Shown here in pieces: positions 1 to 64,000 of a DNA stretch of 64,000 bases (positions within the stretch are counted from its first letter, which is position 1; the number at the start of each line of letters is the position of its first letter). Under the pieces are notes generated by a model that made no database searches, had not been told where the DNA came from, and saw only the letters and a list, made by a program, of their open reading frames with translations. The DNA is from Candidatus Krumholzibacteriota bacterium (GTDB lineage: Bacteria > Krumholzibacteriota > Krumholzibacteriia > JAJRXK01): assembly GCA_963727455.1 (NCBI GenBank), contig CAVSGG010000010.1, forward strand, positions 1 to 64,000, written 5' to 3'. Position numbers and translations under genes: made by a program.

Positions 1-2
1 TC

Positions 3-158
3 TGGTGGGATCCGTCGGTGGACAAGGGCTCGACGATCGTGGTTCCCACGAAGATCGAGGGCGCGGGAACCGATTGGGGCAAGGTAATCATCAGCACCAC
101 CTCGGTACTGGCGAGCCTCGCGACGATCTACTTCGTGGTGCATAACGCGAATAACTGA
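3..158 (+). CDS. C-terminal end of polysaccharide export protein (SLBB/Wza-KpsD-like), partial
   Basis: Manual translation WWDPSVDKGSTIVVPTKIEGAGTDWGKVIISTTSVLASLATIYFVVHNANN*. The 'G-x-T-I-V-V-P' motif plus a terminal amphipathic helix is typical of SLBB exporters, and it lies upstream of Wzz/Wzx. Confidence 0.65.
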   Translation, partial: WWDPSVDKGSTIVVPTKIEGAGTDWGKVIISTTSVLASLATIYFVVHNANN

Positions 159-307
159 GGTGAGGAGGCCGTCAGTTGATCATCCGTTGGGAGTGCGGCC
201 TGATCTGATAGGTACCGCACCGGAGATTGATGCTGAGATCGAGTGATAGCTCCCGCAGTCCATTTATGTAGATCGCCGTTTTTTCCGTCACCATCTAGCG
301 CGCATTG

Positions 308-1150
308 TTAGATTTTCTGAAATACGAATTCATTGCAGCCATGACCACCCGCACATGTTCTAAGCTCCTCAAGACGGAATCCCCGATCTCGATACAAGCG
401 AAAAATCTCCTCAGGCTTAGCGACTTCAAAGGGGAGTCCGCCTACCCAGTCCACTACATCGCGCCACGGTGACATTCCACGCGAATTCCTCTTCGAGTAA
501 TTTTGCCAAGTGTGAAATGGTCTTCCCATGGCCAGATCACGTATCATTGTCGGCCCCCAGAGCCGAATCGCGGCCGGGCACAAAATAATCCATCGAAGAC
601 CACGAGGCAGTCGATTGTAGACCACCTTAACTTTTAACCAGAACTTACTGGCCCTACCCTGATCATTATAAATTGCAATAAGAAGTGTTCCACCCTCGCA
701 TACGAGGTTTGATACGTTGAGCAGTGCCTGTGAGATATCGCCAGTATGATGCAGTACTCCCCAGGAGTAGACAATGTCCCATTGGCCTAGTGATCTTATG
801 TAATCCCCTTCAAGTACTGAACCCTGTTCAACGTTCCAATTCGGATCATTTGGGAAATAGAGTTCCTTCAATTGCATAGTACAGGCTACAGATTGAACGT
901 CGTAGTCGAAGGAATGAACTACTGCTCCGAGTCTGCGCGCTGCAAGGCTAAACAGACCGCTTCCAGAGCCAACATCGAGAAAGCGTTTTCCCTGCAAGTC
1001 CTTCACTTTGAGACTATGGCAGAGCGACTGTTCCGCCTGACGAATCCTTCCCTCGTCTAGTACTTGCAGGAATCGTGACCAATTGTCGCCGAAGGCAAAA
1101 CGATTCCCTGCCCTAATCTCTGCCTCATCATGTAAGTTGACGTTTGTCAT
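308..1150 (-). CDS. Class I SAM-dependent methyltransferase (glycan-locus type)
   Basis: FLDVGSGSG motif I; DIVYSWGVLHHTG post-motif II. Confidence 0.85.
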   Translation of the reverse strand: MTNVNLHDEAEIRAGNRFAFGDNWSRFLQVLDEGRIRQAEQSLCHSLKVKDLQGKRFLDVGSGSGLFSLAARRLGAVVHSFDYDVQSVACTMQLKELYFPNDPNWNVEQGSVLEGDYIRSLGQWDIVYSWGVLHHTGDISQALLNVSNLVCEGGTLLIAIYNDQGRASKFWLKVKVVYNRLPRGLRWIILCPAAIRLWGPTMIRDLAMGRPFHTWQNYSKRNSRGMSPWRDVVDWVGGLPFEVAKPEEIFRLYRDRGFRLEELRTCAGGHGCNEFVFQKI

Positions 1151-1378
1151 CGGTCCACTCTCTAGCTCAGGTCCTAAATGGACATTTTATGGGATCCACA
1201 TCGAGTTATTCACGATGGAAATTGACCCTACGCTTCTCCAGTAAGGCGAACAAGCTTACATTGTGTGGGTCTTGTAGTGCACAGACTCTCCTTTGAGCTA
1301 CGGAGAGAGGTTACAGAATCAATCCCTGCCAATCACCAAATCTGAGTCATTGGGTCGTCAAGCAGAAACCAAATCCCC

Positions 1379-1747
1379 TCAAACCAGATAGTAGGGCGTG
1401 ATCTGCAAGTTCCCATCTCGAATGATCGTTAACCACACGGAGGTGGGACTTGTAATTTGGCCCATCAGCACTCGGCCTTGATAGCTCTCTTCTGCTCCAA
1501 TAGCCGCTGACCCGCTGCCCTCGATATGGAAGAGTGTGGTTGGACCCCTTATGACATGAACCTGTAACTCCCAAGCTAACCCACCTCTGTCCCTTGAAAT
1601 TCGACGTTCGACCATACGGCCTCCGCGCAGCATAGAACAGAGCTTGATGGGTAAAAGGGCGAGGAGTAACTTATGGAGCCGACCGTGCCTGCTGGTTGCC
1701 CCCTCGGGGTTCTCCAAGCTATGCAGCCCGCGAGAGCTGCACGGCAC
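1379..1747 (-). CDS. Doubtful hypothetical ORF
   Basis: 122-aa ORF in a low-GC spacer; no recognisable motif; start overlaps the tRNA fragment. Confidence 0.2.
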   Translation of the reverse strand: MPCSSRGLHSLENPEGATSRHGRLHKLLLALLPIKLCSMLRGGRMVERRISRDRGGLAWELQVHVIRGPTTLFHIEGSGSAAIGAEESYQGRVLMGQITSPTSVWLTIIRDGNLQITPYYLV

Positions 1748-1786
1748 CCCTGGCAGGGTTCGAGCCCGCGGCCGCTTAATTAGAAG
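1742..1786 (-). pseudogene. Degenerate 3' half of tRNA-Arg(TCT); att-like scar
   Basis: Minus strand reads CTTCTAA TTAAG CGGCC GCGGG CTCGAAC CCTGC CAGGGGT G CCG. This gives anticodon loop, 3' anticodon stem, variable loop, T arm, acceptor 3' strand, discriminator and degenerate CCA with exact tRNA spacing. No 5' half is present. Confidence 0.65.
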
Positions 1787-1812
1787 AGCTAGGTGATTAC
1801 GCCGGGAGTGTT

Positions 1813-2787
1813 ATGGAAGCTCAACGCCAGGATGAAATCGGGATCCTTACATGGATGAACAGGGCATGGCGGCGCCATCTATATGCTCGCGGAATTGGTG
1901 TCTTTTTGTGTGGCGCTATCCTGGTTGCGCTATCGTTCCTCGAGCGAAACCTCTATGAATCCCGCGTAAAACTCATCTACATCCATAAGGACGACCTTTC
2001 GCTTAGCAAGCTCGCAACGGGTACACCCGGTGCGATGGCACTCAGGAGCCTCGGGCTGGGAGAGTTGGGTGGGGGAGTACTCTTACCGGATATCCTCCAA
2101 AGCAGGTCTCTTCTGAGCAAAGTCATGCGCGATAGCGTCGAATTTCAGGGGAGGCGCCAGTCGATTTTCGAAATCTACAAGAATGATGACAAAGAGGCTC
2201 CCGGAGCTTTTGAGAGGGTGCTCGATGCATTCCGAAGCACCTACTCTCGAGCATCCTACGACAATCGTAATGATATGGTGAGCTTAAGGGTTTTAGCCCC
2301 CTCGCCTGTACTCTCGGCATACATCGCAAACGAAATGACAGGTCTCCTGAATGAGCATTTGGTCAAGAATTCAACGGAACATGCGAGCCAGCAGCGGACA
2401 TTCATCGAAGGCCGTCTCAAGACGGTAAGTGAGGAGCTTCGCCAAGCTGAGCTTGCATTGAAGAATTTCCGTGAAGAAAACAGAGCTATTCAATCATCGC
2501 CCACTCTGAGAATGGAAGAATCCCGCCTTATACGTAAGGTCAGTTTGAATGAACAGGTTGTTTCAACACTCACTGCGCAGTACGAACTGGCACGTATTGA
2601 AGCAGTCAAGAACCTTCCGGTAATTGACGTGATCGACGCAGCCGTTCCTCCCTATAAGAAGGCGCTGCCTCATCGTAGCCTTCGATTGATCACCGGGTTC
2701 CTGCTCGCTCTAATGGGAATCGGTTTCTGGGACGCCTTTCGGTTCTGGCGTGCTACCCAGCCAAGTGTAAATGACAGCGAGCAATAA
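1813..2787 (+). CDS. Wzz/GumC-like polysaccharide co-polymerase (chain-length determinant)
   Basis: N- and C-terminal TM helices, coiled-coil periplasmic region, 'VIDAAVPPYKKALP' motif before the last TM. Confidence 0.8.
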   Translation: MEAQRQDEIGILTWMNRAWRRHLYARGIGVFLCGAILVALSFLERNLYESRVKLIYIHKDDLSLSKLATGTPGAMALRSLGLGELGGGVLLPDILQSRSLLSKVMRDSVEFQGRRQSIFEIYKNDDKEAPGAFERVLDAFRSTYSRASYDNRNDMVSLRVLAPSPVLSAYIANEMTGLLNEHLVKNSTEHASQQRTFIEGRLKTVSEELRQAELALKNFREENRAIQSSPTLRMEESRLIRKVSLNEQVVSTLTAQYELARIEAVKNLPVIDVIDAAVPPYKKALPHRSLRLITGFLLALMGIGFWDAFRFWRATQPSVNDSEQ

Positions 2788-2793
2788 TCTAAA

Positions 2794-4284
2794 ATGGGAA
2801 TCGTAGGGCCATTCCCCGAGAAGACACTGAGCGCAAATCCAAGCGCTTCCGGTAACGCGCTCGCAAGACACAGCGTCGTCTATCTTTTGGCTCGCGGCCT
2901 ACCGGGAGTCATTAATCTTCTCGCAATGGCGATCTATACGAGATTGCTCGCGCCAGATGATTACGGAAAGTACGCCATCGTAATTGCGGGAGTCGGTCTT
3001 GCTGGGACAATTATCTTCCAATGGCTCCGATTGAGCCTCATGCGCTTCTATCCAGTTTACAAAGACCGACAAGAAAGCTTTTTGTCTACCATCGCTTCAA
3101 CATATTTAGCTTTGGCCTCGATCTGTTGCGTGGTAGGCGCCGCAGCTCTTGTCTCCCAAAGTGATCCAGTCACCAGGAAGCTGGTTGCACTCGGCACCAT
3201 CCTATTATGCATCCAGTCATTTTATGAATTGAACCTAAGCCTGGCAGTGATCAGGCTCGTACCTAGGAAATATGGACTTCTTTCTCTTTCGAAGACCATG
3301 GTTGCTGTGGGCCTCGGAGGACTTCTAGCTTACCGTGGGTATGGTGCGCCAGGATTAATTTATGGACTGATCGCGGGAATGCTTATTTCGATTGCGATCC
3401 AGGCGGGTAGCTGGCGGCATCTGCGATTCAAGTTTGTTGACGGCAAGATCTTTCGTGAACTTTTGTTCTATGGCTGGCCGCTCAGTGCAACAGTCGTATT
3501 GGGTTTTGTAGTCAATAGTTCCGACAGGTTCTTGCTAGGGTGGTTTTTGGGAACTGATTATACGGGACAGTACGCTGCGGGCTATGACATCGCAAATCAG
3601 TCTCTGGGAGTTCTGATGATGATTGTGCAACTTGCGGCGTACCCTCTCGCCGTAAGAGCGCTGGAGCAAAGCGGGGTAGTTGCAGCTAGACACCAGCTTT
3701 CACGCAATATAATTCTCCTTCTTGCAGTCGCGCTACCCTGTGCAGCGGCCTTGGCCGTATTGGCACCAAACATTGCTGGTCTATTCTTGGGCGCATCCTT
3801 TCGGGATGCTGCACTTGCACTCATGCCGTTGATTGCGCTCGGGACCTTGCTCGCCGGCATTCGCTCCTACTACCTAGACTTAAGTTTTCAACTGGGGCGT
3901 CGCACCATCGGTCAGTTGTGGATTACATTCACGGCTGCAATCGTAAATATCATCCTCAACGTTCTTTGGATCCCATCTCTTGGAATGATGGGGGCAGCAT
4001 ACGCTACAGTCCTGGCATATGCTGTTGGCTTGGTCCTTAGTTGGGTTTTGGGCAGGCGCGTTTTCACGCTTCCATTTCCAATTAGAGCAGCTCTCAAAAT
4101 CCTATTAGCTACATGTGGCATGGCTTGCTCATTATGGTACTTACGTGATTATCACGGAGCCGGGGCTCTAGCAGCTCAGGTTATGGTAGGCGGAGTGGTA
4201 TATGGACTTCTACTTCTTTGGCTCAACGTCTTTGATTTGAGAGGAAGGGCAGCGAGTTTGATTTCTAGGGGGACACGCACCTAA
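2794..4284 (+). CDS. wzx: Wzx oligosaccharide flippase
   Basis: Multi-TM; 'IYTRLLAPDDYGKY', 'SSDRFLLGWFLG...GQYAAGY'. Confidence 0.85.
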   Translation: MGIVGPFPEKTLSANPSASGNALARHSVVYLLARGLPGVINLLAMAIYTRLLAPDDYGKYAIVIAGVGLAGTIIFQWLRLSLMRFYPVYKDRQESFLSTIASTYLALASICCVVGAAALVSQSDPVTRKLVALGTILLCIQSFYELNLSLAVIRLVPRKYGLLSLSKTMVAVGLGGLLAYRGYGAPGLIYGLIAGMLISIAIQAGSWRHLRFKFVDGKIFRELLFYGWPLSATVVLGFVVNSSDRFLLGWFLGTDYTGQYAAGYDIANQSLGVLMMIVQLAAYPLAVRALEQSGVVAARHQLSRNIILLLAVALPCAAALAVLAPNIAGLFLGASFRDAALALMPLIALGTLLAGIRSYYLDLSFQLGRRTIGQLWITFTAAIVNIILNVLWIPSLGMMGAAYATVLAYAVGLVLSWVLGRRVFTLPFPIRAALKILLATCGMACSLWYLRDYHGAGALAAQVMVGGVVYGLLLLWLNVFDLRGRAASLISRGTRT

Positions 4285-5420
4285 TGGGTGATTCCACTCA
4301 GAAGCATCTCGCCCTTTATCTTCCATCCCTGCGGGGCGGTGGCGCTGAACGGATGATGTCCATTCTAGCGGGTGCATTTGCCGAGCGCGGCCATTTGGTG
4401 GATCTAGTTTTGGCCAAGGCAGAGGGGCCTAACCTGGAGCGTTCTCACGAGAGCATCCGGATGGTCGATCTAAACTCCCCGCGAGTAATTCGTAGCATAC
4501 CAGCGCTTGTGCGGTATCTGCGTACGGAACGTCCCGATGCAATGCTTACTGCGATGAGTCACGCAAATGTGGCGGCTATCGTCGCCCGGTCCATATCCGG
4601 AGTACCAACGCGCCTCATCGTGAGCGAACGGAGTACCCTCAGCGTCTCCATCAAGAATGCGCGCGCTAGGAGGGCCAGGATCGTTCTGCGGTTGATGAGG
4701 TACCTATATCCGCGGGCAGATGGGATTGTCGCGGTCTCTGAGGGAGCCAGCAATGATCTGTCACAGTCGATACACTTGCCCAGGGGAAGAATCACCACAA
4801 TTTACAACCCCGCAGTTACGCCAGAGCTGCTGGAGGACTCCACAAAAGCGCTGAACCACCCATGGTTTGGCCCAGGGAAGCCTCCAGTCATCCTCGGAGT
4901 TGGTCGTTTGACCAAAGCAAAGGACTTTGGAACATTAATTCGTGCATTTGTAATGGTTAGAGAGCGACGGCCGGTGAAACTGATCATTCTGGGTGAAGGG
5001 GAAGAGCGCCAGAGTTTGGAGGAACTAGCTCGTGAAATGGGTGCCGGCTCGGATGTAAGTATGCCGGGCTTCCAAGAGAACCCTTACGTCTACTTTCGGC
5101 ACGCCGCTGCATTCGTGCTTTCTTCGAGGTGGGAGGGTCTTCCGGGGGTACTGATTGAGGCGATGGCTTGTGGCTGTCCGGTGGTGAGTACCAATTGCCC
5201 TAGCGGACCAGCGGAGATCCTGGAGAATGGTAAGTGGGGTGCGCTTGTTCCCGTAGGGGATTCCAAGGAGCTTGCAAGAGCGATTCTCAATACGCTGGAG
5301 AGCTCTAGCCCTCCTTCTGTTGAATTGAGAGCGATGGACTTCGGAGTAGGGCAAGCTGCTGAGCGCTATTTACAGTTGTTGATTGGGCACGAGAGCGCGA
5401 CGGGGAGAAGTGCCGTATGA
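4284..5420 (+). CDS. Glycosyltransferase family 4
   Basis: GGGAER N-terminal motif; SSRWEGLPGVLIEAMACG (ExF/L-x7-E). Confidence 0.9.
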   Translation: MGDSTQKHLALYLPSLRGGGAERMMSILAGAFAERGHLVDLVLAKAEGPNLERSHESIRMVDLNSPRVIRSIPALVRYLRTERPDAMLTAMSHANVAAIVARSISGVPTRLIVSERSTLSVSIKNARARRARIVLRLMRYLYPRADGIVAVSEGASNDLSQSIHLPRGRITTIYNPAVTPELLEDSTKALNHPWFGPGKPPVILGVGRLTKAKDFGTLIRAFVMVRERRPVKLIILGEGEERQSLEELAREMGAGSDVSMPGFQENPYVYFRHAAAFVLSSRWEGLPGVLIEAMACGCPVVSTNCPSGPAEILENGKWGALVPVGDSKELARAILNTLESSSPPSVELRAMDFGVGQAAERYLQLLIGHESATGRSAV

Positions 5421-6742
5421 CAACCGTCGCCGTCGTCTTGGGTTTGATGTTCTTTGCTTTTTGCATGGGATTCGTGGTGCTTCATAGCGTACGTACGGAC
5501 CGACTATTGCTGTTGGATTGGGCGGTACTGGGGATGGGCGGTGTCTATGGATTGGGGTGGGCTCTGGTTGTCTCAGTAACAAATGGTGGAGGTAACCCGT
5601 TCTGGGCAGAATGGGTGGTCCCATTTGGGAGATACTATGCACTCCACACTGCTGCGGCCGTTACTCTCGTAGGGGGGACATGCCTGGGTTGGTCTTTATC
5701 ACATCGTCTATCAACGAATATCGTAGAAAAGCAGCCCCTGCCGTCTAATTCGAGAGTTGGAAGATTGAAGCTGGCACTATGGGGTCTTCTTCTAGCGGCA
5801 ATAGCGATGCAGTGGCTTTACACACTCGCTTATGGTGGCTTTCTAGGACTCTTGAGCTATTCTCTCGCGATCCGTTCAGCCGTGTTTCCCGTTCAAAACA
5901 GCTTGAGTTTCCTGAAGCCTTTTGGCGGTCTGGCTTTATTTGCGTCTTTCGGATTCTTCGGGTTGTGGCTATCCCGTCATCGCACCTTAGGAAACGCAAT
6001 AGGCTTCCTTCTGTCGTTTTGCTTTTCTCTTTACGTTCTGGCTTCTTGGCTTGGGAGAGTGAGCTTTGGCTTGTACTTCGCAACATTGATTCTTGCCGTA
6101 TTTCTCACCCACCGCTGGCGCCCGGTCGCCATGCTGTTTGGCGGCTCCGTGCTGCTGATAGCAATCGCTCTAGGAGCATATTATGTCAGCGTAAGCTTGA
6201 ATTTGAAGTCCGCTGACAGTCTTACTTCCTTCATGGCACAGGAATTTAGCTTTCCATTCGTAAGCTTCTTCGCACAACTTGATTCGGGTCAGCACCTATT
6301 TCGAGCATTCAAGGACGTGATCGTAGCGCCCATATACTTGCTCCCCTCATCACTGTGGACGAAGTGGCTAGTGGGCGTCAGCCAAGTCAATACTGAGGTG
6401 ATTATGGGAGTCCCAAAGGGGGTGCAGGGGGTTACTCAGGGAGTCCCTGTGGACTTGATTACACTCGGTCTCATGCAAGCGTCACTTTCTGGGGTCGCTG
6501 TGATCGGGGCTGTTTTTGGAGCAGCGTTGGGTGTAATACAGCGCTTTGTCGACCGAATTTCGGATGATGGCGTCAGAGCTACGCTCATAGCCTATGTGGC
6601 GCTGAAGATTGCAGTCTTAGGGGTCTTCTATGCGCAACCGTCTCTAGTTGTGTCGGGTAACTTTGCACTATTAGTTTCGGTTGGATTCGTTGTGGCGATT
6701 ATGAAGATGCCTAGATTCTGGAGCCGCACTCTTAAATCCTAG
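5417..6742 (+). CDS. Probable Wzy polysaccharide polymerase
   Basis: About 11 hydrophobic segments, large loop in the C-terminal half, position after wzx and a GT. Confidence 0.6.
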   Translation: MTTVAVVLGLMFFAFCMGFVVLHSVRTDRLLLLDWAVLGMGGVYGLGWALVVSVTNGGGNPFWAEWVVPFGRYYALHTAAAVTLVGGTCLGWSLSHRLSTNIVEKQPLPSNSRVGRLKLALWGLLLAAIAMQWLYTLAYGGFLGLLSYSLAIRSAVFPVQNSLSFLKPFGGLALFASFGFFGLWLSRHRTLGNAIGFLLSFCFSLYVLASWLGRVSFGLYFATLILAVFLTHRWRPVAMLFGGSVLLIAIALGAYYVSVSLNLKSADSLTSFMAQEFSFPFVSFFAQLDSGQHLFRAFKDVIVAPIYLLPSSLWTKWLVGVSQVNTEVIMGVPKGVQGVTQGVPVDLITLGLMQASLSGVAVIGAVFGAALGVIQRFVDRISDDGVRATLIAYVALKIAVLGVFYAQPSLVVSGNFALLVSVGFVVAIMKMPRFWSRTLKS

Positions 6743-6807
6743 CATCTTTTGTGGATCCAAGATGCACACCGACTAGTTGGCAGTACTTAGCCGGTAATGG
6801 CCGCATG

Positions 6808-8745
6808 CTATCTTGCCGAGTGTTGGCTCTCAAGCCATGCTTGAAACATGAGGACGCTCCAAAGGCGGGCTTGTAGCCATGGCCTTCCGGATAAATGGTC
6901 TTGCCATAGTTGTCGGATCGGGGCAGGAGACAAGAAACCCTCATCTATCAGACGATGCTCATTTAGAAGTGACTCAGCCCAGTCGCGTAGTGGGCCTCGA
7001 AGCCAATCCTCCAATGGAATTCCAAATCCATGCTTCGGTCGATTCATAAGCCCACGCGGAACGTACTTATAGAGAACTTGTTTCAAGAGCCATTTCATTT
7101 GTCCGTCACGAACCTTGAAGGTCAAAGGAACTTTCCAAGCAAATTCGACCATTCGGTGGTCTAACAATGGAACACGCGCCTCGAGGCTGACAGCCATGCT
7201 AGCCCGATCAACCTTAGTTAGAATATCGTCCGGCAAGTAGGACTTCATATCTGAATACATCATTTGGCTGCGCAGATCATGTAAAGAGGAATTCCATGAT
7301 GCAGGAGTGACCCTCGCGGTGGAAGACTGTTGGTGAACTAAAATGTCTTCCGGGCTACTCCACTGTGCGGTCATTTGGCTATAAAAGGCTTCAGGAGTCC
7401 CAGCGTTCAGGACTCTCGCGAGTTTTGGAATCCGTTCGTTTAGGGACATCAAATCGCGACGGCGAGGTAGAAGAGTGACGAGGCTCCTGACGCCAGGAAG
7501 GACGAATTCCAGAGATCGCGCCAGGGGATTTCGCACTGGTGGTGGAATCATTTTCCTTCGGGACCAGATACGTTGACCCAGTGCGTAGCGCGTATAACCA
7601 CAGAAGAGTTCGTCCCCACCGTCTCCCGAGAGACTCACGGTGACTCGCTGACGTGCCAAACGACTGACGAGATATGTGGGAATTTGTGACGAGTCGGCGA
7701 AGGGCTCATCCCATATTTGGGGTAAATCCGGGATGACCGACATGGCTTCCCCCGGCGTTAGGTAGAGCTCTGTGTGTTCTGTCCCCAGATGCTTCGCAAT
7801 CGCGTTAGCATACTTTGCCTCATCAAATTGGTCGTGATGGAATCCAATAGTAAAAGTCTTCACGGGCTTCCTCGACAACGACTGCATAAGAGCCACTACG
7901 GTTGTCGAGTCACAGCCTCCGGAAAGAAAAGCCCCTAGCGGGACGTCGGCCTCCATGCGGAGACCCACCGCGTCACGTAGTAGTATGTCGAGTTCATCTG
8001 AGAGCGCGTTGGGGTCTGTTTTGGTACTTAACTCCCCACGCTCAGCGATTTCGGAGAGATTCCAATAGCACTGGGGCGTATAAGTTGTGACGTCTGGAGA
8101 GCTGATTTTAAGATAATGTGCGGGAGGCAGTTTGTAGACGCCGCGGTAGATACTCAGTGGGCTGGGGACGTAGCCCTTACGAAAATAGGCGGATAGAGCA
8201 TCGCGATCGATTTCTCCCGCCCAGGCTGGATGAACTCGAAGAGCCTTCAGTTCAGAGCCGAATATAAGAACACCCCCAAGGGAACCATAATAGAGCGGCT
8301 TAATCCCCATGCGGTCACGGGCCAGATAAAGTGTACGTTCAGTGCGGTCCCAGATCGCAAAAGCGAACATGCCATTGAGGCGGTCGAGCGTCGCCCTGAT
8401 ACCCCATCGGCATATGGCAGAGAACAGCGTCTCCGTGTCAGAATGTCCACGCCAGTCCAAGGTGCCGAACTCATGTTCCAGCGACCTACGAAGGTCTTTG
8501 TGGTTATAGATTTCACCATTGAACGTTAAGACGAAACGTCCGCAGGAGGAGATCATGGGTTGCTTCCCTGCCGCAGAGAGCTCGATAACGGCGAGCCGCT
8601 GATGCGCCATTGCAAGACCGGATTCTGAATCCAGCCAGACACCGGAAGCATCAGGCCCCCGGTGTCGAAGTTGCCCTGCCATTCTGCTAGCCACATCGAA
8701 ATCAGGGGTGGCATGAAACTGCCAGAATCCCGCGAGACCGCACAT
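6808..8745 (-). CDS. asnB: Asparagine synthase (glutamine-hydrolysing), glycan amidotransferase type
   Basis: N-terminal MCG, HRGPD, FNGEIYN, FLSGG, SGDGGDELF, KVDRASMAVSLEARVP. Confidence 0.92.
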   Translation of the reverse strand: MCGLAGFWQFHATPDFDVASRMAGQLRHRGPDASGVWLDSESGLAMAHQRLAVIELSAAGKQPMISSCGRFVLTFNGEIYNHKDLRRSLEHEFGTLDWRGHSDTETLFSAICRWGIRATLDRLNGMFAFAIWDRTERTLYLARDRMGIKPLYYGSLGGVLIFGSELKALRVHPAWAGEIDRDALSAYFRKGYVPSPLSIYRGVYKLPPAHYLKISSPDVTTYTPQCYWNLSEIAERGELSTKTDPNALSDELDILLRDAVGLRMEADVPLGAFLSGGCDSTTVVALMQSLSRKPVKTFTIGFHHDQFDEAKYANAIAKHLGTEHTELYLTPGEAMSVIPDLPQIWDEPFADSSQIPTYLVSRLARQRVTVSLSGDGGDELFCGYTRYALGQRIWSRRKMIPPPVRNPLARSLEFVLPGVRSLVTLLPRRRDLMSLNERIPKLARVLNAGTPEAFYSQMTAQWSSPEDILVHQQSSTARVTPASWNSSLHDLRSQMMYSDMKSYLPDDILTKVDRASMAVSLEARVPLLDHRMVEFAWKVPLTFKVRDGQMKWLLKQVLYKYVPRGLMNRPKHGFGIPLEDWLRGPLRDWAESLLNEHRLIDEGFLSPAPIRQLWQDHLSGRPWLQARLWSVLMFQAWLESQHSAR

Positions 8746-8747
8746 TA

Positions 8748-9908
8748 TCAGCGCTGCCCTTCTCTTGAGCTAAGACTCCGATATAGGGCAGCGTACTTTG
8801 CGGTGACACTTGCAAGGGAATACTCAGCTTCAACACGAGAACGAGCAGCTGTCCCCATTGATTGCCGTGTTTCCGGGGAAAGTCTCACCATGTGTTCAAG
8901 CGCTGCTACGAGCGCTTCCATATCACGTGGGGGAACGATTAAGCCTGTGTTTCCAACGATCAGGGCGCTATCTCCTATATCGGTTGCTATGCACGGCACA
9001 CAGGTGCTCATCGCCTCGCCTAAGACGTTGGGAAAGCCTTCGCCCCAAGCACTCGTTAGGCAGAGCAGGTCAAATGAGCTCAGCAAGGAAGAGATGTCTG
9101 ATCGTTCACCTAGTAGGCGGAGGTGGCGATTATATTCGGAGGGAAAATCGCGGAGAAGATTCCTGTTGTTCCAGGTCACATCTTTGCCAACAAGCACCGC
9201 GACAACCTGGTCATGCCTACGTACAACTTCTTTCATTGCCTTGAGCATGGTCGGATGGTCCTTCATTGGATGATAGCGTGCTATGTGCCCAACAACAATT
9301 GCACTGTCGGCGATATTAAGTTCGTTGCGAATGCGTTTTCTATCCTCCGAAGAAGGTGCGAACTGGATTGTGTCAAAACCGTTGGGGATTATGTGTGTAT
9401 TGCTACTGTGAAAGCCGAAGGCCTGATGCTGTACACTCGATACCTGACTGTTGTAGAGCAGAGCATCCGCGTGTGGAGAGAGGGCCCGATTCCCTCGAAT
9501 CATCAATCGGGTCCCCGGTCTTTCATTTTCTAGCTCGTAGAGTGAATGCCTCACATTCCATGCGAGGATACAGTCACGCGTCCCGAGGCTCTTCTTCGCC
9601 AGAAATGCTGCGATATTCCCATGGTACATCCAGCCTTGGATCAAATCCGGGCGAAAGTGTTTCGTGTACCTGCAGAGACGCAACAGCGGTATAGGTGCCC
9701 CGGCAATCCGGTGCATTCGCAGAGCATGAACCGGGACGCCAAGGTCCTGAAGCAAGGTACCATATGTTCCTAGGTTTGTGACAGATACGACAGAGGTCTC
9801 AAAGTCGTCTGCCAGCCCTCCCCGCATCAGGTTGTAGAGCATACGCTCAGCCCCACCAGTACCCAGACCCGTGGAAATGTGTAGGACACGTAGAGGGCCT
9901 TGAGTCAA
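8748..9908 (-). CDS. Glycosyltransferase family 4 (WbnK-like)
   Basis: GGAERML, QGWMYH, EGFPNVLGEAM. Confidence 0.9.
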   Translation of the reverse strand: MTQGPLRVLHISTGLGTGGAERMLYNLMRGGLADDFETSVVSVTNLGTYGTLLQDLGVPVHALRMHRIAGAPIPLLRLCRYTKHFRPDLIQGWMYHGNIAAFLAKKSLGTRDCILAWNVRHSLYELENERPGTRLMIRGNRALSPHADALLYNSQVSSVQHQAFGFHSSNTHIIPNGFDTIQFAPSSEDRKRIRNELNIADSAIVVGHIARYHPMKDHPTMLKAMKEVVRRHDQVVAVLVGKDVTWNNRNLLRDFPSEYNRHLRLLGERSDISSLLSSFDLLCLTSAWGEGFPNVLGEAMSTCVPCIATDIGDSALIVGNTGLIVPPRDMEALVAALEHMVRLSPETRQSMGTAARSRVEAEYSLASVTAKYAALYRSLSSREGQR

Positions 9909-9985
9909 TTAGGGTTACTCCGGTAGCTAATTCGGAACGGTGAACCTAAGCGTAAGCGGAAATTGTGCACTTTGCGCTCCAAGAC

Positions 9986-11167
9986 TCAAGAAGATATCAA
10001 CTCACAATATTGATCATATAATCCACTCCAAATGGATTCCGGTCGGAAGTTGGCTATTGCGTGCTGTCTTGCGTTTCTGCCGTGCTGTTTGCATATGGAG
10101 GGGTTGCCCTGATAGTGAGAAAGTGCTGCAACTAGATCAGTGATATCGCCCGGTTCGATAAGTCGTCCTGTGAGACCATCTTGAATCGCGTCTCTGATAC
10201 CAGTTACGCGATAGGCAATAGTGGGAATCCCACATGCAGCAGCTTCAAGAACGGCGTTAGGAAAGCCTTCGCGTTGACTCGGAAGGACAAGCACATTCAT
10301 GAGGTTATAGTAGGGGACCACGTCATCAACATACCCCGACGCAACTACGGCTTCCGTGTGCTTGATAAAGTACGAGTCAGATGGGCTGATAGCGTCAGCT
10401 TGTTCCTGCGGTCCCACCAATAGAAGGCGTATAGTTGACGTGTCTTTCTGAATTAATTGAAAAGCTTCGAGGAGATCGGATATGCCCTTATCCTTAGTGA
10501 GCCTGCCAACGAATCCTATCACAAACGAATCATTGGGAATGTGAAGTTGCGTCCGCAACCGCATGAGTGCCGGAGCTAACGGATCGATGCGGGCGAAGCG
10601 CACACAATCAACCCCATTTGAAGATCCCTTGCCCAGAACTGCGATTTTCGTCCCAGATGCAAGGCCCTGCGCAACGTAGAGGTCCGCCAGGCTTTTGCTG
10701 ACCGCAATGACCCGTTGTGCGCAGGAAGCCGTAATAAGCTCGATCCATTTCAAAAACGTTCGAGAGAATCCGCTGGATGTCTCAAGCCGGAGACCCCGAA
10801 GTGTGTAGACCCTAGCGGGAACGCAAGCGAGGCGCGCAGCCAAGAGCACAAGGAAAGCCGCCTTGGGAGTCCCCGCATTTACGATATCAGGCCGGATGCG
10901 GCGGATAACGGTGAAGATTCGCACCAATGCAACTATATCGTAAAACGGCGAAGGTGTTCGACGAAGTGGTACTGGCCAAAATCCAGAGATCTTCTCCGCG
11001 GCGACAAAAGTTCTGTCCAGATCCTTGGCGCAGAGAACATGTACCTCTAAGCCCTTGTCGCTCATGTAGCTCAGTTGGCCCCTGAGAAGCACCTGGATAG
11101 TTAGGGGGCTCGTGGCCGCAACGAGAAGCTTGAGGGTCTTCCTAGATTTAATTTGTCCTCGTCTCAA
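9986..11167 (-). CDS. Glycosyltransferase family 4 (CapM-like)
   Basis: TPKAA, GSSNGVD, FVGRLTKDKGI, REGFPNAVLEAAA. Confidence 0.9.
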   Translation of the reverse strand: MRRGQIKSRKTLKLLVAATSPLTIQVLLRGQLSYMSDKGLEVHVLCAKDLDRTFVAAEKISGFWPVPLRRTPSPFYDIVALVRIFTVIRRIRPDIVNAGTPKAAFLVLLAARLACVPARVYTLRGLRLETSSGFSRTFLKWIELITASCAQRVIAVSKSLADLYVAQGLASGTKIAVLGKGSSNGVDCVRFARIDPLAPALMRLRTQLHIPNDSFVIGFVGRLTKDKGISDLLEAFQLIQKDTSTIRLLLVGPQEQADAISPSDSYFIKHTEAVVASGYVDDVVPYYNLMNVLVLPSQREGFPNAVLEAAACGIPTIAYRVTGIRDAIQDGLTGRLIEPGDITDLVAALSHYQGNPSICKQHGRNARQHAIANFRPESIWSGLYDQYCELISS

Positions 11168-11169
11168 TG

Positions 11170-12369
11170 CTAAGTTCCCGAGTTTGCGTATGGCATCTTC
11201 AGGTAATCGCGGTGGTCGATCAAGAACGTCAAGATCTTCGAAGCGACTTTGCTGGTGACTCCCGGATGCGTTGGGAGATTAACAATCTCTCCGGCTGCTA
11301 TTTCCGCATTTGGGCAAGAGTTTGGCGTGTAGCCAAAGACGCTGGGTGGAGATTCTCCGGGATGGAGGGGAGCATTGAACCAATCGCCCATCTCAATGTG
11401 ACGCTTGCGGGCTTTTTCCAGCAGCTCCTCGCGGTGTCGAACGCGTAAGGGAACGCGGAGGGGCACGCTCGAAGCACCAGCAGGCATTTCCTGGGGCACG
11501 ATTCCCCAGGACTCGAGTGCCTCATGGTAAATTTTGGAGATGGTCCTGCGATGTTCTATGACGCCTGGGAGAGTCAGGAGCGTGGCGGCAAGACTGGCTT
11601 CACGTAGCTTGCCAAAGCGCTTGGAATATTTGGTTGGAGCGACCGGAGAAGTCAGCTCACATCGATCTGAGCTGCCCTTTACCAGTCCGAGCGATCCGAG
11701 CGTTCTATAGATTCTCTGTATCGACCAGAAAAGGGATGGACGAAAAAGCTTCGCATGAGCCATCGATGCTAACGACAGGAATGCCTCTTCTCTCCAGGTA
11801 GGGGATACGCATTCCTTATCATGGAACTGACGAAGACCTTTCCAAAGTTCATCCGAATTTGCTCTGGCAAGCCCACCGAGGCCTGTAGTGACAGGCTTGG
11901 ACCATTGCAGACTGGCAAACGCAGCATCGCCAAGTGTGCCGACTTGCTTTCCGTACAAGGAAGCCCCCAAAGCATGCGCACAGTCTTCAATCAAGAGGAC
12001 ACCGTGCCTACGACACGCATCAGGAAGCGACCCAAGCTCAGCCGGTACCCCAAATGTGTGCTGTACGATGATGGCCCGTGTTCGTGCTCCGATCATGGAG
12101 ATGGCGGCTTCCGGATCACCGTTGAGCTGTCGTGGATTGATGTCATAGAAGACTGGGCGCGCGCCGGTGTAGAGAATTGCCGCCGGAACCACGACGCAGG
12201 TGAACCCGGGGACAACAACCTCATCTCCAACTCCGATACCTGCAGCTCGCAGGATACCGTAGAGAGCTACGCGACCCTTAAAAAAACTCAGCACTTTTTT
12301 CGCGTCGTTCCATGTGTCCAGTACGGACAGAAGATCATCCGAAGTGGAGCCTAATGTTAATCCCTCCAT
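11170..12369 (-). CDS. DegT/DnrJ/EryC1/StrS PLP-dependent aminotransferase
   Basis: IEDCAHALG, SLQWSKPVTTGLGG (PLP Lys). Start moved to ATG 12369 because the longer ORF overlaps the acyltransferase. Confidence 0.85.
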   Translation of the reverse strand: MEGLTLGSTSDDLLSVLDTWNDAKKVLSFFKGRVALYGILRAAGIGVGDEVVVPGFTCVVVPAAILYTGARPVFYDINPRQLNGDPEAAISMIGARTRAIIVQHTFGVPAELGSLPDACRRHGVLLIEDCAHALGASLYGKQVGTLGDAAFASLQWSKPVTTGLGGLARANSDELWKGLRQFHDKECVSPTWREEAFLSLASMAHAKLFRPSLFWSIQRIYRTLGSLGLVKGSSDRCELTSPVAPTKYSKRFGKLREASLAATLLTLPGVIEHRRTISKIYHEALESWGIVPQEMPAGASSVPLRVPLRVRHREELLEKARKRHIEMGDWFNAPLHPGESPPSVFGYTPNSCPNAEIAAGEIVNLPTHPGVTSKVASKILTFLIDHRDYLKMPYANSGT

Positions 12370-13130
12370 CTGACCTTTTCCCGTTCCGCGAACTTCTGGG
12401 TTCTCGCTCCAACATAGATCATCCAGGGCTCGGTGTTCTTGGCAAGTACGGCATGTGCGCCAGCCACGCTTCCTGGGGCGACCGTAACATCTGGTAAAAT
12501 CGTCACGTTTGCGCCAATGAAGGCATCTCTCTGGATCAGGACTTTTCCTCTCAAAACATTCCTCTGCTCCGGATCGACCATTGGGCCTGAACACCTGGCG
12601 CCATCCTTGAGTACTTCAGTGGAGGTAATGATATTCGAGCCTGTAGCTATACAGGCGTAGTCCTCGATTTCGAAGTCGCCTCCGCCCGTGATTATGACTC
12701 GGGGGGCGATGTGCACACGTCGTCCAACCTTGCAGGTTCTAGCCATTATTAGGCAATTCTTGTCGATATAGGAGAACTCCGCCAATTCCACTTGCTTTGG
12801 ATGACCGAAGACCACGCCCTGGTCGATGAAGACGTTGGAAGCCACGCTCTTGAGGACAATTCGGTAATAGAGAGACCGGATGTACATTCCTCCAAAAGCA
12901 GGAAGCCCCGGCAGGGCTCTGACAAACATTTGGACCAGGGTTGAGTAGATTGGGATGGGCAGGGCGAGGAAAAGACCAAAAATTCTCTCGAAGAGAAAAA
13001 GTAAGAAGATGATCGGCCGGAATTTGAGTAATTTTGCGATCAGAGTAAATATAGGTGAGGCAGGCCTTCCTTCCTTGAGTCTCCCAGCGTTGATAAACTC
13101 AAAGAACTCACTCGTGAACGCTATTCTCAT
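12357..13130 (-). CDS. Hexapeptide-repeat (LbH) O/N-acyltransferase with N-terminal hydrophobic segment
   Basis: Repeated [LIV]-G-x-x-x-x hexads; 'AFIGANVTILPDVTV...GAHAVL'. Confidence 0.8.
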   Translation of the reverse strand: MRIAFTSEFFEFINAGRLKEGRPASPIFTLIAKLLKFRPIIFLLFLFERIFGLFLALPIPIYSTLVQMFVRALPGLPAFGGMYIRSLYYRIVLKSVASNVFIDQGVVFGHPKQVELAEFSYIDKNCLIMARTCKVGRRVHIAPRVIITGGGDFEIEDYACIATGSNIITSTEVLKDGARCSGPMVDPEQRNVLRGKVLIQRDAFIGANVTILPDVTVAPGSVAGAHAVLAKNTEPWMIYVGARTQKFAEREKVRWRD

Positions 13131-13431
13131 TCTTAGTCTCCCATTCGGCCGAGCGCTGCGACAAAATGCTGACGTCCCACAATGTCAAAAAGTGAATTGC
13201 AGAGTTCTCCGCTCGCGAAACTGTACGTTACTATGGAGCTAAGCAAGTCGAGGCTCTGCACTAAGATACAGTAACCTATCACAGCTCCAATTGCTTAGAA
13301 AGTGACCAATTTGTGCTAGTCTCTGAGTACCTTGTGGATAGCGTTTCTGCACTGTAGACGAATCTGGAGGGTTGGTCCTATCCTAGCAGCTCCTCAGAAA
13401 TCTCGTTCATGCCCAAGGAGATGGCCCCGCA

Positions 13432-15333
13432 TTGCCTCCACAAGCCACCCGCATCCGCTACCGCGCCTGGCTGATCTGGTCCATCCTGGTGGCCTGTATC
13501 CTAACCGCCTACGCCGGCGCCTTCAGCCTCAAGCTGGGTCTGCCCCTTTCGAGCTGGGAGCCCTGGTTCGTCCGTGGCTTGCCCATCGTGGTGGCGATCA
13601 AGGTTCTCGCACTGGTCTTTTTTCGGGTGGATCGGGGCATGTGGCGCTATGCCGACGTGGGCGACCTCATCTCGACCGCCCTGGCCATCTTCAGCTCCAA
13701 CGCTCTTCTGATGGGCCTCACCCTGGCCTTTCAACTGCCCGTCTTCCTGCTCACCATCCTGGCCATCGACCTCTTGATCTCGCTACTGATCTTCTCCGGC
13801 GCGCGCATGAGCCTGAGGGTCTCCCAGGAGCTGCTCCAGGAATCCCGTTCCTCGCGCCGCACCGTGGTGATCGGGGCCGGCGACGCGGGCGAGGCCGCCG
13901 TCCGCGCCATCGCCCGCCAACCTCTGGCCGACCTGCGCCCGGTGGCCTTCGTCGACGACGATCCCCTGAAGCAGGGCCTGCACGTCCACGGAGTGCCGGT
14001 GGAGGGAACCATCGAGGAGCTTCCAGCAGTGGTCGAGCGGCTCCAGGCGGACAGCGTCCTCTTGGCCATCTGCCGCGATATCGGCCCGCGCCGTATGCGC
14101 GAGATCATGACCCTGGCCCGCTCCACGAAACTCCCGGTGAAGCGCATTCCGCCGCTGGACGAGCTGCTCAACGGCAGGGCGGTCATCGGCGATTGGCGAG
14201 AGTTCTCCATGGACGATCTGCTAAGCCGGGATCCCATCCTCACCGACCACGAGAGCGTGGCCGAGCTGCTCAGGGAGGAGACGGTGCTGGTAACTGGGGC
14301 GGCGGGTTCCATTGGAAGCGAGCTGTGCCGGCAGATTCTGGAGCAGCATCCCAAGCGCCTCATCCTCCTCGACCAGAACGAGAACGCGCTGTTTGAAATC
14401 GAGCACGAGCTTGCGGCACGTCACCCCATGTCGCGCTGCATCCCCGTGCTGGCCTCGGTGCGCGACGAGGCCAAGCTCGAATCCATCTTCGTCCGCTATC
14501 GCCCTTCGGTCGTCTTCCACGCCGCCGCCTACAAGCACGTGCCGGTGCTCGAACACTTCCCCGAAGAGGCGGTGCGCAACAACGTGAAGGGCACGCGCAA
14601 CGTGGCGCGCATGGCCGACCGTTTCCACTGCAAGAACTTCGTGTTCATCTCCACCGACAAAGCGGTACGTCCGACCAGCGTGATGGGTACCACCAAGCGC
14701 GTGGCCGAGCGCATCGTGGGAGACCTGGATCGGCAGAGCGAAACGCGCTTCACGGTGATTCGCTTCGGCAACGTGCTGGGGAGCAACGGCAGCGTTGTGC
14801 AGCTCTTCCGCAAGCAGATCGCCCAGGGCGGTCCGGTCACCGTTACCCATCCGGAGATCCGCCGCTATTTCATGAGCATTCCTGAGGCGGTGTCGCTCGT
14901 GCTGTGTGCCGCGGCCATGGACGAAGTGGGAGGCACCTACATTCTGGACATGGGCAAGCAGGTGCGGATCCTGGACATGGCGCGCCACTTCATTCGCCTG
15001 TGCGGCCTCGAGCCCGAGAAAGACATCGCCATCGAGATCGTGGGACTGAGGCCGGGAGAGAAGCTCTTCGAAGAACTCTGGACGGAGAGCGAGAATCCCC
15101 AGTCCACCGCGCACCCCAGCATTCTCTGCGCGCTGCGCGAGGAGAACTCCGATCCCAATCTCGGTGCAGAGGTGGACCGACTGATCAGCGCCGCCGAAGC
15201 GGGCAAACGCAACGAACTGATCCAGCTGCTGCATTCCCTGGTCCCGGCCTATAGCGGCAACCTGCTCGATGGAGAGTCCGTACCCGAACTCCGCGTGATC
15301 CCCGGCACGCGGAAGGACGTGGCAGGCGCCTGA
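13432..15333 (+). CDS. capD: Polysaccharide biosynthesis protein CapD/PglF (UDP-GlcNAc 4,6-dehydratase)
   Basis: 4 N-terminal TMs, GAGDAG, VTGAAGSIGSELCRQ, HAAAYKHVP, STDKAV, RFGNVLGSNGSV, GLRPGEKLFEEL. Confidence 0.92.
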   Translation: MPPQATRIRYRAWLIWSILVACILTAYAGAFSLKLGLPLSSWEPWFVRGLPIVVAIKVLALVFFRVDRGMWRYADVGDLISTALAIFSSNALLMGLTLAFQLPVFLLTILAIDLLISLLIFSGARMSLRVSQELLQESRSSRRTVVIGAGDAGEAAVRAIARQPLADLRPVAFVDDDPLKQGLHVHGVPVEGTIEELPAVVERLQADSVLLAICRDIGPRRMREIMTLARSTKLPVKRIPPLDELLNGRAVIGDWREFSMDDLLSRDPILTDHESVAELLREETVLVTGAAGSIGSELCRQILEQHPKRLILLDQNENALFEIEHELAARHPMSRCIPVLASVRDEAKLESIFVRYRPSVVFHAAAYKHVPVLEHFPEEAVRNNVKGTRNVARMADRFHCKNFVFISTDKAVRPTSVMGTTKRVAERIVGDLDRQSETRFTVIRFGNVLGSNGSVVQLFRKQIAQGGPVTVTHPEIRRYFMSIPEAVSLVLCAAAMDEVGGTYILDMGKQVRILDMARHFIRLCGLEPEKDIAIEIVGLRPGEKLFEELWTESENPQSTAHPSILCALREENSDPNLGAEVDRLISAAEAGKRNELIQLLHSLVPAYSGNLLDGESVPELRVIPGTRKDVAGA

Positions 15334-16520
15334 TGTTCAAGCGCACGGCCACAGTCTTGCTCTTCTTCTCGACCCTGCTCTTGGCAGTGGGCTTCCGCTA
15401 CGTTTTCTACGGAGAGATCTCGTCCACGGCCGCGCACTGGCTGGAACCGGCCCATCGACTCCTGTTTCTTTTGGCTCTGAGCGCCAACGCCGCGGCCTTC
15501 GGCCTGTGGAAAAAGCACGAGCCCTGGCCGCTCTTCGCGCTGAGCTGGATTCTCGTGCAGACCCTCCTTCTGGGCTGGCTCAGCCACCACCTGGCTCCCC
15601 ATCTCACCCCGGTCTACACCCTGCAGGCGGTGCTGGCCCTCGCGCTTCCCTGGCTCTTCGTGGAAACCAAGTACGAGCCCGGGGCGAGAATGCGGCTGGC
15701 CTTCCTCGTCGCGCTGCTTCCGCTTTTGAGCATGGTTTTTGGTGTGCTCCTCCAGTTGCTGCATCTCCATCGGGCCTACTCTGGGTACTTCGGCGGCATT
15801 TTTCGGCTGCAGGGAGCCACGAAAGCAGACTACTTCGCGGCCCTGGCCTTCGCGGGGGTGCTGGTGGCCCTTCACGAATGGGTGCGCACCCGCCGCTGGC
15901 CCATGGGCGCGCTGATCTTCCTGAATCTCATTCTCCTGGTCTTCAGCGGGGCTCGCATGGGTCTCTTCGCCGCCTTCGTGGGGGCGGTGGTGTACTTCTG
16001 GCGCTCAGCCGACGCGCGCAATGCCCTCTGGCGCCTGAAGGGCTGGGCCTATCTGGGAGCGGCCGCGGTGGGAGCGGCGATGGTCGTCTACGCGCCGATC
16101 ATGGTCGACCGCATGTACGGACTGGGGGGCGATCAGTTCAACTTCAGCGGTCGAAGGATCATCTGGGCCTCGTACCTGGACAAATTCGGCAAGAGCATCT
16201 GGTTCGGGCGCGGCCTGGGAGCGGGGCAGGAGGGAGTGTTCGATCCCAACTTTCCGCACAACGAGTACCTGCGCTTCGCGGTGGAGGGAGGCCTGGTGGG
16301 CGGGGTCATCCTGTTGCTCGCGATTTGCCTGTGGGCGTGGCGCATGCGCGAACACCTGGCCAGCAACGACCGCCCCTTCTTCACTGCGTTCATGGTGGCC
16401 ATCGCCATCTTCGCGATCACGGACAATCCGCTGAGCGCGACCTATCTCTCGGGCTTCGTATACTTGGGATTGCTCAGGAGCGAGGGCTGGGAAGCGCAGA
16501 AGCCGCCCCCGGAAAGCTAA
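15333..16520 (+). CDS. O-antigen ligase (Wzy_C) family protein
   Basis: Multi-TM; SGARMG, SGRRIIW, GRGLG, PHNEYLRFAVEGGLVG. Confidence 0.85.
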   Translation: MFKRTATVLLFFSTLLLAVGFRYVFYGEISSTAAHWLEPAHRLLFLLALSANAAAFGLWKKHEPWPLFALSWILVQTLLLGWLSHHLAPHLTPVYTLQAVLALALPWLFVETKYEPGARMRLAFLVALLPLLSMVFGVLLQLLHLHRAYSGYFGGIFRLQGATKADYFAALAFAGVLVALHEWVRTRRWPMGALIFLNLILLVFSGARMGLFAAFVGAVVYFWRSADARNALWRLKGWAYLGAAAVGAAMVVYAPIMVDRMYGLGGDQFNFSGRRIIWASYLDKFGKSIWFGRGLGAGQEGVFDPNFPHNEYLRFAVEGGLVGGVILLLAICLWAWRMREHLASNDRPFFTAFMVAIAIFAITDNPLSATYLSGFVYLGLLRSEGWEAQKPPPES

Positions 16521-17113
16521 CCGCGAAAGACGGCCTTCTGCAGAGTCTTGGCGATGACTCCCACGTCGCGCCGCGGTGAGCGGTGATTGATGTAGCTGCG
16601 GCTGAGCGCGAGCTTGCGCGGCAGAATCTTCTCGCGGTAGTAGCGCTCGGGGTCGAGTGCCTTCTCCAAGAGCGAACTCTCGTTGCGGAAGACGATGCTG
16701 GCGGGATCGGTCAGCCCCGGTCTCACGCTCAAGACTTCCAGTTGCAGAGCGTCCTGCAAACTCACGAACTTCGGAACCTCCGGACGCGGTCCCACCAAAC
16801 TCATCTCGCCGCGAAGCACGTTGAAAAGCTGGGGGATTTCATCGAGCTTCGTGCGCCGTAGAAGTCGGCCGACTTTGGTAACTCGCGGATCGCGATCTCC
16901 CAAGGTGCGGAGATACAACTCGCCGGTGGGATCGAGACGCATGGTGCGGAATTTCAGGATCTGGAAGATGTGACCGTGACGGCCAATCCGCTCCTGCGAA
17001 AAGAGCACAGGCCCGGACGACGAGAGCCTGACCGCCAACGCGATGAGAAGCCACAACGGGGCCCCGAGCAGCAAACCCAAAGCCGCGAAGATGACATCAA
17101 TGCTACGCGGCAT
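16517..17113 (-). CDS. Sugar transferase (PglC/WcaJ-type phosphoglycosyl transferase)
   Basis: KFRTM, DPRVTKVGRLLRRTKLDEIPQLFNVLRGEMSLVGPRPE, RPGLT. Start set at MPRSID. Confidence 0.9.
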   Translation of the reverse strand: MPRSIDVIFAALGLLLGAPLWLLIALAVRLSSSGPVLFSQERIGRHGHIFQILKFRTMRLDPTGELYLRTLGDRDPRVTKVGRLLRRTKLDEIPQLFNVLRGEMSLVGPRPEVPKFVSLQDALQLEVLSVRPGLTDPASIVFRNESSLLEKALDPERYYREKILPRKLALSRSYINHRSPRRDVGVIAKTLQKAVFRG

Positions 17114-17201
17114 ACCTACTCTCCGGGACGACGGGCCAGAATCACCTGGCAAGAGACTAGCCGAGGGGCCCAAACTGTCAAGCTCGAAAGAGCATCTGAA
17201 C

Positions 17202-18383
17202 TCAGCCAAGCGACACGCACTCAACGACTTGGTCGATGACCCACTGGAGCTGATCGACGTTCATCGCCGGGTAAATGGGCAGGGAGATTTCGCTCTCGAA
17301 AAGAGCCTGGGCATTGGGAAAGCTTTGCGGCGAAAGCTGATAGGTGTCCCGATAGTAAGGCTGGAGATGGAGGGGGATGAAGTGAACGCTGGTTCCCACT
17401 CCACGCCGGGCCAATTCGGTGATCAAGGCGTCGCGAACCTGGCGTCCGCCGCTGACCCGGAGAGGATACAGGTGCCAAGCATTGCGATCGGTATCGTAGG
17501 TCTCTTTCGGCGCGATGAGCCCGTCCGTCTTGGCGAAGGACTCCGAGTAGGCGGCGGCGATGGCCGCGCGCCGCAGCCGGAAGTCGTTGACCCGCTTCAA
17601 CTGACTCAGACCCAGAGCGGCCATGATGTCGCTCATGTTGTACTTGTACCCGGGCGCCACCACTTCGTAATACCAGCTGTCGGTTTTGCGGTATCTGTCG
17701 AACACGTCGTGACTGATGCCGTGCAAGCGCATGGTGCGCATGCGCGCCGCCAGATCCGCGTTGCGTGTCACCGCCATGCCGCCTTCCCCGGTGCAGAGGG
17801 TCTTGGTGGCGTAGAAGGAGAAGGCCGTGACGTCTCCGTAGCGTCCGATGAGCTTCTTCTTGCGGCGCGTGGGAAGTGCGTGTGCGGCATCGTCGACCAA
17901 GCCCAGGCCTTCACTCTCGCAGAACTTCTCCAGCTCTTCCATCTCCACCGGAGCTCCGCCGTAGTGCACGGCGAGCACCGCCTTCACTCGCTTCCTTTGA
18001 TCGGCGGGTAGAGCCTCGTAGGCCTTCTGGAACGCTTTCGCGCTCACGTGGAGCTGCTCGGGATCGTTGTCCACCAGGAGGGGATCGGCGCCCAGATAGC
18101 GCGCGACCTCGGCCGAGGCGGTGAAGGTGAAACTGGGGCAGAGGACCAAATGCCCCGGGCCCACTCCGAGAGATTCCAGGGCGAGGTGCAGGGCCGCCGT
18201 ACCCGAGTTTACGGCGATGCAGTGGAGGGTTTCGCCGGAATCTTCGCTGAGGTACTTGGCGAACTCGGACTCGAACTCGCGGCACTTGGGGCCGGTCGTA
18301 ACCCAGCGTTCTCGCAGAACTTCGACCACGCCGGGGATGTCTCTCTCGTCGAGGGAGGGGACATGAAAAGGGATGGGATCCAT
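17202..18383 (-). CDS. DegT/DnrJ aminotransferase (PglE/ArnB-like)
   Basis: VNSGTAALHLAL, DDAAHA, FSFYATKTLCTGEGG, GYKYNMSDI. Start set at MDPIPF. Confidence 0.92.
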   Translation of the reverse strand: MDPIPFHVPSLDERDIPGVVEVLRERWVTTGPKCREFESEFAKYLSEDSGETLHCIAVNSGTAALHLALESLGVGPGHLVLCPSFTFTASAEVARYLGADPLLVDNDPEQLHVSAKAFQKAYEALPADQRKRVKAVLAVHYGGAPVEMEELEKFCESEGLGLVDDAAHALPTRRKKKLIGRYGDVTAFSFYATKTLCTGEGGMAVTRNADLAARMRTMRLHGISHDVFDRYRKTDSWYYEVVAPGYKYNMSDIMAALGLSQLKRVNDFRLRRAAIAAAYSESFAKTDGLIAPKETYDTDRNAWHLYPLRVSGGRQVRDALITELARRGVGTSVHFIPLHLQPYYRDTYQLSPQSFPNAQALFESEISLPIYPAMNVDQLQWVIDQVVECVSLG

Positions 18384-18447
18384 GGAAGCTCTTTCACGTG
18401 GTGGGGCGATCGCGTTGCGCCAGGCTAGCCGCCTGAAGCGGCGGCTG

Positions 18448-19698
18448 TCAACTCGCGCGCTCGCGGGCGCCGTAGAGGAAGACACAAAACAGCACGACTC
18501 CGTAAATGGCGTAGCTGAGCGAGGTGACTTTGCAGACCTCGACCACCGTGCCGCCGCGGTGAATGATCGCCTCCACCAGAGCGATCTGCAGGGCCAGGGC
18601 GCACAGGCTCACCACCAGGTGGCGATCCTGATGGCGGATGGTCTGCAGGAAGAAGGTCGAGGGCACCGACGCCGAGAAGAAGATGACCCCTGGCAGGATC
18701 CAACGCGCCGCCGGTACTCCGGGCAGATACGCGGGCAGGAGGGCTTGGACCACGGGGGGCAGAAGAAACCAGCCGAGCGCGGCGGCCAGGGTAGTGAGCA
18801 CGGCCACGAAGAGGGTGTGCCGCAGCACACGCGCCCGCAGCAAACTCGCTTTGCCGTAGGCCCCGAAGACTTTCAGCATGCTGGGGTAGGAGGTGGTTCC
18901 CAGCGCGCCGGGCACCACCATCATGATGGTCAATCCCACCGCGGCCAGGCTGTACTCGCTTCCTACCACCGCCTGCCCGAAGCCGGCGGCGATGAGGGCC
19001 TTGTTGATGGTGAACTGGAAACTGAAGACCAGGGCCACCGCCAGAAGGGGAAAGCCGTCCCGCAGAATCTCGGCGCGGCTGCCCGAAAAGACCGGTCGCG
19101 GATGCAGAGGTGACCAGAGGATTGCGAGCAGCAAGCCGAAGACTTGCATGATCACGATCCGCACGAAGGCCCCGGGCAGGCCGTAGGCCATCACCATGGG
19201 AAGCAGGCTCAGATTGAGAAGCGAACGGAAGAGCAGCACCAGACCCACCCGGCCGAAGCGCGAGTGGGTCTTGAGCAGGCCGAGGTGATACTGCAACCAG
19301 AGCTCGAGGACCACCGCCACGATGAAGGCGGCCGCCCCGAAGGGGTGCTCGCGGTAAAAGGCCAGCGCGACCCCCGAGGCCAAGACGAGCCACGCGCAAT
19401 TCAAGAGCACGAGCAGGCCCGCACAGCGCTGCGCGTAGTGCAACACTTCCTCGCCGCGTCCCTGACCCATCCGCAGGGGAAGCTGGCGATTCAGCGAGGG
19501 ATTGACCCCGAAATGGAAGTGCTGCCCGTAGTCGAAGAGCAGAAAGAGAACCAGCCACACTCCGGCTCGGGCCGGTCCGAGAATGCGGAACAGCAGGATC
19601 GACTGGGCGAGGTTGACGAACAGCGAACCGTAGAAGGCCGATCCGTACGAAACCGCCGCCGGGAGTCGAGGACGCCGGGTGTCGATTACAGAGCTCAA
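18448..19698 (-). CDS. Wzx-like oligosaccharide flippase
   Basis: About 12 TMs; 'FRILGPARAGVW' resembles the Wzx N-terminal motif; glycan-operon context. Confidence 0.7.
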   Translation of the reverse strand: MSSVIDTRRPRLPAAVSYGSAFYGSLFVNLAQSILLFRILGPARAGVWLVLFLLFDYGQHFHFGVNPSLNRQLPLRMGQGRGEEVLHYAQRCAGLLVLLNCAWLVLASGVALAFYREHPFGAAAFIVAVVLELWLQYHLGLLKTHSRFGRVGLVLLFRSLLNLSLLPMVMAYGLPGAFVRIVIMQVFGLLLAILWSPLHPRPVFSGSRAEILRDGFPLLAVALVFSFQFTINKALIAAGFGQAVVGSEYSLAAVGLTIMMVVPGALGTTSYPSMLKVFGAYGKASLLRARVLRHTLFVAVLTTLAAALGWFLLPPVVQALLPAYLPGVPAARWILPGVIFFSASVPSTFFLQTIRHQDRHLVVSLCALALQIALVEAIIHRGGTVVEVCKVTSLSYAIYGVVLFCVFLYGARERAS

Positions 19699-19707
19699 GT
19701 CTCGAGA

Positions 19708-21024
<1,317 letters not shown>

Positions 21025-21136
21025 GGCGCTACCTCCCAGGTGGCCTAATCGTGTGGGTGGAGGACGGAATGGACCTCTCGGCGGCAGGATAGCCCAGGAG
21101 GAACTATTGTGCTAATGGATAAAACTTGTATATATC

Positions 21137-21151
21137 ATAAGAAGAACTTAT
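21137..21151. promoter_or_regulatory. Candidate LysR binding box (T-N11-A palindrome)
   Basis: ATAAG-AAGAA-CTTAT inverted repeat in an AT-rich patch between divergent ino1 and lysR. Confidence 0.6.
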
Positions 21152-21209
21152 AACATGCGTCCAGGGCGCAGGCCAGCTCCGAATTCTCCGACTCGCAGGA
21201 GGTTTCCCG

Positions 21210-22091
21210 GTGAACAAGGCTCTACCGGCCAAACTGCCTTTGAACCTGCATTTGCAGCACCTGGTCTACTTCCGTGAAGTGCAGCGCAAAGGCGGGATCA
21301 GCGAAGCGGCGCGCGCTCTGAACGTCAGCCAGCCCGCGCTCTCCCAGGCCCTCAGTGAGATGGAAAAGCGGCTCGGAGTTGCGCTCTTCGAGCGCGAGGG
21401 ACACAAGCGTCATCTCACGGTATCGGGCGAGGAGTTTCTACGCTTCGCCCGGGAGGTCCTCGAGAGGGCGGAGGAAGTGGAGCGTCGCCTGCAGGACCGC
21501 CGCCAGGGCAGAAGCGGAGTGTTGCGAGTGGGCATGATCGATGCGGCCAGTCTCTACGTGCTGCCCGCCACGATGCAGGCCTTTCGCGCCAAGCATGCCC
21601 AAGTGGACCTGGCCCTGACCGTGGCGCCGAGCGAGCAGCTTCTTTCCGCGCTGCGACACCACCGTCTCGATTTGGCTTTCGCGGTGGGACCACGGAGCGA
21701 TTCCGGGTTCAACGCGGTGCGCATCCGCCGTGAGCCGCTGCTCATCTACGCGCCTCCAGGGAGTCGCGGGAGAAAGCTGCAAGAGTGCGAGTGGATTCTC
21801 TATCCACCCAAGTCACGGACGCGCGCGGTGATCGACGCGGCTTTGAACGAGAAGGGAATCAAACCGCGCATCACTCTGGAGAGCGGTAGCCCGGAGGTTT
21901 TGCGTCAGCTCGTCTCCCTGGGTTTGGGCTATAGCGTGCTGCCCGAAGCGGTGGCCGAGGGCGCATCGCGCTCGCTGCGGCGCGTGTTCAAGACCCCTTT
22001 GGCCTACCGCGAGCTCCTGGCCTTCCGCCGCAAGAACGCCCCCTTCGATGCCCTGGCCGAGGAATTCACCGAAATGGCGCGCGGGGTCTGA
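21210..22091 (+). CDS. LysR-family transcriptional regulator
   Basis: HTH 'GISEAARALNVSQPALSQALSEMEKRLGVALFER', substrate-binding domain. Confidence 0.93.
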   Translation: MNKALPAKLPLNLHLQHLVYFREVQRKGGISEAARALNVSQPALSQALSEMEKRLGVALFEREGHKRHLTVSGEEFLRFAREVLERAEEVERRLQDRRQGRSGVLRVGMIDAASLYVLPATMQAFRAKHAQVDLALTVAPSEQLLSALRHHRLDLAFAVGPRSDSGFNAVRIRREPLLIYAPPGSRGRKLQECEWILYPPKSRTRAVIDAALNEKGIKPRITLESGSPEVLRQLVSLGLGYSVLPEAVAEGASRSLRRVFKTPLAYRELLAFRRKNAPFDALAEEFTEMARGV

Positions 22092-22134
22092 ATTTTCCTG
22101 CCCAAGGAACCCCGACAGGGGTAAAACTCTGCCG

Positions 22135-23208
22135 ATGATTCCCAGCGAGACAGTTTCTCGGTCGCAGCGCTCTTCGCTCAGGGCGGAGGGCGTCTTGCTG
22201 CTGCTTGTGATCTTGGCCGGGACGATCCTCCCCTGCGCGTCGCGCGCCGCAGGAAAGCCAGAGCCGTGGCGGCGCACTCTCGCGCTCAGCCCCGGGGAGT
22301 GGATCGGCTCCGGGCCGCGAGCGCAGCCCGCGCGCCAAACCGGGACCTCTGCTAGCAGTGACTCGGCATCTTTGCAGGAGAGCTGGAGCGAGCAGAGCGT
22401 GAGCCCGCCCGCGCAGCTCGGCCTTCCCCGCCAACTCCTGGTCGCCTCCACCTACCTGACGCTCTATGGGGTGGCCACGCACGTGGGAAGCCGGCGCCGC
22501 GTCGACGACAGCTTCAAGGTGGTGCGCCTGGAGAAGGCCTACGTCTACGACTTCGTGGGCCACACCTTCCTCGTGCGCGAAGTGGGAGGGATCGCCGCTG
22601 CTGTACAACACCTGGCGGGAGTCGAGAAAGGACAGGCCCGTACCCAGGGAGTATGGTGGGCCGAGTTCGGCAGCGAGATGTACATGGAGATTCTGAACGG
22701 CTGGGTGCACAACGTGCGCTTCGATCCCCTCGATCCCGTAGCCAACTTCACCGGGGCGATGCTGGCCACCAAGGGGCGAGACCTCGCGGCGCGCCACGAG
22801 TGGATCGACCGCTTCTCCTTGCAATTCGGCTACAAGGACTGGGGGCGCGCGTTTCGCCCCTCGAAGACTGACAACGCCACTTTGGCCAGCGTGTGGCACG
22901 ACCATGCCAACGGACGCTTCGGGTTGGGTTACGACATCGGACCGCTGAAACGGCCCTGGGTTTCGGTCTTCCTCAGCTACGAGATCACCAGCCTCGATAT
23001 CGAGCAACTGAAGAACCGTTTCGGCATGGGGATCGAGCTGCAGCCCATCTACTGGTTGGATCCTCTGATCCGCAAGCTTCCTTTGGGAAGGCAGTTCCTT
23101 CTTGCGCACGACTGGCTGAACCAACGAATCCTCCTGCCCGGTCTCTACATTCAGCTATTTCACGTGGATGCTCCGGCCTTCAGCAGCCAGGAACCCTTCC
23201 AGGAATAG
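22135..23208 (+). CDS. DUF2279/YfiM-like exported protein
   Basis: Signal-like segment; 'DFVGHTF' and 'EILNGW...FDPLDPVANFTG' resemble DUF2279 'DKxGH' and 'ExxDG...FSxxDxxANxxG'. Confidence 0.5.
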   Translation: MIPSETVSRSQRSSLRAEGVLLLLVILAGTILPCASRAAGKPEPWRRTLALSPGEWIGSGPRAQPARQTGTSASSDSASLQESWSEQSVSPPAQLGLPRQLLVASTYLTLYGVATHVGSRRRVDDSFKVVRLEKAYVYDFVGHTFLVREVGGIAAAVQHLAGVEKGQARTQGVWWAEFGSEMYMEILNGWVHNVRFDPLDPVANFTGAMLATKGRDLAARHEWIDRFSLQFGYKDWGRAFRPSKTDNATLASVWHDHANGRFGLGYDIGPLKRPWVSVFLSYEITSLDIEQLKNRFGMGIELQPIYWLDPLIRKLPLGRQFLLAHDWLNQRILLPGLYIQLFHVDAPAFSSQEPFQE

Positions 23209-23259
23209 CTTTGGCAAGTGCTTGCTGGAAGCTGTCGCGTCCTCTAGCCTGAGCCCATC

Positions 23260-23703
23260 ATGTTGATCGGCAGCATCGGTTGGCTGTCTCTGGGCAGCAT
23301 GCTCGTGGCGCAGCTCTTGAAGCCTTTCTTGAACGCGAAGGCCGAAGGCGTGCGCGCGATCGGACGCGTTCTCGATACCGGAGGCATGCCCAGCAGCCAC
23401 AGCGCCCTCGTCACCACTCTCACCCTGTGCATCTACTCGGTAGAGGGGGGAAGCTCCATTCTCTTCAGCATCTCTTTGATCTTCAGCTTGTATTTCATTT
23501 TCGAGGCGACCGGATTGCGCCAGGAAGTGGGAAGACAGGCCCAGGTGCTCAACGAGATGGTCGACGAGCTCCAGGAGACCCATCAGGTGGATCGCCGTCG
23601 CTTGAAGGAGCTGGTGGGGCACAGCTGGCAGGAAGTGCTCGGGGGCATCGTGGTGGGCATCGTGGTCTTCCTCTTGGGAAGGGGTTGGATCGCGGTCTCC
23701 TGA
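23260..23703 (+). CDS. Divergent PAP2 family protein (DUF212)
   Basis: TGGMPSSHSA, EATGLRQEVGRQAQVLN, LKELVGHS. Confidence 0.88.
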   Translation: MLIGSIGWLSLGSMLVAQLLKPFLNAKAEGVRAIGRVLDTGGMPSSHSALVTTLTLCIYSVEGGSSILFSISLIFSLYFIFEATGLRQEVGRQAQVLNEMVDELQETHQVDRRRLKELVGHSWQEVLGGIVVGIVVFLLGRGWIAVS

Positions 23704-23884
23704 GCTACCCCGTGGCCCCTAAAGGCGTTCAGGGTTCGCGCTTGGGGCTTGACCGAAAAGGCCGGTGGGAGGATGCTGCGCGCAGGCAAGGTTCCTGCGA
23801 TGCTGCCCCAGCGCGGTCTCTTGCGCAAACGCCCGTCTCGCGGGAAGGCGATACATCGTCGAGCCCCTGCGCAGACAACATCAT

Positions 23885-23935
23885 CGCGAACTCCTCGGGC
23901 TCACTTGCTCTGTGCCTCTCGCAGAGGAGTTCCCG
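23885..23935 (+). promoter_or_regulatory. SD-sequestering hairpin in parA leader
   Basis: GAACTCCTC (23888-23896) is the exact reverse complement of GAGGAGTTC (23924-23932), which contains the SD of ATG 23936. Confidence 0.5.
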
Positions 23936-25024
23936 ATGCGTATTCTCTCCGTCGCAAACCAGAAGGGTGGCGTAGGCAAGACGACCATCGCCGTCAACCT
24001 GGCCTCCGCGCTTGCCGGCTCCGGCAATAGCGTTCTTCTCATCGACAACGATCCTCAAGCGCACGCAACTCTGGCGCTGGGACTCGACCCATCGCAATTC
24101 GCGTTGAGCGCGCGCGAGCTCTATCTGAGCGAAGGGATCAAGGTGCAGGACGCGCGGATCACCGTGACGCCCGAGCTGTATCTGATTCCCGCGGACATCG
24201 ATTTGAGCACGGTGGAACAGGACCTCTCCGAGGCGCCGCGCAAGCTGCGGCGTTTGCTGGAGTGTCTGGCGACTTCGCACATGCCCTACGACTTCGTGCT
24301 GATCGACAATCCGCCGCAGGTCGGAATCCTCACCTTCAATGCGCTCTTGGCCAGCTCCGAGGTGCTGCTTCCGGTGGACGCGGGACGCTTTTCGGTGGAT
24401 GCGGTGGAGCGCTTCTCGGCCACCCTGCGGGGATTGAAGACCGAGCGTGGCCACGCCCCGCGTTTGCGCATCGTAGCCAGCGGTTTCGATCTGCGCACTC
24501 GCCACGCGCGGCGCATCCTGGAAGATCTCGAGGCATTGCAGCCGGGGTCCTTGGCGCGAACGGTCATTCGTTCCACCGTCAAGTTGCGCGAGGCAGCTCA
24601 GGCGGGAAGCCCCATCGATCGCTACGACCGTCACAGCCGCGCCACTGCGGACTTCGCGGCCCTGGCCGCGGAGCTCTTGGCCAGCGAATGGTCCCTCGAC
24701 CGTGAGGAACTCATGGAGTGGGAGGAACTGTTGCATGGCCCGCGCGCGAAGGCCGAGGGCGTGCTCTTCCACGGGTACTTTCCCCAGGCCGAGCGCGTCT
24801 GCGTCACCGGGGACTTCAACGACTGGTCGGTGGAGGGAGTCCAGCTCGCGCGACGCGGCGAGGGGCACTTCGAAGCGCAGCTACCGATCGCGCCGGGCTG
24901 TTACGAGTACAAGTTCATCGTGGACGGTGTTTGGACCGCCGATCCGGAAAATCCCGAACAGGTGCGCAATACCTACGGACAGGTGAACTCGGTACTGGTG
25001 GTTCCTTCGGGAGAGGCTCGATGA
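23936..25024 (+). CDS. ParA/Soj-family ATPase fused to C-terminal CBM48/AMPK-beta-like glycogen-binding domain
   Basis: NQKGGVGKTT, IDNDPQAHAT, VLIDNPP; C-terminal 'VCVTGDFNDWS...YEYKFIVDGVWTADPENP'. Confidence 0.88.
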   Translation: MRILSVANQKGGVGKTTIAVNLASALAGSGNSVLLIDNDPQAHATLALGLDPSQFALSARELYLSEGIKVQDARITVTPELYLIPADIDLSTVEQDLSEAPRKLRRLLECLATSHMPYDFVLIDNPPQVGILTFNALLASSEVLLPVDAGRFSVDAVERFSATLRGLKTERGHAPRLRIVASGFDLRTRHARRILEDLEALQPGSLARTVIRSTVKLREAAQAGSPIDRYDRHSRATADFAALAAELLASEWSLDREELMEWEELLHGPRAKAEGVLFHGYFPQAERVCVTGDFNDWSVEGVQLARRGEGHFEAQLPIAPGCYEYKFIVDGVWTADPENPEQVRNTYGQVNSVLVVPSGEAR

Positions 25025-25623
25025 GCCAGGAGCGACTGCACGCGGCGGCCGGGGAACGCTGGGAGCGCGTGGCCAGCAGCTTTCTGCGCCCGGCCCCGGC
25101 CCCGCGCTTCTCGGTAGCGGTGAGTGGGGCTGACGACGAACGAAGAGTGCAGCGGATTGCCCGGGAAGTGCGCGAAGGATTGGGGGAGCTGGTACAGGGC
25201 CCTGGCGGGGGCGACGGACGGGTGGAGGTGAGAGACTTGGGAGCGGTGAACGAGAGAAGGCTCGAGCGCCTGGCCGCAGAGCGATTCGCTGCGCCGGATC
25301 TGCTGCTGTGGAGCATGAGCCCCAAGACCGCGTCGAGCCAGCGCTCGTTCTATCTTCTGGGGACCTTCGTGTGGACCCAGACCCCCAAGAGCGTCGCGTG
25401 TGTGCTGGAGAGAGGCAGCCTTCCCGCTGCGCTCTTCGAAGCGGGACGGAACGCGATTCGGGCAGCTTCGGGAGTGCAGTGTCCGCTCGATCTGTACCTT
25501 CTGCAGGGGGCGGTGGAGGAGGGTCGCAGCTGCACCCTGGGCGGGATTCTTCAGGCCGCTCTGGCGCGGGCGGATGCTCGCGCGCGGAGCGGCGCAGCCA
25601 GGAGGGAGCTTTTCTCGGCGTGA
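25021..25623 (+). CDS. Hypothetical protein translationally coupled to ParA-CBM48
   Basis: ATGA overlap with the upstream stop; SD-like GGAGAGG; 200 aa with no recognised motif. Confidence 0.6.
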   Translation: MSQERLHAAAGERWERVASSFLRPAPAPRFSVAVSGADDERRVQRIAREVREGLGELVQGPGGGDGRVEVRDLGAVNERRLERLAAERFAAPDLLLWSMSPKTASSQRSFYLLGTFVWTQTPKSVACVLERGSLPAALFEAGRNAIRAASGVQCPLDLYLLQGAVEEGRSCTLGGILQAALARADARARSGAARRELFSA

Positions 25624-25684
25624 TTCAGGCTTGGCCGCGGGGTCCTTCCATGCTAGTAAAGAGGCCCATGCGGGAAGAAGAACC

Positions 25685-27451
25685 ATGAATGCGGCACCAC
25701 TGGCTCCCTACTTCAACTTCGTGAGGCGCCACCGTTGGTCCTATCTGGCGGCGTTGCTCGTCTCCATTTTGGGAACCGCGATCTACCTCCTCACCACGCC
25801 CACGCTCTACCGTGCCGCGGCGCGCACCATCGTGCCCTACCGCGAAGTGGAGTCCGATCTTCGTTTTGGCAACGGGCGGCCCTTCCCGGTGCAGTACGTC
25901 TTCGTGGTCAACAATCACCTGGAAGTTTTGCGGAGCGGATCGGTGCACCGCGCCATCTTAGAGGCGATCAAGCGCGAGGATCCCGAACTTCTGCAGGAGT
26001 TGCGCGAACTCGCCAGGGGCCGGAGCAAAGATGAGGATGAGGCCCTGCTCATGGCTCTCGATGACCGGCTGCGCGCGAGCTCTCGCGACAAGACCGGAGT
26101 GCTCAGGCTGGAGGCAACCGCTTCTACCGCCGCGAGCGCGGCGCGCTTGGCCAACTTGGCCCTGCACACCTACGCCACGGTTCAGGACAGTCTGAACCGT
26201 AGCTCGACGGTGGAGTGGTTGGGAAATCTGCGCGCAGAAGAGGCCAAGTGGCACAAGATCTTGGAGCAGAGAAACGACGAGCTGCAGACCTTTCGCAGCA
26301 AGCAGCAAGTGATGGATCTCGTGGAAGAGGGGCGCGCGGTAGTGCGGGAGATCATCCGCCTGCGAGCGGAAGCGTCGATGAACGACGCCGAACTCTCCGG
26401 ACAAAAGGGGCGACTCACGGAACGCGAAGCGCAGCTCGGAAAAGTCTATGCGCGTTTGCAGGAAAGCTTGCGCAGCGATCCGGCTTCGGTGGCAGACGCC
26501 CTGCGCAAACAGTTGTCGCTCGACCGCGCCCGGCTTCAGTACCTGCTCGCGGCGGGAGCTGCGGAGGATGCCTCCCAGGTGCAGAGCCTGCGCCAACGCA
26601 TCGATCGCGCGGCCCAAGTGCTGCAGGACGAGGGGGAGAAGCTGCCCAAGGATCCCTCCTTGGAAGGGGACCCAGTAAAACTGGCGGAGAAGCTGCTCAC
26701 CGCGATCCACGACTTCCAGCCCGATATCCTGGGCCGGCAGGCGCAGGTCGATCGTCTCGACGTAGCCGTCGATTCGCTGCAGGCGCGCATGGTGGTCATT
26801 CCCGCGTTGGCCGCGGCGGAAGCGCGCTATGAGCGCGAAGCCAAGATGGCCAAGGAGACCTACGAGCTGGTGCAACAGCGCATGGTGGAGGCGGAGATGC
26901 TGGCTCAGAAGCACGACAGCCGCCTGCAGACCATTCATCCCGCCGAAATTCCTTCACGTCCATCCTCACCCCGAAGGCTCTTGGCCATGGTGGGCGCGCT
27001 GTTTATCACAGTGCTCCTGGGCAGCGTGGCCGGCATGGTGGTGGAGGGCGTCGATCCCACCGTGCGCGACGCCGACGAGGCGATGCGGCTGAGTGAGCTC
27101 GCGGTGTTGAGCCGTCCCGCAGCGGAGGGCGGCAGTGTCTCCCCGGAGCTCGCCGTGGTGGCGGCCGCGCAGGGCCTGGCCGGCAAGCCGGGCGTGCTCT
27201 GGCTGGTGGGCGTCGATGGAGAGGACGTCTCCGATCTGAAAACCAGGGTCAGCGGGCGTCTGGCCGCATTGCGTTCGGAGGTGCAGGTGGCCGGGGGCAG
27301 CTTCGAGGAGTTCTTCAGCGCCTCGAGCTCATCGCCCACCCTCGTGCTGCTCGTGGCGCGCCGGGGCCGGACGCGGCGCGCGAGTTTGAAGGACGCGGCG
27401 CGCCTGCTGCAGGGCACGGGACACCCTGCCGGGGGACTTTTGGTCCGGTGA
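25685..27451 (+). CDS. GumC/Wzc-like co-polymerase with degenerate C-terminal kinase-like remnant
   Basis: TM, long coiled coil, 'IHPAEIPSRPSSP', TM, then a short tail 'VLLVARRGRTRRASLKDAARLL...GGLLV' without Walker A or Tyr cluster. Confidence 0.8.
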   Translation: MNAAPLAPYFNFVRRHRWSYLAALLVSILGTAIYLLTTPTLYRAAARTIVPYREVESDLRFGNGRPFPVQYVFVVNNHLEVLRSGSVHRAILEAIKREDPELLQELRELARGRSKDEDEALLMALDDRLRASSRDKTGVLRLEATASTAASAARLANLALHTYATVQDSLNRSSTVEWLGNLRAEEAKWHKILEQRNDELQTFRSKQQVMDLVEEGRAVVREIIRLRAEASMNDAELSGQKGRLTEREAQLGKVYARLQESLRSDPASVADALRKQLSLDRARLQYLLAAGAAEDASQVQSLRQRIDRAAQVLQDEGEKLPKDPSLEGDPVKLAEKLLTAIHDFQPDILGRQAQVDRLDVAVDSLQARMVVIPALAAAEARYEREAKMAKETYELVQQRMVEAEMLAQKHDSRLQTIHPAEIPSRPSSPRRLLAMVGALFITVLLGSVAGMVVEGVDPTVRDADEAMRLSELAVLSRPAAEGGSVSPELAVVAAAQGLAGKPGVLWLVGVDGEDVSDLKTRVSGRLAALRSEVQVAGGSFEEFFSASSSSPTLVLLVARRGRTRRASLKDAARLLQGTGHPAGGLLVR

Positions 27452-28839
27452 GGGAAATGCCGCGGCGCCACGCGACCTCTTGGGCCGACACTCTGCTCAC
27501 TCTCACTCTCTTCCTTTTGCCCTGGATCGGGGTCGGCTTCTTCCAGCTCCTGACCGGGCGATCGCTCTCCACCGGAGTGCAACCCGCGCTGTTGAGCGGT
27601 GGCTTGGCCCTTCTCTTTCTGCCCTTCGTGGGGTGGCGCGGATTCGATCGCGAAGGAGAGCGCTGGCTGGCGCTTCTTTTGTGGATCGTTCTGGGCACGG
27701 CGGCGCTGTGGCAACTGGAGGACATGGGACTGCAGGGGGAGGTACCCTGGCTCAAGGCACTCAAGCAATGCGTGCAGATTGTGTACTTCTTCGCCCTGGC
27801 TCTTCTTCCCACGGTACTGCTCGCGCGCAGTAACAACGGCGCGCGCACGCTCGCGCGTTGGGAGCGAGCGGCGAGCCTGGGCCTTCTCAGCGCCTCCCTG
27901 GTGGGACTCTATCTCGCCCTGGCCTTTTACGTGGAAGTTCCAGGCGGGCACCGTCTGTTGGACCTTCTGTCCTCCAATCGCTCCATCGCCTCGGGCAGCG
28001 ACGAGCTCTATCTAGGTCACAGCTTTGTGGGAATTCCCCGAGTGCGCTCGGGAGCGGCCGAGCCTCTGTACTTCGGCAGCTACCTCTTGTGCGTGTTGCC
28101 GATGACCGCGGTAGGCATGGTGGCCGCTAGGGGATGGGCGCGGCTGTGGCGCGCGTTCGCTTTGGTCTTGGGACTGGCCTGCATGCTCTTGACCTTCAGC
28201 CGCGGAGTGTACTTGGGATTGACCCTGTTGCTCGTCTTGACCGCCACGGGAATGGCCCGCGGAATTCTGCCCCGGCCTACCAAACGGACGGGGATTCCCC
28301 TGGCCTTGCTGCTGCTCGTGGGCACCCTCGCACTCAGCGCGCTCTTCACCAGCGGGAGCATTCTCGCGCTGCCGCAACTCTTTGTTGCGCGGATGGAGCA
28401 GTCCTTTGCCCAGCACGATCTCTCGAATCTGACACGCTTGAGTTCCTGGCGCGCCGCGGGGATTCTCTTCTGGCATCACCCGCTCTTCGGCGTGGGATGG
28501 AGCGGATTCGGTTTTTGGTTCTACCGCGTCCTGGGAAGCTCGGGCTCAGCGGCAGTCTTCGGCTGGCCCGTCACCAACAACTTCCCCTTGCGGGTCTTGG
28601 CGGAGACCGGATTGGTGGGCGCGGTCCTTTGGGGAAGCGCCCTGGTTCGGCCCCTTTCTCCTCTGCGTGGTGCATTCTTCGGCCGGCGCGCGCGAGTGAG
28701 TGGGGCTTCTTTCGTGCTGGCCTCTTGCCTCGCGGCCCTACTTTTGCAGATGTTGACATTCAGCCAGATGAACTTGCCCCATCTCTGGCTGACCGGCGGC
28801 ATGGCGGCGGCGCTGGCGCGCTGGGACGGTGTGGCTTGA
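27448..28839 (+). CDS. O-antigen ligase family protein
   Basis: RVRSGAAEPLYFG, LTFSRG, RLSSW, HPLFGVGW, NNFPLRVLAETGLVG. Confidence 0.85.
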   Translation: MREMPRRHATSWADTLLTLTLFLLPWIGVGFFQLLTGRSLSTGVQPALLSGGLALLFLPFVGWRGFDREGERWLALLLWIVLGTAALWQLEDMGLQGEVPWLKALKQCVQIVYFFALALLPTVLLARSNNGARTLARWERAASLGLLSASLVGLYLALAFYVEVPGGHRLLDLLSSNRSIASGSDELYLGHSFVGIPRVRSGAAEPLYFGSYLLCVLPMTAVGMVAARGWARLWRAFALVLGLACMLLTFSRGVYLGLTLLLVLTATGMARGILPRPTKRTGIPLALLLLVGTLALSALFTSGSILALPQLFVARMEQSFAQHDLSNLTRLSSWRAAGILFWHHPLFGVGWSGFGFWFYRVLGSSGSAAVFGWPVTNNFPLRVLAETGLVGAVLWGSALVRPLSPLRGAFFGRRARVSGASFVLASCLAALLLQMLTFSQMNLPHLWLTGGMAAALARWDGVA

Positions 28840-28840
28840 G

Positions 28841-30001
28841 ATGAGAAGAATTCTCATTCCTGCCCTCCAAGTAGGTCCCGGCCAGACCGGAGTCGGCGTC
28901 TACACGCTGGAGTTGATTCGCGCGCTGAGCGAGATGCCGTTGCGCGACGAGGAGTTCTTCGTCGCGGCGGTTCATCCGCGCGAATTCGAGTTTTTGCGCG
29001 GGATTGAAGGTTTCTTCGTGGAGCCAATTCAACTCTTGCGCGAAAACTCATGGGGACGCATGATGGCGACCCACACCACGGTCCCGCGTCTCGCGGAGAA
29101 GCTGGGTGTGGATTTGGTGATGGGAGTGAACTTCATCGCGCCACTGTGGGGGCGTTTCGCGACCTCGGTGCTGGTGCACGATCTCACCTTCCATCACTAC
29201 CCCCAGACGATGCCGCGGGGGAAACGCCTGTACTACCAGTTCGTGGTACGGCGATCCATCCGCCGATCGAAGCTCGTCTTCGTGACGACACAGACGATGG
29301 CGCGTGAACTCGTAGAATACGAGCCGAGCGCCATGGGAAAAATCAGGATCGCTCCCGGAGGAGTTCCATCAGCCTACCTGGTTAACGGCGAGGAAGAGAA
29401 AACAGAACGTAGCCAGCGCTTGCGTCAGCCGCGCTCGAACTTTCTCTTCGTCGGCACATTGGAACCTCGGAAGAATCTGGAGCGGTTGCTCATGGCGCAC
29501 GCTGCGCTATGTCGCTTCGATCCCGATTTTCCCGCGCTTCGAGTCGTCGGGGGCCGCGGGTGGGAGGATGCCGGTATCCGCCGGACGATCCTGGACCATC
29601 CCGATCCTTCCCGACTCGAAATTTTGGGCTACTGCGGTCCGGAAGAACTCCTGAGGGAGTACGACCGGGCCTTGGCGCTGCTGTTTCCTTCGCTGTATGA
29701 GGGCTTCGGCCTTCCGGCGTTGGAGGCGATGGCCAGGGGGTGCCCCGTGCTGACCTCGAAGGGGATCGCCACGGCGGAAGTAACCGGGGATGCCGCACTG
29801 CTCGTCGATCCTCTCCAATCGGGAGAGTTGGAACGGGCTATGCGTCGCCTGGCCGACGATTCGAGTTTGCGCGACCGTCTGGCGGCCGCGGGCTCGGATC
29901 GGGCCCGCTCATTCACGTGGGAGCGCGGGGCTGTGAAGACTCTGGAGGCGCTTCGCGAGCCGGATCTCATTCCGTCTCGGGGAGACCAGGTAGGCCATTG
30001 A
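28841..30001 (+). CDS. Glycosyltransferase family 4 (mannosyltransferase-like)
   Basis: TGVGVY, VHDL, VGTLEPRKNL, FPSLYEGFGLPALEAMARG. Confidence 0.9.
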   Translation: MRRILIPALQVGPGQTGVGVYTLELIRALSEMPLRDEEFFVAAVHPREFEFLRGIEGFFVEPIQLLRENSWGRMMATHTTVPRLAEKLGVDLVMGVNFIAPLWGRFATSVLVHDLTFHHYPQTMPRGKRLYYQFVVRRSIRRSKLVFVTTQTMARELVEYEPSAMGKIRIAPGGVPSAYLVNGEEEKTERSQRLRQPRSNFLFVGTLEPRKNLERLLMAHAALCRFDPDFPALRVVGGRGWEDAGIRRTILDHPDPSRLEILGYCGPEELLREYDRALALLFPSLYEGFGLPALEAMARGCPVLTSKGIATAEVTGDAALLVDPLQSGELERAMRRLADDSSLRDRLAAAGSDRARSFTWERGAVKTLEALREPDLIPSRGDQVGH

Positions 30002-31263
30002 TGATCTCGATCCCGCACTTCCTGGCGTTGATCGCCGCCTGTGCCCTTCTCACTCATCTTTTGATGCCCTTGGTTCGACGTCTGGGAATGAGCCTGGGGC
30101 TGGTCGACCATCCGTCCTGGCGGCGCTCCCAGCGAGAAGCGGTGCCCTGTAGCGGCGGACTGGCAATCTACGCGTCAGTCGTGCTCACTGCTCTGGCGCT
30201 CGCGCTCCTGGTCGACCTGCCGTTCTCGGGCCATTCCTTCGCCGCTTTGGGCCTGGCGGGCCTGGGGACCCTGGTCTTGGGGGTTCTGGACGACCGCGTG
30301 GGCCTGCACGCCGAAAAGAAGCTCTTGGGACAGGTCGCGGTCGTGATGCTCCCCATGGCTTCCGGCTTGACCCTGCACCAGATCAGCCTTCCCGGTCTGG
30401 GAACTGTGGAATTGGGTCTTCTGGGGGGACCGATCACCCTCTTTTGGTATCTCGGCTTCATCAACAGCATGAATCTCATCGATGGACTGGACGGGCTCGC
30501 GAGCGGAATCGGAGTCATCGTGCTCGCCGGGATGGGTATGGCGCTGTACCCCGGGGATCCGGTGGGGATGCTCTTCGTGGGTGCGCTTTTGGGAGGAGTG
30601 CTGGGTTTCTTGCGCTCCAACCTCTCACGCTCGCGCATTTTTCTCGGTGACGCGGGTTCGATGCTCTTAGGGCTCTGGCTGGCCGGCCTTGCCATCGGGC
30701 TGAGCAAGTCCACCCCGACTCTTCCTCTGACCGCGGTGATCGCGATGGCAGTGCCCATCCTCGACACCACCACCACGATCTTTCGTCGGCGCCGGCGCGG
30801 AGTGAGTATCTTCCGGGCCGATGACGAACACCTTCACCACCGTCTCTTGCGCTTGGGAATGAGCCCGCGCCGCGCTACCACTGCGCTGTGGTTCGCATCG
30901 GTGGCCTTCGCCTCCTTGGCCCTCGTGGTGGACGGAAGCGCAAATGGGTCGATCCTGGCTCTGGCAGCACTGGCGGCGACGGCGGTTCAGGTCGCGTATA
31001 CTCTACCGCGCACAGGGCGGCCCACCGCCAAAGAGGCGATCGGGTATCTGCTGGGCGCGCGGGAGTATCTGGTTTCGGAGGTCAGCCGCAGGCAGTTGGC
31101 CGAGATCATCGAGATGCCCCGGTACTCGCAACAGGCCTGGCCGCGTCCCACAGAGGCGAAGAGTGAAAAGCTCGCCACCGCCGAGCTCTTGGCGGCGGAA
31201 GCGAAAGAGGGGGGAGGGTCACGCGACGATGTCGTTCTGGCCCTTGGCGAGGAGAATCACTGA
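30001..31263 (+). CDS. wecA: Undecaprenyl-phosphate GlcNAc-1-phosphate transferase (WecA/TagO, MraY family)
   Basis: GVLDD, NSMNLIDGLDGLA, IFLGDAGS, ADDEHLHHRL. Confidence 0.88.
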   Translation: MISIPHFLALIAACALLTHLLMPLVRRLGMSLGLVDHPSWRRSQREAVPCSGGLAIYASVVLTALALALLVDLPFSGHSFAALGLAGLGTLVLGVLDDRVGLHAEKKLLGQVAVVMLPMASGLTLHQISLPGLGTVELGLLGGPITLFWYLGFINSMNLIDGLDGLASGIGVIVLAGMGMALYPGDPVGMLFVGALLGGVLGFLRSNLSRSRIFLGDAGSMLLGLWLAGLAIGLSKSTPTLPLTAVIAMAVPILDTTTTIFRRRRRGVSIFRADDEHLHHRLLRLGMSPRRATTALWFASVAFASLALVVDGSANGSILALAALAATAVQVAYTLPRTGRPTAKEAIGYLLGAREYLVSEVSRRQLAEIIEMPRYSQQAWPRPTEAKSEKLATAELLAAEAKEGGGSRDDVVLALGEENH

Positions 31264-31894
31264 GGAATTGCAGGTCGCGCAAGCGCGCGGGCCCCTGCTC
31301 GAGATCGGCGCGGGAGATGGAAGCTTCAGTACGCGCTTATCTTCGCTTGGCTTGTCCCTTCATCTTCTGGATCGCGCCTATCCACCCGCTCCTCTGGGCT
31401 TTTCCGCCCTGGCCGCGGACGCCACCGCGCTTCCCTTCCAAGACAAGTCTCTGCAGGCGGTGGTGATGGCCAACCTGCTGCGCCAGCTGCGGGTGCGCGA
31501 GGCCAAGGAGGCCCTGCGGGAGCTCGGTCGCTGCCTTGCCGATGGGGGATGGGTCCTCGTCCTGGAGGACCACCCCAAAGGCCGTACCAAAGCGGAGAAG
31601 AACTATCGCTGGGCCTTGACTCTCCTTGCCGAAGCCCAGGCGGACCGCGCCGCGGCCACGGTCACTCCCGAGCAGATTCGTTCGCTCTTTATGGCGGGTT
31701 TCGGCCTTCCGCGATTCGAGGCAATCAAGGAGAATGAGGAGGAAGTGCGCGCGCCGCGCGCGCCACTGGAGTGGCTCTTTCGCTCGGGACATTCCCCGCG
31801 CGAGGTGGAAGCTCTGGCGCGCTCGGTTCAGGAGCACGGAATGCGTTACGGCCGCTACTTCTGCCAGATCTATCGCCTAGCAAGTTTGGGATGA
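31229..31894 (+). CDS. Class I SAM-dependent methyltransferase
   Basis: LLEIGAGDG, ADATALPFQDKS; start set at MSFWPL. Confidence 0.75.
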   Translation: MSFWPLARRITEELQVAQARGPLLEIGAGDGSFSTRLSSLGLSLHLLDRAYPPAPLGFSALAADATALPFQDKSLQAVVMANLLRQLRVREAKEALRELGRCLADGGWVLVLEDHPKGRTKAEKNYRWALTLLAEAQADRAAATVTPEQIRSLFMAGFGLPRFEAIKENEEEVRAPRAPLEWLFRSGHSPREVEALARSVQEHGMRYGRYFCQIYRLASLG

Positions 31895-31895
31895 G

Positions 31896-33185
31896 ATGAA
31901 GCGAAGCGTTTTTCTCTTGCTCGTCGTCTACTTGGCATTCGCCACCGCGCATTTCTTGGCCCCTGCCCCCTCGGCGATCGATTTCGGACGCTGGAGGATC
32001 CTGGCCATCGAGAGCGATGACTGGGGGATGGAAGCCTGGGTGCCCGACCTAAAGGCCGCGCGCGCGCTGGCGGACCAGGGCTCTGAGCTCGGGCCGAAGC
32101 TGAGACTCTACGCATCGTCCTCTCTGGAAACGGCGGCGGACGTCGACTCCTTGGCCGCCCTCCTCGCGCAGTTTCACGACAGCGACGGTCTGCCGCCGGT
32201 CCTGCAAGCGAACACCATCATGGCCGCCATCGATTTGGATTCCTGTGGCACCGGCGACTTTCAGCTCGCGGGAAACTCCGTGCTCTTGCGCGCTCCGGGA
32301 AGTTGCGGTGCGTATCAGCGCGTGGGTTTGAACGAAGCGGTGGATGCGGCGCGAGCCGAAGGTGTGTGGAGGGCAGAACTGCACGGGCTCACGCACTTCG
32401 ATTTGGGTGCCTACGAACAGGCGGTGGCGGAAGCATCCAGCTTGACCCTGCGCGCGCGCGCCGTCGGCGCCGTGGCCTTTCCACACTGGCTGAGTTTGAC
32501 CGAGTTGGGCAGCGGCGATCTGAACGAAGCCCGTTCCTTCGCCTCGCTCTCCTGCCGTCGCTTCCAGGAGCGCTTCGGCCGGGCGCCCGTGAGCGTGATC
32601 GCTCCCGATTACACTTGGGGCGAGGCGGACGAGACGGCGTGGAAAGAGCAGGGATTGAAAATAGTGCAGGCCAAACGGGAACAGATCGATCCGGCCCTTG
32701 GGCCAGCGGACGGCAACAAACTTCTGTGGCGAATTCGCAAAGTTCTCGAGCGCTTTGAGGATCGGCGCAGAGGCCGTTTTGTGTATCTCGAGCGAAATGT
32801 CCGCCTCGAACCCTACGGGGACCTTGATCCGAACTGCCTGGCCGGCTACCGGCAAGCCCTAAAGCAAGTTGCACAGGCGTGGAGGAGGGGGCAACCCGCC
32901 ATCGTGGAAGCGCATCGGCTCCAGTTCTCCCATCTTCATCCGGAGGTCTCGCGCGCGGGGCGGCTGCAATTGCGGCGCTTTCTCAGCGCTCTTGAATCCC
33001 GGGGCCAAGTCCGCTATTGTGTCGATGTCGAGGTCGCGCAATTGAGACGCCGGGGTTGGTCCATTGTGCGGCGCGGACCCTGGACCATCGTTCGCAACTA
33101 TACGGAACGACCACTCCTTCTCGACCTTCCCCTCACCCGGAGCCAGCCGCTAGCTCCGGGGACCCACATCTTCACCGGCGGCTGA
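31896..33185 (+). CDS. Exported polysaccharide deacetylase-like protein
   Basis: Signal peptide; 'AIESDDWG' and 'ELHGLTH' resemble CE4/NodB DD and HxxxH motifs. Confidence 0.55.
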   Translation: MKRSVFLLLVVYLAFATAHFLAPAPSAIDFGRWRILAIESDDWGMEAWVPDLKAARALADQGSELGPKLRLYASSSLETAADVDSLAALLAQFHDSDGLPPVLQANTIMAAIDLDSCGTGDFQLAGNSVLLRAPGSCGAYQRVGLNEAVDAARAEGVWRAELHGLTHFDLGAYEQAVAEASSLTLRARAVGAVAFPHWLSLTELGSGDLNEARSFASLSCRRFQERFGRAPVSVIAPDYTWGEADETAWKEQGLKIVQAKREQIDPALGPADGNKLLWRIRKVLERFEDRRRGRFVYLERNVRLEPYGDLDPNCLAGYRQALKQVAQAWRRGQPAIVEAHRLQFSHLHPEVSRAGRLQLRRFLSALESRGQVRYCVDVEVAQLRRRGWSIVRRGPWTIVRNYTERPLLLDLPLTRSQPLAPGTHIFTGG

Positions 33186-33520
33186 GCGAGGGCATCCGAG
33201 CGATCCACAGCTATTGCTAATCGTTGTTTCATAACAGCTTAGCATCGTAGCCTCTTGACCCGCGGCGCGGGCTTGGGGTAGAATCTGACCACGATCTCGT
33301 TGGGTTCGCAACTCGTGAAGAAGACTCTGGCTCCTCCTCGTTTTCTCCCCTTCAGTCGGATCTCCGACTCGAGTTCGCATGTGTTGTGGACTCAGCGGGA
33401 GAATCTGGTTTCTTCGCGCAATACGGGCCCTTCGAGCCGGGCTCATTCGTTCTGTTCCATGCGACTCTTGCCTCTTCGCTTTCGCCATGCCGCGAAGAGC
33501 TGCATCTCAGGAGGAAGAAC

Positions 33521-36500
33521 ATGAACCCAGTCCACCGGGTTTCATTCCGTCTTTCCGCATTGCTTTTCGTCCTAGCTTGCATCGGCGCATTCAACGAAGC
33601 GTCGGCTGCGGCAATCGATCTGCCCGTCGGATTCGATGCGGCGAAATTGCAACTCGTCGAGTCTCCCGACGGCTTGATCTACTCGTTAGCGGGGATGGAA
33701 AACCTCAAGGCGACCGGAGCCCCCGCTCTGCCCTACGCGAGCTGGAAGGTAGTGCTTCCCCAGGGCAAGACCCTCGTGGAAGTCGAGGTCCAGGACGCGC
33801 GCTGGAAACGCTTGAACCCTGGCGGGCAACTGGCGCGCGCGCGGAAGCTCATGAGCGATCAAGGAAATGCGGTGAGCGTGAGCATGGGGGGGCTGCGCGA
33901 GGATTTCCAAGACGGAGGCACTTTCCCCGCGGCTGCGGCACGGGGTCAGGGTTTTTCCGTCATGGAAGGCTATCGTCTGGCCAAGGTGGACGTGTTTCCG
34001 CTGCGCGTGCTCTCGGATGGAACGGTGGAAATCCTGACGCGCGGACAGCTTCATTTGGTGCTGGCCGATCAGGCCATGGATGACGTGGCCCAACGCCAGA
34101 TAGCGTGGCCCGGCGTGGCCGAGCGCGCGGCGCAACGAGTGCGCAGGCTCGTGGTCAATCCGGAGCAAGTCGATTACTGCGCGCCCCCGGCGGGAATTGC
34201 TCCCGAGCTCTTGAAGTCCTCTTCCAACAAGGCGCCCTCGCCACTCGATGAGGATGAAGTCTTCGCAGGTGGACGCGTGGACTACGTCATCATCACCATT
34301 CCCTCTCTGGTCTCTCAGTTCCAGAGATTGGCGGACGATCACATCGCTCACGGACTTCGCAGCAAGGTCGTCACCACGGATTGGATTCTCGCGAACTACC
34401 GGCATGGAGTGGATCTGCAGGAAACGATTCGTTTTTTCCTCAAAGAGGCGTACGCGAAGTGGGGCCTGCACTACGTACTCTTGGGCGGTGACGCGGGAAT
34501 TCTGCCGCCGCGCTACGTGCGTAGCACTTTCTATCCTCCCGGAGGACACACCGACATTCCCGCCGATCTCTACTTCGGCGCACTCGACGGTAACTGGAAC
34601 GGCAACGGCAACGGCATTTTCGGCGAGGCCTTTCAGTCCTTCGCCGATCCCGGAGACAATCAAGACATGGTCGCCGAAGTGGTGGTGGGACGCGCACCGG
34701 TGAACGACCTGGGCGAAGCCACCACTTTCGTGGACAAGTGCCTCGAGTACGAGACTCCGACCAATGGTTCCTATCTGGGTAAGGCGTTGTTTCTGAGCGA
34801 GGTGCTCTTTCCCTCGGACTGGGATGGCTCTTCTCCCATCAACCTCGATGGAGCGTCCTACAGCGAAGACATCATTTTCAATTCGCTGATCACTCCGGGA
34901 AACCTCATCGACAGCGAGCGCCTGTACGAAAATTACACCGCCTATCCCTATACCCTTCAAGAGACCCAACAGGCCTCGCTCGATTCCATGACGACCGGCC
35001 ACTTCGGGCTGGTGAATCACGTGGGCCACGGGTTCTACTACAACATGAGCGTGGGGAATGCGAACATCTTCGTCAGCGACGCGCTGGCCCTCACGAACGC
35101 ACCCAATTATTTCGTGATGAACGCTCTGAATTGTTCCTCCGGGGCCTTCGATTTCGACTGTCTCCTGGAGACCTACATTCAGGATCCCGATGGGGGCAGC
35201 GTGGCGAGCTTGGGTGCATCACGCGAGGCATTTCCCACCACCGCGAACGCCTACCAGCAGGAGTTCTTCCACCAGATCTTCGTGTTGGGGAACACGAGCT
35301 TGGGTGACGCGATGGATGCGGCCCGGAACGCCAACATACCGGGGCAGTTCAACTCGGAGAGTTTCGAACGCTGGACGCACTTCTGCTACACCTTGCTCGG
35401 CGATCCCGCTCTGCGGATGTGGCGTAAGGCTCCGGTCACTCCCGTGGTGAGCAAGCCCAGTTCGGTTCCTCTTGGCACCCAGCAGATCACGGTGGGCGTG
35501 ACCTCCTCGGGTCTTGCCGTGCCGGCGGCGCGCGTGACCATGCACAAACCGGGTGAAGCCTGGGCGACCGGGGTGACCGATACGCTCACCGGCCAGGTCA
35601 CCCTCGATTTGCAGCCCCTGAGCCAGGGTACGATCGACGTGGTGGTGGATGGAGCGAGCCTCCAGCCTCAGATCCAGACGATCACGGTGGGACCGGCGGC
35701 TCAGGCCAACATCGTGGGCAGTCCGCTGAGTGTGGATGATGGGGTCGCAGGAAACGACTTGGCCGATTCGGGCGAGTCGGTGGATTGGTACTTCCACTTC
35801 GAGAACAACGGGGACGGCAGTTTGGCCAGCGGAGTGAGCGCCGTGTTGCGACCGGTGGACGCGAGCGGCGCCACGGTGACGGACTCGACGATCACGGTGG
35901 GAGACCTTGCCGGGAGCGCGAGTGCCGATCCCAACGATCCGGTCAGCATCGATCTGAGTCCCTCCATCGCGGATGGCACCACCCTCAGTTTCGATCTGGT
36001 AAGTAGTTCCGGAGGGGACACCTGGACGCAGCGAGTCTATCTGAGCGTGATTGCTCCGGAGCCGCAAGTCGTGCGGGTTTTCACCGACGACTCCGTGACT
36101 GGAAACGGTGACGGGATCCAGCAACCCGGTGAGATCCTGGAGATGCATGTCGAGGTGAAGAACTACGGCGCCGGTGCGCTCGTGGGGGCCACTGGCATGC
36201 TGAGTTCCTCCTCTCCCAACGTCTCGATCACGCAGGCGAATGCCAGTTGGGCCGATCTGGGAGTGAAGGCCAGTGGTTACGGCAGTGGCTACTTTCAGGT
36301 GGCCGAGAGCGACACGAGCCTAGAGAACTGGATGTATCTACTCTTAACGGATGCCAAGGGGCATTCCTGGGAACGGTGGCTGGAATTGCGCGAGCCGGAT
36401 CCGCCCACCGGCGTGGTGCCGTTCACCAATCTGGGTCCCACGACCATTGCCTTGCAGTGGGAGCCTTCCACTTCGCCGCACCTCATGGGCTATCGCGTCT

Positions 36501-38341
36501 ACCGCTCGAATTTCCAAGGCGGACCCTTCTCGGAAATCACGCAGGACGTAGTTCTGCGCTCCGGGTTCTTCCGCGACGACGATCTCGCGACGCTCACCCG
36601 CTACTACTACGAAGTTGCTTCGGTTGACTCCTCGGGTGTCGAGGGAGATGTGACATCGGTAGTCTCCGCGAGCACGGCACCGCCGGAGATCGGCAATGCC
36701 TTCCCTCTGCCCACGAACGGAACCGTGGAAGGTGCGTTGGCGGTGGGCGATCTGAAAGCGGATGGCAACCTGTACGCGGTTCTCGGCAGCAATTTCGTCT
36801 ACGCGATCGACTCGAACGCCAATGAGCTTCTGGATGGCGACGGCAACGCGCAGACTCTGGGGCCGGTAAACGGAATCAGTGGAGATTACACCTTCGCGGC
36901 AATCACCCTGGCCGACCTCGATGGCAATCCTGGGCCGGAGATCTTGGCGGGGGACTGGATCGGGCACGATATCTACGTGCTGGATAAGAACGGGAACTCT
37001 CTGCCCGGTTGGCCGCAAGACATGGGCGCACAGAACTGGGCTTCGTTCTCCGTCGGCGACCTGGACGGAGACGGAACTCCGGAAATCGTGACCAACAGCG
37101 TCGGGGGCAAGACCTTCGCCTGGCACGCCGACGGCACCGAAGTCCTGGATGGGGACGCCAACGCTTCCACGAACGGCGTCTTCCAGGTACGCAGCGGCGA
37201 GATCTACAATCGTTCCACCATCAGCCTCTACGACCTCGACAAGGACGGGGGTCGGGAGATGATCTACGGAACCAACTGGCGCAACGGGACCGACAACATG
37301 GTCTACGCGCTGAAGTACGATGGAACCGAGGCTCCAGGCTGGCCCAAGAACTTGGGTCCCAATGGCTACAACTCCTCTACCGTTACCATCGCCGATCTCG
37401 ATCGCGACGGAACGGTGGAGCTCATCTTCCCCTGCGACAACGACACGCTGTACATCTGGGAGCCCGATGGCAGCAACTACATGAGCTTCCCTCACTATCT
37501 GGGCTGCAACAGCGGCGATCTGGACGGGAAGACCCCATCCGTCGCGGTCGGCAATCTCGATGGAGATCCGCAGCTCGAGATGGTGGCGGTACAGGTGTAT
37601 TCGCGTACCAACGTGAATATCTTCGTGTACGAACACGATGGGAGCGTCAAGAGTGGATGGCCCCAGAGTGTCGACGCCTGGTCGCGTTCCTCGCCCATCA
37701 TCGGTGATCTGGATGGCGACGGGACTCCCGACATCGTCTTTGCCTCGGGGGGAGAGGACATTCCGGACAATCTCTACGCCTTCAAGGCGGACGGGAGCAC
37801 GATGGCCGGCTTCCCCATTTCCCTCTCGGGAAGTCCCTGGGGCACTCCGCTCATTTGTGATTTCGATGGCGACGGCGATGCCGATCTTCTGCTCGCGGGG
37901 TATGACAACCTGCTCCACGCGTGGGATCTTCCCGGCGCCTACGATCGGAATCTGGTACCCTGGCCCACCTTCCAGGGCAACTACCGGCGCACGGGAGTTT
38001 ACGAGGATTCTCCCGCGACCGCGGTCGAGCCGCAGGTAGCAAACGTCCCCGCCTCACGACTCGCACTCCATCAGAACGTGCCGAACCCCTTCAATCCCTC
38101 CACCGTCATTCAGTTCGACGTGCCGTCGGCTCTGAACAACGCCTTGGCGCGAGTGACCATCTACGACATCGCAGGTCGCAAGGTGAAAAGCCTTCTCTCG
38201 CAGCCGCTGGCGGCGGGTCACCACGAAGTGCGTTGGGATGGAAGGGATGCGAGCGGGAAGAGTGTGGCTTCTGGAGTCTATTTCACCCGCTTGGAAGTGG
38301 GCTCGGAGGTCCGCGGTTTGAAAATGACCTTGGCAAAATAG
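33521..38341 (+). CDS. Gingipain-like C25 cysteine peptidase with Ig/FN3 domains, FG-GAP propeller and FlgD-Ig/T9SS-type CTD
   Basis: SD AGGAGG; signal peptide; YVIIT, YVLLGGD, DLYF, VGRAP, HVGHG (His), NCSSG (Cys), LLGDP; DxDxDG repeats; QNVPNPFNPST...SGVYF. Confidence 0.9.
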   Translation: MNPVHRVSFRLSALLFVLACIGAFNEASAAAIDLPVGFDAAKLQLVESPDGLIYSLAGMENLKATGAPALPYASWKVVLPQGKTLVEVEVQDARWKRLNPGGQLARARKLMSDQGNAVSVSMGGLREDFQDGGTFPAAAARGQGFSVMEGYRLAKVDVFPLRVLSDGTVEILTRGQLHLVLADQAMDDVAQRQIAWPGVAERAAQRVRRLVVNPEQVDYCAPPAGIAPELLKSSSNKAPSPLDEDEVFAGGRVDYVIITIPSLVSQFQRLADDHIAHGLRSKVVTTDWILANYRHGVDLQETIRFFLKEAYAKWGLHYVLLGGDAGILPPRYVRSTFYPPGGHTDIPADLYFGALDGNWNGNGNGIFGEAFQSFADPGDNQDMVAEVVVGRAPVNDLGEATTFVDKCLEYETPTNGSYLGKALFLSEVLFPSDWDGSSPINLDGASYSEDIIFNSLITPGNLIDSERLYENYTAYPYTLQETQQASLDSMTTGHFGLVNHVGHGFYYNMSVGNANIFVSDALALTNAPNYFVMNALNCSSGAFDFDCLLETYIQDPDGGSVASLGASREAFPTTANAYQQEFFHQIFVLGNTSLGDAMDAARNANIPGQFNSESFERWTHFCYTLLGDPALRMWRKAPVTPVVSKPSSVPLGTQQITVGVTSSGLAVPAARVTMHKPGEAWATGVTDTLTGQVTLDLQPLSQGTIDVVVDGASLQPQIQTITVGPAAQANIVGSPLSVDDGVAGNDLADSGESVDWYFHFENNGDGSLASGVSAVLRPVDASGATVTDSTITVGDLAGSASADPNDPVSIDLSPSIADGTTLSFDLVSSSGGDTWTQRVYLSVIAPEPQVVRVFTDDSVTGNGDGIQQPGEILEMHVEVKNYGAGALVGATGMLSSSSPNVSITQANASWADLGVKASGYGSGYFQVAESDTSLENWMYLLLTDAKGHSWERWLELREPDPPTGVVPFTNLGPTTIALQWEPSTSPHLMGYRVYRSNFQGGPFSEITQDVVLRSGFFRDDDLATLTRYYYEVASVDSSGVEGDVTSVVSASTAPPEIGNAFPLPTNGTVEGALAVGDLKADGNLYAVLGSNFVYAIDSNANELLDGDGNAQTLGPVNGISGDYTFAAITLADLDGNPGPEILAGDWIGHDIYVLDKNGNSLPGWPQDMGAQNWASFSVGDLDGDGTPEIVTNSVGGKTFAWHADGTEVLDGDANASTNGVFQVRSGEIYNRSTISLYDLDKDGGREMIYGTNWRNGTDNMVYALKYDGTEAPGWPKNLGPNGYNSSTVTIADLDRDGTVELIFPCDNDTLYIWEPDGSNYMSFPHYLGCNSGDLDGKTPSVAVGNLDGDPQLEMVAVQVYSRTNVNIFVYEHDGSVKSGWPQSVDAWSRSSPIIGDLDGDGTPDIVFASGGEDIPDNLYAFKADGSTMAGFPISLSGSPWGTPLICDFDGDGDADLLLAGYDNLLHAWDLPGAYDRNLVPWPTFQGNYRRTGVYEDSPATAVEPQVANVPASRLALHQNVPNPFNPSTVIQFDVPSALNNALARVTIYDIAGRKVKSLLSQPLAAGHHEVRWDGRDASGKSVASGVYFTRLEVGSEVRGLKMTLAK
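36740..37930 (+). repeat. FG-GAP/VCBS Ca-binding repeats (protease 1)
   Basis: DLDGNPGPEI, DLDGDGTPEI, DLDKDGGREM, DLDRDGTVEL, NLDGDPQLEM, DLDGDGTPDI, DFDGDGDADL with intervening GWP motifs; boundaries approximate. Confidence 0.8.
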
Positions 38342-38423
38342 CCAAGTTGGTCGAATCGTGGGGGGATGCGGGGGCCCGTCCCGCGCGCAGCGGGACAGGC
38401 CCCACCCACGTTCGAGGTCCTGC

Positions 38424-41400
38424 ATGCGCTCGTTCTTGCTATCCTTGCTTCTTCTGACCCTGGTCGGGGTGGAAGCCGCTCCTGCCCAAGAGACGCTCAG
38501 CCTGCCTCTGAAACCCCTGTTGCGCGATGTCCGGCTGCAGGGACTACCGGCTCTTGAATCCATTCTGCTTCACGGTGCGCGCCCCGCGCGCCAGGAGGAC
38601 GGGGGAGGGCTCCCGAGTCTCAGCTACTGTCTGATCATTCCCGCCTCGAGCCGGGTGCGCTCCGTCTCGCTCGAGGGAGGAAGCGAGCGCTTCGTTGCCT
38701 CTGCAGAGGCGCTTCGCTCCAGCAGCATCCTTTCTACCCCACTGACGAGCAGGGAAGGCAATGTCCCCGCGGTGGAGTATGTCGGGGACGCATGGTGGCA
38801 TGGACGCCATTTGATCTATCTGCGCGTGAGACCTCTGCGAGTGGAGCAGGAGAGCGGGGATCTCTACCTGCGCGAGGGAGGAAAGATCCTCGTCGAGTTG
38901 CAGGGTGCCGAGCCGAAGGAAGAGGTCGTCGGGCGCGTTCTTCCCAACGAGGGCGTTCAGCGGAGAGATCGCGCAGAGCTGTTGCGAACGATCGCCAATC
39001 CGCAGGATTTGGATCGTTTCACGACGCTGCGGCCGCTCACAAAGGCCTCGTCCGCGAAGACGGCTGCGCTTCCGGCGAGCGATAAGATCCCCAGCCTCCT
39101 CACCGGACCTTACCGTTATCTGGTGATCACACGCGATAGCCTCGTGCCGCAATTCGAGCGTCTCGCGGAACTCCGAGAGCGACAGGGACTCCCCTCGACC
39201 GTGGTGAGCGTGGAAGAGATCGAAGCCAACGGACGGCGGGGGCTGGATCTGGCCGAGACCATCCGACTCTATTTGCAGGATGCCTACGAGAAGTGGGGGG
39301 TCGACTACGTTTTGCTCGGTGGCGATACCGAGATCATTCCCACCCGCTACGTGACCTCGACCTACTACCCATCCGGGGGCGAAACCCAAATCCCTGCCGA
39401 TTTCTACTTTGCTGGTCTCGACGGGTCCTGGAACGCAGACGGGGATGCGACCTTCGGCGAACCCTACGTGACCGGTGCGAATCCGGGGGACTATTGTGAC
39501 TTCGTGCCGGAGCTTGCGATCGGAAGGGCGCCGGTCAGCACGTTCGAGGAAGCTACGGTCTTCGTCGACAAAGTGCTGGACTACGAGAGCGGAGCGGACG
39601 GTGAACGCTTCGCCCACGCACTCTTCGGTAGTGAAGTGCTCTTTCCACCGGCTTGGCAGCCTGGCGATCCCATCACACGCGATGGGGCATCCTTCAGCGA
39701 AACCCTGGTTGCCAGCATCGAGCTGGCGCGTCCCGGCGAGTGGACCCTCACTCGCCGCTACCAGAACTACACGAGTTATCCCGGAGCGCTGGAGGAAACC
39801 TACGCCGCGATCCTGTCCGATCTAAACTCGGGAAACTATGGGCTGTTTCATCACATCGGCCACGGCTTTTACTACAACATGAGCGTGGGAGACAAGAACA
39901 TCCTGGTGAGCGACGCCGATGCGCTGACCAACGGATCCTCCACCTTCGTGCTCATGGCTCTCAATTGCGACTCGGCCGCATTCGACTTCAACTGTCTCTT
40001 GGAACGCTTCCTGCGCAATCCCAACGGAGGTTCGGTGGCCTCCATCGGTTCCTCTCGCGCCGCCTTCGACAACACGACCGGTAGTTACCAGCAAGCGTTG
40101 TACAAGGCGCTTTTCGCGGCGCGCCGGCAGCGCCTGGGCGATGCAATTCTCGAAAGTCGTTTGGGTTTTGCGGTGGACACCTTCTACAACACGGTCGACC
40201 GTTGGACCCAGCTCGTGTACACCCTGCTCGGCGATCCGGCCATGCGCATGTGGACGGCCGTTCCCAAGCCCATCACGGTGAGTGCGCCCGCCATGGTGAC
40301 GGTCGGTAGTGGTCCTTTGGCGGTCACGGTGGACGAGACTCAGGGCGGCGGCGTGGATTCCGTCGCGGTGGTCCTGCGCAAACCGGGCGAGGATCTCATA
40401 GCGGGTTGGACCGACGCGAACGGAGAAGTGAGTCTTCCTTTCGCGCCCAAGGAAGCGGGGAGCTGGACCTTGTGGGTGAGTGGGCGCGATGTCATGCCGG
40501 ACAGCATGACGGTGCAGGTCACGGCAGCCACGCAAGCGGCGCTGGCCCTGTCGGGATTCACCCTTGACGATTCCCAGGGCAACGGCAACGGGATCGCCGA
40601 GGCCGGCGAGCTCGTCAGCATTCTGCCCGCTCTGATCAACGGAGGACAATCGGTCTCCAGCGCAGGGACCCTCACTCTGAGCACAGAAGACGAAGGCGTC
40701 ACTCTCCTGCAGGACGTGGCGGGCTTTTCTCCGCTGGCCGCCGAGAGCCCCGGGGCGGCAAACGGACCGTTTTCGCTTCAACTCGCCGCGGATCTCGCGG
40801 ACGCCAGCCGCTTGCACTTCCTGCTCTCGATCGACGAGGACGGCGGGGGCCACTTCGAGGATTCCTTCGATCTGACCGTCTCGGGAGGGAATCTCCAGAT
40901 CATCTCGCTCGATTTGGATGACGCGAGTGGCAACCAGGATGGAATCCTCGATCCCGGCGAGCAGGTCTTTTTGAATTTCACCCTGAAGAACTTCGGAAGC
41001 GCGAGAGTCGACTCGGTGAATGGCGTACTGCGCTCGCTGGATCCGCTGGCGACGGTCATCGATTCCACCGCGCACTGGGGCCTCTTGGACGGAGCTCTCA
41101 GCACGCAGGACAACGGACAGGATCTTCTCGCGGTGCAAGAGAGCGATACCGCGAATCCACACCTCTATCGCCTGCTCCTGACCGACAGCGCGGGAGCTAC
41201 GCACTCCTTCGACTTCGATTTGCGCCGCCCCGCGGCGCTCACGGGTCTCGAGCCCGGTCTCGCCCAGGCTGGCTCGGTGCTCTTGCGTTGGGATCCTTCG
41301 AGCGCGGCGGATCTCTTGGGCTATCAGGTGGAGCGACGCGTGAAGGGGCAGAGTACCTGGATTTTCGCCAATGCCGATCTCTTGCAAGCCGGCTCGGTGT

Positions 41401-43187
41401 TCCTGGACGAGGGACTGCCCGATCGTACTAGCTTCGAGTATCAGGTGCGCGCGGTCGATCGCGCAGGACTTGCCGGTCCGGCCTCGGAGATCATCACCGC
41501 GGTGACGCCGCCGCCGGAAGTCGGATGCTTTCCCCTGCCCATCGATCAGGAGACTAGAGGAGCCTGTGCGGTGGGCGACGTGGACGGCGACGGCGTACTC
41601 GACTTGGCGGTGGGCTCGGGTCACATCTATTTGATCGACGGTCTGTGCCGCGAAAAGGTGGACGGGGATGACAACGCACAGACTTTCGGGCCGCTCGCCG
41701 GCGTCGGGGGAGGATTCCAGCCTTCGGGCATGACGCTGGGAAATTTGGATCAAATCGGCACGGACATGCAGATCGTGGGCGAGAACTGGACGAGCCATGA
41801 ACTCTACATCTACAACGCCGACGGCAGTCTTCAGAGCGGTTGGCCACAGACCTTGGGCTCCAAGGCCTGGACCACCCCGGTACTGGGTGATCTCGACCAG
41901 GACGGGAGCCTGGAGATCATCACCAACGACATCGGTGGATTCACTTACGCTTTCCACATGGACGGCAACGAGGTGGCCGACGGAGATTCCAATCCCCAGA
42001 CCAAGGGTCCCATCGCTCCGCGCCGCACCGGAGAGAGCTTTGGCCGCACCACGCCGGCACTGTACGACGTGGACAACGATGGCAAGCCCGAGATTCTCTT
42101 CGGTTCGAAGTTCCAAAACGGCGCGCCCGAGTACTTCTACGCCCTGAAGGGCGACGGGAGCGGCAACGCGGCGGGTTGGCCCAAGATCATGGAACCTCTC
42201 GCGACCTTTCTCGCCAGCCCCGCAGTGGGTGACCTCGACGGTGACGGGCAGATGGAGATCGTGGCGCCCTGTGATAACGATAGTCTCTACGTGTGGGAAA
42301 CGGACGGGACCCGCTTCCCCAACTTCCCGGTGTACCTCCATGCACGGGCAATTGATTTCGACAGCCAGATGCCATCCCCGGCTCTGGCCGATCTCGACGG
42401 CAACGGAACCCTGGAGATCGTGGCGGTATCGATCGAATTGGCCTCGGAGGCCAGGGTGTACGTCTTCGACGACTCGGGAAACGTGAACCCGGGTTGGCCG
42501 CAAGTGGTCCCCGGACTGTCCGAGAGTAGCCCGGTGGTGGCCGACCTCGACGGCGATTTGGAACCGGACATCGTTTTCGGCATCGGCGGCGGTACGGACA
42601 ATCTGCCCAATTTGCTTTACGTGTGGCACGCCGATGGCGTCCCCTTCGAGGGCTTTCCGATTCCTCTGGAAGGTTACGTCTGGGCCACGCCGACCCTGTG
42701 CGATTTCAACGGGGACGGACGGGCCAACATCGTTCTCGCATCGTGGGACCGTCTCATCCACGTGTGGGACATGGGGGGCACCTGGCGTCCCTCGCTTGCG
42801 CCCTGGCCCACGTTCCATCAGAACGCGCGCAGGGACGGAGTCCACCCGCTTCCGCCGCTCACCGCCCGCGGGGCGGGAGCAGAAACGGAAACGGACGCGA
42901 GCCGGCCGCGCCTGGCTCCCAACGTCCCCAATCCCTTCAACCCTGCGACCGCGGTGAGCTTCGTGATCCCAGCCGGCGGTGCGCGTCCCTGCGAATTGAC
43001 GATCTTCGATTTGGCGGGGAGAAGGGTACGGGTGCTCGCGCGCGGCCCGCTGGCGCCCGGACTCCACGAACTTCGCTGGGACGGACGCGATGATGCCGGT
43101 AGGGCCGTGGCGTCCGGAGTATATTTCGCCCACCTGCTCGTCAGCGGATTTGAGGCCCAAAGCCAAAAGATGGTCCTCGTGCGCTGA
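38424..43187 (+). CDS. Second gingipain-like C25 peptidase, same architecture (tandem paralog)
   Basis: Signal peptide MRSFLLSLLLL; YLVIT, YVLLGGD, IGRAP, HIGHG, NCDSA, LLGDP; FG-GAP repeats; PNVPNPFNPAT...SGVYF. Confidence 0.9.
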   Translation: MRSFLLSLLLLTLVGVEAAPAQETLSLPLKPLLRDVRLQGLPALESILLHGARPARQEDGGGLPSLSYCLIIPASSRVRSVSLEGGSERFVASAEALRSSSILSTPLTSREGNVPAVEYVGDAWWHGRHLIYLRVRPLRVEQESGDLYLREGGKILVELQGAEPKEEVVGRVLPNEGVQRRDRAELLRTIANPQDLDRFTTLRPLTKASSAKTAALPASDKIPSLLTGPYRYLVITRDSLVPQFERLAELRERQGLPSTVVSVEEIEANGRRGLDLAETIRLYLQDAYEKWGVDYVLLGGDTEIIPTRYVTSTYYPSGGETQIPADFYFAGLDGSWNADGDATFGEPYVTGANPGDYCDFVPELAIGRAPVSTFEEATVFVDKVLDYESGADGERFAHALFGSEVLFPPAWQPGDPITRDGASFSETLVASIELARPGEWTLTRRYQNYTSYPGALEETYAAILSDLNSGNYGLFHHIGHGFYYNMSVGDKNILVSDADALTNGSSTFVLMALNCDSAAFDFNCLLERFLRNPNGGSVASIGSSRAAFDNTTGSYQQALYKALFAARRQRLGDAILESRLGFAVDTFYNTVDRWTQLVYTLLGDPAMRMWTAVPKPITVSAPAMVTVGSGPLAVTVDETQGGGVDSVAVVLRKPGEDLIAGWTDANGEVSLPFAPKEAGSWTLWVSGRDVMPDSMTVQVTAATQAALALSGFTLDDSQGNGNGIAEAGELVSILPALINGGQSVSSAGTLTLSTEDEGVTLLQDVAGFSPLAAESPGAANGPFSLQLAADLADASRLHFLLSIDEDGGGHFEDSFDLTVSGGNLQIISLDLDDASGNQDGILDPGEQVFLNFTLKNFGSARVDSVNGVLRSLDPLATVIDSTAHWGLLDGALSTQDNGQDLLAVQESDTANPHLYRLLLTDSAGATHSFDFDLRRPAALTGLEPGLAQAGSVLLRWDPSSAADLLGYQVERRVKGQSTWIFANADLLQAGSVFLDEGLPDRTSFEYQVRAVDRAGLAGPASEIITAVTPPPEVGCFPLPIDQETRGACAVGDVDGDGVLDLAVGSGHIYLIDGLCREKVDGDDNAQTFGPLAGVGGGFQPSGMTLGNLDQIGTDMQIVGENWTSHELYIYNADGSLQSGWPQTLGSKAWTTPVLGDLDQDGSLEIITNDIGGFTYAFHMDGNEVADGDSNPQTKGPIAPRRTGESFGRTTPALYDVDNDGKPEILFGSKFQNGAPEYFYALKGDGSGNAAGWPKIMEPLATFLASPAVGDLDGDGQMEIVAPCDNDSLYVWETDGTRFPNFPVYLHARAIDFDSQMPSPALADLDGNGTLEIVAVSIELASEARVYVFDDSGNVNPGWPQVVPGLSESSPVVADLDGDLEPDIVFGIGGGTDNLPNLLYVWHADGVPFEGFPIPLEGYVWATPTLCDFNGDGRANIVLASWDRLIHVWDMGGTWRPSLAPWPTFHQNARRDGVHPLPPLTARGAGAETETDASRPRLAPNVPNPFNPATAVSFVIPAGGARPCELTIFDLAGRRVRVLARGPLAPGLHELRWDGRDDAGRAVASGVYFAHLLVSGFEAQSQKMVLVR
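41565..42780 (+). repeat. FG-GAP/VCBS repeats (protease 2)
   Basis: DVDGDGVLDL, DLDQDGSLEI, DVDNDGKPEI, DLDGDGQMEI, DLDGNGTLEI, DLDGDLEPDI, DFNGDGRANI; boundaries approximate. Confidence 0.8.
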
Positions 43188-43256
43188 GAGGGCTCGGTCC
43201 ATTTGACACTTTGCCTCTGTCGAGTTTTCGTTGCGCGCAACAGAGGAGAGAACGCC

Positions 43257-45866
<2,610 letters not shown>

Positions 45867-45954
45867 AGAGAGTCTGCTTGCCGCGGCGCGTCGATCGCGC
45901 TACAGTCGCGAAGCGAATTCCCCCGCTTTCGCACAAGGTCCGAGGAAGGAACTC

Positions 45955-46257
45955 GTGGTGTCACGCATGGTCAAGAGCCAGCGCTATGTGAGCCTGGCCG
46001 CAGTCCTGGCCAGTGTGGCCATCGCGGTTCTGGTGGGCACTCCCTACCTCCTGCAGTACCACCACCACTCCGACTTCCACGAAAATCCTCGCTGCGCCAT
46101 TTGCGTCTTCGCCTGCGCGCACGTTACGCCTCCCTCGGCGCCCCAGGCGTTGGCGCCGCCGCCAGTCAACGTCACCGTGGTGGCGATCGCAGGGGAAACT
46201 CTCAGCTCCACTTTTCACGTTCGTACTCCGAGCGTGCGGGGACCTCCTAGAGTCTGA
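45955..46257 (+). CDS. DUF2946/CruR-like metal-sensing leader peptide (TM, HHH, CxxC, C-terminal RGPP)
   Basis: Hydrophobic N-terminal segment, YHHHSDFHE, CAIC, Pro-rich spacer, ends SVRGPPRV*; directly upstream of a metal-uptake operon. Confidence 0.75.
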   Translation: MVSRMVKSQRYVSLAAVLASVAIAVLVGTPYLLQYHHHSDFHENPRCAICVFACAHVTPPSAPQALAPPPVNVTVVAIAGETLSSTFHVRTPSVRGPPRV

Positions 46258-46307
46258 AACCCAACGAAATTTCTTCGTCGCGAGTTTTTGACTCTATTCT
46301 GGAGGTT
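46241..46307 (+). promoter_or_regulatory. Anti-SD stem-loop coupling leader RGPP codons to porin SD
   Basis: ACCTCC (46242-47) pairs with GGAGGT (46301-06); TAGAGTC (46248-54) with GACTCTA (46290-96); AAAC with GTTT; inner ACGAA (46264-68) with TTCGT (46274-78). Confidence 0.8.
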
Positions 46308-46315
46308 CATTGCGC

Positions 46316-47422
46316 ATGAAACTGTGCGTACACGCTTGCACCTGCGTGTGTGTTGCGGCCGTCCTGACATTTTCTGTCTCGAGAAGTTCCGCGCAGACCA
46401 CGCACTCGATTTTTTCCAATTTGACCAACCCGTCGATCGGGATGAACGCGCTGTTCTCGGGACAGATCGCCCCCGACATCGACGCGCCCTACGGCATCAG
46501 CTTCGACTCGGCCGAGATGAGCGCGATTTCCGTGGTCGATCCCTACTGGACCTTCTGGTCCAATATCACCTTCACCCCCGAGGAGGTGGATCCGGAGGAA
46601 ATCGTGGCCCGTACGGATCGGATCCCTAATCTCCAGCTGCGGGTGGGCAAGCTCAGGGGCGACTTCGGCAAGCACGGGTTACTGCACACCCACGCCTTTC
46701 CCTTCATTCAAGCCCCGGTGATCATGGGCAACACGATCGGGGAGGAAGGCTTCAAGGACTCGGGTCTGGAGGCCTCGTGGCTCACTCCGCTGCCGTGGTA
46801 CTCGGAGCTCACGGGCGGCATGTTCAAGGCGATGGAGGCCGGCGAGGAGAACCCACTCGACTTCGGCTCGATGCGCCACGAGAACGTTCCGTACCTCGGC
46901 CATTTCAAGAACCTGTTCGATCTCAACGAGTCGACCACTCTGGAGATCGGGCAGTCGTTTCTGCAGGGGCGCGGAGAAGATGGCCACCGGCACGCGGTAT
47001 TCGGTGCCGACCTGACGGTACGCAACGTGCCGCTGCGACGCTCGAACAGCCGCGGCTGGATCCTGCAGGGGGAGTACATCCAGAAGGGCACCTTCGCGGG
47101 TGGAGACTATTTCAAGGAGCAGCGCGGCTGGTATGCCTCGTTCAAGTACCGGCTGTCCCAACGATGGTGGGTCGGAGTCCGCGGCGAACAGGGCCGTGAC
47201 TGCACCACCGAGGTCTTAGTCGATTCGAGCGGCGATCCCATCCCCGGCAAGGTGAGTCGTGCCTCGGCGAACATCGCTTGGACTCCCTCGGAGTTCTCGT
47301 ACATCCGCCTGGAGTACAGCGTCACCCAGGGCGACGACGGGATGGGTTTCAAACCGACCGACCACCGGCTCATGTTGCAGATGAGTTATACCGTCGGCTA
47401 CCACCCGGCTCATGCCTACTAG
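46316..47422 (+). CDS. Outer-membrane beta-barrel porin of metal (Zn/Mn/Ni/Co) uptake operon
   Basis: Signal peptide, NPSIGMN, VDPY, FGKHGLLHTHAFPF, alternating beta strands, C-terminal GYHPAHAY. Confidence 0.7.
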   Translation: MKLCVHACTCVCVAAVLTFSVSRSSAQTTHSIFSNLTNPSIGMNALFSGQIAPDIDAPYGISFDSAEMSAISVVDPYWTFWSNITFTPEEVDPEEIVARTDRIPNLQLRVGKLRGDFGKHGLLHTHAFPFIQAPVIMGNTIGEEGFKDSGLEASWLTPLPWYSELTGGMFKAMEAGEENPLDFGSMRHENVPYLGHFKNLFDLNESTTLEIGQSFLQGRGEDGHRHAVFGADLTVRNVPLRRSNSRGWILQGEYIQKGTFAGGDYFKEQRGWYASFKYRLSQRWWVGVRGEQGRDCTTEVLVDSSGDPIPGKVSRASANIAWTPSEFSYIRLEYSVTQGDDGMGFKPTDHRLMLQMSYTVGYHPAHAY

Positions 47423-47479
47423 ACGGACGGGCACCGTGAACGCAACGGGCCTCACCGGCAACCCATTCTGGAGGAACTC

Positions 47480-48403
47480 ATGAAATCGCTGTTTCGAACC
47501 CTGACCATAGTGAGCCTGAGCCTGCTCATGGCCGTGCCCGCGCGCGCCGAACACAAGTTGCAGGTGGCCACCTCTCTGACCGATCTCGCCTCCGTCGCGC
47601 GCTTCGTGGGCGGCGAGCACGTGAAGGCGAAGAGCCTGTGCAAAGGCTACGAGGATCCTCACTACGTACCGGCCAAGCCGAGCTTGATGAAGGCCATCCA
47701 GCACGCCGACGTCTACGTGTCGACGGGCCTGGAGCTGGACATCGGGTGGCTGCCCCTGGTTTTGCCCGGAAGCCGGAATCCCAAGATCCAGCCGAGCCGA
47801 GAGGGCTTCGTGGATGCCTCCGAGGGAGTTCCCGTATTGGAAAAGCCGACGGGCACGGTGAGCCGGGGCGAGGGAGACGTTCATCCGCTGGGAAATCCGC
47901 ACTACTATGCCGATCCCAAGAACCTGGAGATCGTCGCTTCCCAGCTGGCGGAGGTGTTTACTCGTCTCGATCCCGCCAACGCGGCCGACTACCAGGCCAA
48001 TGCCAAAGCCTTCAAGGAGAGAATGGAGACCTCGCTCGCGAAGTGGGAGAAACAGATGGCGCCGTATGCAGGCACGCAGGTCGTCACCTATCACAAGAAC
48101 TTCATCTACTTCGCCACGCGCTTCGGCCTGAAGATCTTCGACACGGTCGAAAATAAACCGGGCATTCCGCCCTCTCCGCGCCACGTAGCCGACCTGGTGG
48201 AGGCGATGAAGGCGAATGGGGTCAGGCTGGTCGTCTATCAGCCCTACTACAACGCCAAAGTGTGCAAGGAGGTCGCGAAGCGGGCGGACGGGACGGCTCT
48301 GGAAATTGCAACCGAGTGCGACGGTCTTCCCGGGACGGACGACGTCTTCAAGAAGTTCGACCTCCTCGTTTCCTCCATCGCCAAAGCTCTGTCCGAGAAG
48401 TGA
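47480..48403 (+). CDS. Metal ABC transporter substrate-binding protein (ZnuA/TroA cluster A-I)
   Basis: EDPHYV, GLELDIGW, DVHPLGNPHYY, VTYHKN, ENKPGIPPSPRH. Confidence 0.9.
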   Translation: MKSLFRTLTIVSLSLLMAVPARAEHKLQVATSLTDLASVARFVGGEHVKAKSLCKGYEDPHYVPAKPSLMKAIQHADVYVSTGLELDIGWLPLVLPGSRNPKIQPSREGFVDASEGVPVLEKPTGTVSRGEGDVHPLGNPHYYADPKNLEIVASQLAEVFTRLDPANAADYQANAKAFKERMETSLAKWEKQMAPYAGTQVVTYHKNFIYFATRFGLKIFDTVENKPGIPPSPRHVADLVEAMKANGVRLVVYQPYYNAKVCKEVAKRADGTALEIATECDGLPGTDDVFKKFDLLVSSIAKALSEK

Positions 48404-48414
48404 GGTAGTTGCCA

Positions 48415-49302
48415 ATGGAATTCCTACAAGTCATGGCGCTGCCGATTCTGGCGTGCTTTCTTCTGGTCTTGATTCACCCCTCCCTGGGCCAGCACGTACT
48501 GGCCCGGGGCGTGATTTTCGTCGACCTCGCGCTCGCGCAGATCGCTGCCCTGGGAGGCAGCGTCGCGTTCCTCTTGGGCGCGGACCCGCACGATCCCAGC
48601 ATGTATTTCTGGTCCTTCGGGTTCACTCTTCTCGGGGCGGCGCTCTTCAGCTTCCTCTGGGACCGCAACCACTCCGTGCTGCAGGAAGCGTTCATCGGAA
48701 TCTCCTTCGCACTGGCCACCGCGGCCAACCTGGTGCTTCTGTCCAACGCACCTCACGGCGCGGAACACGTGCGCGGTGCTCTGAGCGGCGAGGCCCTCGG
48801 ATGGGTGACCTGGAAGGACATCCTCATCATGGCGGTTCTCTACGCGATCGTGGGGGCATTTCTGTATCTCAGTCGCCGGCAGCTTTTCGCCTGCTCGCAG
48901 GACCACAAGAAGGCGCGCGAGATGGGACTCTCGGTGCGGAAGTGGGACTTCCTCTTCTACGCCTCCTTTGGTCTGGTGGTCACCAGTTCGGTGAAGGTAT
49001 CTGGGGTGCTGGCGGTGTTCTCCTATCTCATCGTGCCGCTGGTCTGCTCCACCCTGCTCGGCAAGAGGGGGCGGGCACGGCTCTACTGGGCCTGGGCGCT
49101 GGCCTTCGTGGTTTCGATTCTGGGTTCGGTGCTTTCTTACACGAGGGATTGGCCGATGGGTGCGACCATCGTGTGTCTCTTCGGTGTGACGGTGGCTGTC
49201 ATCTCCCTCTTCGTACGCATGAAGAACGTCGACCCGGAGCGGAACGGTGATCAACTCGCGGGCGCGGAGTTTCAAAATGGGGAGCGCGGCATGACACGCT
49301 GA
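48415..49302 (+). CDS. Metal ABC transporter permease (ZnuB/ABC-3 family)
   Basis: GQHVLARGVIFVDLALAQIAALG, SVKVSGVLAVFSYLIVP, DWPMGATIV. Confidence 0.88.
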   Translation: MEFLQVMALPILACFLLVLIHPSLGQHVLARGVIFVDLALAQIAALGGSVAFLLGADPHDPSMYFWSFGFTLLGAALFSFLWDRNHSVLQEAFIGISFALATAANLVLLSNAPHGAEHVRGALSGEALGWVTWKDILIMAVLYAIVGAFLYLSRRQLFACSQDHKKAREMGLSVRKWDFLFYASFGLVVTSSVKVSGVLAVFSYLIVPLVCSTLLGKRGRARLYWAWALAFVVSILGSVLSYTRDWPMGATIVCLFGVTVAVISLFVRMKNVDPERNGDQLAGAEFQNGERGMTR

Positions 49303-49424
49303 GCCCGGCGCCCGGATCGACGAGTTCCTGAGAGGGATGGACGCAGGCGCTACCGCCGGAGTACATTCGGCCCTGAGTTGGCGGCGAGCTGCCGCCCGAC
49401 GAGACTCGTTGTCGAAGGCCTCGA

Positions 49425-51044
49425 ATGTTCTCAGATTGCCCCCTGCCTCGCCTCTTGCTCGGTGTGCTCCTGCTTCTGTCCGCCTGCCAAGCGGACAAGC
49501 AGGACGCGGCCGAGCCGGTCATTCCCGCCAAACCTCTTTACGGAGGCACTCTCCGCATCGCGGCGAGCAGCGAACCCGACGTGCTCAACAGCTTGATCAC
49601 GACCTCCGGTTACAGCAGCCGCATTCTGGCACTGGTGAATGACGGGCTGGCGAGCTTGAACGAGCGTCTGGAGTGGGAGCCGGACCTCGCGCAGTCGTGG
49701 ACTTGGTCGCAGGACGGGCTGGTGCTGACCTTTCATTTGCGCCAGGGTGTGCAGTGGAGCGATGGTCAGGACTTTAGCGCCTACGATGTGCAACGCAGTT
49801 ACGAGCTGTACATCGATCCCCGGATCTCCTCGTCGCGCCGCAGCAATTTCAAGGACATCGAGTCCTTTACGGCTCTGGATAGTCAGACGGTGGAAGTGCG
49901 TTTCTTGCGGCGCAGCCGCGACCAGCTCTTCAACGCGAACCTGAGCATCTTCCCGGCCCACATCGTAGACCACCTCGATCCCAACGAAGTGCAGAGTTGG
50001 CCGATCAACCGCCGTCCGGTCGGGCTGGGGCCCTACCAACTCAAGAGCTGGGAGTCGGGATCGCGCATCGTGCTGGAGCGCAATCCGCATTACTTCGGGG
50101 ACAAGCCGTATCTGGACGAGATCGTCTTCGAGTTCACTCCGGAACAAGCCGTTCGGCTCCTGCGTTTGGAGGCGGGCGAAGTCGACATGGTCGAGAATAT
50201 CGCCCCCAAGGACGAAGGACGGCTGCGAAAGAGCGCTCCCTGGATCAAGATCTATCCCATCTCGGGCAGGCTATTCGGCTATCTCAATTACAATGTGCGC
50301 CGCGCCTTCTTGAGCGACGCTAGGGTACGACGCGCAATTTCGCACGGGATCGACCGCAAGGCATTCACCGAGAACTTGATGTTCGGGCGGGCCCAGCCGG
50401 CGGCATCCCTCATTCCTCCGGCTTTGGCCTGGGCCCACGACCCCAATCTCGCTCCCGACGCGTTTGACCCGGAACTCTCGCGCCGTCTCTTGGCCGAAGC
50501 GGGATTTGAGGATAGCGACGGAGATGGGGTGGTGGAGAAGGACGGTAGACCCTTTGAGGTCGAGATCACCACGCGCACCGGCGACCCCGTGCGAGAAAAC
50601 GGCGCTCTCATCCTGCAGGAGAATCTGCGGCAGATCGGCATCAGGGTGAAGCTGCGCCTGATGGAGTACTCGGCCGCCTTGGCCGAAGTGCGAGCGGGCC
50701 GGTACGACATCTACTACGGACACTTCGGAAGCCGCATGTCGGTCGATCCCACCATGCTCGTGTGCACGGGCGGGGCGGTCAATTACGGAGGGTACTCCAA
50801 TCCCAAGATGGACGCGTTGGTGGAGGAGGGTTTGGAGACAATGGATACCGACAAGGCGCGGGCCATCTGGTATGAATTCCAGAAGTTGTGCGATGAGGAA
50901 CAACCCTGGACGGTGTTGTATTACTACGATTCCCTGGTGGGGATCCAGAGCGCGTTCCAGGACTGTACTCCCAACAATCTCTCGCCTTTCTATGACATCG
51001 AAAAGTGGTGGTTGGTGCCCTCTCTCCTGCGCGGGCGCCGTTGA
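49425..51044 (+). CDS. ABC transporter substrate-binding lipoprotein, family 5 (peptide/nickel)
   Basis: Lipobox LSAC, GGTLRI, PDLAQSWTWS..TFHLRQGVQWSDG, PVGLGPY, VRRAISHGIDR. Confidence 0.9.
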   Translation: MFSDCPLPRLLLGVLLLLSACQADKQDAAEPVIPAKPLYGGTLRIAASSEPDVLNSLITTSGYSSRILALVNDGLASLNERLEWEPDLAQSWTWSQDGLVLTFHLRQGVQWSDGQDFSAYDVQRSYELYIDPRISSSRRSNFKDIESFTALDSQTVEVRFLRRSRDQLFNANLSIFPAHIVDHLDPNEVQSWPINRRPVGLGPYQLKSWESGSRIVLERNPHYFGDKPYLDEIVFEFTPEQAVRLLRLEAGEVDMVENIAPKDEGRLRKSAPWIKIYPISGRLFGYLNYNVRRAFLSDARVRRAISHGIDRKAFTENLMFGRAQPAASLIPPALAWAHDPNLAPDAFDPELSRRLLAEAGFEDSDGDGVVEKDGRPFEVEITTRTGDPVRENGALILQENLRQIGIRVKLRLMEYSAALAEVRAGRYDIYYGHFGSRMSVDPTMLVCTGGAVNYGGYSNPKMDALVEEGLETMDTDKARAIWYEFQKLCDEEQPWTVLYYYDSLVGIQSAFQDCTPNNLSPFYDIEKWWLVPSLLRGRR

Positions 51045-51121
51045 CACGCCAGATGGGCCATTCCTAAGTTGTATAGGTAGGGTGGCACTCGTTTTCCATT
51101 TCAACGGGGTACTTTGGTGAG

Positions 51122-52687
51122 ATGCGATATCCAGGCGCTCTGAGCCTCCTCGTGGGTCTTATAGCCGCGTTTCTCATTTCCTCCTGCTCCAATTCGTCCT
51201 CGCCCACCGGGCCCGGCGGGGACGAGGTGTACAACTTTGATCCGGCTCCGGGGGACCTGAGCATCAGCGCCCTGGATACCCTGGAAATCAGGGTGTCGCG
51301 CAAGGACGGCGCGCCGGTCTCCGGGGTCTTCTATGTCAACGGGGATTCGGTTGCCGCCGGGAACTTCCTTCGCTGGCCGGCCAGCCAAGTCGGCGAGGTC
51401 GCGGTCAAGCTCGTCCTGCCTCCGGCCGATTCTCCCACCGTGGTGAACTGGGCGGTGACGGTCAGCGAGGTGGGAGTGAGCCCTCCGGCCCCGGTGTCGT
51501 TGGTGGAGGCCAGTCGCGGGGCGCTCCCCGGAAGCATCGCCACGAGTTGGAGCCGTCCGGGAGCCGGAAAAGACTTCATCGATCACTACCTGCTCTACTA
51601 TTCGACTTCTCCCATCACTGAGGAAGGGCTTGCGGGGACCAGTTTCGTCAGAGTCGAGCACGATCCCGCGATCATCGTCCAGAGCAAACTGCTCACCGGA
51701 TTGCAGGAGGAGACCCAATACTACGTGCGCGTCCAGCTCATCGACGTCCTGGGGCGGGCTGCCTCGCTCAGCGCGGAGAATAGCAGTCTGAGCACGGGTC
51801 ACTATCGGGTGGAAGGACGAGTCACCCGTCTGGCCGACGGAGGCGGCGTCGAGGGCTTTCCGGATGTTTTGGCGGAAGTGGGGGACTACAAGACACTCAC
51901 CGAGAGCGACGGAACATACGTCCTCGAAGACATTCCCAACCTCGCGCGCAAGCGGCTCACCCTGAAACCTACGCACCCCCTGGAAACCTATTCCTATTAC
52001 TGGGTGGTGACGGACACGCTGAAGCTCGTGGATCAGAGTTTTGATGCCCTTCTCTTCAAGCTTGCGCCCCTCGTGCCCATCAATATCCCCAGGGATACCT
52101 TGATCACCAACCTGGATTTCCTCTACCTCATGACCGCGAAGGATTCCTACGCGGGAGATCCGCAGACCATCAAGCGTTGGCAGAGCTATCCCATTCCGGT
52201 GCGGGTCGATGCCGATTCCGCCGATACCATCGCGGGGCAACACGTGACCGACGCGATGGAGGCCGCGATCGCAACCTGGAATCAGGAAGCCGGCGAGCAG
52301 CTCCTGCAGCCGGTGACGGGCGAGCCCTCCTACGGAGCCAACTTCACCATCTACCCGGGCTCCCCGTCCGGAGGCGGAATTCTCGGCGAAGTCCAAATGG
52401 TGGATCCCCCGGACAGAGGCTGTCTCTTGAGGTGTATTCCGCAAGAGGTGGTGGTGTCGACCTACAGTCAGCTGACGGATGGCCTGCTGGACCGAATCCT
52501 GGTGCACGAGCTGGGGCACGTGCTGTGGATGACGCATTCGCGGAACTCGAACCACGTGATGTCAGCGGGGGTGACCTCGAGCTCTTCCCTCGTGCCCTAC
52601 CCGGAAGAAGTGCGAATGGCGCGACTCATTGCCCACATCCCCAATGGAACCGACTTGCGCTGGTACAAGACGCCCACCCAGCCCTGA
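51122..52687 (+). CDS. Lipoprotein with FN3-like domain and C-terminal metzincin (matrixin-like) peptidase
   Basis: Lipobox ISSC; 'LTGLQEETQYYVRV' FN3 motif; HELGHVLWMTH plus Met-turn NHVM. Confidence 0.7.
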   Translation: MRYPGALSLLVGLIAAFLISSCSNSSSPTGPGGDEVYNFDPAPGDLSISALDTLEIRVSRKDGAPVSGVFYVNGDSVAAGNFLRWPASQVGEVAVKLVLPPADSPTVVNWAVTVSEVGVSPPAPVSLVEASRGALPGSIATSWSRPGAGKDFIDHYLLYYSTSPITEEGLAGTSFVRVEHDPAIIVQSKLLTGLQEETQYYVRVQLIDVLGRAASLSAENSSLSTGHYRVEGRVTRLADGGGVEGFPDVLAEVGDYKTLTESDGTYVLEDIPNLARKRLTLKPTHPLETYSYYWVVTDTLKLVDQSFDALLFKLAPLVPINIPRDTLITNLDFLYLMTAKDSYAGDPQTIKRWQSYPIPVRVDADSADTIAGQHVTDAMEAAIATWNQEAGEQLLQPVTGEPSYGANFTIYPGSPSGGGILGEVQMVDPPDRGCLLRCIPQEVVVSTYSQLTDGLLDRILVHELGHVLWMTHSRNSNHVMSAGVTSSSSLVPYPEEVRMARLIAHIPNGTDLRWYKTPTQP

Positions 52688-52703
52688 TCGTCGCGCTCAT
52701 CGA

Positions 52704-54902
52704 TCAATCTCGATCGGTCTCGCTCAACTGCAGAGGCTTGCCGTCGAAATCTCCCGGCAGAGGAATTCCCAGATAGCGTAGAACGGTGGGGCCGATATCC
52801 TGGATGGAACGCGGCCGATCGGGGAGTTTGCGGCTGCAGAAGAATATCCCGGCCGTGATGCGCGGGTCAAAACTGCAGTGGTCACCGCTCCAGTTGTCCA
52901 TGTTGTCCTCGATCACATCGGGTGGGATGCCTCCCAATGCCGTCTGCCAAGAGACCCGGTAGTTTTCGTTGAAGCACACCAGCAGGTCGGGCGCTTCCAG
53001 GAAGCGGGGCCCGTGGAACACGGAGTCGCGTCGCACCACGTCCAGGACTACGGGAGTGTCGGGAAACCTGGGATCCTTCAGTTGTTTCAACCCGTCGATG
53101 ATTCCCTGGCGCACATCGTCGTACTCGCTCGCGCTGACCGAACCCTGGGGCTCGCGGAGCTGGAGATTGACGTAGATGCTGCCCAGACCGATCGAATAGG
53201 CCTTGGTCTTGGGCCAGTCCACATTCTTGAAAAAACTTCCCTCCGGATCGAAGAGGTCATCCAACTTCTTGTGCTCGTCCGGAGTGTTCGTCTTTCCCCT
53301 CAGAGTCATGAATCCGTGCTTCACCAGCCAGGTGTTCAGGTTGACTCCGTAGCGGAAGGAGTGAAAGCCGTGATCGCTGACGATGATCAGTGTCGTATTG
53401 TCGTCGAGATAGCGATCCATCACCTCGCCCACGATCGCGTCCATCTTCTGGTAGATCTTGAGAATCTGCCCTCCGTAGAGCTTCGCGGCCACCGGATCGT
53501 AGTTGGGATGACCGGGATCGATGAAGCGATACATCATGTGCTGCATGCGATCCGTCGAGAGAAAGACCGCGGCGAAGAGGTCCCAGTCCTCCTTGGCGAG
53601 CTCTCCCATGACCACCCGTTTGCGATTCTCCAGCGTGAAATTGAGATCTTCCAGGAAAGTGGGAAAGTCGATGACGTTATCGCGCAGAGGATTCGTCGCG
53701 ATCGACCAACCCACCGTCTCGCGCAGGCCGTACTCCTTGGCCAGATCGCACGCCCAGTCGCGCGGATCGGAGATGTTGACGGTGGGGGGTAAGTGACAGG
53801 GCAGGAAGTTGAGAGGTTCCTGATACAGCTTCAGATCGGGCTTGAGCTCCAGTAGCTTGAAACGCGTACTCGCCATCATCTTCAGAAGCGGATTGGCCTG
53901 GAAACTGAGCATGACGAAGTCGCTCCACTCGCCCACGTGAAGCAAGATTTTCTGTCCGCAGACTTTCAGTTGCACCGCGTCGTCGCCTTCACGTGTGAGC
54001 TCCATGGGAACGCTGGCGTCTCCCTTGGTGGGGACGAGCGTCGGACCCAGGATAGCGGCGCTCGCATGGTCGTCGTTCCAGTGCACGGTGGTGAGCACGC
54101 CACCGGTCTCCGTCGCTTTGGTCTGGAAGGTCTGGGTGGAATAGAGTCCGAAGAGCCCCCAGGTGGCGCGGGCGTCGGGTGTCCCCAAACCGGTGGTGAG
54201 GTGCACTCCATCGACTTGCTTGGCGGGGAAGGTCATGGGGATGTCGATGAGCTTGCAGCGCAATCCACCCGCCGCCGCGTATTCCCAGAAGGGGGTGCCG
54301 CTGCGACGATTCTCCGGGCGCGGAAGCTCGTAGGGCAGCCAGCGGAAGAATGCCAGATAGCCTGCGCCCCAGGCGGGCAGAGCGAGAAGCAGGCCCAAGA
54401 CGAGCGCGAAGCGCGGCCGGGCACGGAAAATTCGTGCCACTCCAAACACGAAGAAGAGCGCGATGATTCCCAGCGCGAAGGCCAAGACCCCGCGGCGGAG
54501 CTTGGAGGGCATCAGTGGCTCGGTGGTCCGTTTGGCCAGCGCGATGTCGGGAGTGTAGGTGTAGGGAATGCGGTAGAGAAAATCAAAGATGCCGTGGTAC
54601 CCCGGATTCTGCCCGGTCACGAAAGAGGCCCAGCTCACCGGTGACTGGGCGGGGTAGGTCGTCGCCAGGTCGGAGAAGGTCCCTTCCTGCGCGAGCTTGC
54701 GGAGATGAGGAAGGTCGTTCTTTTGGAAATACTCTCGGCATCGGTCAGGATCGACCCCGTCGAAGCCCAGCACGATGACGCGCGGATGCGGCGGCTTTTC
54801 CTGCGCGTGAACGCTCACTGCGCGAGCACAGAGAAGCGCGGCGAGAAGGAAGAGGAGAAGAGACGGGGGGGAGAACTTCAAGGCCCAGCCGGTTCCACGC
54901 AT
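52704..54902 (-). CDS. Alkaline phosphatase superfamily / type I phosphodiesterase-nucleotide pyrophosphatase
   Basis: VLGFDGVD, PAQSPVSWASFVTGQNPGYHGIFDF, TDRMQH, VSDHGF, SGDH. Confidence 0.85.
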   Translation of the reverse strand: MRGTGWALKFSPPSLLLFLLAALLCARAVSVHAQEKPPHPRVIVLGFDGVDPDRCREYFQKNDLPHLRKLAQEGTFSDLATTYPAQSPVSWASFVTGQNPGYHGIFDFLYRIPYTYTPDIALAKRTTEPLMPSKLRRGVLAFALGIIALFFVFGVARIFRARPRFALVLGLLLALPAWGAGYLAFFRWLPYELPRPENRRSGTPFWEYAAAGGLRCKLIDIPMTFPAKQVDGVHLTTGLGTPDARATWGLFGLYSTQTFQTKATETGGVLTTVHWNDDHASAAILGPTLVPTKGDASVPMELTREGDDAVQLKVCGQKILLHVGEWSDFVMLSFQANPLLKMMASTRFKLLELKPDLKLYQEPLNFLPCHLPPTVNISDPRDWACDLAKEYGLRETVGWSIATNPLRDNVIDFPTFLEDLNFTLENRKRVVMGELAKEDWDLFAAVFLSTDRMQHMMYRFIDPGHPNYDPVAAKLYGGQILKIYQKMDAIVGEVMDRYLDDNTTLIIVSDHGFHSFRYGVNLNTWLVKHGFMTLRGKTNTPDEHKKLDDLFDPEGSFFKNVDWPKTKAYSIGLGSIYVNLQLREPQGSVSASEYDDVRQGIIDGLKQLKDPRFPDTPVVLDVVRRDSVFHGPRFLEAPDLLVCFNENYRVSWQTALGGIPPDVIEDNMDNWSGDHCSFDPRITAGIFFCSRKLPDRPRSIQDIGPTVLRYLGIPLPGDFDGKPLQLSETDRD

Positions 54903-54954
54903 TGCGCTTCCTCTCGAGCAGACGATTCACGAGGCGCTCTTTCGGCGCGGGCAT

Positions 54955-55980
54955 TCATTCCGCGCGAGCTGAGGCCCTGTAGTCCGCTTCGATTTTCATG
55001 ACATCCTCTTTGCAGCCCAAGAAGAGTGGCACGCGCTGGTGCAGGCTCTCGGGTTGCAGCTCCAAAATCGGCCCTTCTCCATTGCTTGCGTAGCCGCCGG
55101 CCTCCTGAGCCACGTAGGCCAGAGGATTTGCCTCGTACATGAGACGCAGCTTGGGACGCGGAGCTCCACCCTTCGGGTCGCTCAAAGCGGGATAGAGGAA
55201 GATCCCGCCGCGGAGAAGATTGCGATGGAAATCGGAAACCAGACTCCCGATGTAACGCGCGGTGAGCGCGGGAGCTCTGGAATTCGCCCGCTTGTACCCT
55301 TCCACCGTCTTGCGAATTGTGGGGTCCCAACGGGCGGCGTGACCCTCGTTGGTGCTGTAGGTCGTCGCGCGCTGGGGAGTCTTTATGTTCTCGTGCGAGA
55401 GAAGAAACTCTCCGACGGTCGGATCGAGGGTGAAGCCATGCACCCCGTGTCCAGCGGTATACACGAACATGGTGCTGCTTCCGTAGATTACGTAGCCGGC
55501 GGCATACTGCTTGATCCCGGGCTGGAGCAGATCTTCCGAGCGGACCGGCCCTTTGGGACTCACCCTGCGGAGGACGGAGAAAATGGTTCCGATGGAGACG
55601 TTGACGTCGATGTTGCTCGAGCCGTCCAAAGGATCGAAGAGGAGCACGTAGTCGCCGGTGAGGCGCTCGTTCTCCACCGGGATGGGATCTTCTTTCTCCT
55701 CGCTGGCCATCAGACAGACGCGCCCGCCACGGCCCACGATCCTGGCCATCACTTCGTGAGCGTAGATGTCGAGCTTTTGGACCTTCTCGCCCTGGACGTT
55801 GCGCTCTCCCGTGCCGCCGAGGATGTCGATGAGACCGGCGCGGTTGACGTGGTGGGAGATGATCTTGCTGGCGAAGGCAATGTCTCGCAGCAGACCGGAA
55901 AATTCTCCGCGGGCATGAGGATGCTGTGCCTGCACATCTTGAATGTGTCGTTCGATGGTGATGATGTTGGATTCCGCCAC
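54955..55980 (-). CDS. fbp: Fructose-1,6-bisphosphatase class 1
   Basis: NVQGEKVQKLD, SEE, FDPLDGSSNIDVN, RYIGSLVSDFHR, KLRLMYEANP. Confidence 0.95.
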   Translation of the reverse strand: MAESNIITIERHIQDVQAQHPHARGEFSGLLRDIAFASKIISHHVNRAGLIDILGGTGERNVQGEKVQKLDIYAHEVMARIVGRGGRVCLMASEEKEDPIPVENERLTGDYVLLFDPLDGSSNIDVNVSIGTIFSVLRRVSPKGPVRSEDLLQPGIKQYAAGYVIYGSSTMFVYTAGHGVHGFTLDPTVGEFLLSHENIKTPQRATTYSTNEGHAARWDPTIRKTVEGYKRANSRAPALTARYIGSLVSDFHRNLLRGGIFLYPALSDPKGGAPRPKLRLMYEANPLAYVAQEAGGYASNGEGPILELQPESLHQRVPLFLGCKEDVMKIEADYRASARAE

Positions 55981-56137
55981 TCTGCCACCTTGCGATCAGG
56001 ATCTCATGGGGCCGGATTCGGCAAGTCCAGAAGATAACAGAGAGAGCCGAGCTTGTCGCTTGCCCGATCTCTTCCAAGAGAGGGAGGCCCCGGGCCCGAA
56101 TGCTGCCGGGCTAAAAGCGGGGAATTGCCCTTCAGCG

Positions 56138-57256
56138 TCAGTGGGTGGGGCGATAGCGCAGTGAGAGCGTCGACTCTCCGGCGGGCAGGCAGACGAGGCG
56201 CCACTCGCGACCGCCCGCCTCCACGCGCCGGCTCTCGGCCCGCGGGAAGGAGCTGGACCAATCGCTCAGGGTCCGGCCGCGCCAGCGACGGGGAAGGGCG
56301 ATGGCGGCGCGGAACTCGTCGCCCGAAACGGCCAGCTTCAGCTCGAGGGTCTGCGGGGCGTGCCAGACGGGAACGAAGTGGATCTTGCGCTTGAAGGCCT
56401 GCCAGGCCGGCTCCGAGAAGGAACCGAGGCTGCTGTCGCACGGTTGTGGAGATAGGCGGGGAAAGGGCAGGGGGAAGATGTCGGGGGACAAGAGGGCATT
56501 GACGATCGCAGTGCGCCACTGGGCTTTGCGTTCGTCGCTGAGGGAGGAGTTTTTCTGCACCTCGCGCAAGAGCTGCGGAAGACACAGAGCTTGACTCAAA
56601 AAGCCGCCCTGGCCACGTGCCGTCCACCAGATGGAGGACATCCCGAAGGGATTTCCCACCGACCGTAGCCCGTAGCTGACAGGACGAAGTCCCGACTGGA
56701 CGAAGTGGAGGGAGATGGGTGGAAGCGAAGCGGGGATCGCTTTGCCGGCGGGGGGCACCAGCCCTGTGCCGGAGGAACTCGAGGCACCCGTCCGCCAGCC
56801 GAGTTGCGCCGGCCAGCTCAGCTGCTCGTGCTCCTTGCGGAAGAGGATCCGCAATCCGGCCAGCTTCGTCCACGGCCCCTCCGGCGCGTCCAGAAATGCA
56901 ATCCCTCCTTGCCGCACGAAGACCTCGACTTTGCCGGTGCTGGAGGTGTCGAGCTCGGCCAGGGCGGCGTGGGTGAAGACGATCATGACTCGTCCGGCCA
57001 GAGAGCTGTCCGCGAGAGAGCGGGAGAAGCGCGCAGCGCCGGTCACATCGCAACCGCCGAAAGTAGAATCGATCAACTCGTTCCAGAGCTGGTCGTTCTC
57101 TTGCGCCTGAGCACCGCCTTTGTCCGCGTGGACCAGGAGGATCGGATGGCCGCTGTCGCGCGACGAGATCTGCCTCTGGCGGCCGCAGGAATTCAAGGCG
57201 CCGCTCAGAGACAGGACGAGGAGGAGGGAAAAGAGCGTAGGGAGAGTACGGCGCAT
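56138..57256 (-). CDS. Hypothetical lipoprotein
   Basis: MRRTLPTLFSLLLVLSLSGALNSC lipobox; no recognised domain. Confidence 0.55.
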   Translation of the reverse strand: MRRTLPTLFSLLLVLSLSGALNSCGRQRQISSRDSGHPILLVHADKGGAQAQENDQLWNELIDSTFGGCDVTGAARFSRSLADSSLAGRVMIVFTHAALAELDTSSTGKVEVFVRQGGIAFLDAPEGPWTKLAGLRILFRKEHEQLSWPAQLGWRTGASSSSGTGLVPPAGKAIPASLPPISLHFVQSGLRPVSYGLRSVGNPFGMSSIWWTARGQGGFLSQALCLPQLLREVQKNSSLSDERKAQWRTAIVNALLSPDIFPLPFPRLSPQPCDSSLGSFSEPAWQAFKRKIHFVPVWHAPQTLELKLAVSGDEFRAAIALPRRWRGRTLSDWSSSFPRAESRRVEAGGREWRLVCLPAGESTLSLRYRPTH

Positions 57257-57371
57257 GATCACTGGACGGCGAGTTGGAGGCTCGAAGCGAAACCGAGGAG
57301 AAGTTGTTTTCGCATGATATGGACGCGGGCGAAACTTGTCGACTCGGCTCCCGGCGGCTAGGCTTTGCTGC

Positions 57372-57725
57372 ATGAAGCTCATACGGACATGGCGCATCTT
57401 CCTCATCATGACCCTCGCGATCACGCCGTGTCTTGCCGCCTGCGGACACCGGGCGCGCCAGGGGGAAACGGCGCCCTTGCAAGAGCTCCACTGGCCCAAG
57501 GTGGAAGGGGCAAGGAGCTACGAGGTGCGCGCCTGGTCGGGCTACCGGCTTCTCTTCGCGGAGAGCAGCTCGGACACCCTGCTCGCACTCACCCCCAACA
57601 TGCAGAGGGTGCTGGTGGGCTGTGACTCGCTGTCTCTGGAGGTGAAGGCCCTGGACGCCACCAGCACTCCCCTTGTAGGAGGACATCGGCGCTATGAGCT
57701 CATGGCCTCGGGGAAGGGCCGCTAG
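57372..57725 (+). CDS. Small hypothetical lipoprotein (FN3-like beta fold possible)
   Basis: Lipobox LAAC; 'LHWPKVEGARSYEV' resembles FN3 strands. Confidence 0.55.
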   Translation: MKLIRTWRIFLIMTLAITPCLAACGHRARQGETAPLQELHWPKVEGARSYEVRAWSGYRLLFAESSSDTLLALTPNMQRVLVGCDSLSLEVKALDATSTPLVGGHRRYELMASGKGR

Positions 57726-57734
57726 CCGGGGGGA

Positions 57735-57821
57735 TGGTGCCGGAGGTGGGACTCGAACCCACACGAACAAGAGTCCACGGCATTTTGAGTGCCGCGCGTC
57801 TGCCAGTTCCGCCACTCCGGC
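57735..57821 (-). tRNA. tRNA-Leu(CAA)
   Basis: GCCGGAGTGGCGGAACTGGCAGACGCG CGGCA CTCAAAA TGCCG, long variable arm, GTGGGTTCGAGTCCCAC CTCCGGC A CCA. Confidence 0.95.
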
Positions 57822-57840
57822 ACGAAGCGGTGCGCCCGGC

Positions 57841-57869
57841 AGCGTAGGTAGGCGGGGGGCTTCTGTCAA
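57841..57869 (-). promoter_or_regulatory. Sigma70-type promoter for tRNA-Leu
   Basis: TTGACA-17 nt-TACGCT on the minus strand. Confidence 0.65.
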
Positions 57870-57895
57870 CTCTGGGGCGATTGGAGCCTGAACTC

Positions 57896-57923
57896 TTGAC
57901 AGAAATCGCCTACACTCTAGATT
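57896..57923 (+). promoter_or_regulatory. Sigma70-type promoter for tRNA-Ala
   Basis: TTGACA-16 nt-TAGATT, 15 nt before the tRNA. Confidence 0.65.
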
Positions 57924-57938
57924 CACGGCTCAGGTTTT

Positions 57939-58014
57939 GGGGCCATAGCTCAGCTGGGAGAGCGCATGACTGGCAGTCATGAGGTCAGGGGTTCGATCCC
58001 CCTTGGCTCCACCA
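57939..58014 (+). tRNA. tRNA-Ala(GGC)
   Basis: GGGGCCATAGCTCAGCTGGGAGAGCG CATGA CTGGCAG TCATG AGGTC AGGGGTTCGATCCCCCT TGGCTCC A CCA; G3:U70 present. Confidence 0.96.
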
Positions 58015-58036
58015 AATCACTGGACTGAATGGGGAG

Positions 58037-58070
58037 AGGGCGGTCTCGGGTGAGGTCGCCCTTCACTTCT
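58037..58070 (+). terminator. Possible terminator/processing hairpin after tRNA-Ala
   Basis: AGGGCGGTCTC-GGGT-GAGGTCGCCCT (with G:U pairs) followed by TCACTTCT; weak U tract. Confidence 0.4.
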
Positions 58071-58103
58071 GTCCGCAGGCCCGATTCCGAACTAGGGGAG
58101 CAC

Positions 58104-59462
58104 ATGGCCAAACCGCCGATTCTTCTCCTTTTGGAAGATGGACACGAACGGGGCCTGACTCCGCTGTCCTTGACGCGCCCCAGCTTCGAGCTGCGCAGCG
58201 GCGCTCTGAATCTGCGCGAGCGCGCGGAGCTGGTGGCGCCCGGAAGAGTGCGGGCGCGGGTGAGAGGCGAGCTACAGGCACTGCTCCAACGGACGCTTCC
58301 CGATCTGTGTGAAAGCATCGGGCGCAAAGAGCGAGTGTTGGTGGTGAACGCTCGCCTGCGGATCTCGGTGGAGGAGTTGGCCGCGCTCTGCTTGGCTGAC
58401 GACGGGCGCGACTGTGTCCTGAACGCGCGCGCGCAGGATGACGCGACGAGCGCGCCGGAAGAAGATTGGCTGGCGGCCTGGATCTCCGGTGCGGCGGCGT
58501 CCGCGTGCAAGGGTGGAGTGCAGCCCGAGTTCGAGGGCGCGATGCGCAAAGCCGGCGCACATTCCCTCTTCTCTCATCCCTGGGATTACCTTGCGGCCAA
58601 CCAAGAAGATCTCAAGCGTGATTTCGCCAGCATCGCGCGTCAGGGAGGCGTACCGCGCCGCATCTTCGGCATCTCCTTCGAAGAATCCGCTCCGGCGCGA
58701 GTCTCGCTTGGTGAGAGCGCCTTCGGGGACGGCTCGGAGGCCATTCTTTATCCGGGCGTTCACATCCTCAACGACACAGAGGTGCTCTTCGGCGCGGGCG
58801 CGTTGATCAAACCGGGGGTGGTTCTCGACGCGGAGCGCGGACCGATTCTGATCGGCGCCGGCGCGGTCCTTCACTCCAACGTGACGGTCCAGGGGCCGGC
58901 CTACCTCGGCCCGGGATGCTTGGTGCATCCGATGACCCGAGTGCGCGAAGGGGCTTCGATCGGCGCGCTGTGCAAGTTGGGGGGAGAGGTCGAAGAGTCG
59001 GTCATGCTCGACTTGAGCAACAAGCAGCACGACGGATTCTTGGGCCACGCCTACCTGGGCAGTTGGGTGAACCTGGGCGCGGATACCAACGCCAGCGATT
59101 TGAAAAACAACTATTCGACGGTGCGCGTGAATCTGGGCGAAGGAGAAATCGAAACCCATCAGCGCTTCGTGGGTCCCATCCTCGGCGACCACGTTCGTTG
59201 CGCGATCAACACCATGTTCAACACCGGCAGCGTGGTGGGCGTCTGCTCCAACGTCTTCGGCGCCGGCTTTCCGCCGCGCTTCCTCCCGAATTTCAGCTGG
59301 GGAGGGAGCGATGGGCTCCGCCGCTACGAGCTCGAGAAGGCCCTCGCCACTGCGCGGATCGTTCTCGCCAGACGGCAGGTGGAGTGGCTCTCGGAGTACG
59401 AGGAATTGCTGCGCAGACTGCACGCCGTGGGCGAAATGGCGCACGGAAGGCCGGGCAGGTGA
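58104..59462 (+). CDS. GlmU-like sugar nucleotidyl/acyltransferase (Bacteroidetes/Chlorobi type)
   Basis: PLSLTRPSFELRSG N-terminus; LbH repeats; GGEVEES, NKQHDGFLGHAYLGSWVNLGADTNASDLKNNY. Confidence 0.88.
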   Translation: MAKPPILLLLEDGHERGLTPLSLTRPSFELRSGALNLRERAELVAPGRVRARVRGELQALLQRTLPDLCESIGRKERVLVVNARLRISVEELAALCLADDGRDCVLNARAQDDATSAPEEDWLAAWISGAAASACKGGVQPEFEGAMRKAGAHSLFSHPWDYLAANQEDLKRDFASIARQGGVPRRIFGISFEESAPARVSLGESAFGDGSEAILYPGVHILNDTEVLFGAGALIKPGVVLDAERGPILIGAGAVLHSNVTVQGPAYLGPGCLVHPMTRVREGASIGALCKLGGEVEESVMLDLSNKQHDGFLGHAYLGSWVNLGADTNASDLKNNYSTVRVNLGEGEIETHQRFVGPILGDHVRCAINTMFNTGSVVGVCSNVFGAGFPPRFLPNFSWGGSDGLRRYELEKALATARIVLARRQVEWLSEYEELLRRLHAVGEMAHGRPGR

Positions 59463-59740
59463 GTGGGGCGGGTCCCGAGCCAGCATCTCAAGTTCCTGTC
59501 ATAATTGAAGATACAGTTGGCCTTTGAGGTCGAGGCGGAGCGGCACGCGTCTTGATGCGAGAAAGAGACGCGCTGCCTGCTACGCATGGGATTGTCGGGC
59601 TGCTCATACCCTTCGCTGGTTTGTATTCGCCAGTACCGGCACGCGGCAGACGTGGGCGGCGCATAAACTACCTCCGTTGATGAGCGAAGAGAGCGCTGTT
59701 TCCAGCCGGAAGCAGCGCCTCTTCACGCCGCTCCCCTTCA

Positions 59741-59769
59741 TTGACACCGATTGAGCCCCCTGCTAGGTT
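59741..59769 (+). promoter_or_regulatory. Sigma70-type promoter of BMC operon
   Basis: TTGACA-17 nt-TAGGTT with TG extended -10. Confidence 0.6.
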
Positions 59770-59841
59770 TCGCTTCCGGGTCGGGGACTAGGTGTAGACT
59801 GCGGACCCAACAGTTCTCTAGAGCAAGGAGCACGAGCTGCC

Positions 59842-60132
59842 ATGAAGGAAGCGCTGGGCATGATCGAAACCCGTGGCTTCGCCGCCATGGTTGAGGCAGC
59901 GGACGCCATGGTGAAGGCTGCCAACGTCAGCTTGGTGGGATACGAGAAAATCGGGGGCGCATACTGCACCGCCATCGTTCGAGGAGACGTGGCAGCCGTG
60001 AAGGCGGCCACCGACGCGGGCGGAGCCGCTGCTTCCAAGATCGGTGAGCTCATCTGCGTCCACGTGATCCCCAGGCCCCACTTGAATGTGCAAGACACCT
60101 TGCCCATCGGTGGCGTGGCTGACGGCAAGTAA
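59842..60132 (+). CDS. BMC-H hexameric shell protein (EutM/PduA-like)
   Basis: [38 protein letters not shown]. Confidence 0.95.
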
Positions 60133-60135
60133 GCC

Positions 60136-60423
60136 ATGCAACTCGCCGAGGTCATCGGCACCGTAGTGGCCACTCGCAAGGAGCAGAGCTTGCGAGGGGT
60201 GAAGCTGCTCGTGCTCAAGACGGTCGACGTGAACCGGGAGCCGGTGGGAAGCTATGTGGTGGCGGTGGACGCGGTCGGAGCGGGCGTGGGTGAAATTGTC
60301 ATCTACGCTTCCGGCTCCTCGTCCCGGATGACCGAACTCACGAAGGAACGCCCGGTGGACGCAATCGTGATGGGGATCGTGGATTCCCTGGAGATCGCGG
60401 GGAAGTCCGTCTACCAGAAGTAG
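60136..60423 (+). CDS. BMC-P pentameric vertex protein (EutN/CcmL) 1
   Basis: MQLAEVIGTVVATRK, VAVDAVGAGVGE, PVDAIVMGIVD. Confidence 0.93.
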   Translation: MQLAEVIGTVVATRKEQSLRGVKLLVLKTVDVNREPVGSYVVAVDAVGAGVGEIVIYASGSSSRMTELTKERPVDAIVMGIVDSLEIAGKSVYQK

Positions 60424-60440
60424 ATTTGCGCGGAGACTGA

Positions 60441-61958
60441 ATGTCGCTCAATGACAATCGCCTGGCCGAGCTGGTGCGCGCGGCGCAACGCCGCGCCGCG
60501 GGGCAAAGGAATGAGTCCGCTCTGAGCGCTGCGGCGAACGCAGACGGTGCCACCCCCGCCACCACTTCACCGCTTCGCTCTGCGAGCTTGGGGCAGGGGA
60601 TTCCCGGTGGAGGCGCTTCGGTGAACGCGGCGATGCACGGGGTCTTCACCACCCTGGACGACGCGGCGCGGGCCGCGAAGGCGGCCTTCCAGCAGTACCG
60701 CGAGTTTCCCCTGCGCCGCCGGGCGGAGATGATCGATCACATCCGCTCCCGGCTGCTGGAGCGAGTCCCGCTTCTCTCGGAGCTGGCGGTCGCCGAGACC
60801 GGGTTGGGGCGGCCCGAGGACAAGCAGATCAAGAACAGCTTGGTCATCCGCAAGACGCCCGGACCGGAAATTCTGCGCCCGGAAAGCGTGAGCGGCGACG
60901 ACGGTCTGATGCTCACCGAGTGGGCGCCCTACGGAGTGATCGGATCGATCACCCCGGTGACCAATCCCAGCGAAACCATCATCAACAACGGCATCGCCAT
61001 GCTCGCAGCCGGGAACACCGTGGTCTTCAATCCGCATCCCTCCGCCAAGAACGTATCCCGCCTCGCCATGTCAATCATGAACGAGGCGGCCCTGGAAGTG
61101 GGGGCGCCCAAGAATCTGCTCTGTTGCGTCAAGGACCCCACGCTCGAAACCGCACAGGCACTGATGCACCACAAGGCGGTGCGCCTGCTCGTGGTCACCG
61201 GCGGTCCTGGAGTGGTACGCGCTGCCCTGGACTCGGGAAAGAAGTGCATCACGGGGGGGCCGGGGAATCCGCCGGCGGTGGTCGACGAAACCGCGGACAT
61301 TGCCAAGGCGGCTCGCGACATCACGCTGGGCGGAGGTCTGGACAACGGGATCATCTGTACCTGTGAAAAAGAAATCATCGTGGTGAAGTCGGTAAAGGAC
61401 GCGCTCCTTCAGGAGCTGCAGCGCTGTGGGAACCGGATCCTCAACAGCGACGAAATTGCGCGCGTGGAAAAGGTGATCTTCGAGGAAACGAGAGGTCCCA
61501 GAAAAAAGGCCGTCATCAACCGTGAGTGGGTGGGGAAGACAGCGCGCACGATCTTGGCCAAGATCGGAGTCGAGGTTCCCCAGAGCTGCCGCCTCGCCAT
61601 CCTCCCCGTCCCCGTGGAACATCCTCTCTTGTGGACCGAACAGCTCATGCCGATGATGCCGCTGTGCGAGGTCGATGACGCGGAAGAGGCGATGCGTCTG
61701 GCAGTGGAGATGGAAGCTGGAAACGGCCACACCTTCGTGATGCACAGTCGGCGCGTGGATCGCCTGGGCAAGATGGCGCGCATGTGCAACGCTTCCATCT
61801 TCGTGAAGAACGGACCCAACTTCGCCGGTCTCGGGGAGGGGGGAGAAGGATTCACCTCCTTCACCATCGCCACTCCCACCGGCGAAGGACTCACCGATCC
61901 GCGTTCTTTCTCCCGACTTCGGCGTTGCACCCTCGTGGGTGAATTCAGAATCGTCTAG
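60441..61958 (+). CDS. Acylating aldehyde dehydrogenase (EutE/PduP family) with N-terminal encapsulation-peptide-like extension
   Basis: PYGVIGSITPVTNPSET, VTGGPGVV, GPGNPP, DNGIICTCEKE (catalytic Cys), FTIATPTGEG; N-terminal LAELVRAAQRR helix followed by an Ala/Pro linker. Confidence 0.92.
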   Translation: MSLNDNRLAELVRAAQRRAAGQRNESALSAAANADGATPATTSPLRSASLGQGIPGGGASVNAAMHGVFTTLDDAARAAKAAFQQYREFPLRRRAEMIDHIRSRLLERVPLLSELAVAETGLGRPEDKQIKNSLVIRKTPGPEILRPESVSGDDGLMLTEWAPYGVIGSITPVTNPSETIINNGIAMLAAGNTVVFNPHPSAKNVSRLAMSIMNEAALEVGAPKNLLCCVKDPTLETAQALMHHKAVRLLVVTGGPGVVRAALDSGKKCITGGPGNPPAVVDETADIAKAARDITLGGGLDNGIICTCEKEIIVVKSVKDALLQELQRCGNRILNSDEIARVEKVIFEETRGPRKKAVINREWVGKTARTILAKIGVEVPQSCRLAILPVPVEHPLLWTEQLMPMMPLCEVDDAEEAMRLAVEMEAGNGHTFVMHSRRVDRLGKMARMCNASIFVKNGPNFAGLGEGGEGFTSFTIATPTGEGLTDPRSFSRLRRCTLVGEFRIV

Positions 61959-61966
61959 GGGGAGAA

Positions 61967-62575
61967 GTGGACACGACTTCTCTGGGTCTGATCGAGTGCG
62001 GAAGTCTCGCCCGCGGCTCTCTGGTCTGCGATGCGATGCTCAAGACCGCGCACGTTCATCTCCTCATGGCCAGCCCGGTCACTCCGGGAAAATTGCTCAT
62101 CGGAATCAACGGAGCGATCGCGGAAGTCGAAGCCGCGATGGAGAAGGGTCTGCAGGTTTGCGACGAGCAGCTCGTGGATGCGCTCTTCTTGCCCCGAGTG
62201 CACGCGGAGCTCGCGCGCGCATTTCATAGCTCCCTTCCCGCCGGCGGAGTGGCGGCAATGGGAGTGGTGGAGACGGCCTCCGTGTCTTCCGCGCTGCGCG
62301 CAGCCGACGCTTCGCTGAAAGCGGCCCAAGTACGACTGCTTTCCCTGCGACTCGGCGCGGGCATCGGCGGCAAGGCGGTGTATCACCTCTCGGGAGAGGT
62401 GGCCGACGTGGAGGCTGCGGTGGAGGCCGGGGTGGGCGCGATCCGGATTTCCAGTCTTCTGGTGCAAACCGCGATTCTGCCCCGCCCGCATCCCGATTTC
62501 GCGGCCTACCTCGATGGGGGCGCCGGCCAGGAGACCCCGCCGCGTGGCGTGGTGGCTCTCGAAGAGGAGGACTAG
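61967..62575 (+). CDS. BMC-T tandem-domain shell protein (PduT-like)
   Basis: Two BMC domains (LGLIEC...DAMLKTA; MGVVET...ADASLKAA...GGKA...LPRPH). Confidence 0.9.
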   Translation: MDTTSLGLIECGSLARGSLVCDAMLKTAHVHLLMASPVTPGKLLIGINGAIAEVEAAMEKGLQVCDEQLVDALFLPRVHAELARAFHSSLPAGGVAAMGVVETASVSSALRAADASLKAAQVRLLSLRLGAGIGGKAVYHLSGEVADVEAAVEAGVGAIRISSLLVQTAILPRPHPDFAAYLDGGAGQETPPRGVVALEEED

Positions 62576-62576
62576 G

Positions 62577-62885
62577 GTGCAGCTGGCGCGCGTCGTGGGC
62601 ACCTGTGTCGCCACCCGGAAGACCCCGGGGCTCGCGGGACAGCGATTGCTCTTGATCCAACCTCTCGACTTCGCGCTGCAGGACAAGGGCCGGATCGCCG
62701 TCGCGGCGGACACCGTTTCGGCCGGTCCCGAGGAGATCGTGTGGTTCGTTCGCAGCCGCGAGGCGGCCAACAGCCTGCAAGATCCTTTCAACCCGGTGGA
62801 TTGCGCGATCGTGGGGATTCTGGACGAGTTGGAAATGCTGCACGAGGACCGCATGCGGCGCGTCTTTCCGGTGGGGGACTCATGA
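62577..62885 (+). CDS. BMC-P vertex protein 2
   Basis: VQLARVVGTCVATRK, AADTVSAGPEE, SREAA, PVDCAIVGILD; SD GAGGAGG. Confidence 0.9.
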   Translation: MQLARVVGTCVATRKTPGLAGQRLLLIQPLDFALQDKGRIAVAADTVSAGPEEIVWFVRSREAANSLQDPFNPVDCAIVGILDELEMLHEDRMRRVFPVGDS

Positions 62886-63163
62886 GAGTCGCGCGTGTAG
62901 TGGGGACGGTGGTGGGTAGCGTGAAACATCCTCAGATGCACGGACGCCGCCTCCTGGTGCTGCAACCGCTTCGCTTGGGTGGACTCTCCGGCGGAGATCC
63001 TCTCATCGCGGTGGATGTGATCGGGGTCGGGGTGGGTGAGGAGGTCCTCTTCGTGGACGACGGAGCCGCCGCAAGGACGATTTTGGGCAGTGCGGGCCCG
63101 GTGCGGACCGTGGTGGTGGGGGTCGTCGACGAGGCCAAGGTGGAGGGCAGCTCAGGGGCCTGA
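62882..63163 (+). CDS. BMC-P vertex protein 3
   Basis: MRVARVVGTVVGSVKH, AVDVIGVGVGEEVL, PVRTVVVGVVDE; ATGA overlap. Confidence 0.9.
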   Translation: MRVARVVGTVVGSVKHPQMHGRRLLVLQPLRLGGLSGGDPLIAVDVIGVGVGEEVLFVDDGAAARTILGSAGPVRTVVVGVVDEAKVEGSSGA

Positions 63164-63186
63164 TCGGGCCAAGTTCAATTTAGGCA

Positions 63187-63215
63187 TTGACTTGGCTCGG
63201 GCCGACTGCTATCAC
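63187..63215 (+). promoter_or_regulatory. Candidate sigma70 promoter for HU/IHF gene
   Basis: TTGACT-17 nt-TATCAC with TG extension. Confidence 0.45.
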
Positions 63216-63322
63216 TTCTTAGACTTGGATGCGTTTTCAGCATGGCGGGGTATGCTCTCTTGCCCTCGCTCTCATGAGAGAGAAGGCGCTACGGAGAATC
63301 TGAAGTAAGGGAGTTTGAATCC

Positions 63323-63679
63323 ATGACCAAGGCCGAGCTCGTCGAGATGATCGCGCAAGGAACGGGTCTTTCGAAGAAGGACACCGGAGTGGTCGTGGAT
63401 CTCATCCTGGAGAATGTCTCGCGGGCCCTCTGCGAGGGCGACAAGGTGGAACTGCGCGGATTCGGCAGTTTCAAGGTGAAGGAGAGACGCTCGCGCAAGG
63501 CGCGCAATCCACGGACCGGCGATGCGGTGGAGGTGCCCTCCAAACTGGTGCCCTATTTCAAGGCCTCCAACGAGCTGAAAGCGCTCGTGGACGGCTCGCA
63601 AGAGGACCATTCCGGCCTCGCGCAGGGGCAATACACCGCGCCTGGCGGCGCGGGCCAGGGCCCGGCCAGACCGTTCTAA
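63323..63679 (+). CDS. HU/IHF-family DNA-binding protein (IHF-beta-like) with Gly/Pro C-terminal tail
   Basis: MTKAELV, VELRGFGSFKV, ARNPRTG, VPYFKAS. Confidence 0.92.
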   Translation: MTKAELVEMIAQGTGLSKKDTGVVVDLILENVSRALCEGDKVELRGFGSFKVKERRSRKARNPRTGDAVEVPSKLVPYFKASNELKALVDGSQEDHSGLAQGQYTAPGGAGQGPARPF

Positions 63680-63817
63680 GTCCAAGCAGCCGGGCGTACC
63701 GGAGTCACGCGCGATGGAGCTGTGCTCCCACGCGGCGGCCACCTGCCTTGCGGTGGGTGGCGTTTTATCGTTATCTGCGGCTTCTTTGACGAGTCGCAAC
63801 TTGGAGGTCAGGCTGAG

Positions 63818-63913
63818 ATGCCCAGCGGGAAGAAGCGGAAGCGCAAGAAGATTGCCACCCACAAGCGCAAGAAGCGCCTGCGGAAGAACCGGCACAAGAA
63901 GAAGAACAAGTAG
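63818..63913 (+). CDS. Small basic ribosomal protein bS22 (AURKAIP1/COX24, mS38 homolog)
   Basis: MPSGKKRKRKKIATHKRKKRLRKNRHKKKNK; SD GGAGG upstream. Confidence 0.85.
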   Translation: MPSGKKRKRKKIATHKRKKRLRKNRHKKKNK

Positions 63914-63936
63914 AGACCGGCAGGTAGGGTTGCGTC

Positions 63937-64000
63937 GTGGATTGGGAACTCGAGATCTTGCGTTTTCTCGAGAGGCGTCCGCATCGTAGCTTCAAACTCA
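63937..64000 (+). CDS. Start of next gene (possibly RNase R N-terminal HTH), partial
   Basis: GTG-start frame MDWELEILRFLERRPHRSFKL runs off the window; resemblance only. Confidence 0.3.
   Translation, partial: MDWELEILRFLERRPHRSFKL

Follow-up and report, generated by a model that had tools for sequence, protein, structure and literature searches.

A ParA-type ATPase with a built-in CBM48 domain in a Krumholzibacteriota genome: a tentative case for glycogen positioning

An orphan ATPase of the ParA/Soj type, encoded in a Krumholzibacteriota genome together with a 200-residue partner (ORF2), ends in a carbohydrate-binding module of the AMPK-beta type (CBM48). We propose, with a probability of roughly 0.35, that this fusion is an ATP switch with its own sugar-binding module, which would hold glycogen and spread it by ORF2-triggered release. 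ATP-driven dimerisation would present two CBM48 domains along with the DNA-binding face of ParA; the dimer would keep a cytoplasmic alpha-glucan, in this organism glycogen, on the nucleoid; and the N-terminal helix of ORF2 would provoke hydrolysis and release. As a result, glycogen particles would be spread or shared out rather than clumped.

Among the points against this proposal is the nature of the partner. In classical ParA systems the partner is located on the cargo. Here it lacks a sugar-binding domain, and one genus (g2) has it joined to a membrane protein of the two-pass type.

The locus lies in a 64,000-nucleotide stretch of contig C10 (the window). Its features are listed in Table 1.

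Table 1. Features of the fusion locus and its neighbours (positions in the window)
Feature	Position	Strand	Basis or remark
DUF212 (divergent PAP2) membrane protein	23260..23703	+	PF02681 1.4e-34
ParA-CBM48 fusion	23936..25024	+	362 aa; Soj-like ParA ATPase with C-terminal AMPK-beta-type CBM48
ParA/Soj-type ATPase domain	23936..24700	+	residues 1-255; AAA_31 4.7e-42
Variable linker	24701..24784	+	residues 256-283 of the fusion
AMPK-beta-type CBM48	24785..25006	+	residues 284-357; AMPK1_CBM 3e-14, CBM_48 3e-8
ORF2, 200-aa partner	25021..25623	+	translationally coupled; ATGA overlap with the fusion stop
Polysaccharide co-polymerase (PCP/Wzz-like), without kinase domain	25685..27451	+	GNVR and Wzz, both below cut-off
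Wzy_C (O-antigen ligase/polymerase-like) membrane protein	27448..28839	+	PF04932 8.7e-14
GT4 glycosyltransferase	28829..30001	+	Glycos_transf_1 2.9e-24
WecA/MraY-type initiating transferase	30001..31263	+	PF00953 1.8e-31; true start uncertain, frame opens at 29740

The fusion protein and its family

The ATG at 23936 is where orthologues begin, and a GAGGAG precedes this codon by 8 nt; the longest version of the frame opens at a GTG at 23765. The protein read from the ATG begins MRILSVANQKGGVGKTT (translation of 23936..25024, + strand). All of the motifs quoted in the initial annotation (KGGVGKTT, DNDPQ, FDLRTR, TVIRSTVKLREAA, and GDFNDW...YEYKFIVDGVW..DPENP) are present in this translation, and Pfam bears out the ParA-plus-CBM48 architecture: AAA_31 covers residues 1-170, with a further match to CbiA (9.4e-19), and the two carbohydrate-binding models follow at the carboxyl terminus. 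The Pfam model CBP_BcsQ also scores above its cut-off (4.5e-13), as do further models of the ParA family.

By sequence the ATPase is Soj-like, with its motifs intact. The nearest solved structures, which match it over its full length, are ParA/Soj proteins: 8RAY (1.5e-32, residues 2-249), 1WCV (7.9e-29), 2BEK, and 6IUB (1.5e-26). The deviant Walker A motif with its signature lysine occupies residues 10-17, and the DxDPQ motif is kept; in 24 diverse relatives K10, G11, G12, K15, T17, D37, D39, P40, Q41, D124, and R187 are invariant. R187 is the conserved arginine of the DxR motif, and K216 aligns with the arginine of NVRLSE in 8RAY; the equivalents of both residues presumably serve in DNA binding in Soj. 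Identity to the chromosomal ParA type is 38-43%, and the NCBIfam model ParA_partition gives 102.7 bits and so falls short of the 180 required of an equivalog.

The fusion is distinct from the chromosomal ParAB pair, which is encoded on contig C1. A genome-wide scan gave a single ParB_N match, located there beside the canonical ParA, so the description of an orphan ATPase with no parB in the window stands; nor did Pfam or NCBIfam reveal a ParB domain in ORF2. Two other identities were rejected for the ATPase. BY-kinase models score far below their cut-offs (TIGR01007, 34.8 versus 108; TIGR03018, 23.9 versus 230.65), and the carboxyl terminus is a CBM without a tyrosine cluster; the BcsQ model TIGR03371 gives 74.4 versus an equivalog cut-off of 157.85. 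No cellulose-synthase family was matched among the window genes scanned with Pfam.

The CBM exceeds the Pfam cut-offs (PF16561, 53.4 bits versus 26.8; PF02922, 34.3 versus 22.4), and a whole-genome scan returned identical coordinates. It aligns with the CBM of AMPK beta1 (1Z0M/4YEF) at 1e-9. We take the sugar contacts of AMPK beta1 to be W100, K126, W133, L146, and N150, a numbering that agrees with the chain index of the alignment. W297, K326, W333, and N351 of the fusion fall on the W/K/W/N contact positions, and tyrosine replaces L146; in the 24 relatives W297, W333, and N351 are invariant and the K326 position is K or R. The module keeps the alpha-glucan contact residues of its AMPK-beta counterpart. 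Conservation is similar in the two domains: mean pairwise identity in one alignment (A1) is 0.50 for the CBM and 0.48 for the ATPase, versus 0.22 for the linker, whose length differs among the 24 relatives, some of them with insertions.

The fusion represents a large family that spans several phyla. Among the best 120 relatives listed, PF16561 is present at about 360 aa in all but one, and ParA and CBM share a single ORF in 72 of the 88 loci fetched (69 distinct). Their joining is therefore not a chance juxtaposition. A pattern search derived from alignment A1 returned mostly ordinary ParA genes, because Walker A patterns had been chosen.

The downstream partner

The initial annotation drew attention to a 200-residue ORF overlapping the fusion stop, and the ATG of ORF2 does lie in the ATGA overlap. 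In each of the seven loci labelled as Krumholzibacteriota an ORF2 homologue comes immediately after the fusion; ORF2 is a real partner, conserved in position. It matches nothing in Pfam or NCBIfam. Its family is small (29 clusters among 1.84 billion representatives), a word-index search found only five close relatives, and it diverges quickly, with 38-41% identity where the ATPase retains 59-69%. The AlphaFold2 model (pLDDT 74.8, pTM 0.72) has a P-loop-NTPase-like alpha/beta fold without a P-loop. Searches with this model (Foldseek/VIA) gave generic matches to P-loop GTPases or flavodoxin-like proteins and did not single out ParA/MinD: Arl13B (TM 0.49); Rag and Arf (Z 11-11.7); and the CpaE N-domain (Z 11.0). 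A complex predicted from two ParA domains (residues 1-265), ATP, and ORF2 scored 0.07 versus a mark of 0.32.

Partners elsewhere in the family are more telling. Those in other phyla match the Pfam CbiA/ParA model, beginning just past the Walker A position, and the partner N-terminal motif resembles the N-terminus of the window genome's own ParB (LGKGLSALI). Of 69 distinct loci, 48 have an ORF with this motif that starts shortly after the fusion, versus 2 of 1919 other ORFs, as counted with a regular expression composed after the data were seen; the motif is likewise found downstream in 17 of the 18 further loci listed from the phylum, L178 being the exception. The canonical partner is a ParA/MinD-like protein with a degenerate catalytic site, and the peptide at its N-terminus is ParB-like.

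ORF2 connects to these proteins by steps. Profile comparison with hhalign joins the ORF2 family to the partners of family f5 (probability 80.5), and those in turn to the canonical partners (95.4). Compared directly, the ORF2 family gives a probability of 2.1 with the canonical partners of the phylum and 0.2 with those of other phyla, and an HMM built from six ORF2 orthologues found no match in loci L006-L092. ORF2 is probably a diverged, shortened local form of the family-wide partner, its link to the inactive ParA being transitive only.

Many lineages add a third gene, for an inactive nuclease-fold protein, next to the fusion and the inactive ParA. The window has no such REase-fold gene (the gap between ORF2 and the PCP gene is 61 nt), and the third-gene cluster includes no Krumholzibacteriota locus.

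Glycogen genes and envelope-polysaccharide genes

The case for glycogen begins with gene content. The window genome has, on contig C4, a cluster that encodes GlgA, three GH57 proteins, and a phosphorylase. In another genome (G029) the fusion is the first gene of a same-strand series whose other members encode a CBM-only protein, two GT4/GT5-like synthases, a GH57 branching enzyme, and a phosphorylase; two Omnitrophota fusion loci have a gene for a GH57 branching enzyme 4-7 kb downstream. GlgA is present in 78 of the 89 sampled genomes of the phylum that carry the fusion, versus 17 of the 32 that lack it, an association overstated by the relatedness of the compared genomes. The four fusion genomes taken from other phyla all have it as well.

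The Myxococcota point the other way. In a sample of 151 genomes, PF08323 (threshold 1e-20, tallied by reading the search listings) occurs in 4 of 25 with the fusion versus 108 of 126 without it. Of five Myxococcota genomes checked, four (G249, G174, G219, and G274) give no GlgA match at a threshold as loose as 1e-3, and they have no GH13 GlgB or phosphorylase; two of the four yield weak, partial GH57 matches only. Within the window's own phylum, five fusion-bearing genomes of family f8 (86-96% complete) have no GlgA, GH57, GlgB, or phosphorylase. The fusion is thus regularly found in genomes without GlgA (21 of the 25 Myxococcota and the five f8 genomes), a pattern that the initial annotation itself had named as refuting its reading, and the glycogen link suggested by the initial annotation is therefore not a general rule. 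It is partly supported: judged from gene content, it appears to hold in the window organism but not in every lineage.

The same distribution lends something to a different reading, in which no cargo is moved and the CBM48 reports glucan or maltodextrin status, as in AMPK, biasing the ParA ATP/DNA cycle and thereby changing nucleoid occupancy or partner activity. The CBM contacts persist in the Myxococcota clade too, most of whose sampled fusion genomes lack GlgA, which hints at a ligand that need not be a self-made glycogen granule. The linker is flexible and variable; and the inactive ParA and often inactive nuclease-fold protein, as far as the available part of a preprint considered below describes them, look regulatory or DNA-directed, not cargo-binding. 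Even so, we judge such a sensing switch unlikely: the window pair includes neither a regulator nor a DNA-binding domain, the switch has no output that can be named, and the fusion's occasional place as first gene of a glycogen operon is no less consistent with a direct action on glycogen.

The neighbourhood of the fusion suggests another connection, to envelope polysaccharide. Same-strand genes for a PCP, Wzy_C, GT4, and WecA proteins follow ORF2 (Table 1), and a second Wzx/Wzy-type cluster occupies 1-17 kb of the window. The PCP matches TIGR03007 (7.4e-17) and TIGR03017 (5.9e-15), both below cut-off, and Pfam and NCBIfam identified no kinase domain within it and no kinase encoded nearby. Wzy_C, GT4, and WecA genes are syntenic after the fusion/ORF2 pair in families f1 and f5 (6 of 20 loci in the phylum), and a PCP gene follows ORF2 only in part of family f1. 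In genus g2 (three genomes) a single protein combines the ORF2 domain with a module of two hydrophobic spans around some 130 aa; in a further genome (G042) this module is a separate gene ahead of Wzy_C; and genera g1 and g4 have a PCP in its place. The two-pass module and the window PCP show no similarity. Upstream, DUF212 immediately precedes the fusion in 15 of 20 loci that represent nine families of the phylum; next to the fusions of other phyla no DUF212 gene was found.

In the window's family, then, the partner is either fused to a two-pass membrane protein or encoded next to one, at a locus of the Wzy type, and this lends lineage-specific support to an envelope link. Of the connection first drawn to adjacent polysaccharide export machinery, this much survives; no Wza-type exporter was seen. 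Homologues of the PCP, Wzy, GT4, and WecA genes were not found beside the fusion outside families f1 and f5 or outside the phylum, and for that reason we treat the adjacency as secondary.

Could the pair nevertheless be an organiser of envelope polysaccharide, acting at the inner membrane with the Wzy-type genes to position or gate the assembly machinery, in the way that BcsQ serves cellulose synthase, or to replace the tyrosine-kinase ATPase that the PCP lacks? The membrane-module fusion in g2 and its stand-alone version in G042, the f1/f5 synteny, both window clusters, the PAP2-like DUF212 neighbour, the CBP_BcsQ match, and the kinase-less PCP all lean toward it. We regard it as improbable all the same. 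The gene adjacency is confined as described; the ATPase resembles Soj and not a BY-kinase, and falls short of the BcsQ equivalog; the two-pass module is unlike the PCP; and the known ligands of CBM48 are alpha-glucans, not intermediates of the Wzy pathway.

A compound of these ideas is more doubtful still: that an ancestral ParA-CBM48 switch was rewired, losing its inactive-ParA and nuclease-fold partners and gaining a membrane-tethered one at a Wzx/Wzy locus, such that glycogen status would gate, through the ParA ATP cycle, where or when envelope polysaccharide is polymerised, with the pair replacing the tyrosine-kinase ATPase missing from the PCP.

Relation to known systems

ParA/MinD ATPases are a general bacterial device for placing large objects. 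Glycogen is among the commonest storage bodies, and we know of no dedicated system that positions it. A ParA with its own glucan-binding module and a cognate activator would, if glycogen positioning is the correct reading, make the matter directly approachable by simple biochemistry and imaging.

The fusion itself is already in print. A preprint (10.64898/2026.10.19.760177, October 2026) describes, in the part available, a "ParA-CBM" system (AMPK1_CBM) in the immunity-associated branch ConB5, proposes an immune role, and includes a variant in which a second ParA and an REase, both inactive, accompany the fusion; the inactive-ParA and REase-fold partners were found here independently. Save for this preprint, none of the literature matches listed was relevant to ParA/MinD proteins in glycogen positioning or to a carbohydrate-binding orphan ParA. 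Both accounts share a ParA with a C-terminal AMPK1_CBM in several phyla. The window differs from the system as there described in that its partner is a shortened 200-aa form, no REase gene is present, and the locus runs on into PCP, Wzy, GT4, and WecA genes; it adds a form of the system whose partner is tied to genes for envelope polysaccharide. Moreover, the distribution found here is clade-wide and syntenic and not sporadic, the CBM is not fast-evolving, and the ParB-like N-terminal peptide is absent from the available account.

An anti-phage or anti-selfish-element sensor, whose CBM would detect infection-linked carbohydrate changes while ParA multimerises on DNA and contains the invader, has in its favour that branch assignment, a nuclease-fold third gene that weakly matches two candidate defence families, PDC-S11 and PDC-S18 (4.7e-7 at best), and the fast evolution of ORF2, but we find it very improbable here: the fusion is present in 89 of 121 sampled genomes of the phylum, in all nine families and in a conserved position after DUF212; Myxococcota synteny extends over 20-26 loci with genes for an ECF sigma factor, DsbA, a phosphoglucomutase-type protein, and a methyltransferase; the CBM evolves no faster than the ATPase in our sample; in PADLOC the fusion matched through its P-loop alone, and ORF2 and the partners gave no match; and no effector is present. 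Such clade-wide synteny indicates a vertically inherited housekeeping pattern and not a defence island. Because the family thrives without recognisable glycogen genes in some clades and is vertically conserved, the glycogen-positioning and published immune-sensor readings are both incomplete.

By sequence the closest relative of the ATPase is ParA/Soj of the ParABS system. The two share the signature lysine and the DxR arginine, and the putative activator peptide on the partner resembles the N-terminus of the window genome's ParB. However, there is no ParB fold, CTPase domain, or parS here, and the ATPase bears an extra CBM48. In gene organisation the locus resembles McdA/McdB, PpfA, and ParC, in which the gene for an orphan ATPase of the ParA family is closely followed by that for a small, fast-evolving partner; the putative cargo-binding module here lies on the ATPase, not on the partner. 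McdA structures match residues 1-162 of the fusion only, at 3e-11, far more weakly than Soj, and to our knowledge McdA lacks the signature lysine present in the window fusion.

The likeness to MinD/MinE is one of logic only: a C-terminal surface-binding element would gain avidity upon ATP dimerisation, and a partner peptide would trigger hydrolysis. The element here is a CBM48, however, and not an amphipathic membrane helix, and TIGR01968 scores 40.2 versus a cut-off of 212.9. BcsQ and the BY-kinase/PCP pairs are also ATPases of the ParA/MinD fold that serve envelope-polysaccharide machines, and a kinase-less PCP follows the pair here; yet the fusion falls below the equivalog models and has no tyrosine cluster, and the PCP is found only in part of one family. 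Finally, the CBM48 of AMPK beta belongs to the same Pfam family and has identical W/K/W/N contacts, with tyrosine here at the equivalent of L146; in the fusion this module is attached to a ParA ATPase instead of a kinase scaffold.

The fusion and its relatives

Pfam matches and the ATGA overlap confirm what the initial annotation described: a ParA-type ATPase joined to a CBM48, with an ORF overlapping its stop. The longest opening of the frame is a GTG at 23765; orthologues begin at the ATG (23936), just 5' of which lies GAGGAG. The structures nearest to the ATPase domain are chromosomal ParA/Soj proteins (8RAY, 1.5e-32; 1WCV/2BEK; 6IUB). The genome's sole ParB lies on another contig, C1, adjoining a canonical ParA, which makes the fusion an additional ParA, an orphan.

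Aligned with the AMPK beta1 module, the CBM has identical sugar-contact residues W, K, W, and N, and Y for L at the fifth position. (The beta1 residue numbers agree with the chain index in the alignment.) These contacts are kept in Myxococcota sequences too. Mean pairwise identity among 24 diverse relatives is 0.50 for the CBM, 0.48 for the ATPase, and 0.22 for the linker, which varies in both sequence and length.

The ParA-CBM48 fusion is a large family: at least 1982 proteins among 8000 scored pass E 1e-3, and all but one of the best 120 relatives listed carry AMPK1_CBM (PF16561) at about 360 aa. The CBM half was also searched against species-representative genomes. The hits and the earlier loci number 88 in all; 72 of these (69 distinct) hold ParA and CBM in one ORF. 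Their labels are Krumholzibacteriota, Zixibacteria, Omnitrophota, Eisenbacteria, Myxococcota, Desulfobacterales, Nitrospirota, Acidobacteriota, Methylomirabilota, Spirochaetales, Planctomycetota, and Gammaproteobacteria.

Features in the window and at related loci (L, retrieved locus; G, sampled genome)
Feature	Location	Strand	Remarks
ParA-CBM48 fusion	23936..25024	+	362 aa
ATPase domain, ParA-type	residues 1 to about 255		Pfam AAA_31 4.7e-42, CbiA 9.4e-19
CBM48, AMPK-beta-type	residues 284-357		Pfam AMPK1_CBM 3e-14, CBM_48 3e-8
ORF2	25021..25623	+	200 aa; start within ATGA overlap with fusion stop
PCP/Wzz-like protein	25685..27451	+	about 110 residues past second hydrophobic span, no Walker motif
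386-aa ORF	22048..23208		no Pfam match; between LysR regulator and DUF212; conserved at that position in family f1 only
DUF212 (divergent PAP2)	23260..23703		directly upstream of fusion
Second polysaccharide cluster	1..17000		Wzx/Wzy-type; includes three GT4 genes, AsnB asparagine synthase, DegT aminotransferase
Wzx-like Polysacc_synt flippase	2794..4284		second cluster
CapD-like Polysacc_synt_2 dehydratase	13432..15333		second cluster
Another Wzy_C	15333..16520		second cluster
Two tandem proteins	33386..38341 and 38358..43187		about 1600 aa each; Peptidase_C25 (gingipain-like), FG-GAP repeats, FlgD_ig C-terminal domain
ClpB	43203..45866		after the tandem Peptidase_C25 proteins
Third gene, example	L122 10055..10717		motif IDLVAVD..G..VLV
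Omnitrophota loci	L014 334..930 and 2012..2344; L016 6532..7104 and 8229..8540
Glycogen-type run	L178 (G029:C33) 6193..15131		ParA-CBM48, stand-alone CBM48 protein, two GT4/GT5-like synthases, GH57 branching enzyme with BE_C, DUF3417-phosphorylase
CBM48 loci of G079	L186 (G079:C1) 4964..7871; L187 7866..8764

The downstream partner

ORF2 matches nothing in Pfam or NCBIfam, and only 29 clusters came up when 1.84 billion representatives were searched with its profile. Its HMM matches fall in Krumholzibacteriota-labelled loci only, each time directly 3' of the fusion. The coupled partner proposed from sequence is the cognate one. The whole neighbourhood, with the place of ORF2, is syntenic in five such loci. 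There ORF2 diverges fast relative to the ATPase: identities are 81, 57, 39, 38, and 41%, against 94, 87, 68, 69, and 59%, respectively.

In Zixibacteria, Omnitrophota, Desulfobacterales, Nitrospirota, Acidobacteriota, and Planctomycetota, the downstream gene starts with a conserved peptide, LGRGLEDISHLFLS; the Myxococcota version is LPRDLGDVLHYFLP, and that of Gammaproteobacteria LARISARFLSD. A regular expression for this motif, written after the sequences had been seen, finds it in the downstream ORF at 48 of the 69 loci; of 1919 other ORFs, only 2 show it in their first 140 residues. By eye it is present in at least six more loci; three loci end less than 600 nt past the fusion. This peptide is similar to the N-terminal stretch of the ParB encoded in the same genome as the window (MAKRVLGKGLSALIG); that end of ParB activates ParA. 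Behind it, Pfam CbiA or ParA matches start just past the Walker A position (ten partners tested: two above cut-off, two below, six without a match). By sequence, the partner of other phyla is this peptide plus a degenerate ParA/MinD domain.

Across the nine families of the window's phylum (f1-f9) the motif reads as a graded series: RLRDISHLYLS, SLRDVSHLFLS, and HIRDIAHLYIS in f2-f4 and f6-f9; HHIDEIAHHFL and HRFDAVAEAFLP in f5; and ERWERVASSFLRP in f1, the window's own family. In profile comparisons f5 partners match canonical ones (probability 95.4, E 2e-8) and the ORF2 family matches f5 partners (80.5, E 1.3e-5); ORF2 compared directly with canonical partners gives nothing. The AF2 model of ORF2 (pLDDT 74.8, pTM 0.72) has a P-loop-NTPase-like alpha/beta fold without the P-loop and a low-confidence N-terminal helix. 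With moderate confidence, ORF2 belongs to the partner family, in a form both shortened and diverged.

Roughly 30 loci have a third gene, about 200 aa long, after the partner (its cluster holds 34 rows, at least three of which are partner frames). It has no Pfam match, matches candidate defence families PDC-S11 and PDC-S18 weakly, and is an inactive REase according to the available part of a preprint (10.64898/2026.10.19.760177). Two Omnitrophota loci have a small membrane protein after the fusion, not an inactive ParA, and upstream a conserved 190-198-aa ORF starting DEIYxHLAKVYL.

Glycogen and envelope polysaccharide

Glycogen genes are at hand in this organism: another contig, C4, carries GlgA, three GH57 genes, and a phosphorylase inside about 10 kb. 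G029, a genome from the window's class, has the fusion at the head of a glycogen-type run on one strand, with no motif-bearing partner ORF seen in the 690-nt gap past the fusion. At two Omnitrophota loci a GH57 branching enzyme lies 4-7 kb past the fusion. In three others, which lack the fusion (L155, L165, L169), a GS2-like glycosyltransferase and a GH57 branching enzyme come immediately after a stand-alone AMPK1_CBM protein, so this AMPK1_CBM subtype is found alongside glycogen genes when ParA is absent as well.

The full-length fusion occurs in 89 of 121 sampled genomes of the window's phylum, and the GlgA marker PF08323 in 78 of these 89, against 17 of the 32 fusion-less genomes. All fusion-bearing genomes examined from four other phyla have GlgA, which is common in any case. 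Five fusion-bearing f8 genomes (86-96% complete) show no GlgA, GH57, GH13 branching enzyme, or phosphorylase (their GH13 branching-enzyme matches cover the CBM region only). In one of them, G079, CBM48 is carried by a 680-aa protein without a recognisable catalytic domain and by small proteins without other Pfam domains. One of these is followed by a 165-aa fragment similar to the G029 synthase, and the region is possibly a decayed glycogen cluster. Among 151 sampled Myxococcota genomes, 25 have the full-length fusion; PF08323 is present in 4 of these, against 108 of the other 126 (1e-20). Five of the 21 GlgA-less fusion-bearing Myxococcota were checked for further enzymes, and only G204 has GlgB and phosphorylase; in G249, G174, G219, and G274, loosening the threshold to 1e-3 still reveals no GlgA. 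The fusion thus occurs regularly in genomes without recognisable glycogen synthesis outside the window's phylum, and partly inside it, which is the occurrence that the initial annotation had named as refuting its glycogen reading. The C4 genes and the G029 run speak for that reading.

A link to the adjacent polysaccharide machinery had also been proposed. Downstream of ORF2, on its strand, come a kinase-less polysaccharide co-polymerase (PCP), Wzy_C, GT4, a WecA-type transferase, and a methyltransferase; the locus encodes no tyrosine kinase. (The first 12 kb of the window's second polysaccharide cluster have a G+C of 0.51-0.54, against 0.61-0.66 elsewhere, a composition typical of an O-antigen or EPS block that is variable and may have been acquired.) Of 20 further in-phylum loci from nine families (L189-L204 among those examined), 15 have DUF212 immediately ahead of the fusion; Wzy_C, GT4, and WecA follow the pair in six, all f1 or f5, and a PCP in one. 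Genus g2 has the ORF2 domain fused to a module in which two hydrophobic spans, read by eye, enclose about 130 residues. This module is a separate gene ahead of Wzy_C in G042, and in genera g1 and g4 a PCP occupies its place; the module is not similar to the window's PCP. Beside fusions of other phyla, neither DUF212 nor any PCP, Wzy, GT4, or WecA homologue was found. The link to the envelope is thus genuine but confined to part of the phylum; as the role of the pair in this organism, that of an envelope-polysaccharide organiser is unlikely.

Mechanism and a described system

The most likely mechanism in this organism, at a probability of about 0.35, is that the ATP-switched ParA-CBM48 would tether alpha-glucan to the nucleoid and ORF2 would reset the tether. 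The original interpretation is supported in part: in the partner, the orphan ParA, and the local glycogen genes, not in a general tie to glycogen. The CBM probably still binds a sugar, not necessarily a self-made glycogen granule. Its retained contacts would also suit a glycan-sensing switch without cargo, a reading as doubtful as the envelope organiser.

The available part of the same preprint (bioRxiv, 22 October 2026) describes a "CBM-containing system", a ParA with a C-terminal AMPK1_CBM. In one variant this is joined by an inactive REase and by a further ParA, itself inactive and quick to evolve. An immune sensor role is put forward there, in part on the grounds that the CBM reportedly diverges fast. 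That role is improbable here: defence-family models gave no meaningful match for the fusion, ORF2, or the partners, and the CBM is not fast-evolving beside the ATPase. The architecture agrees with that of the fusion family; the preprint, in that part, calls the system sporadic across phyla, whereas in the sampled clades it is clade-wide and syntenic.
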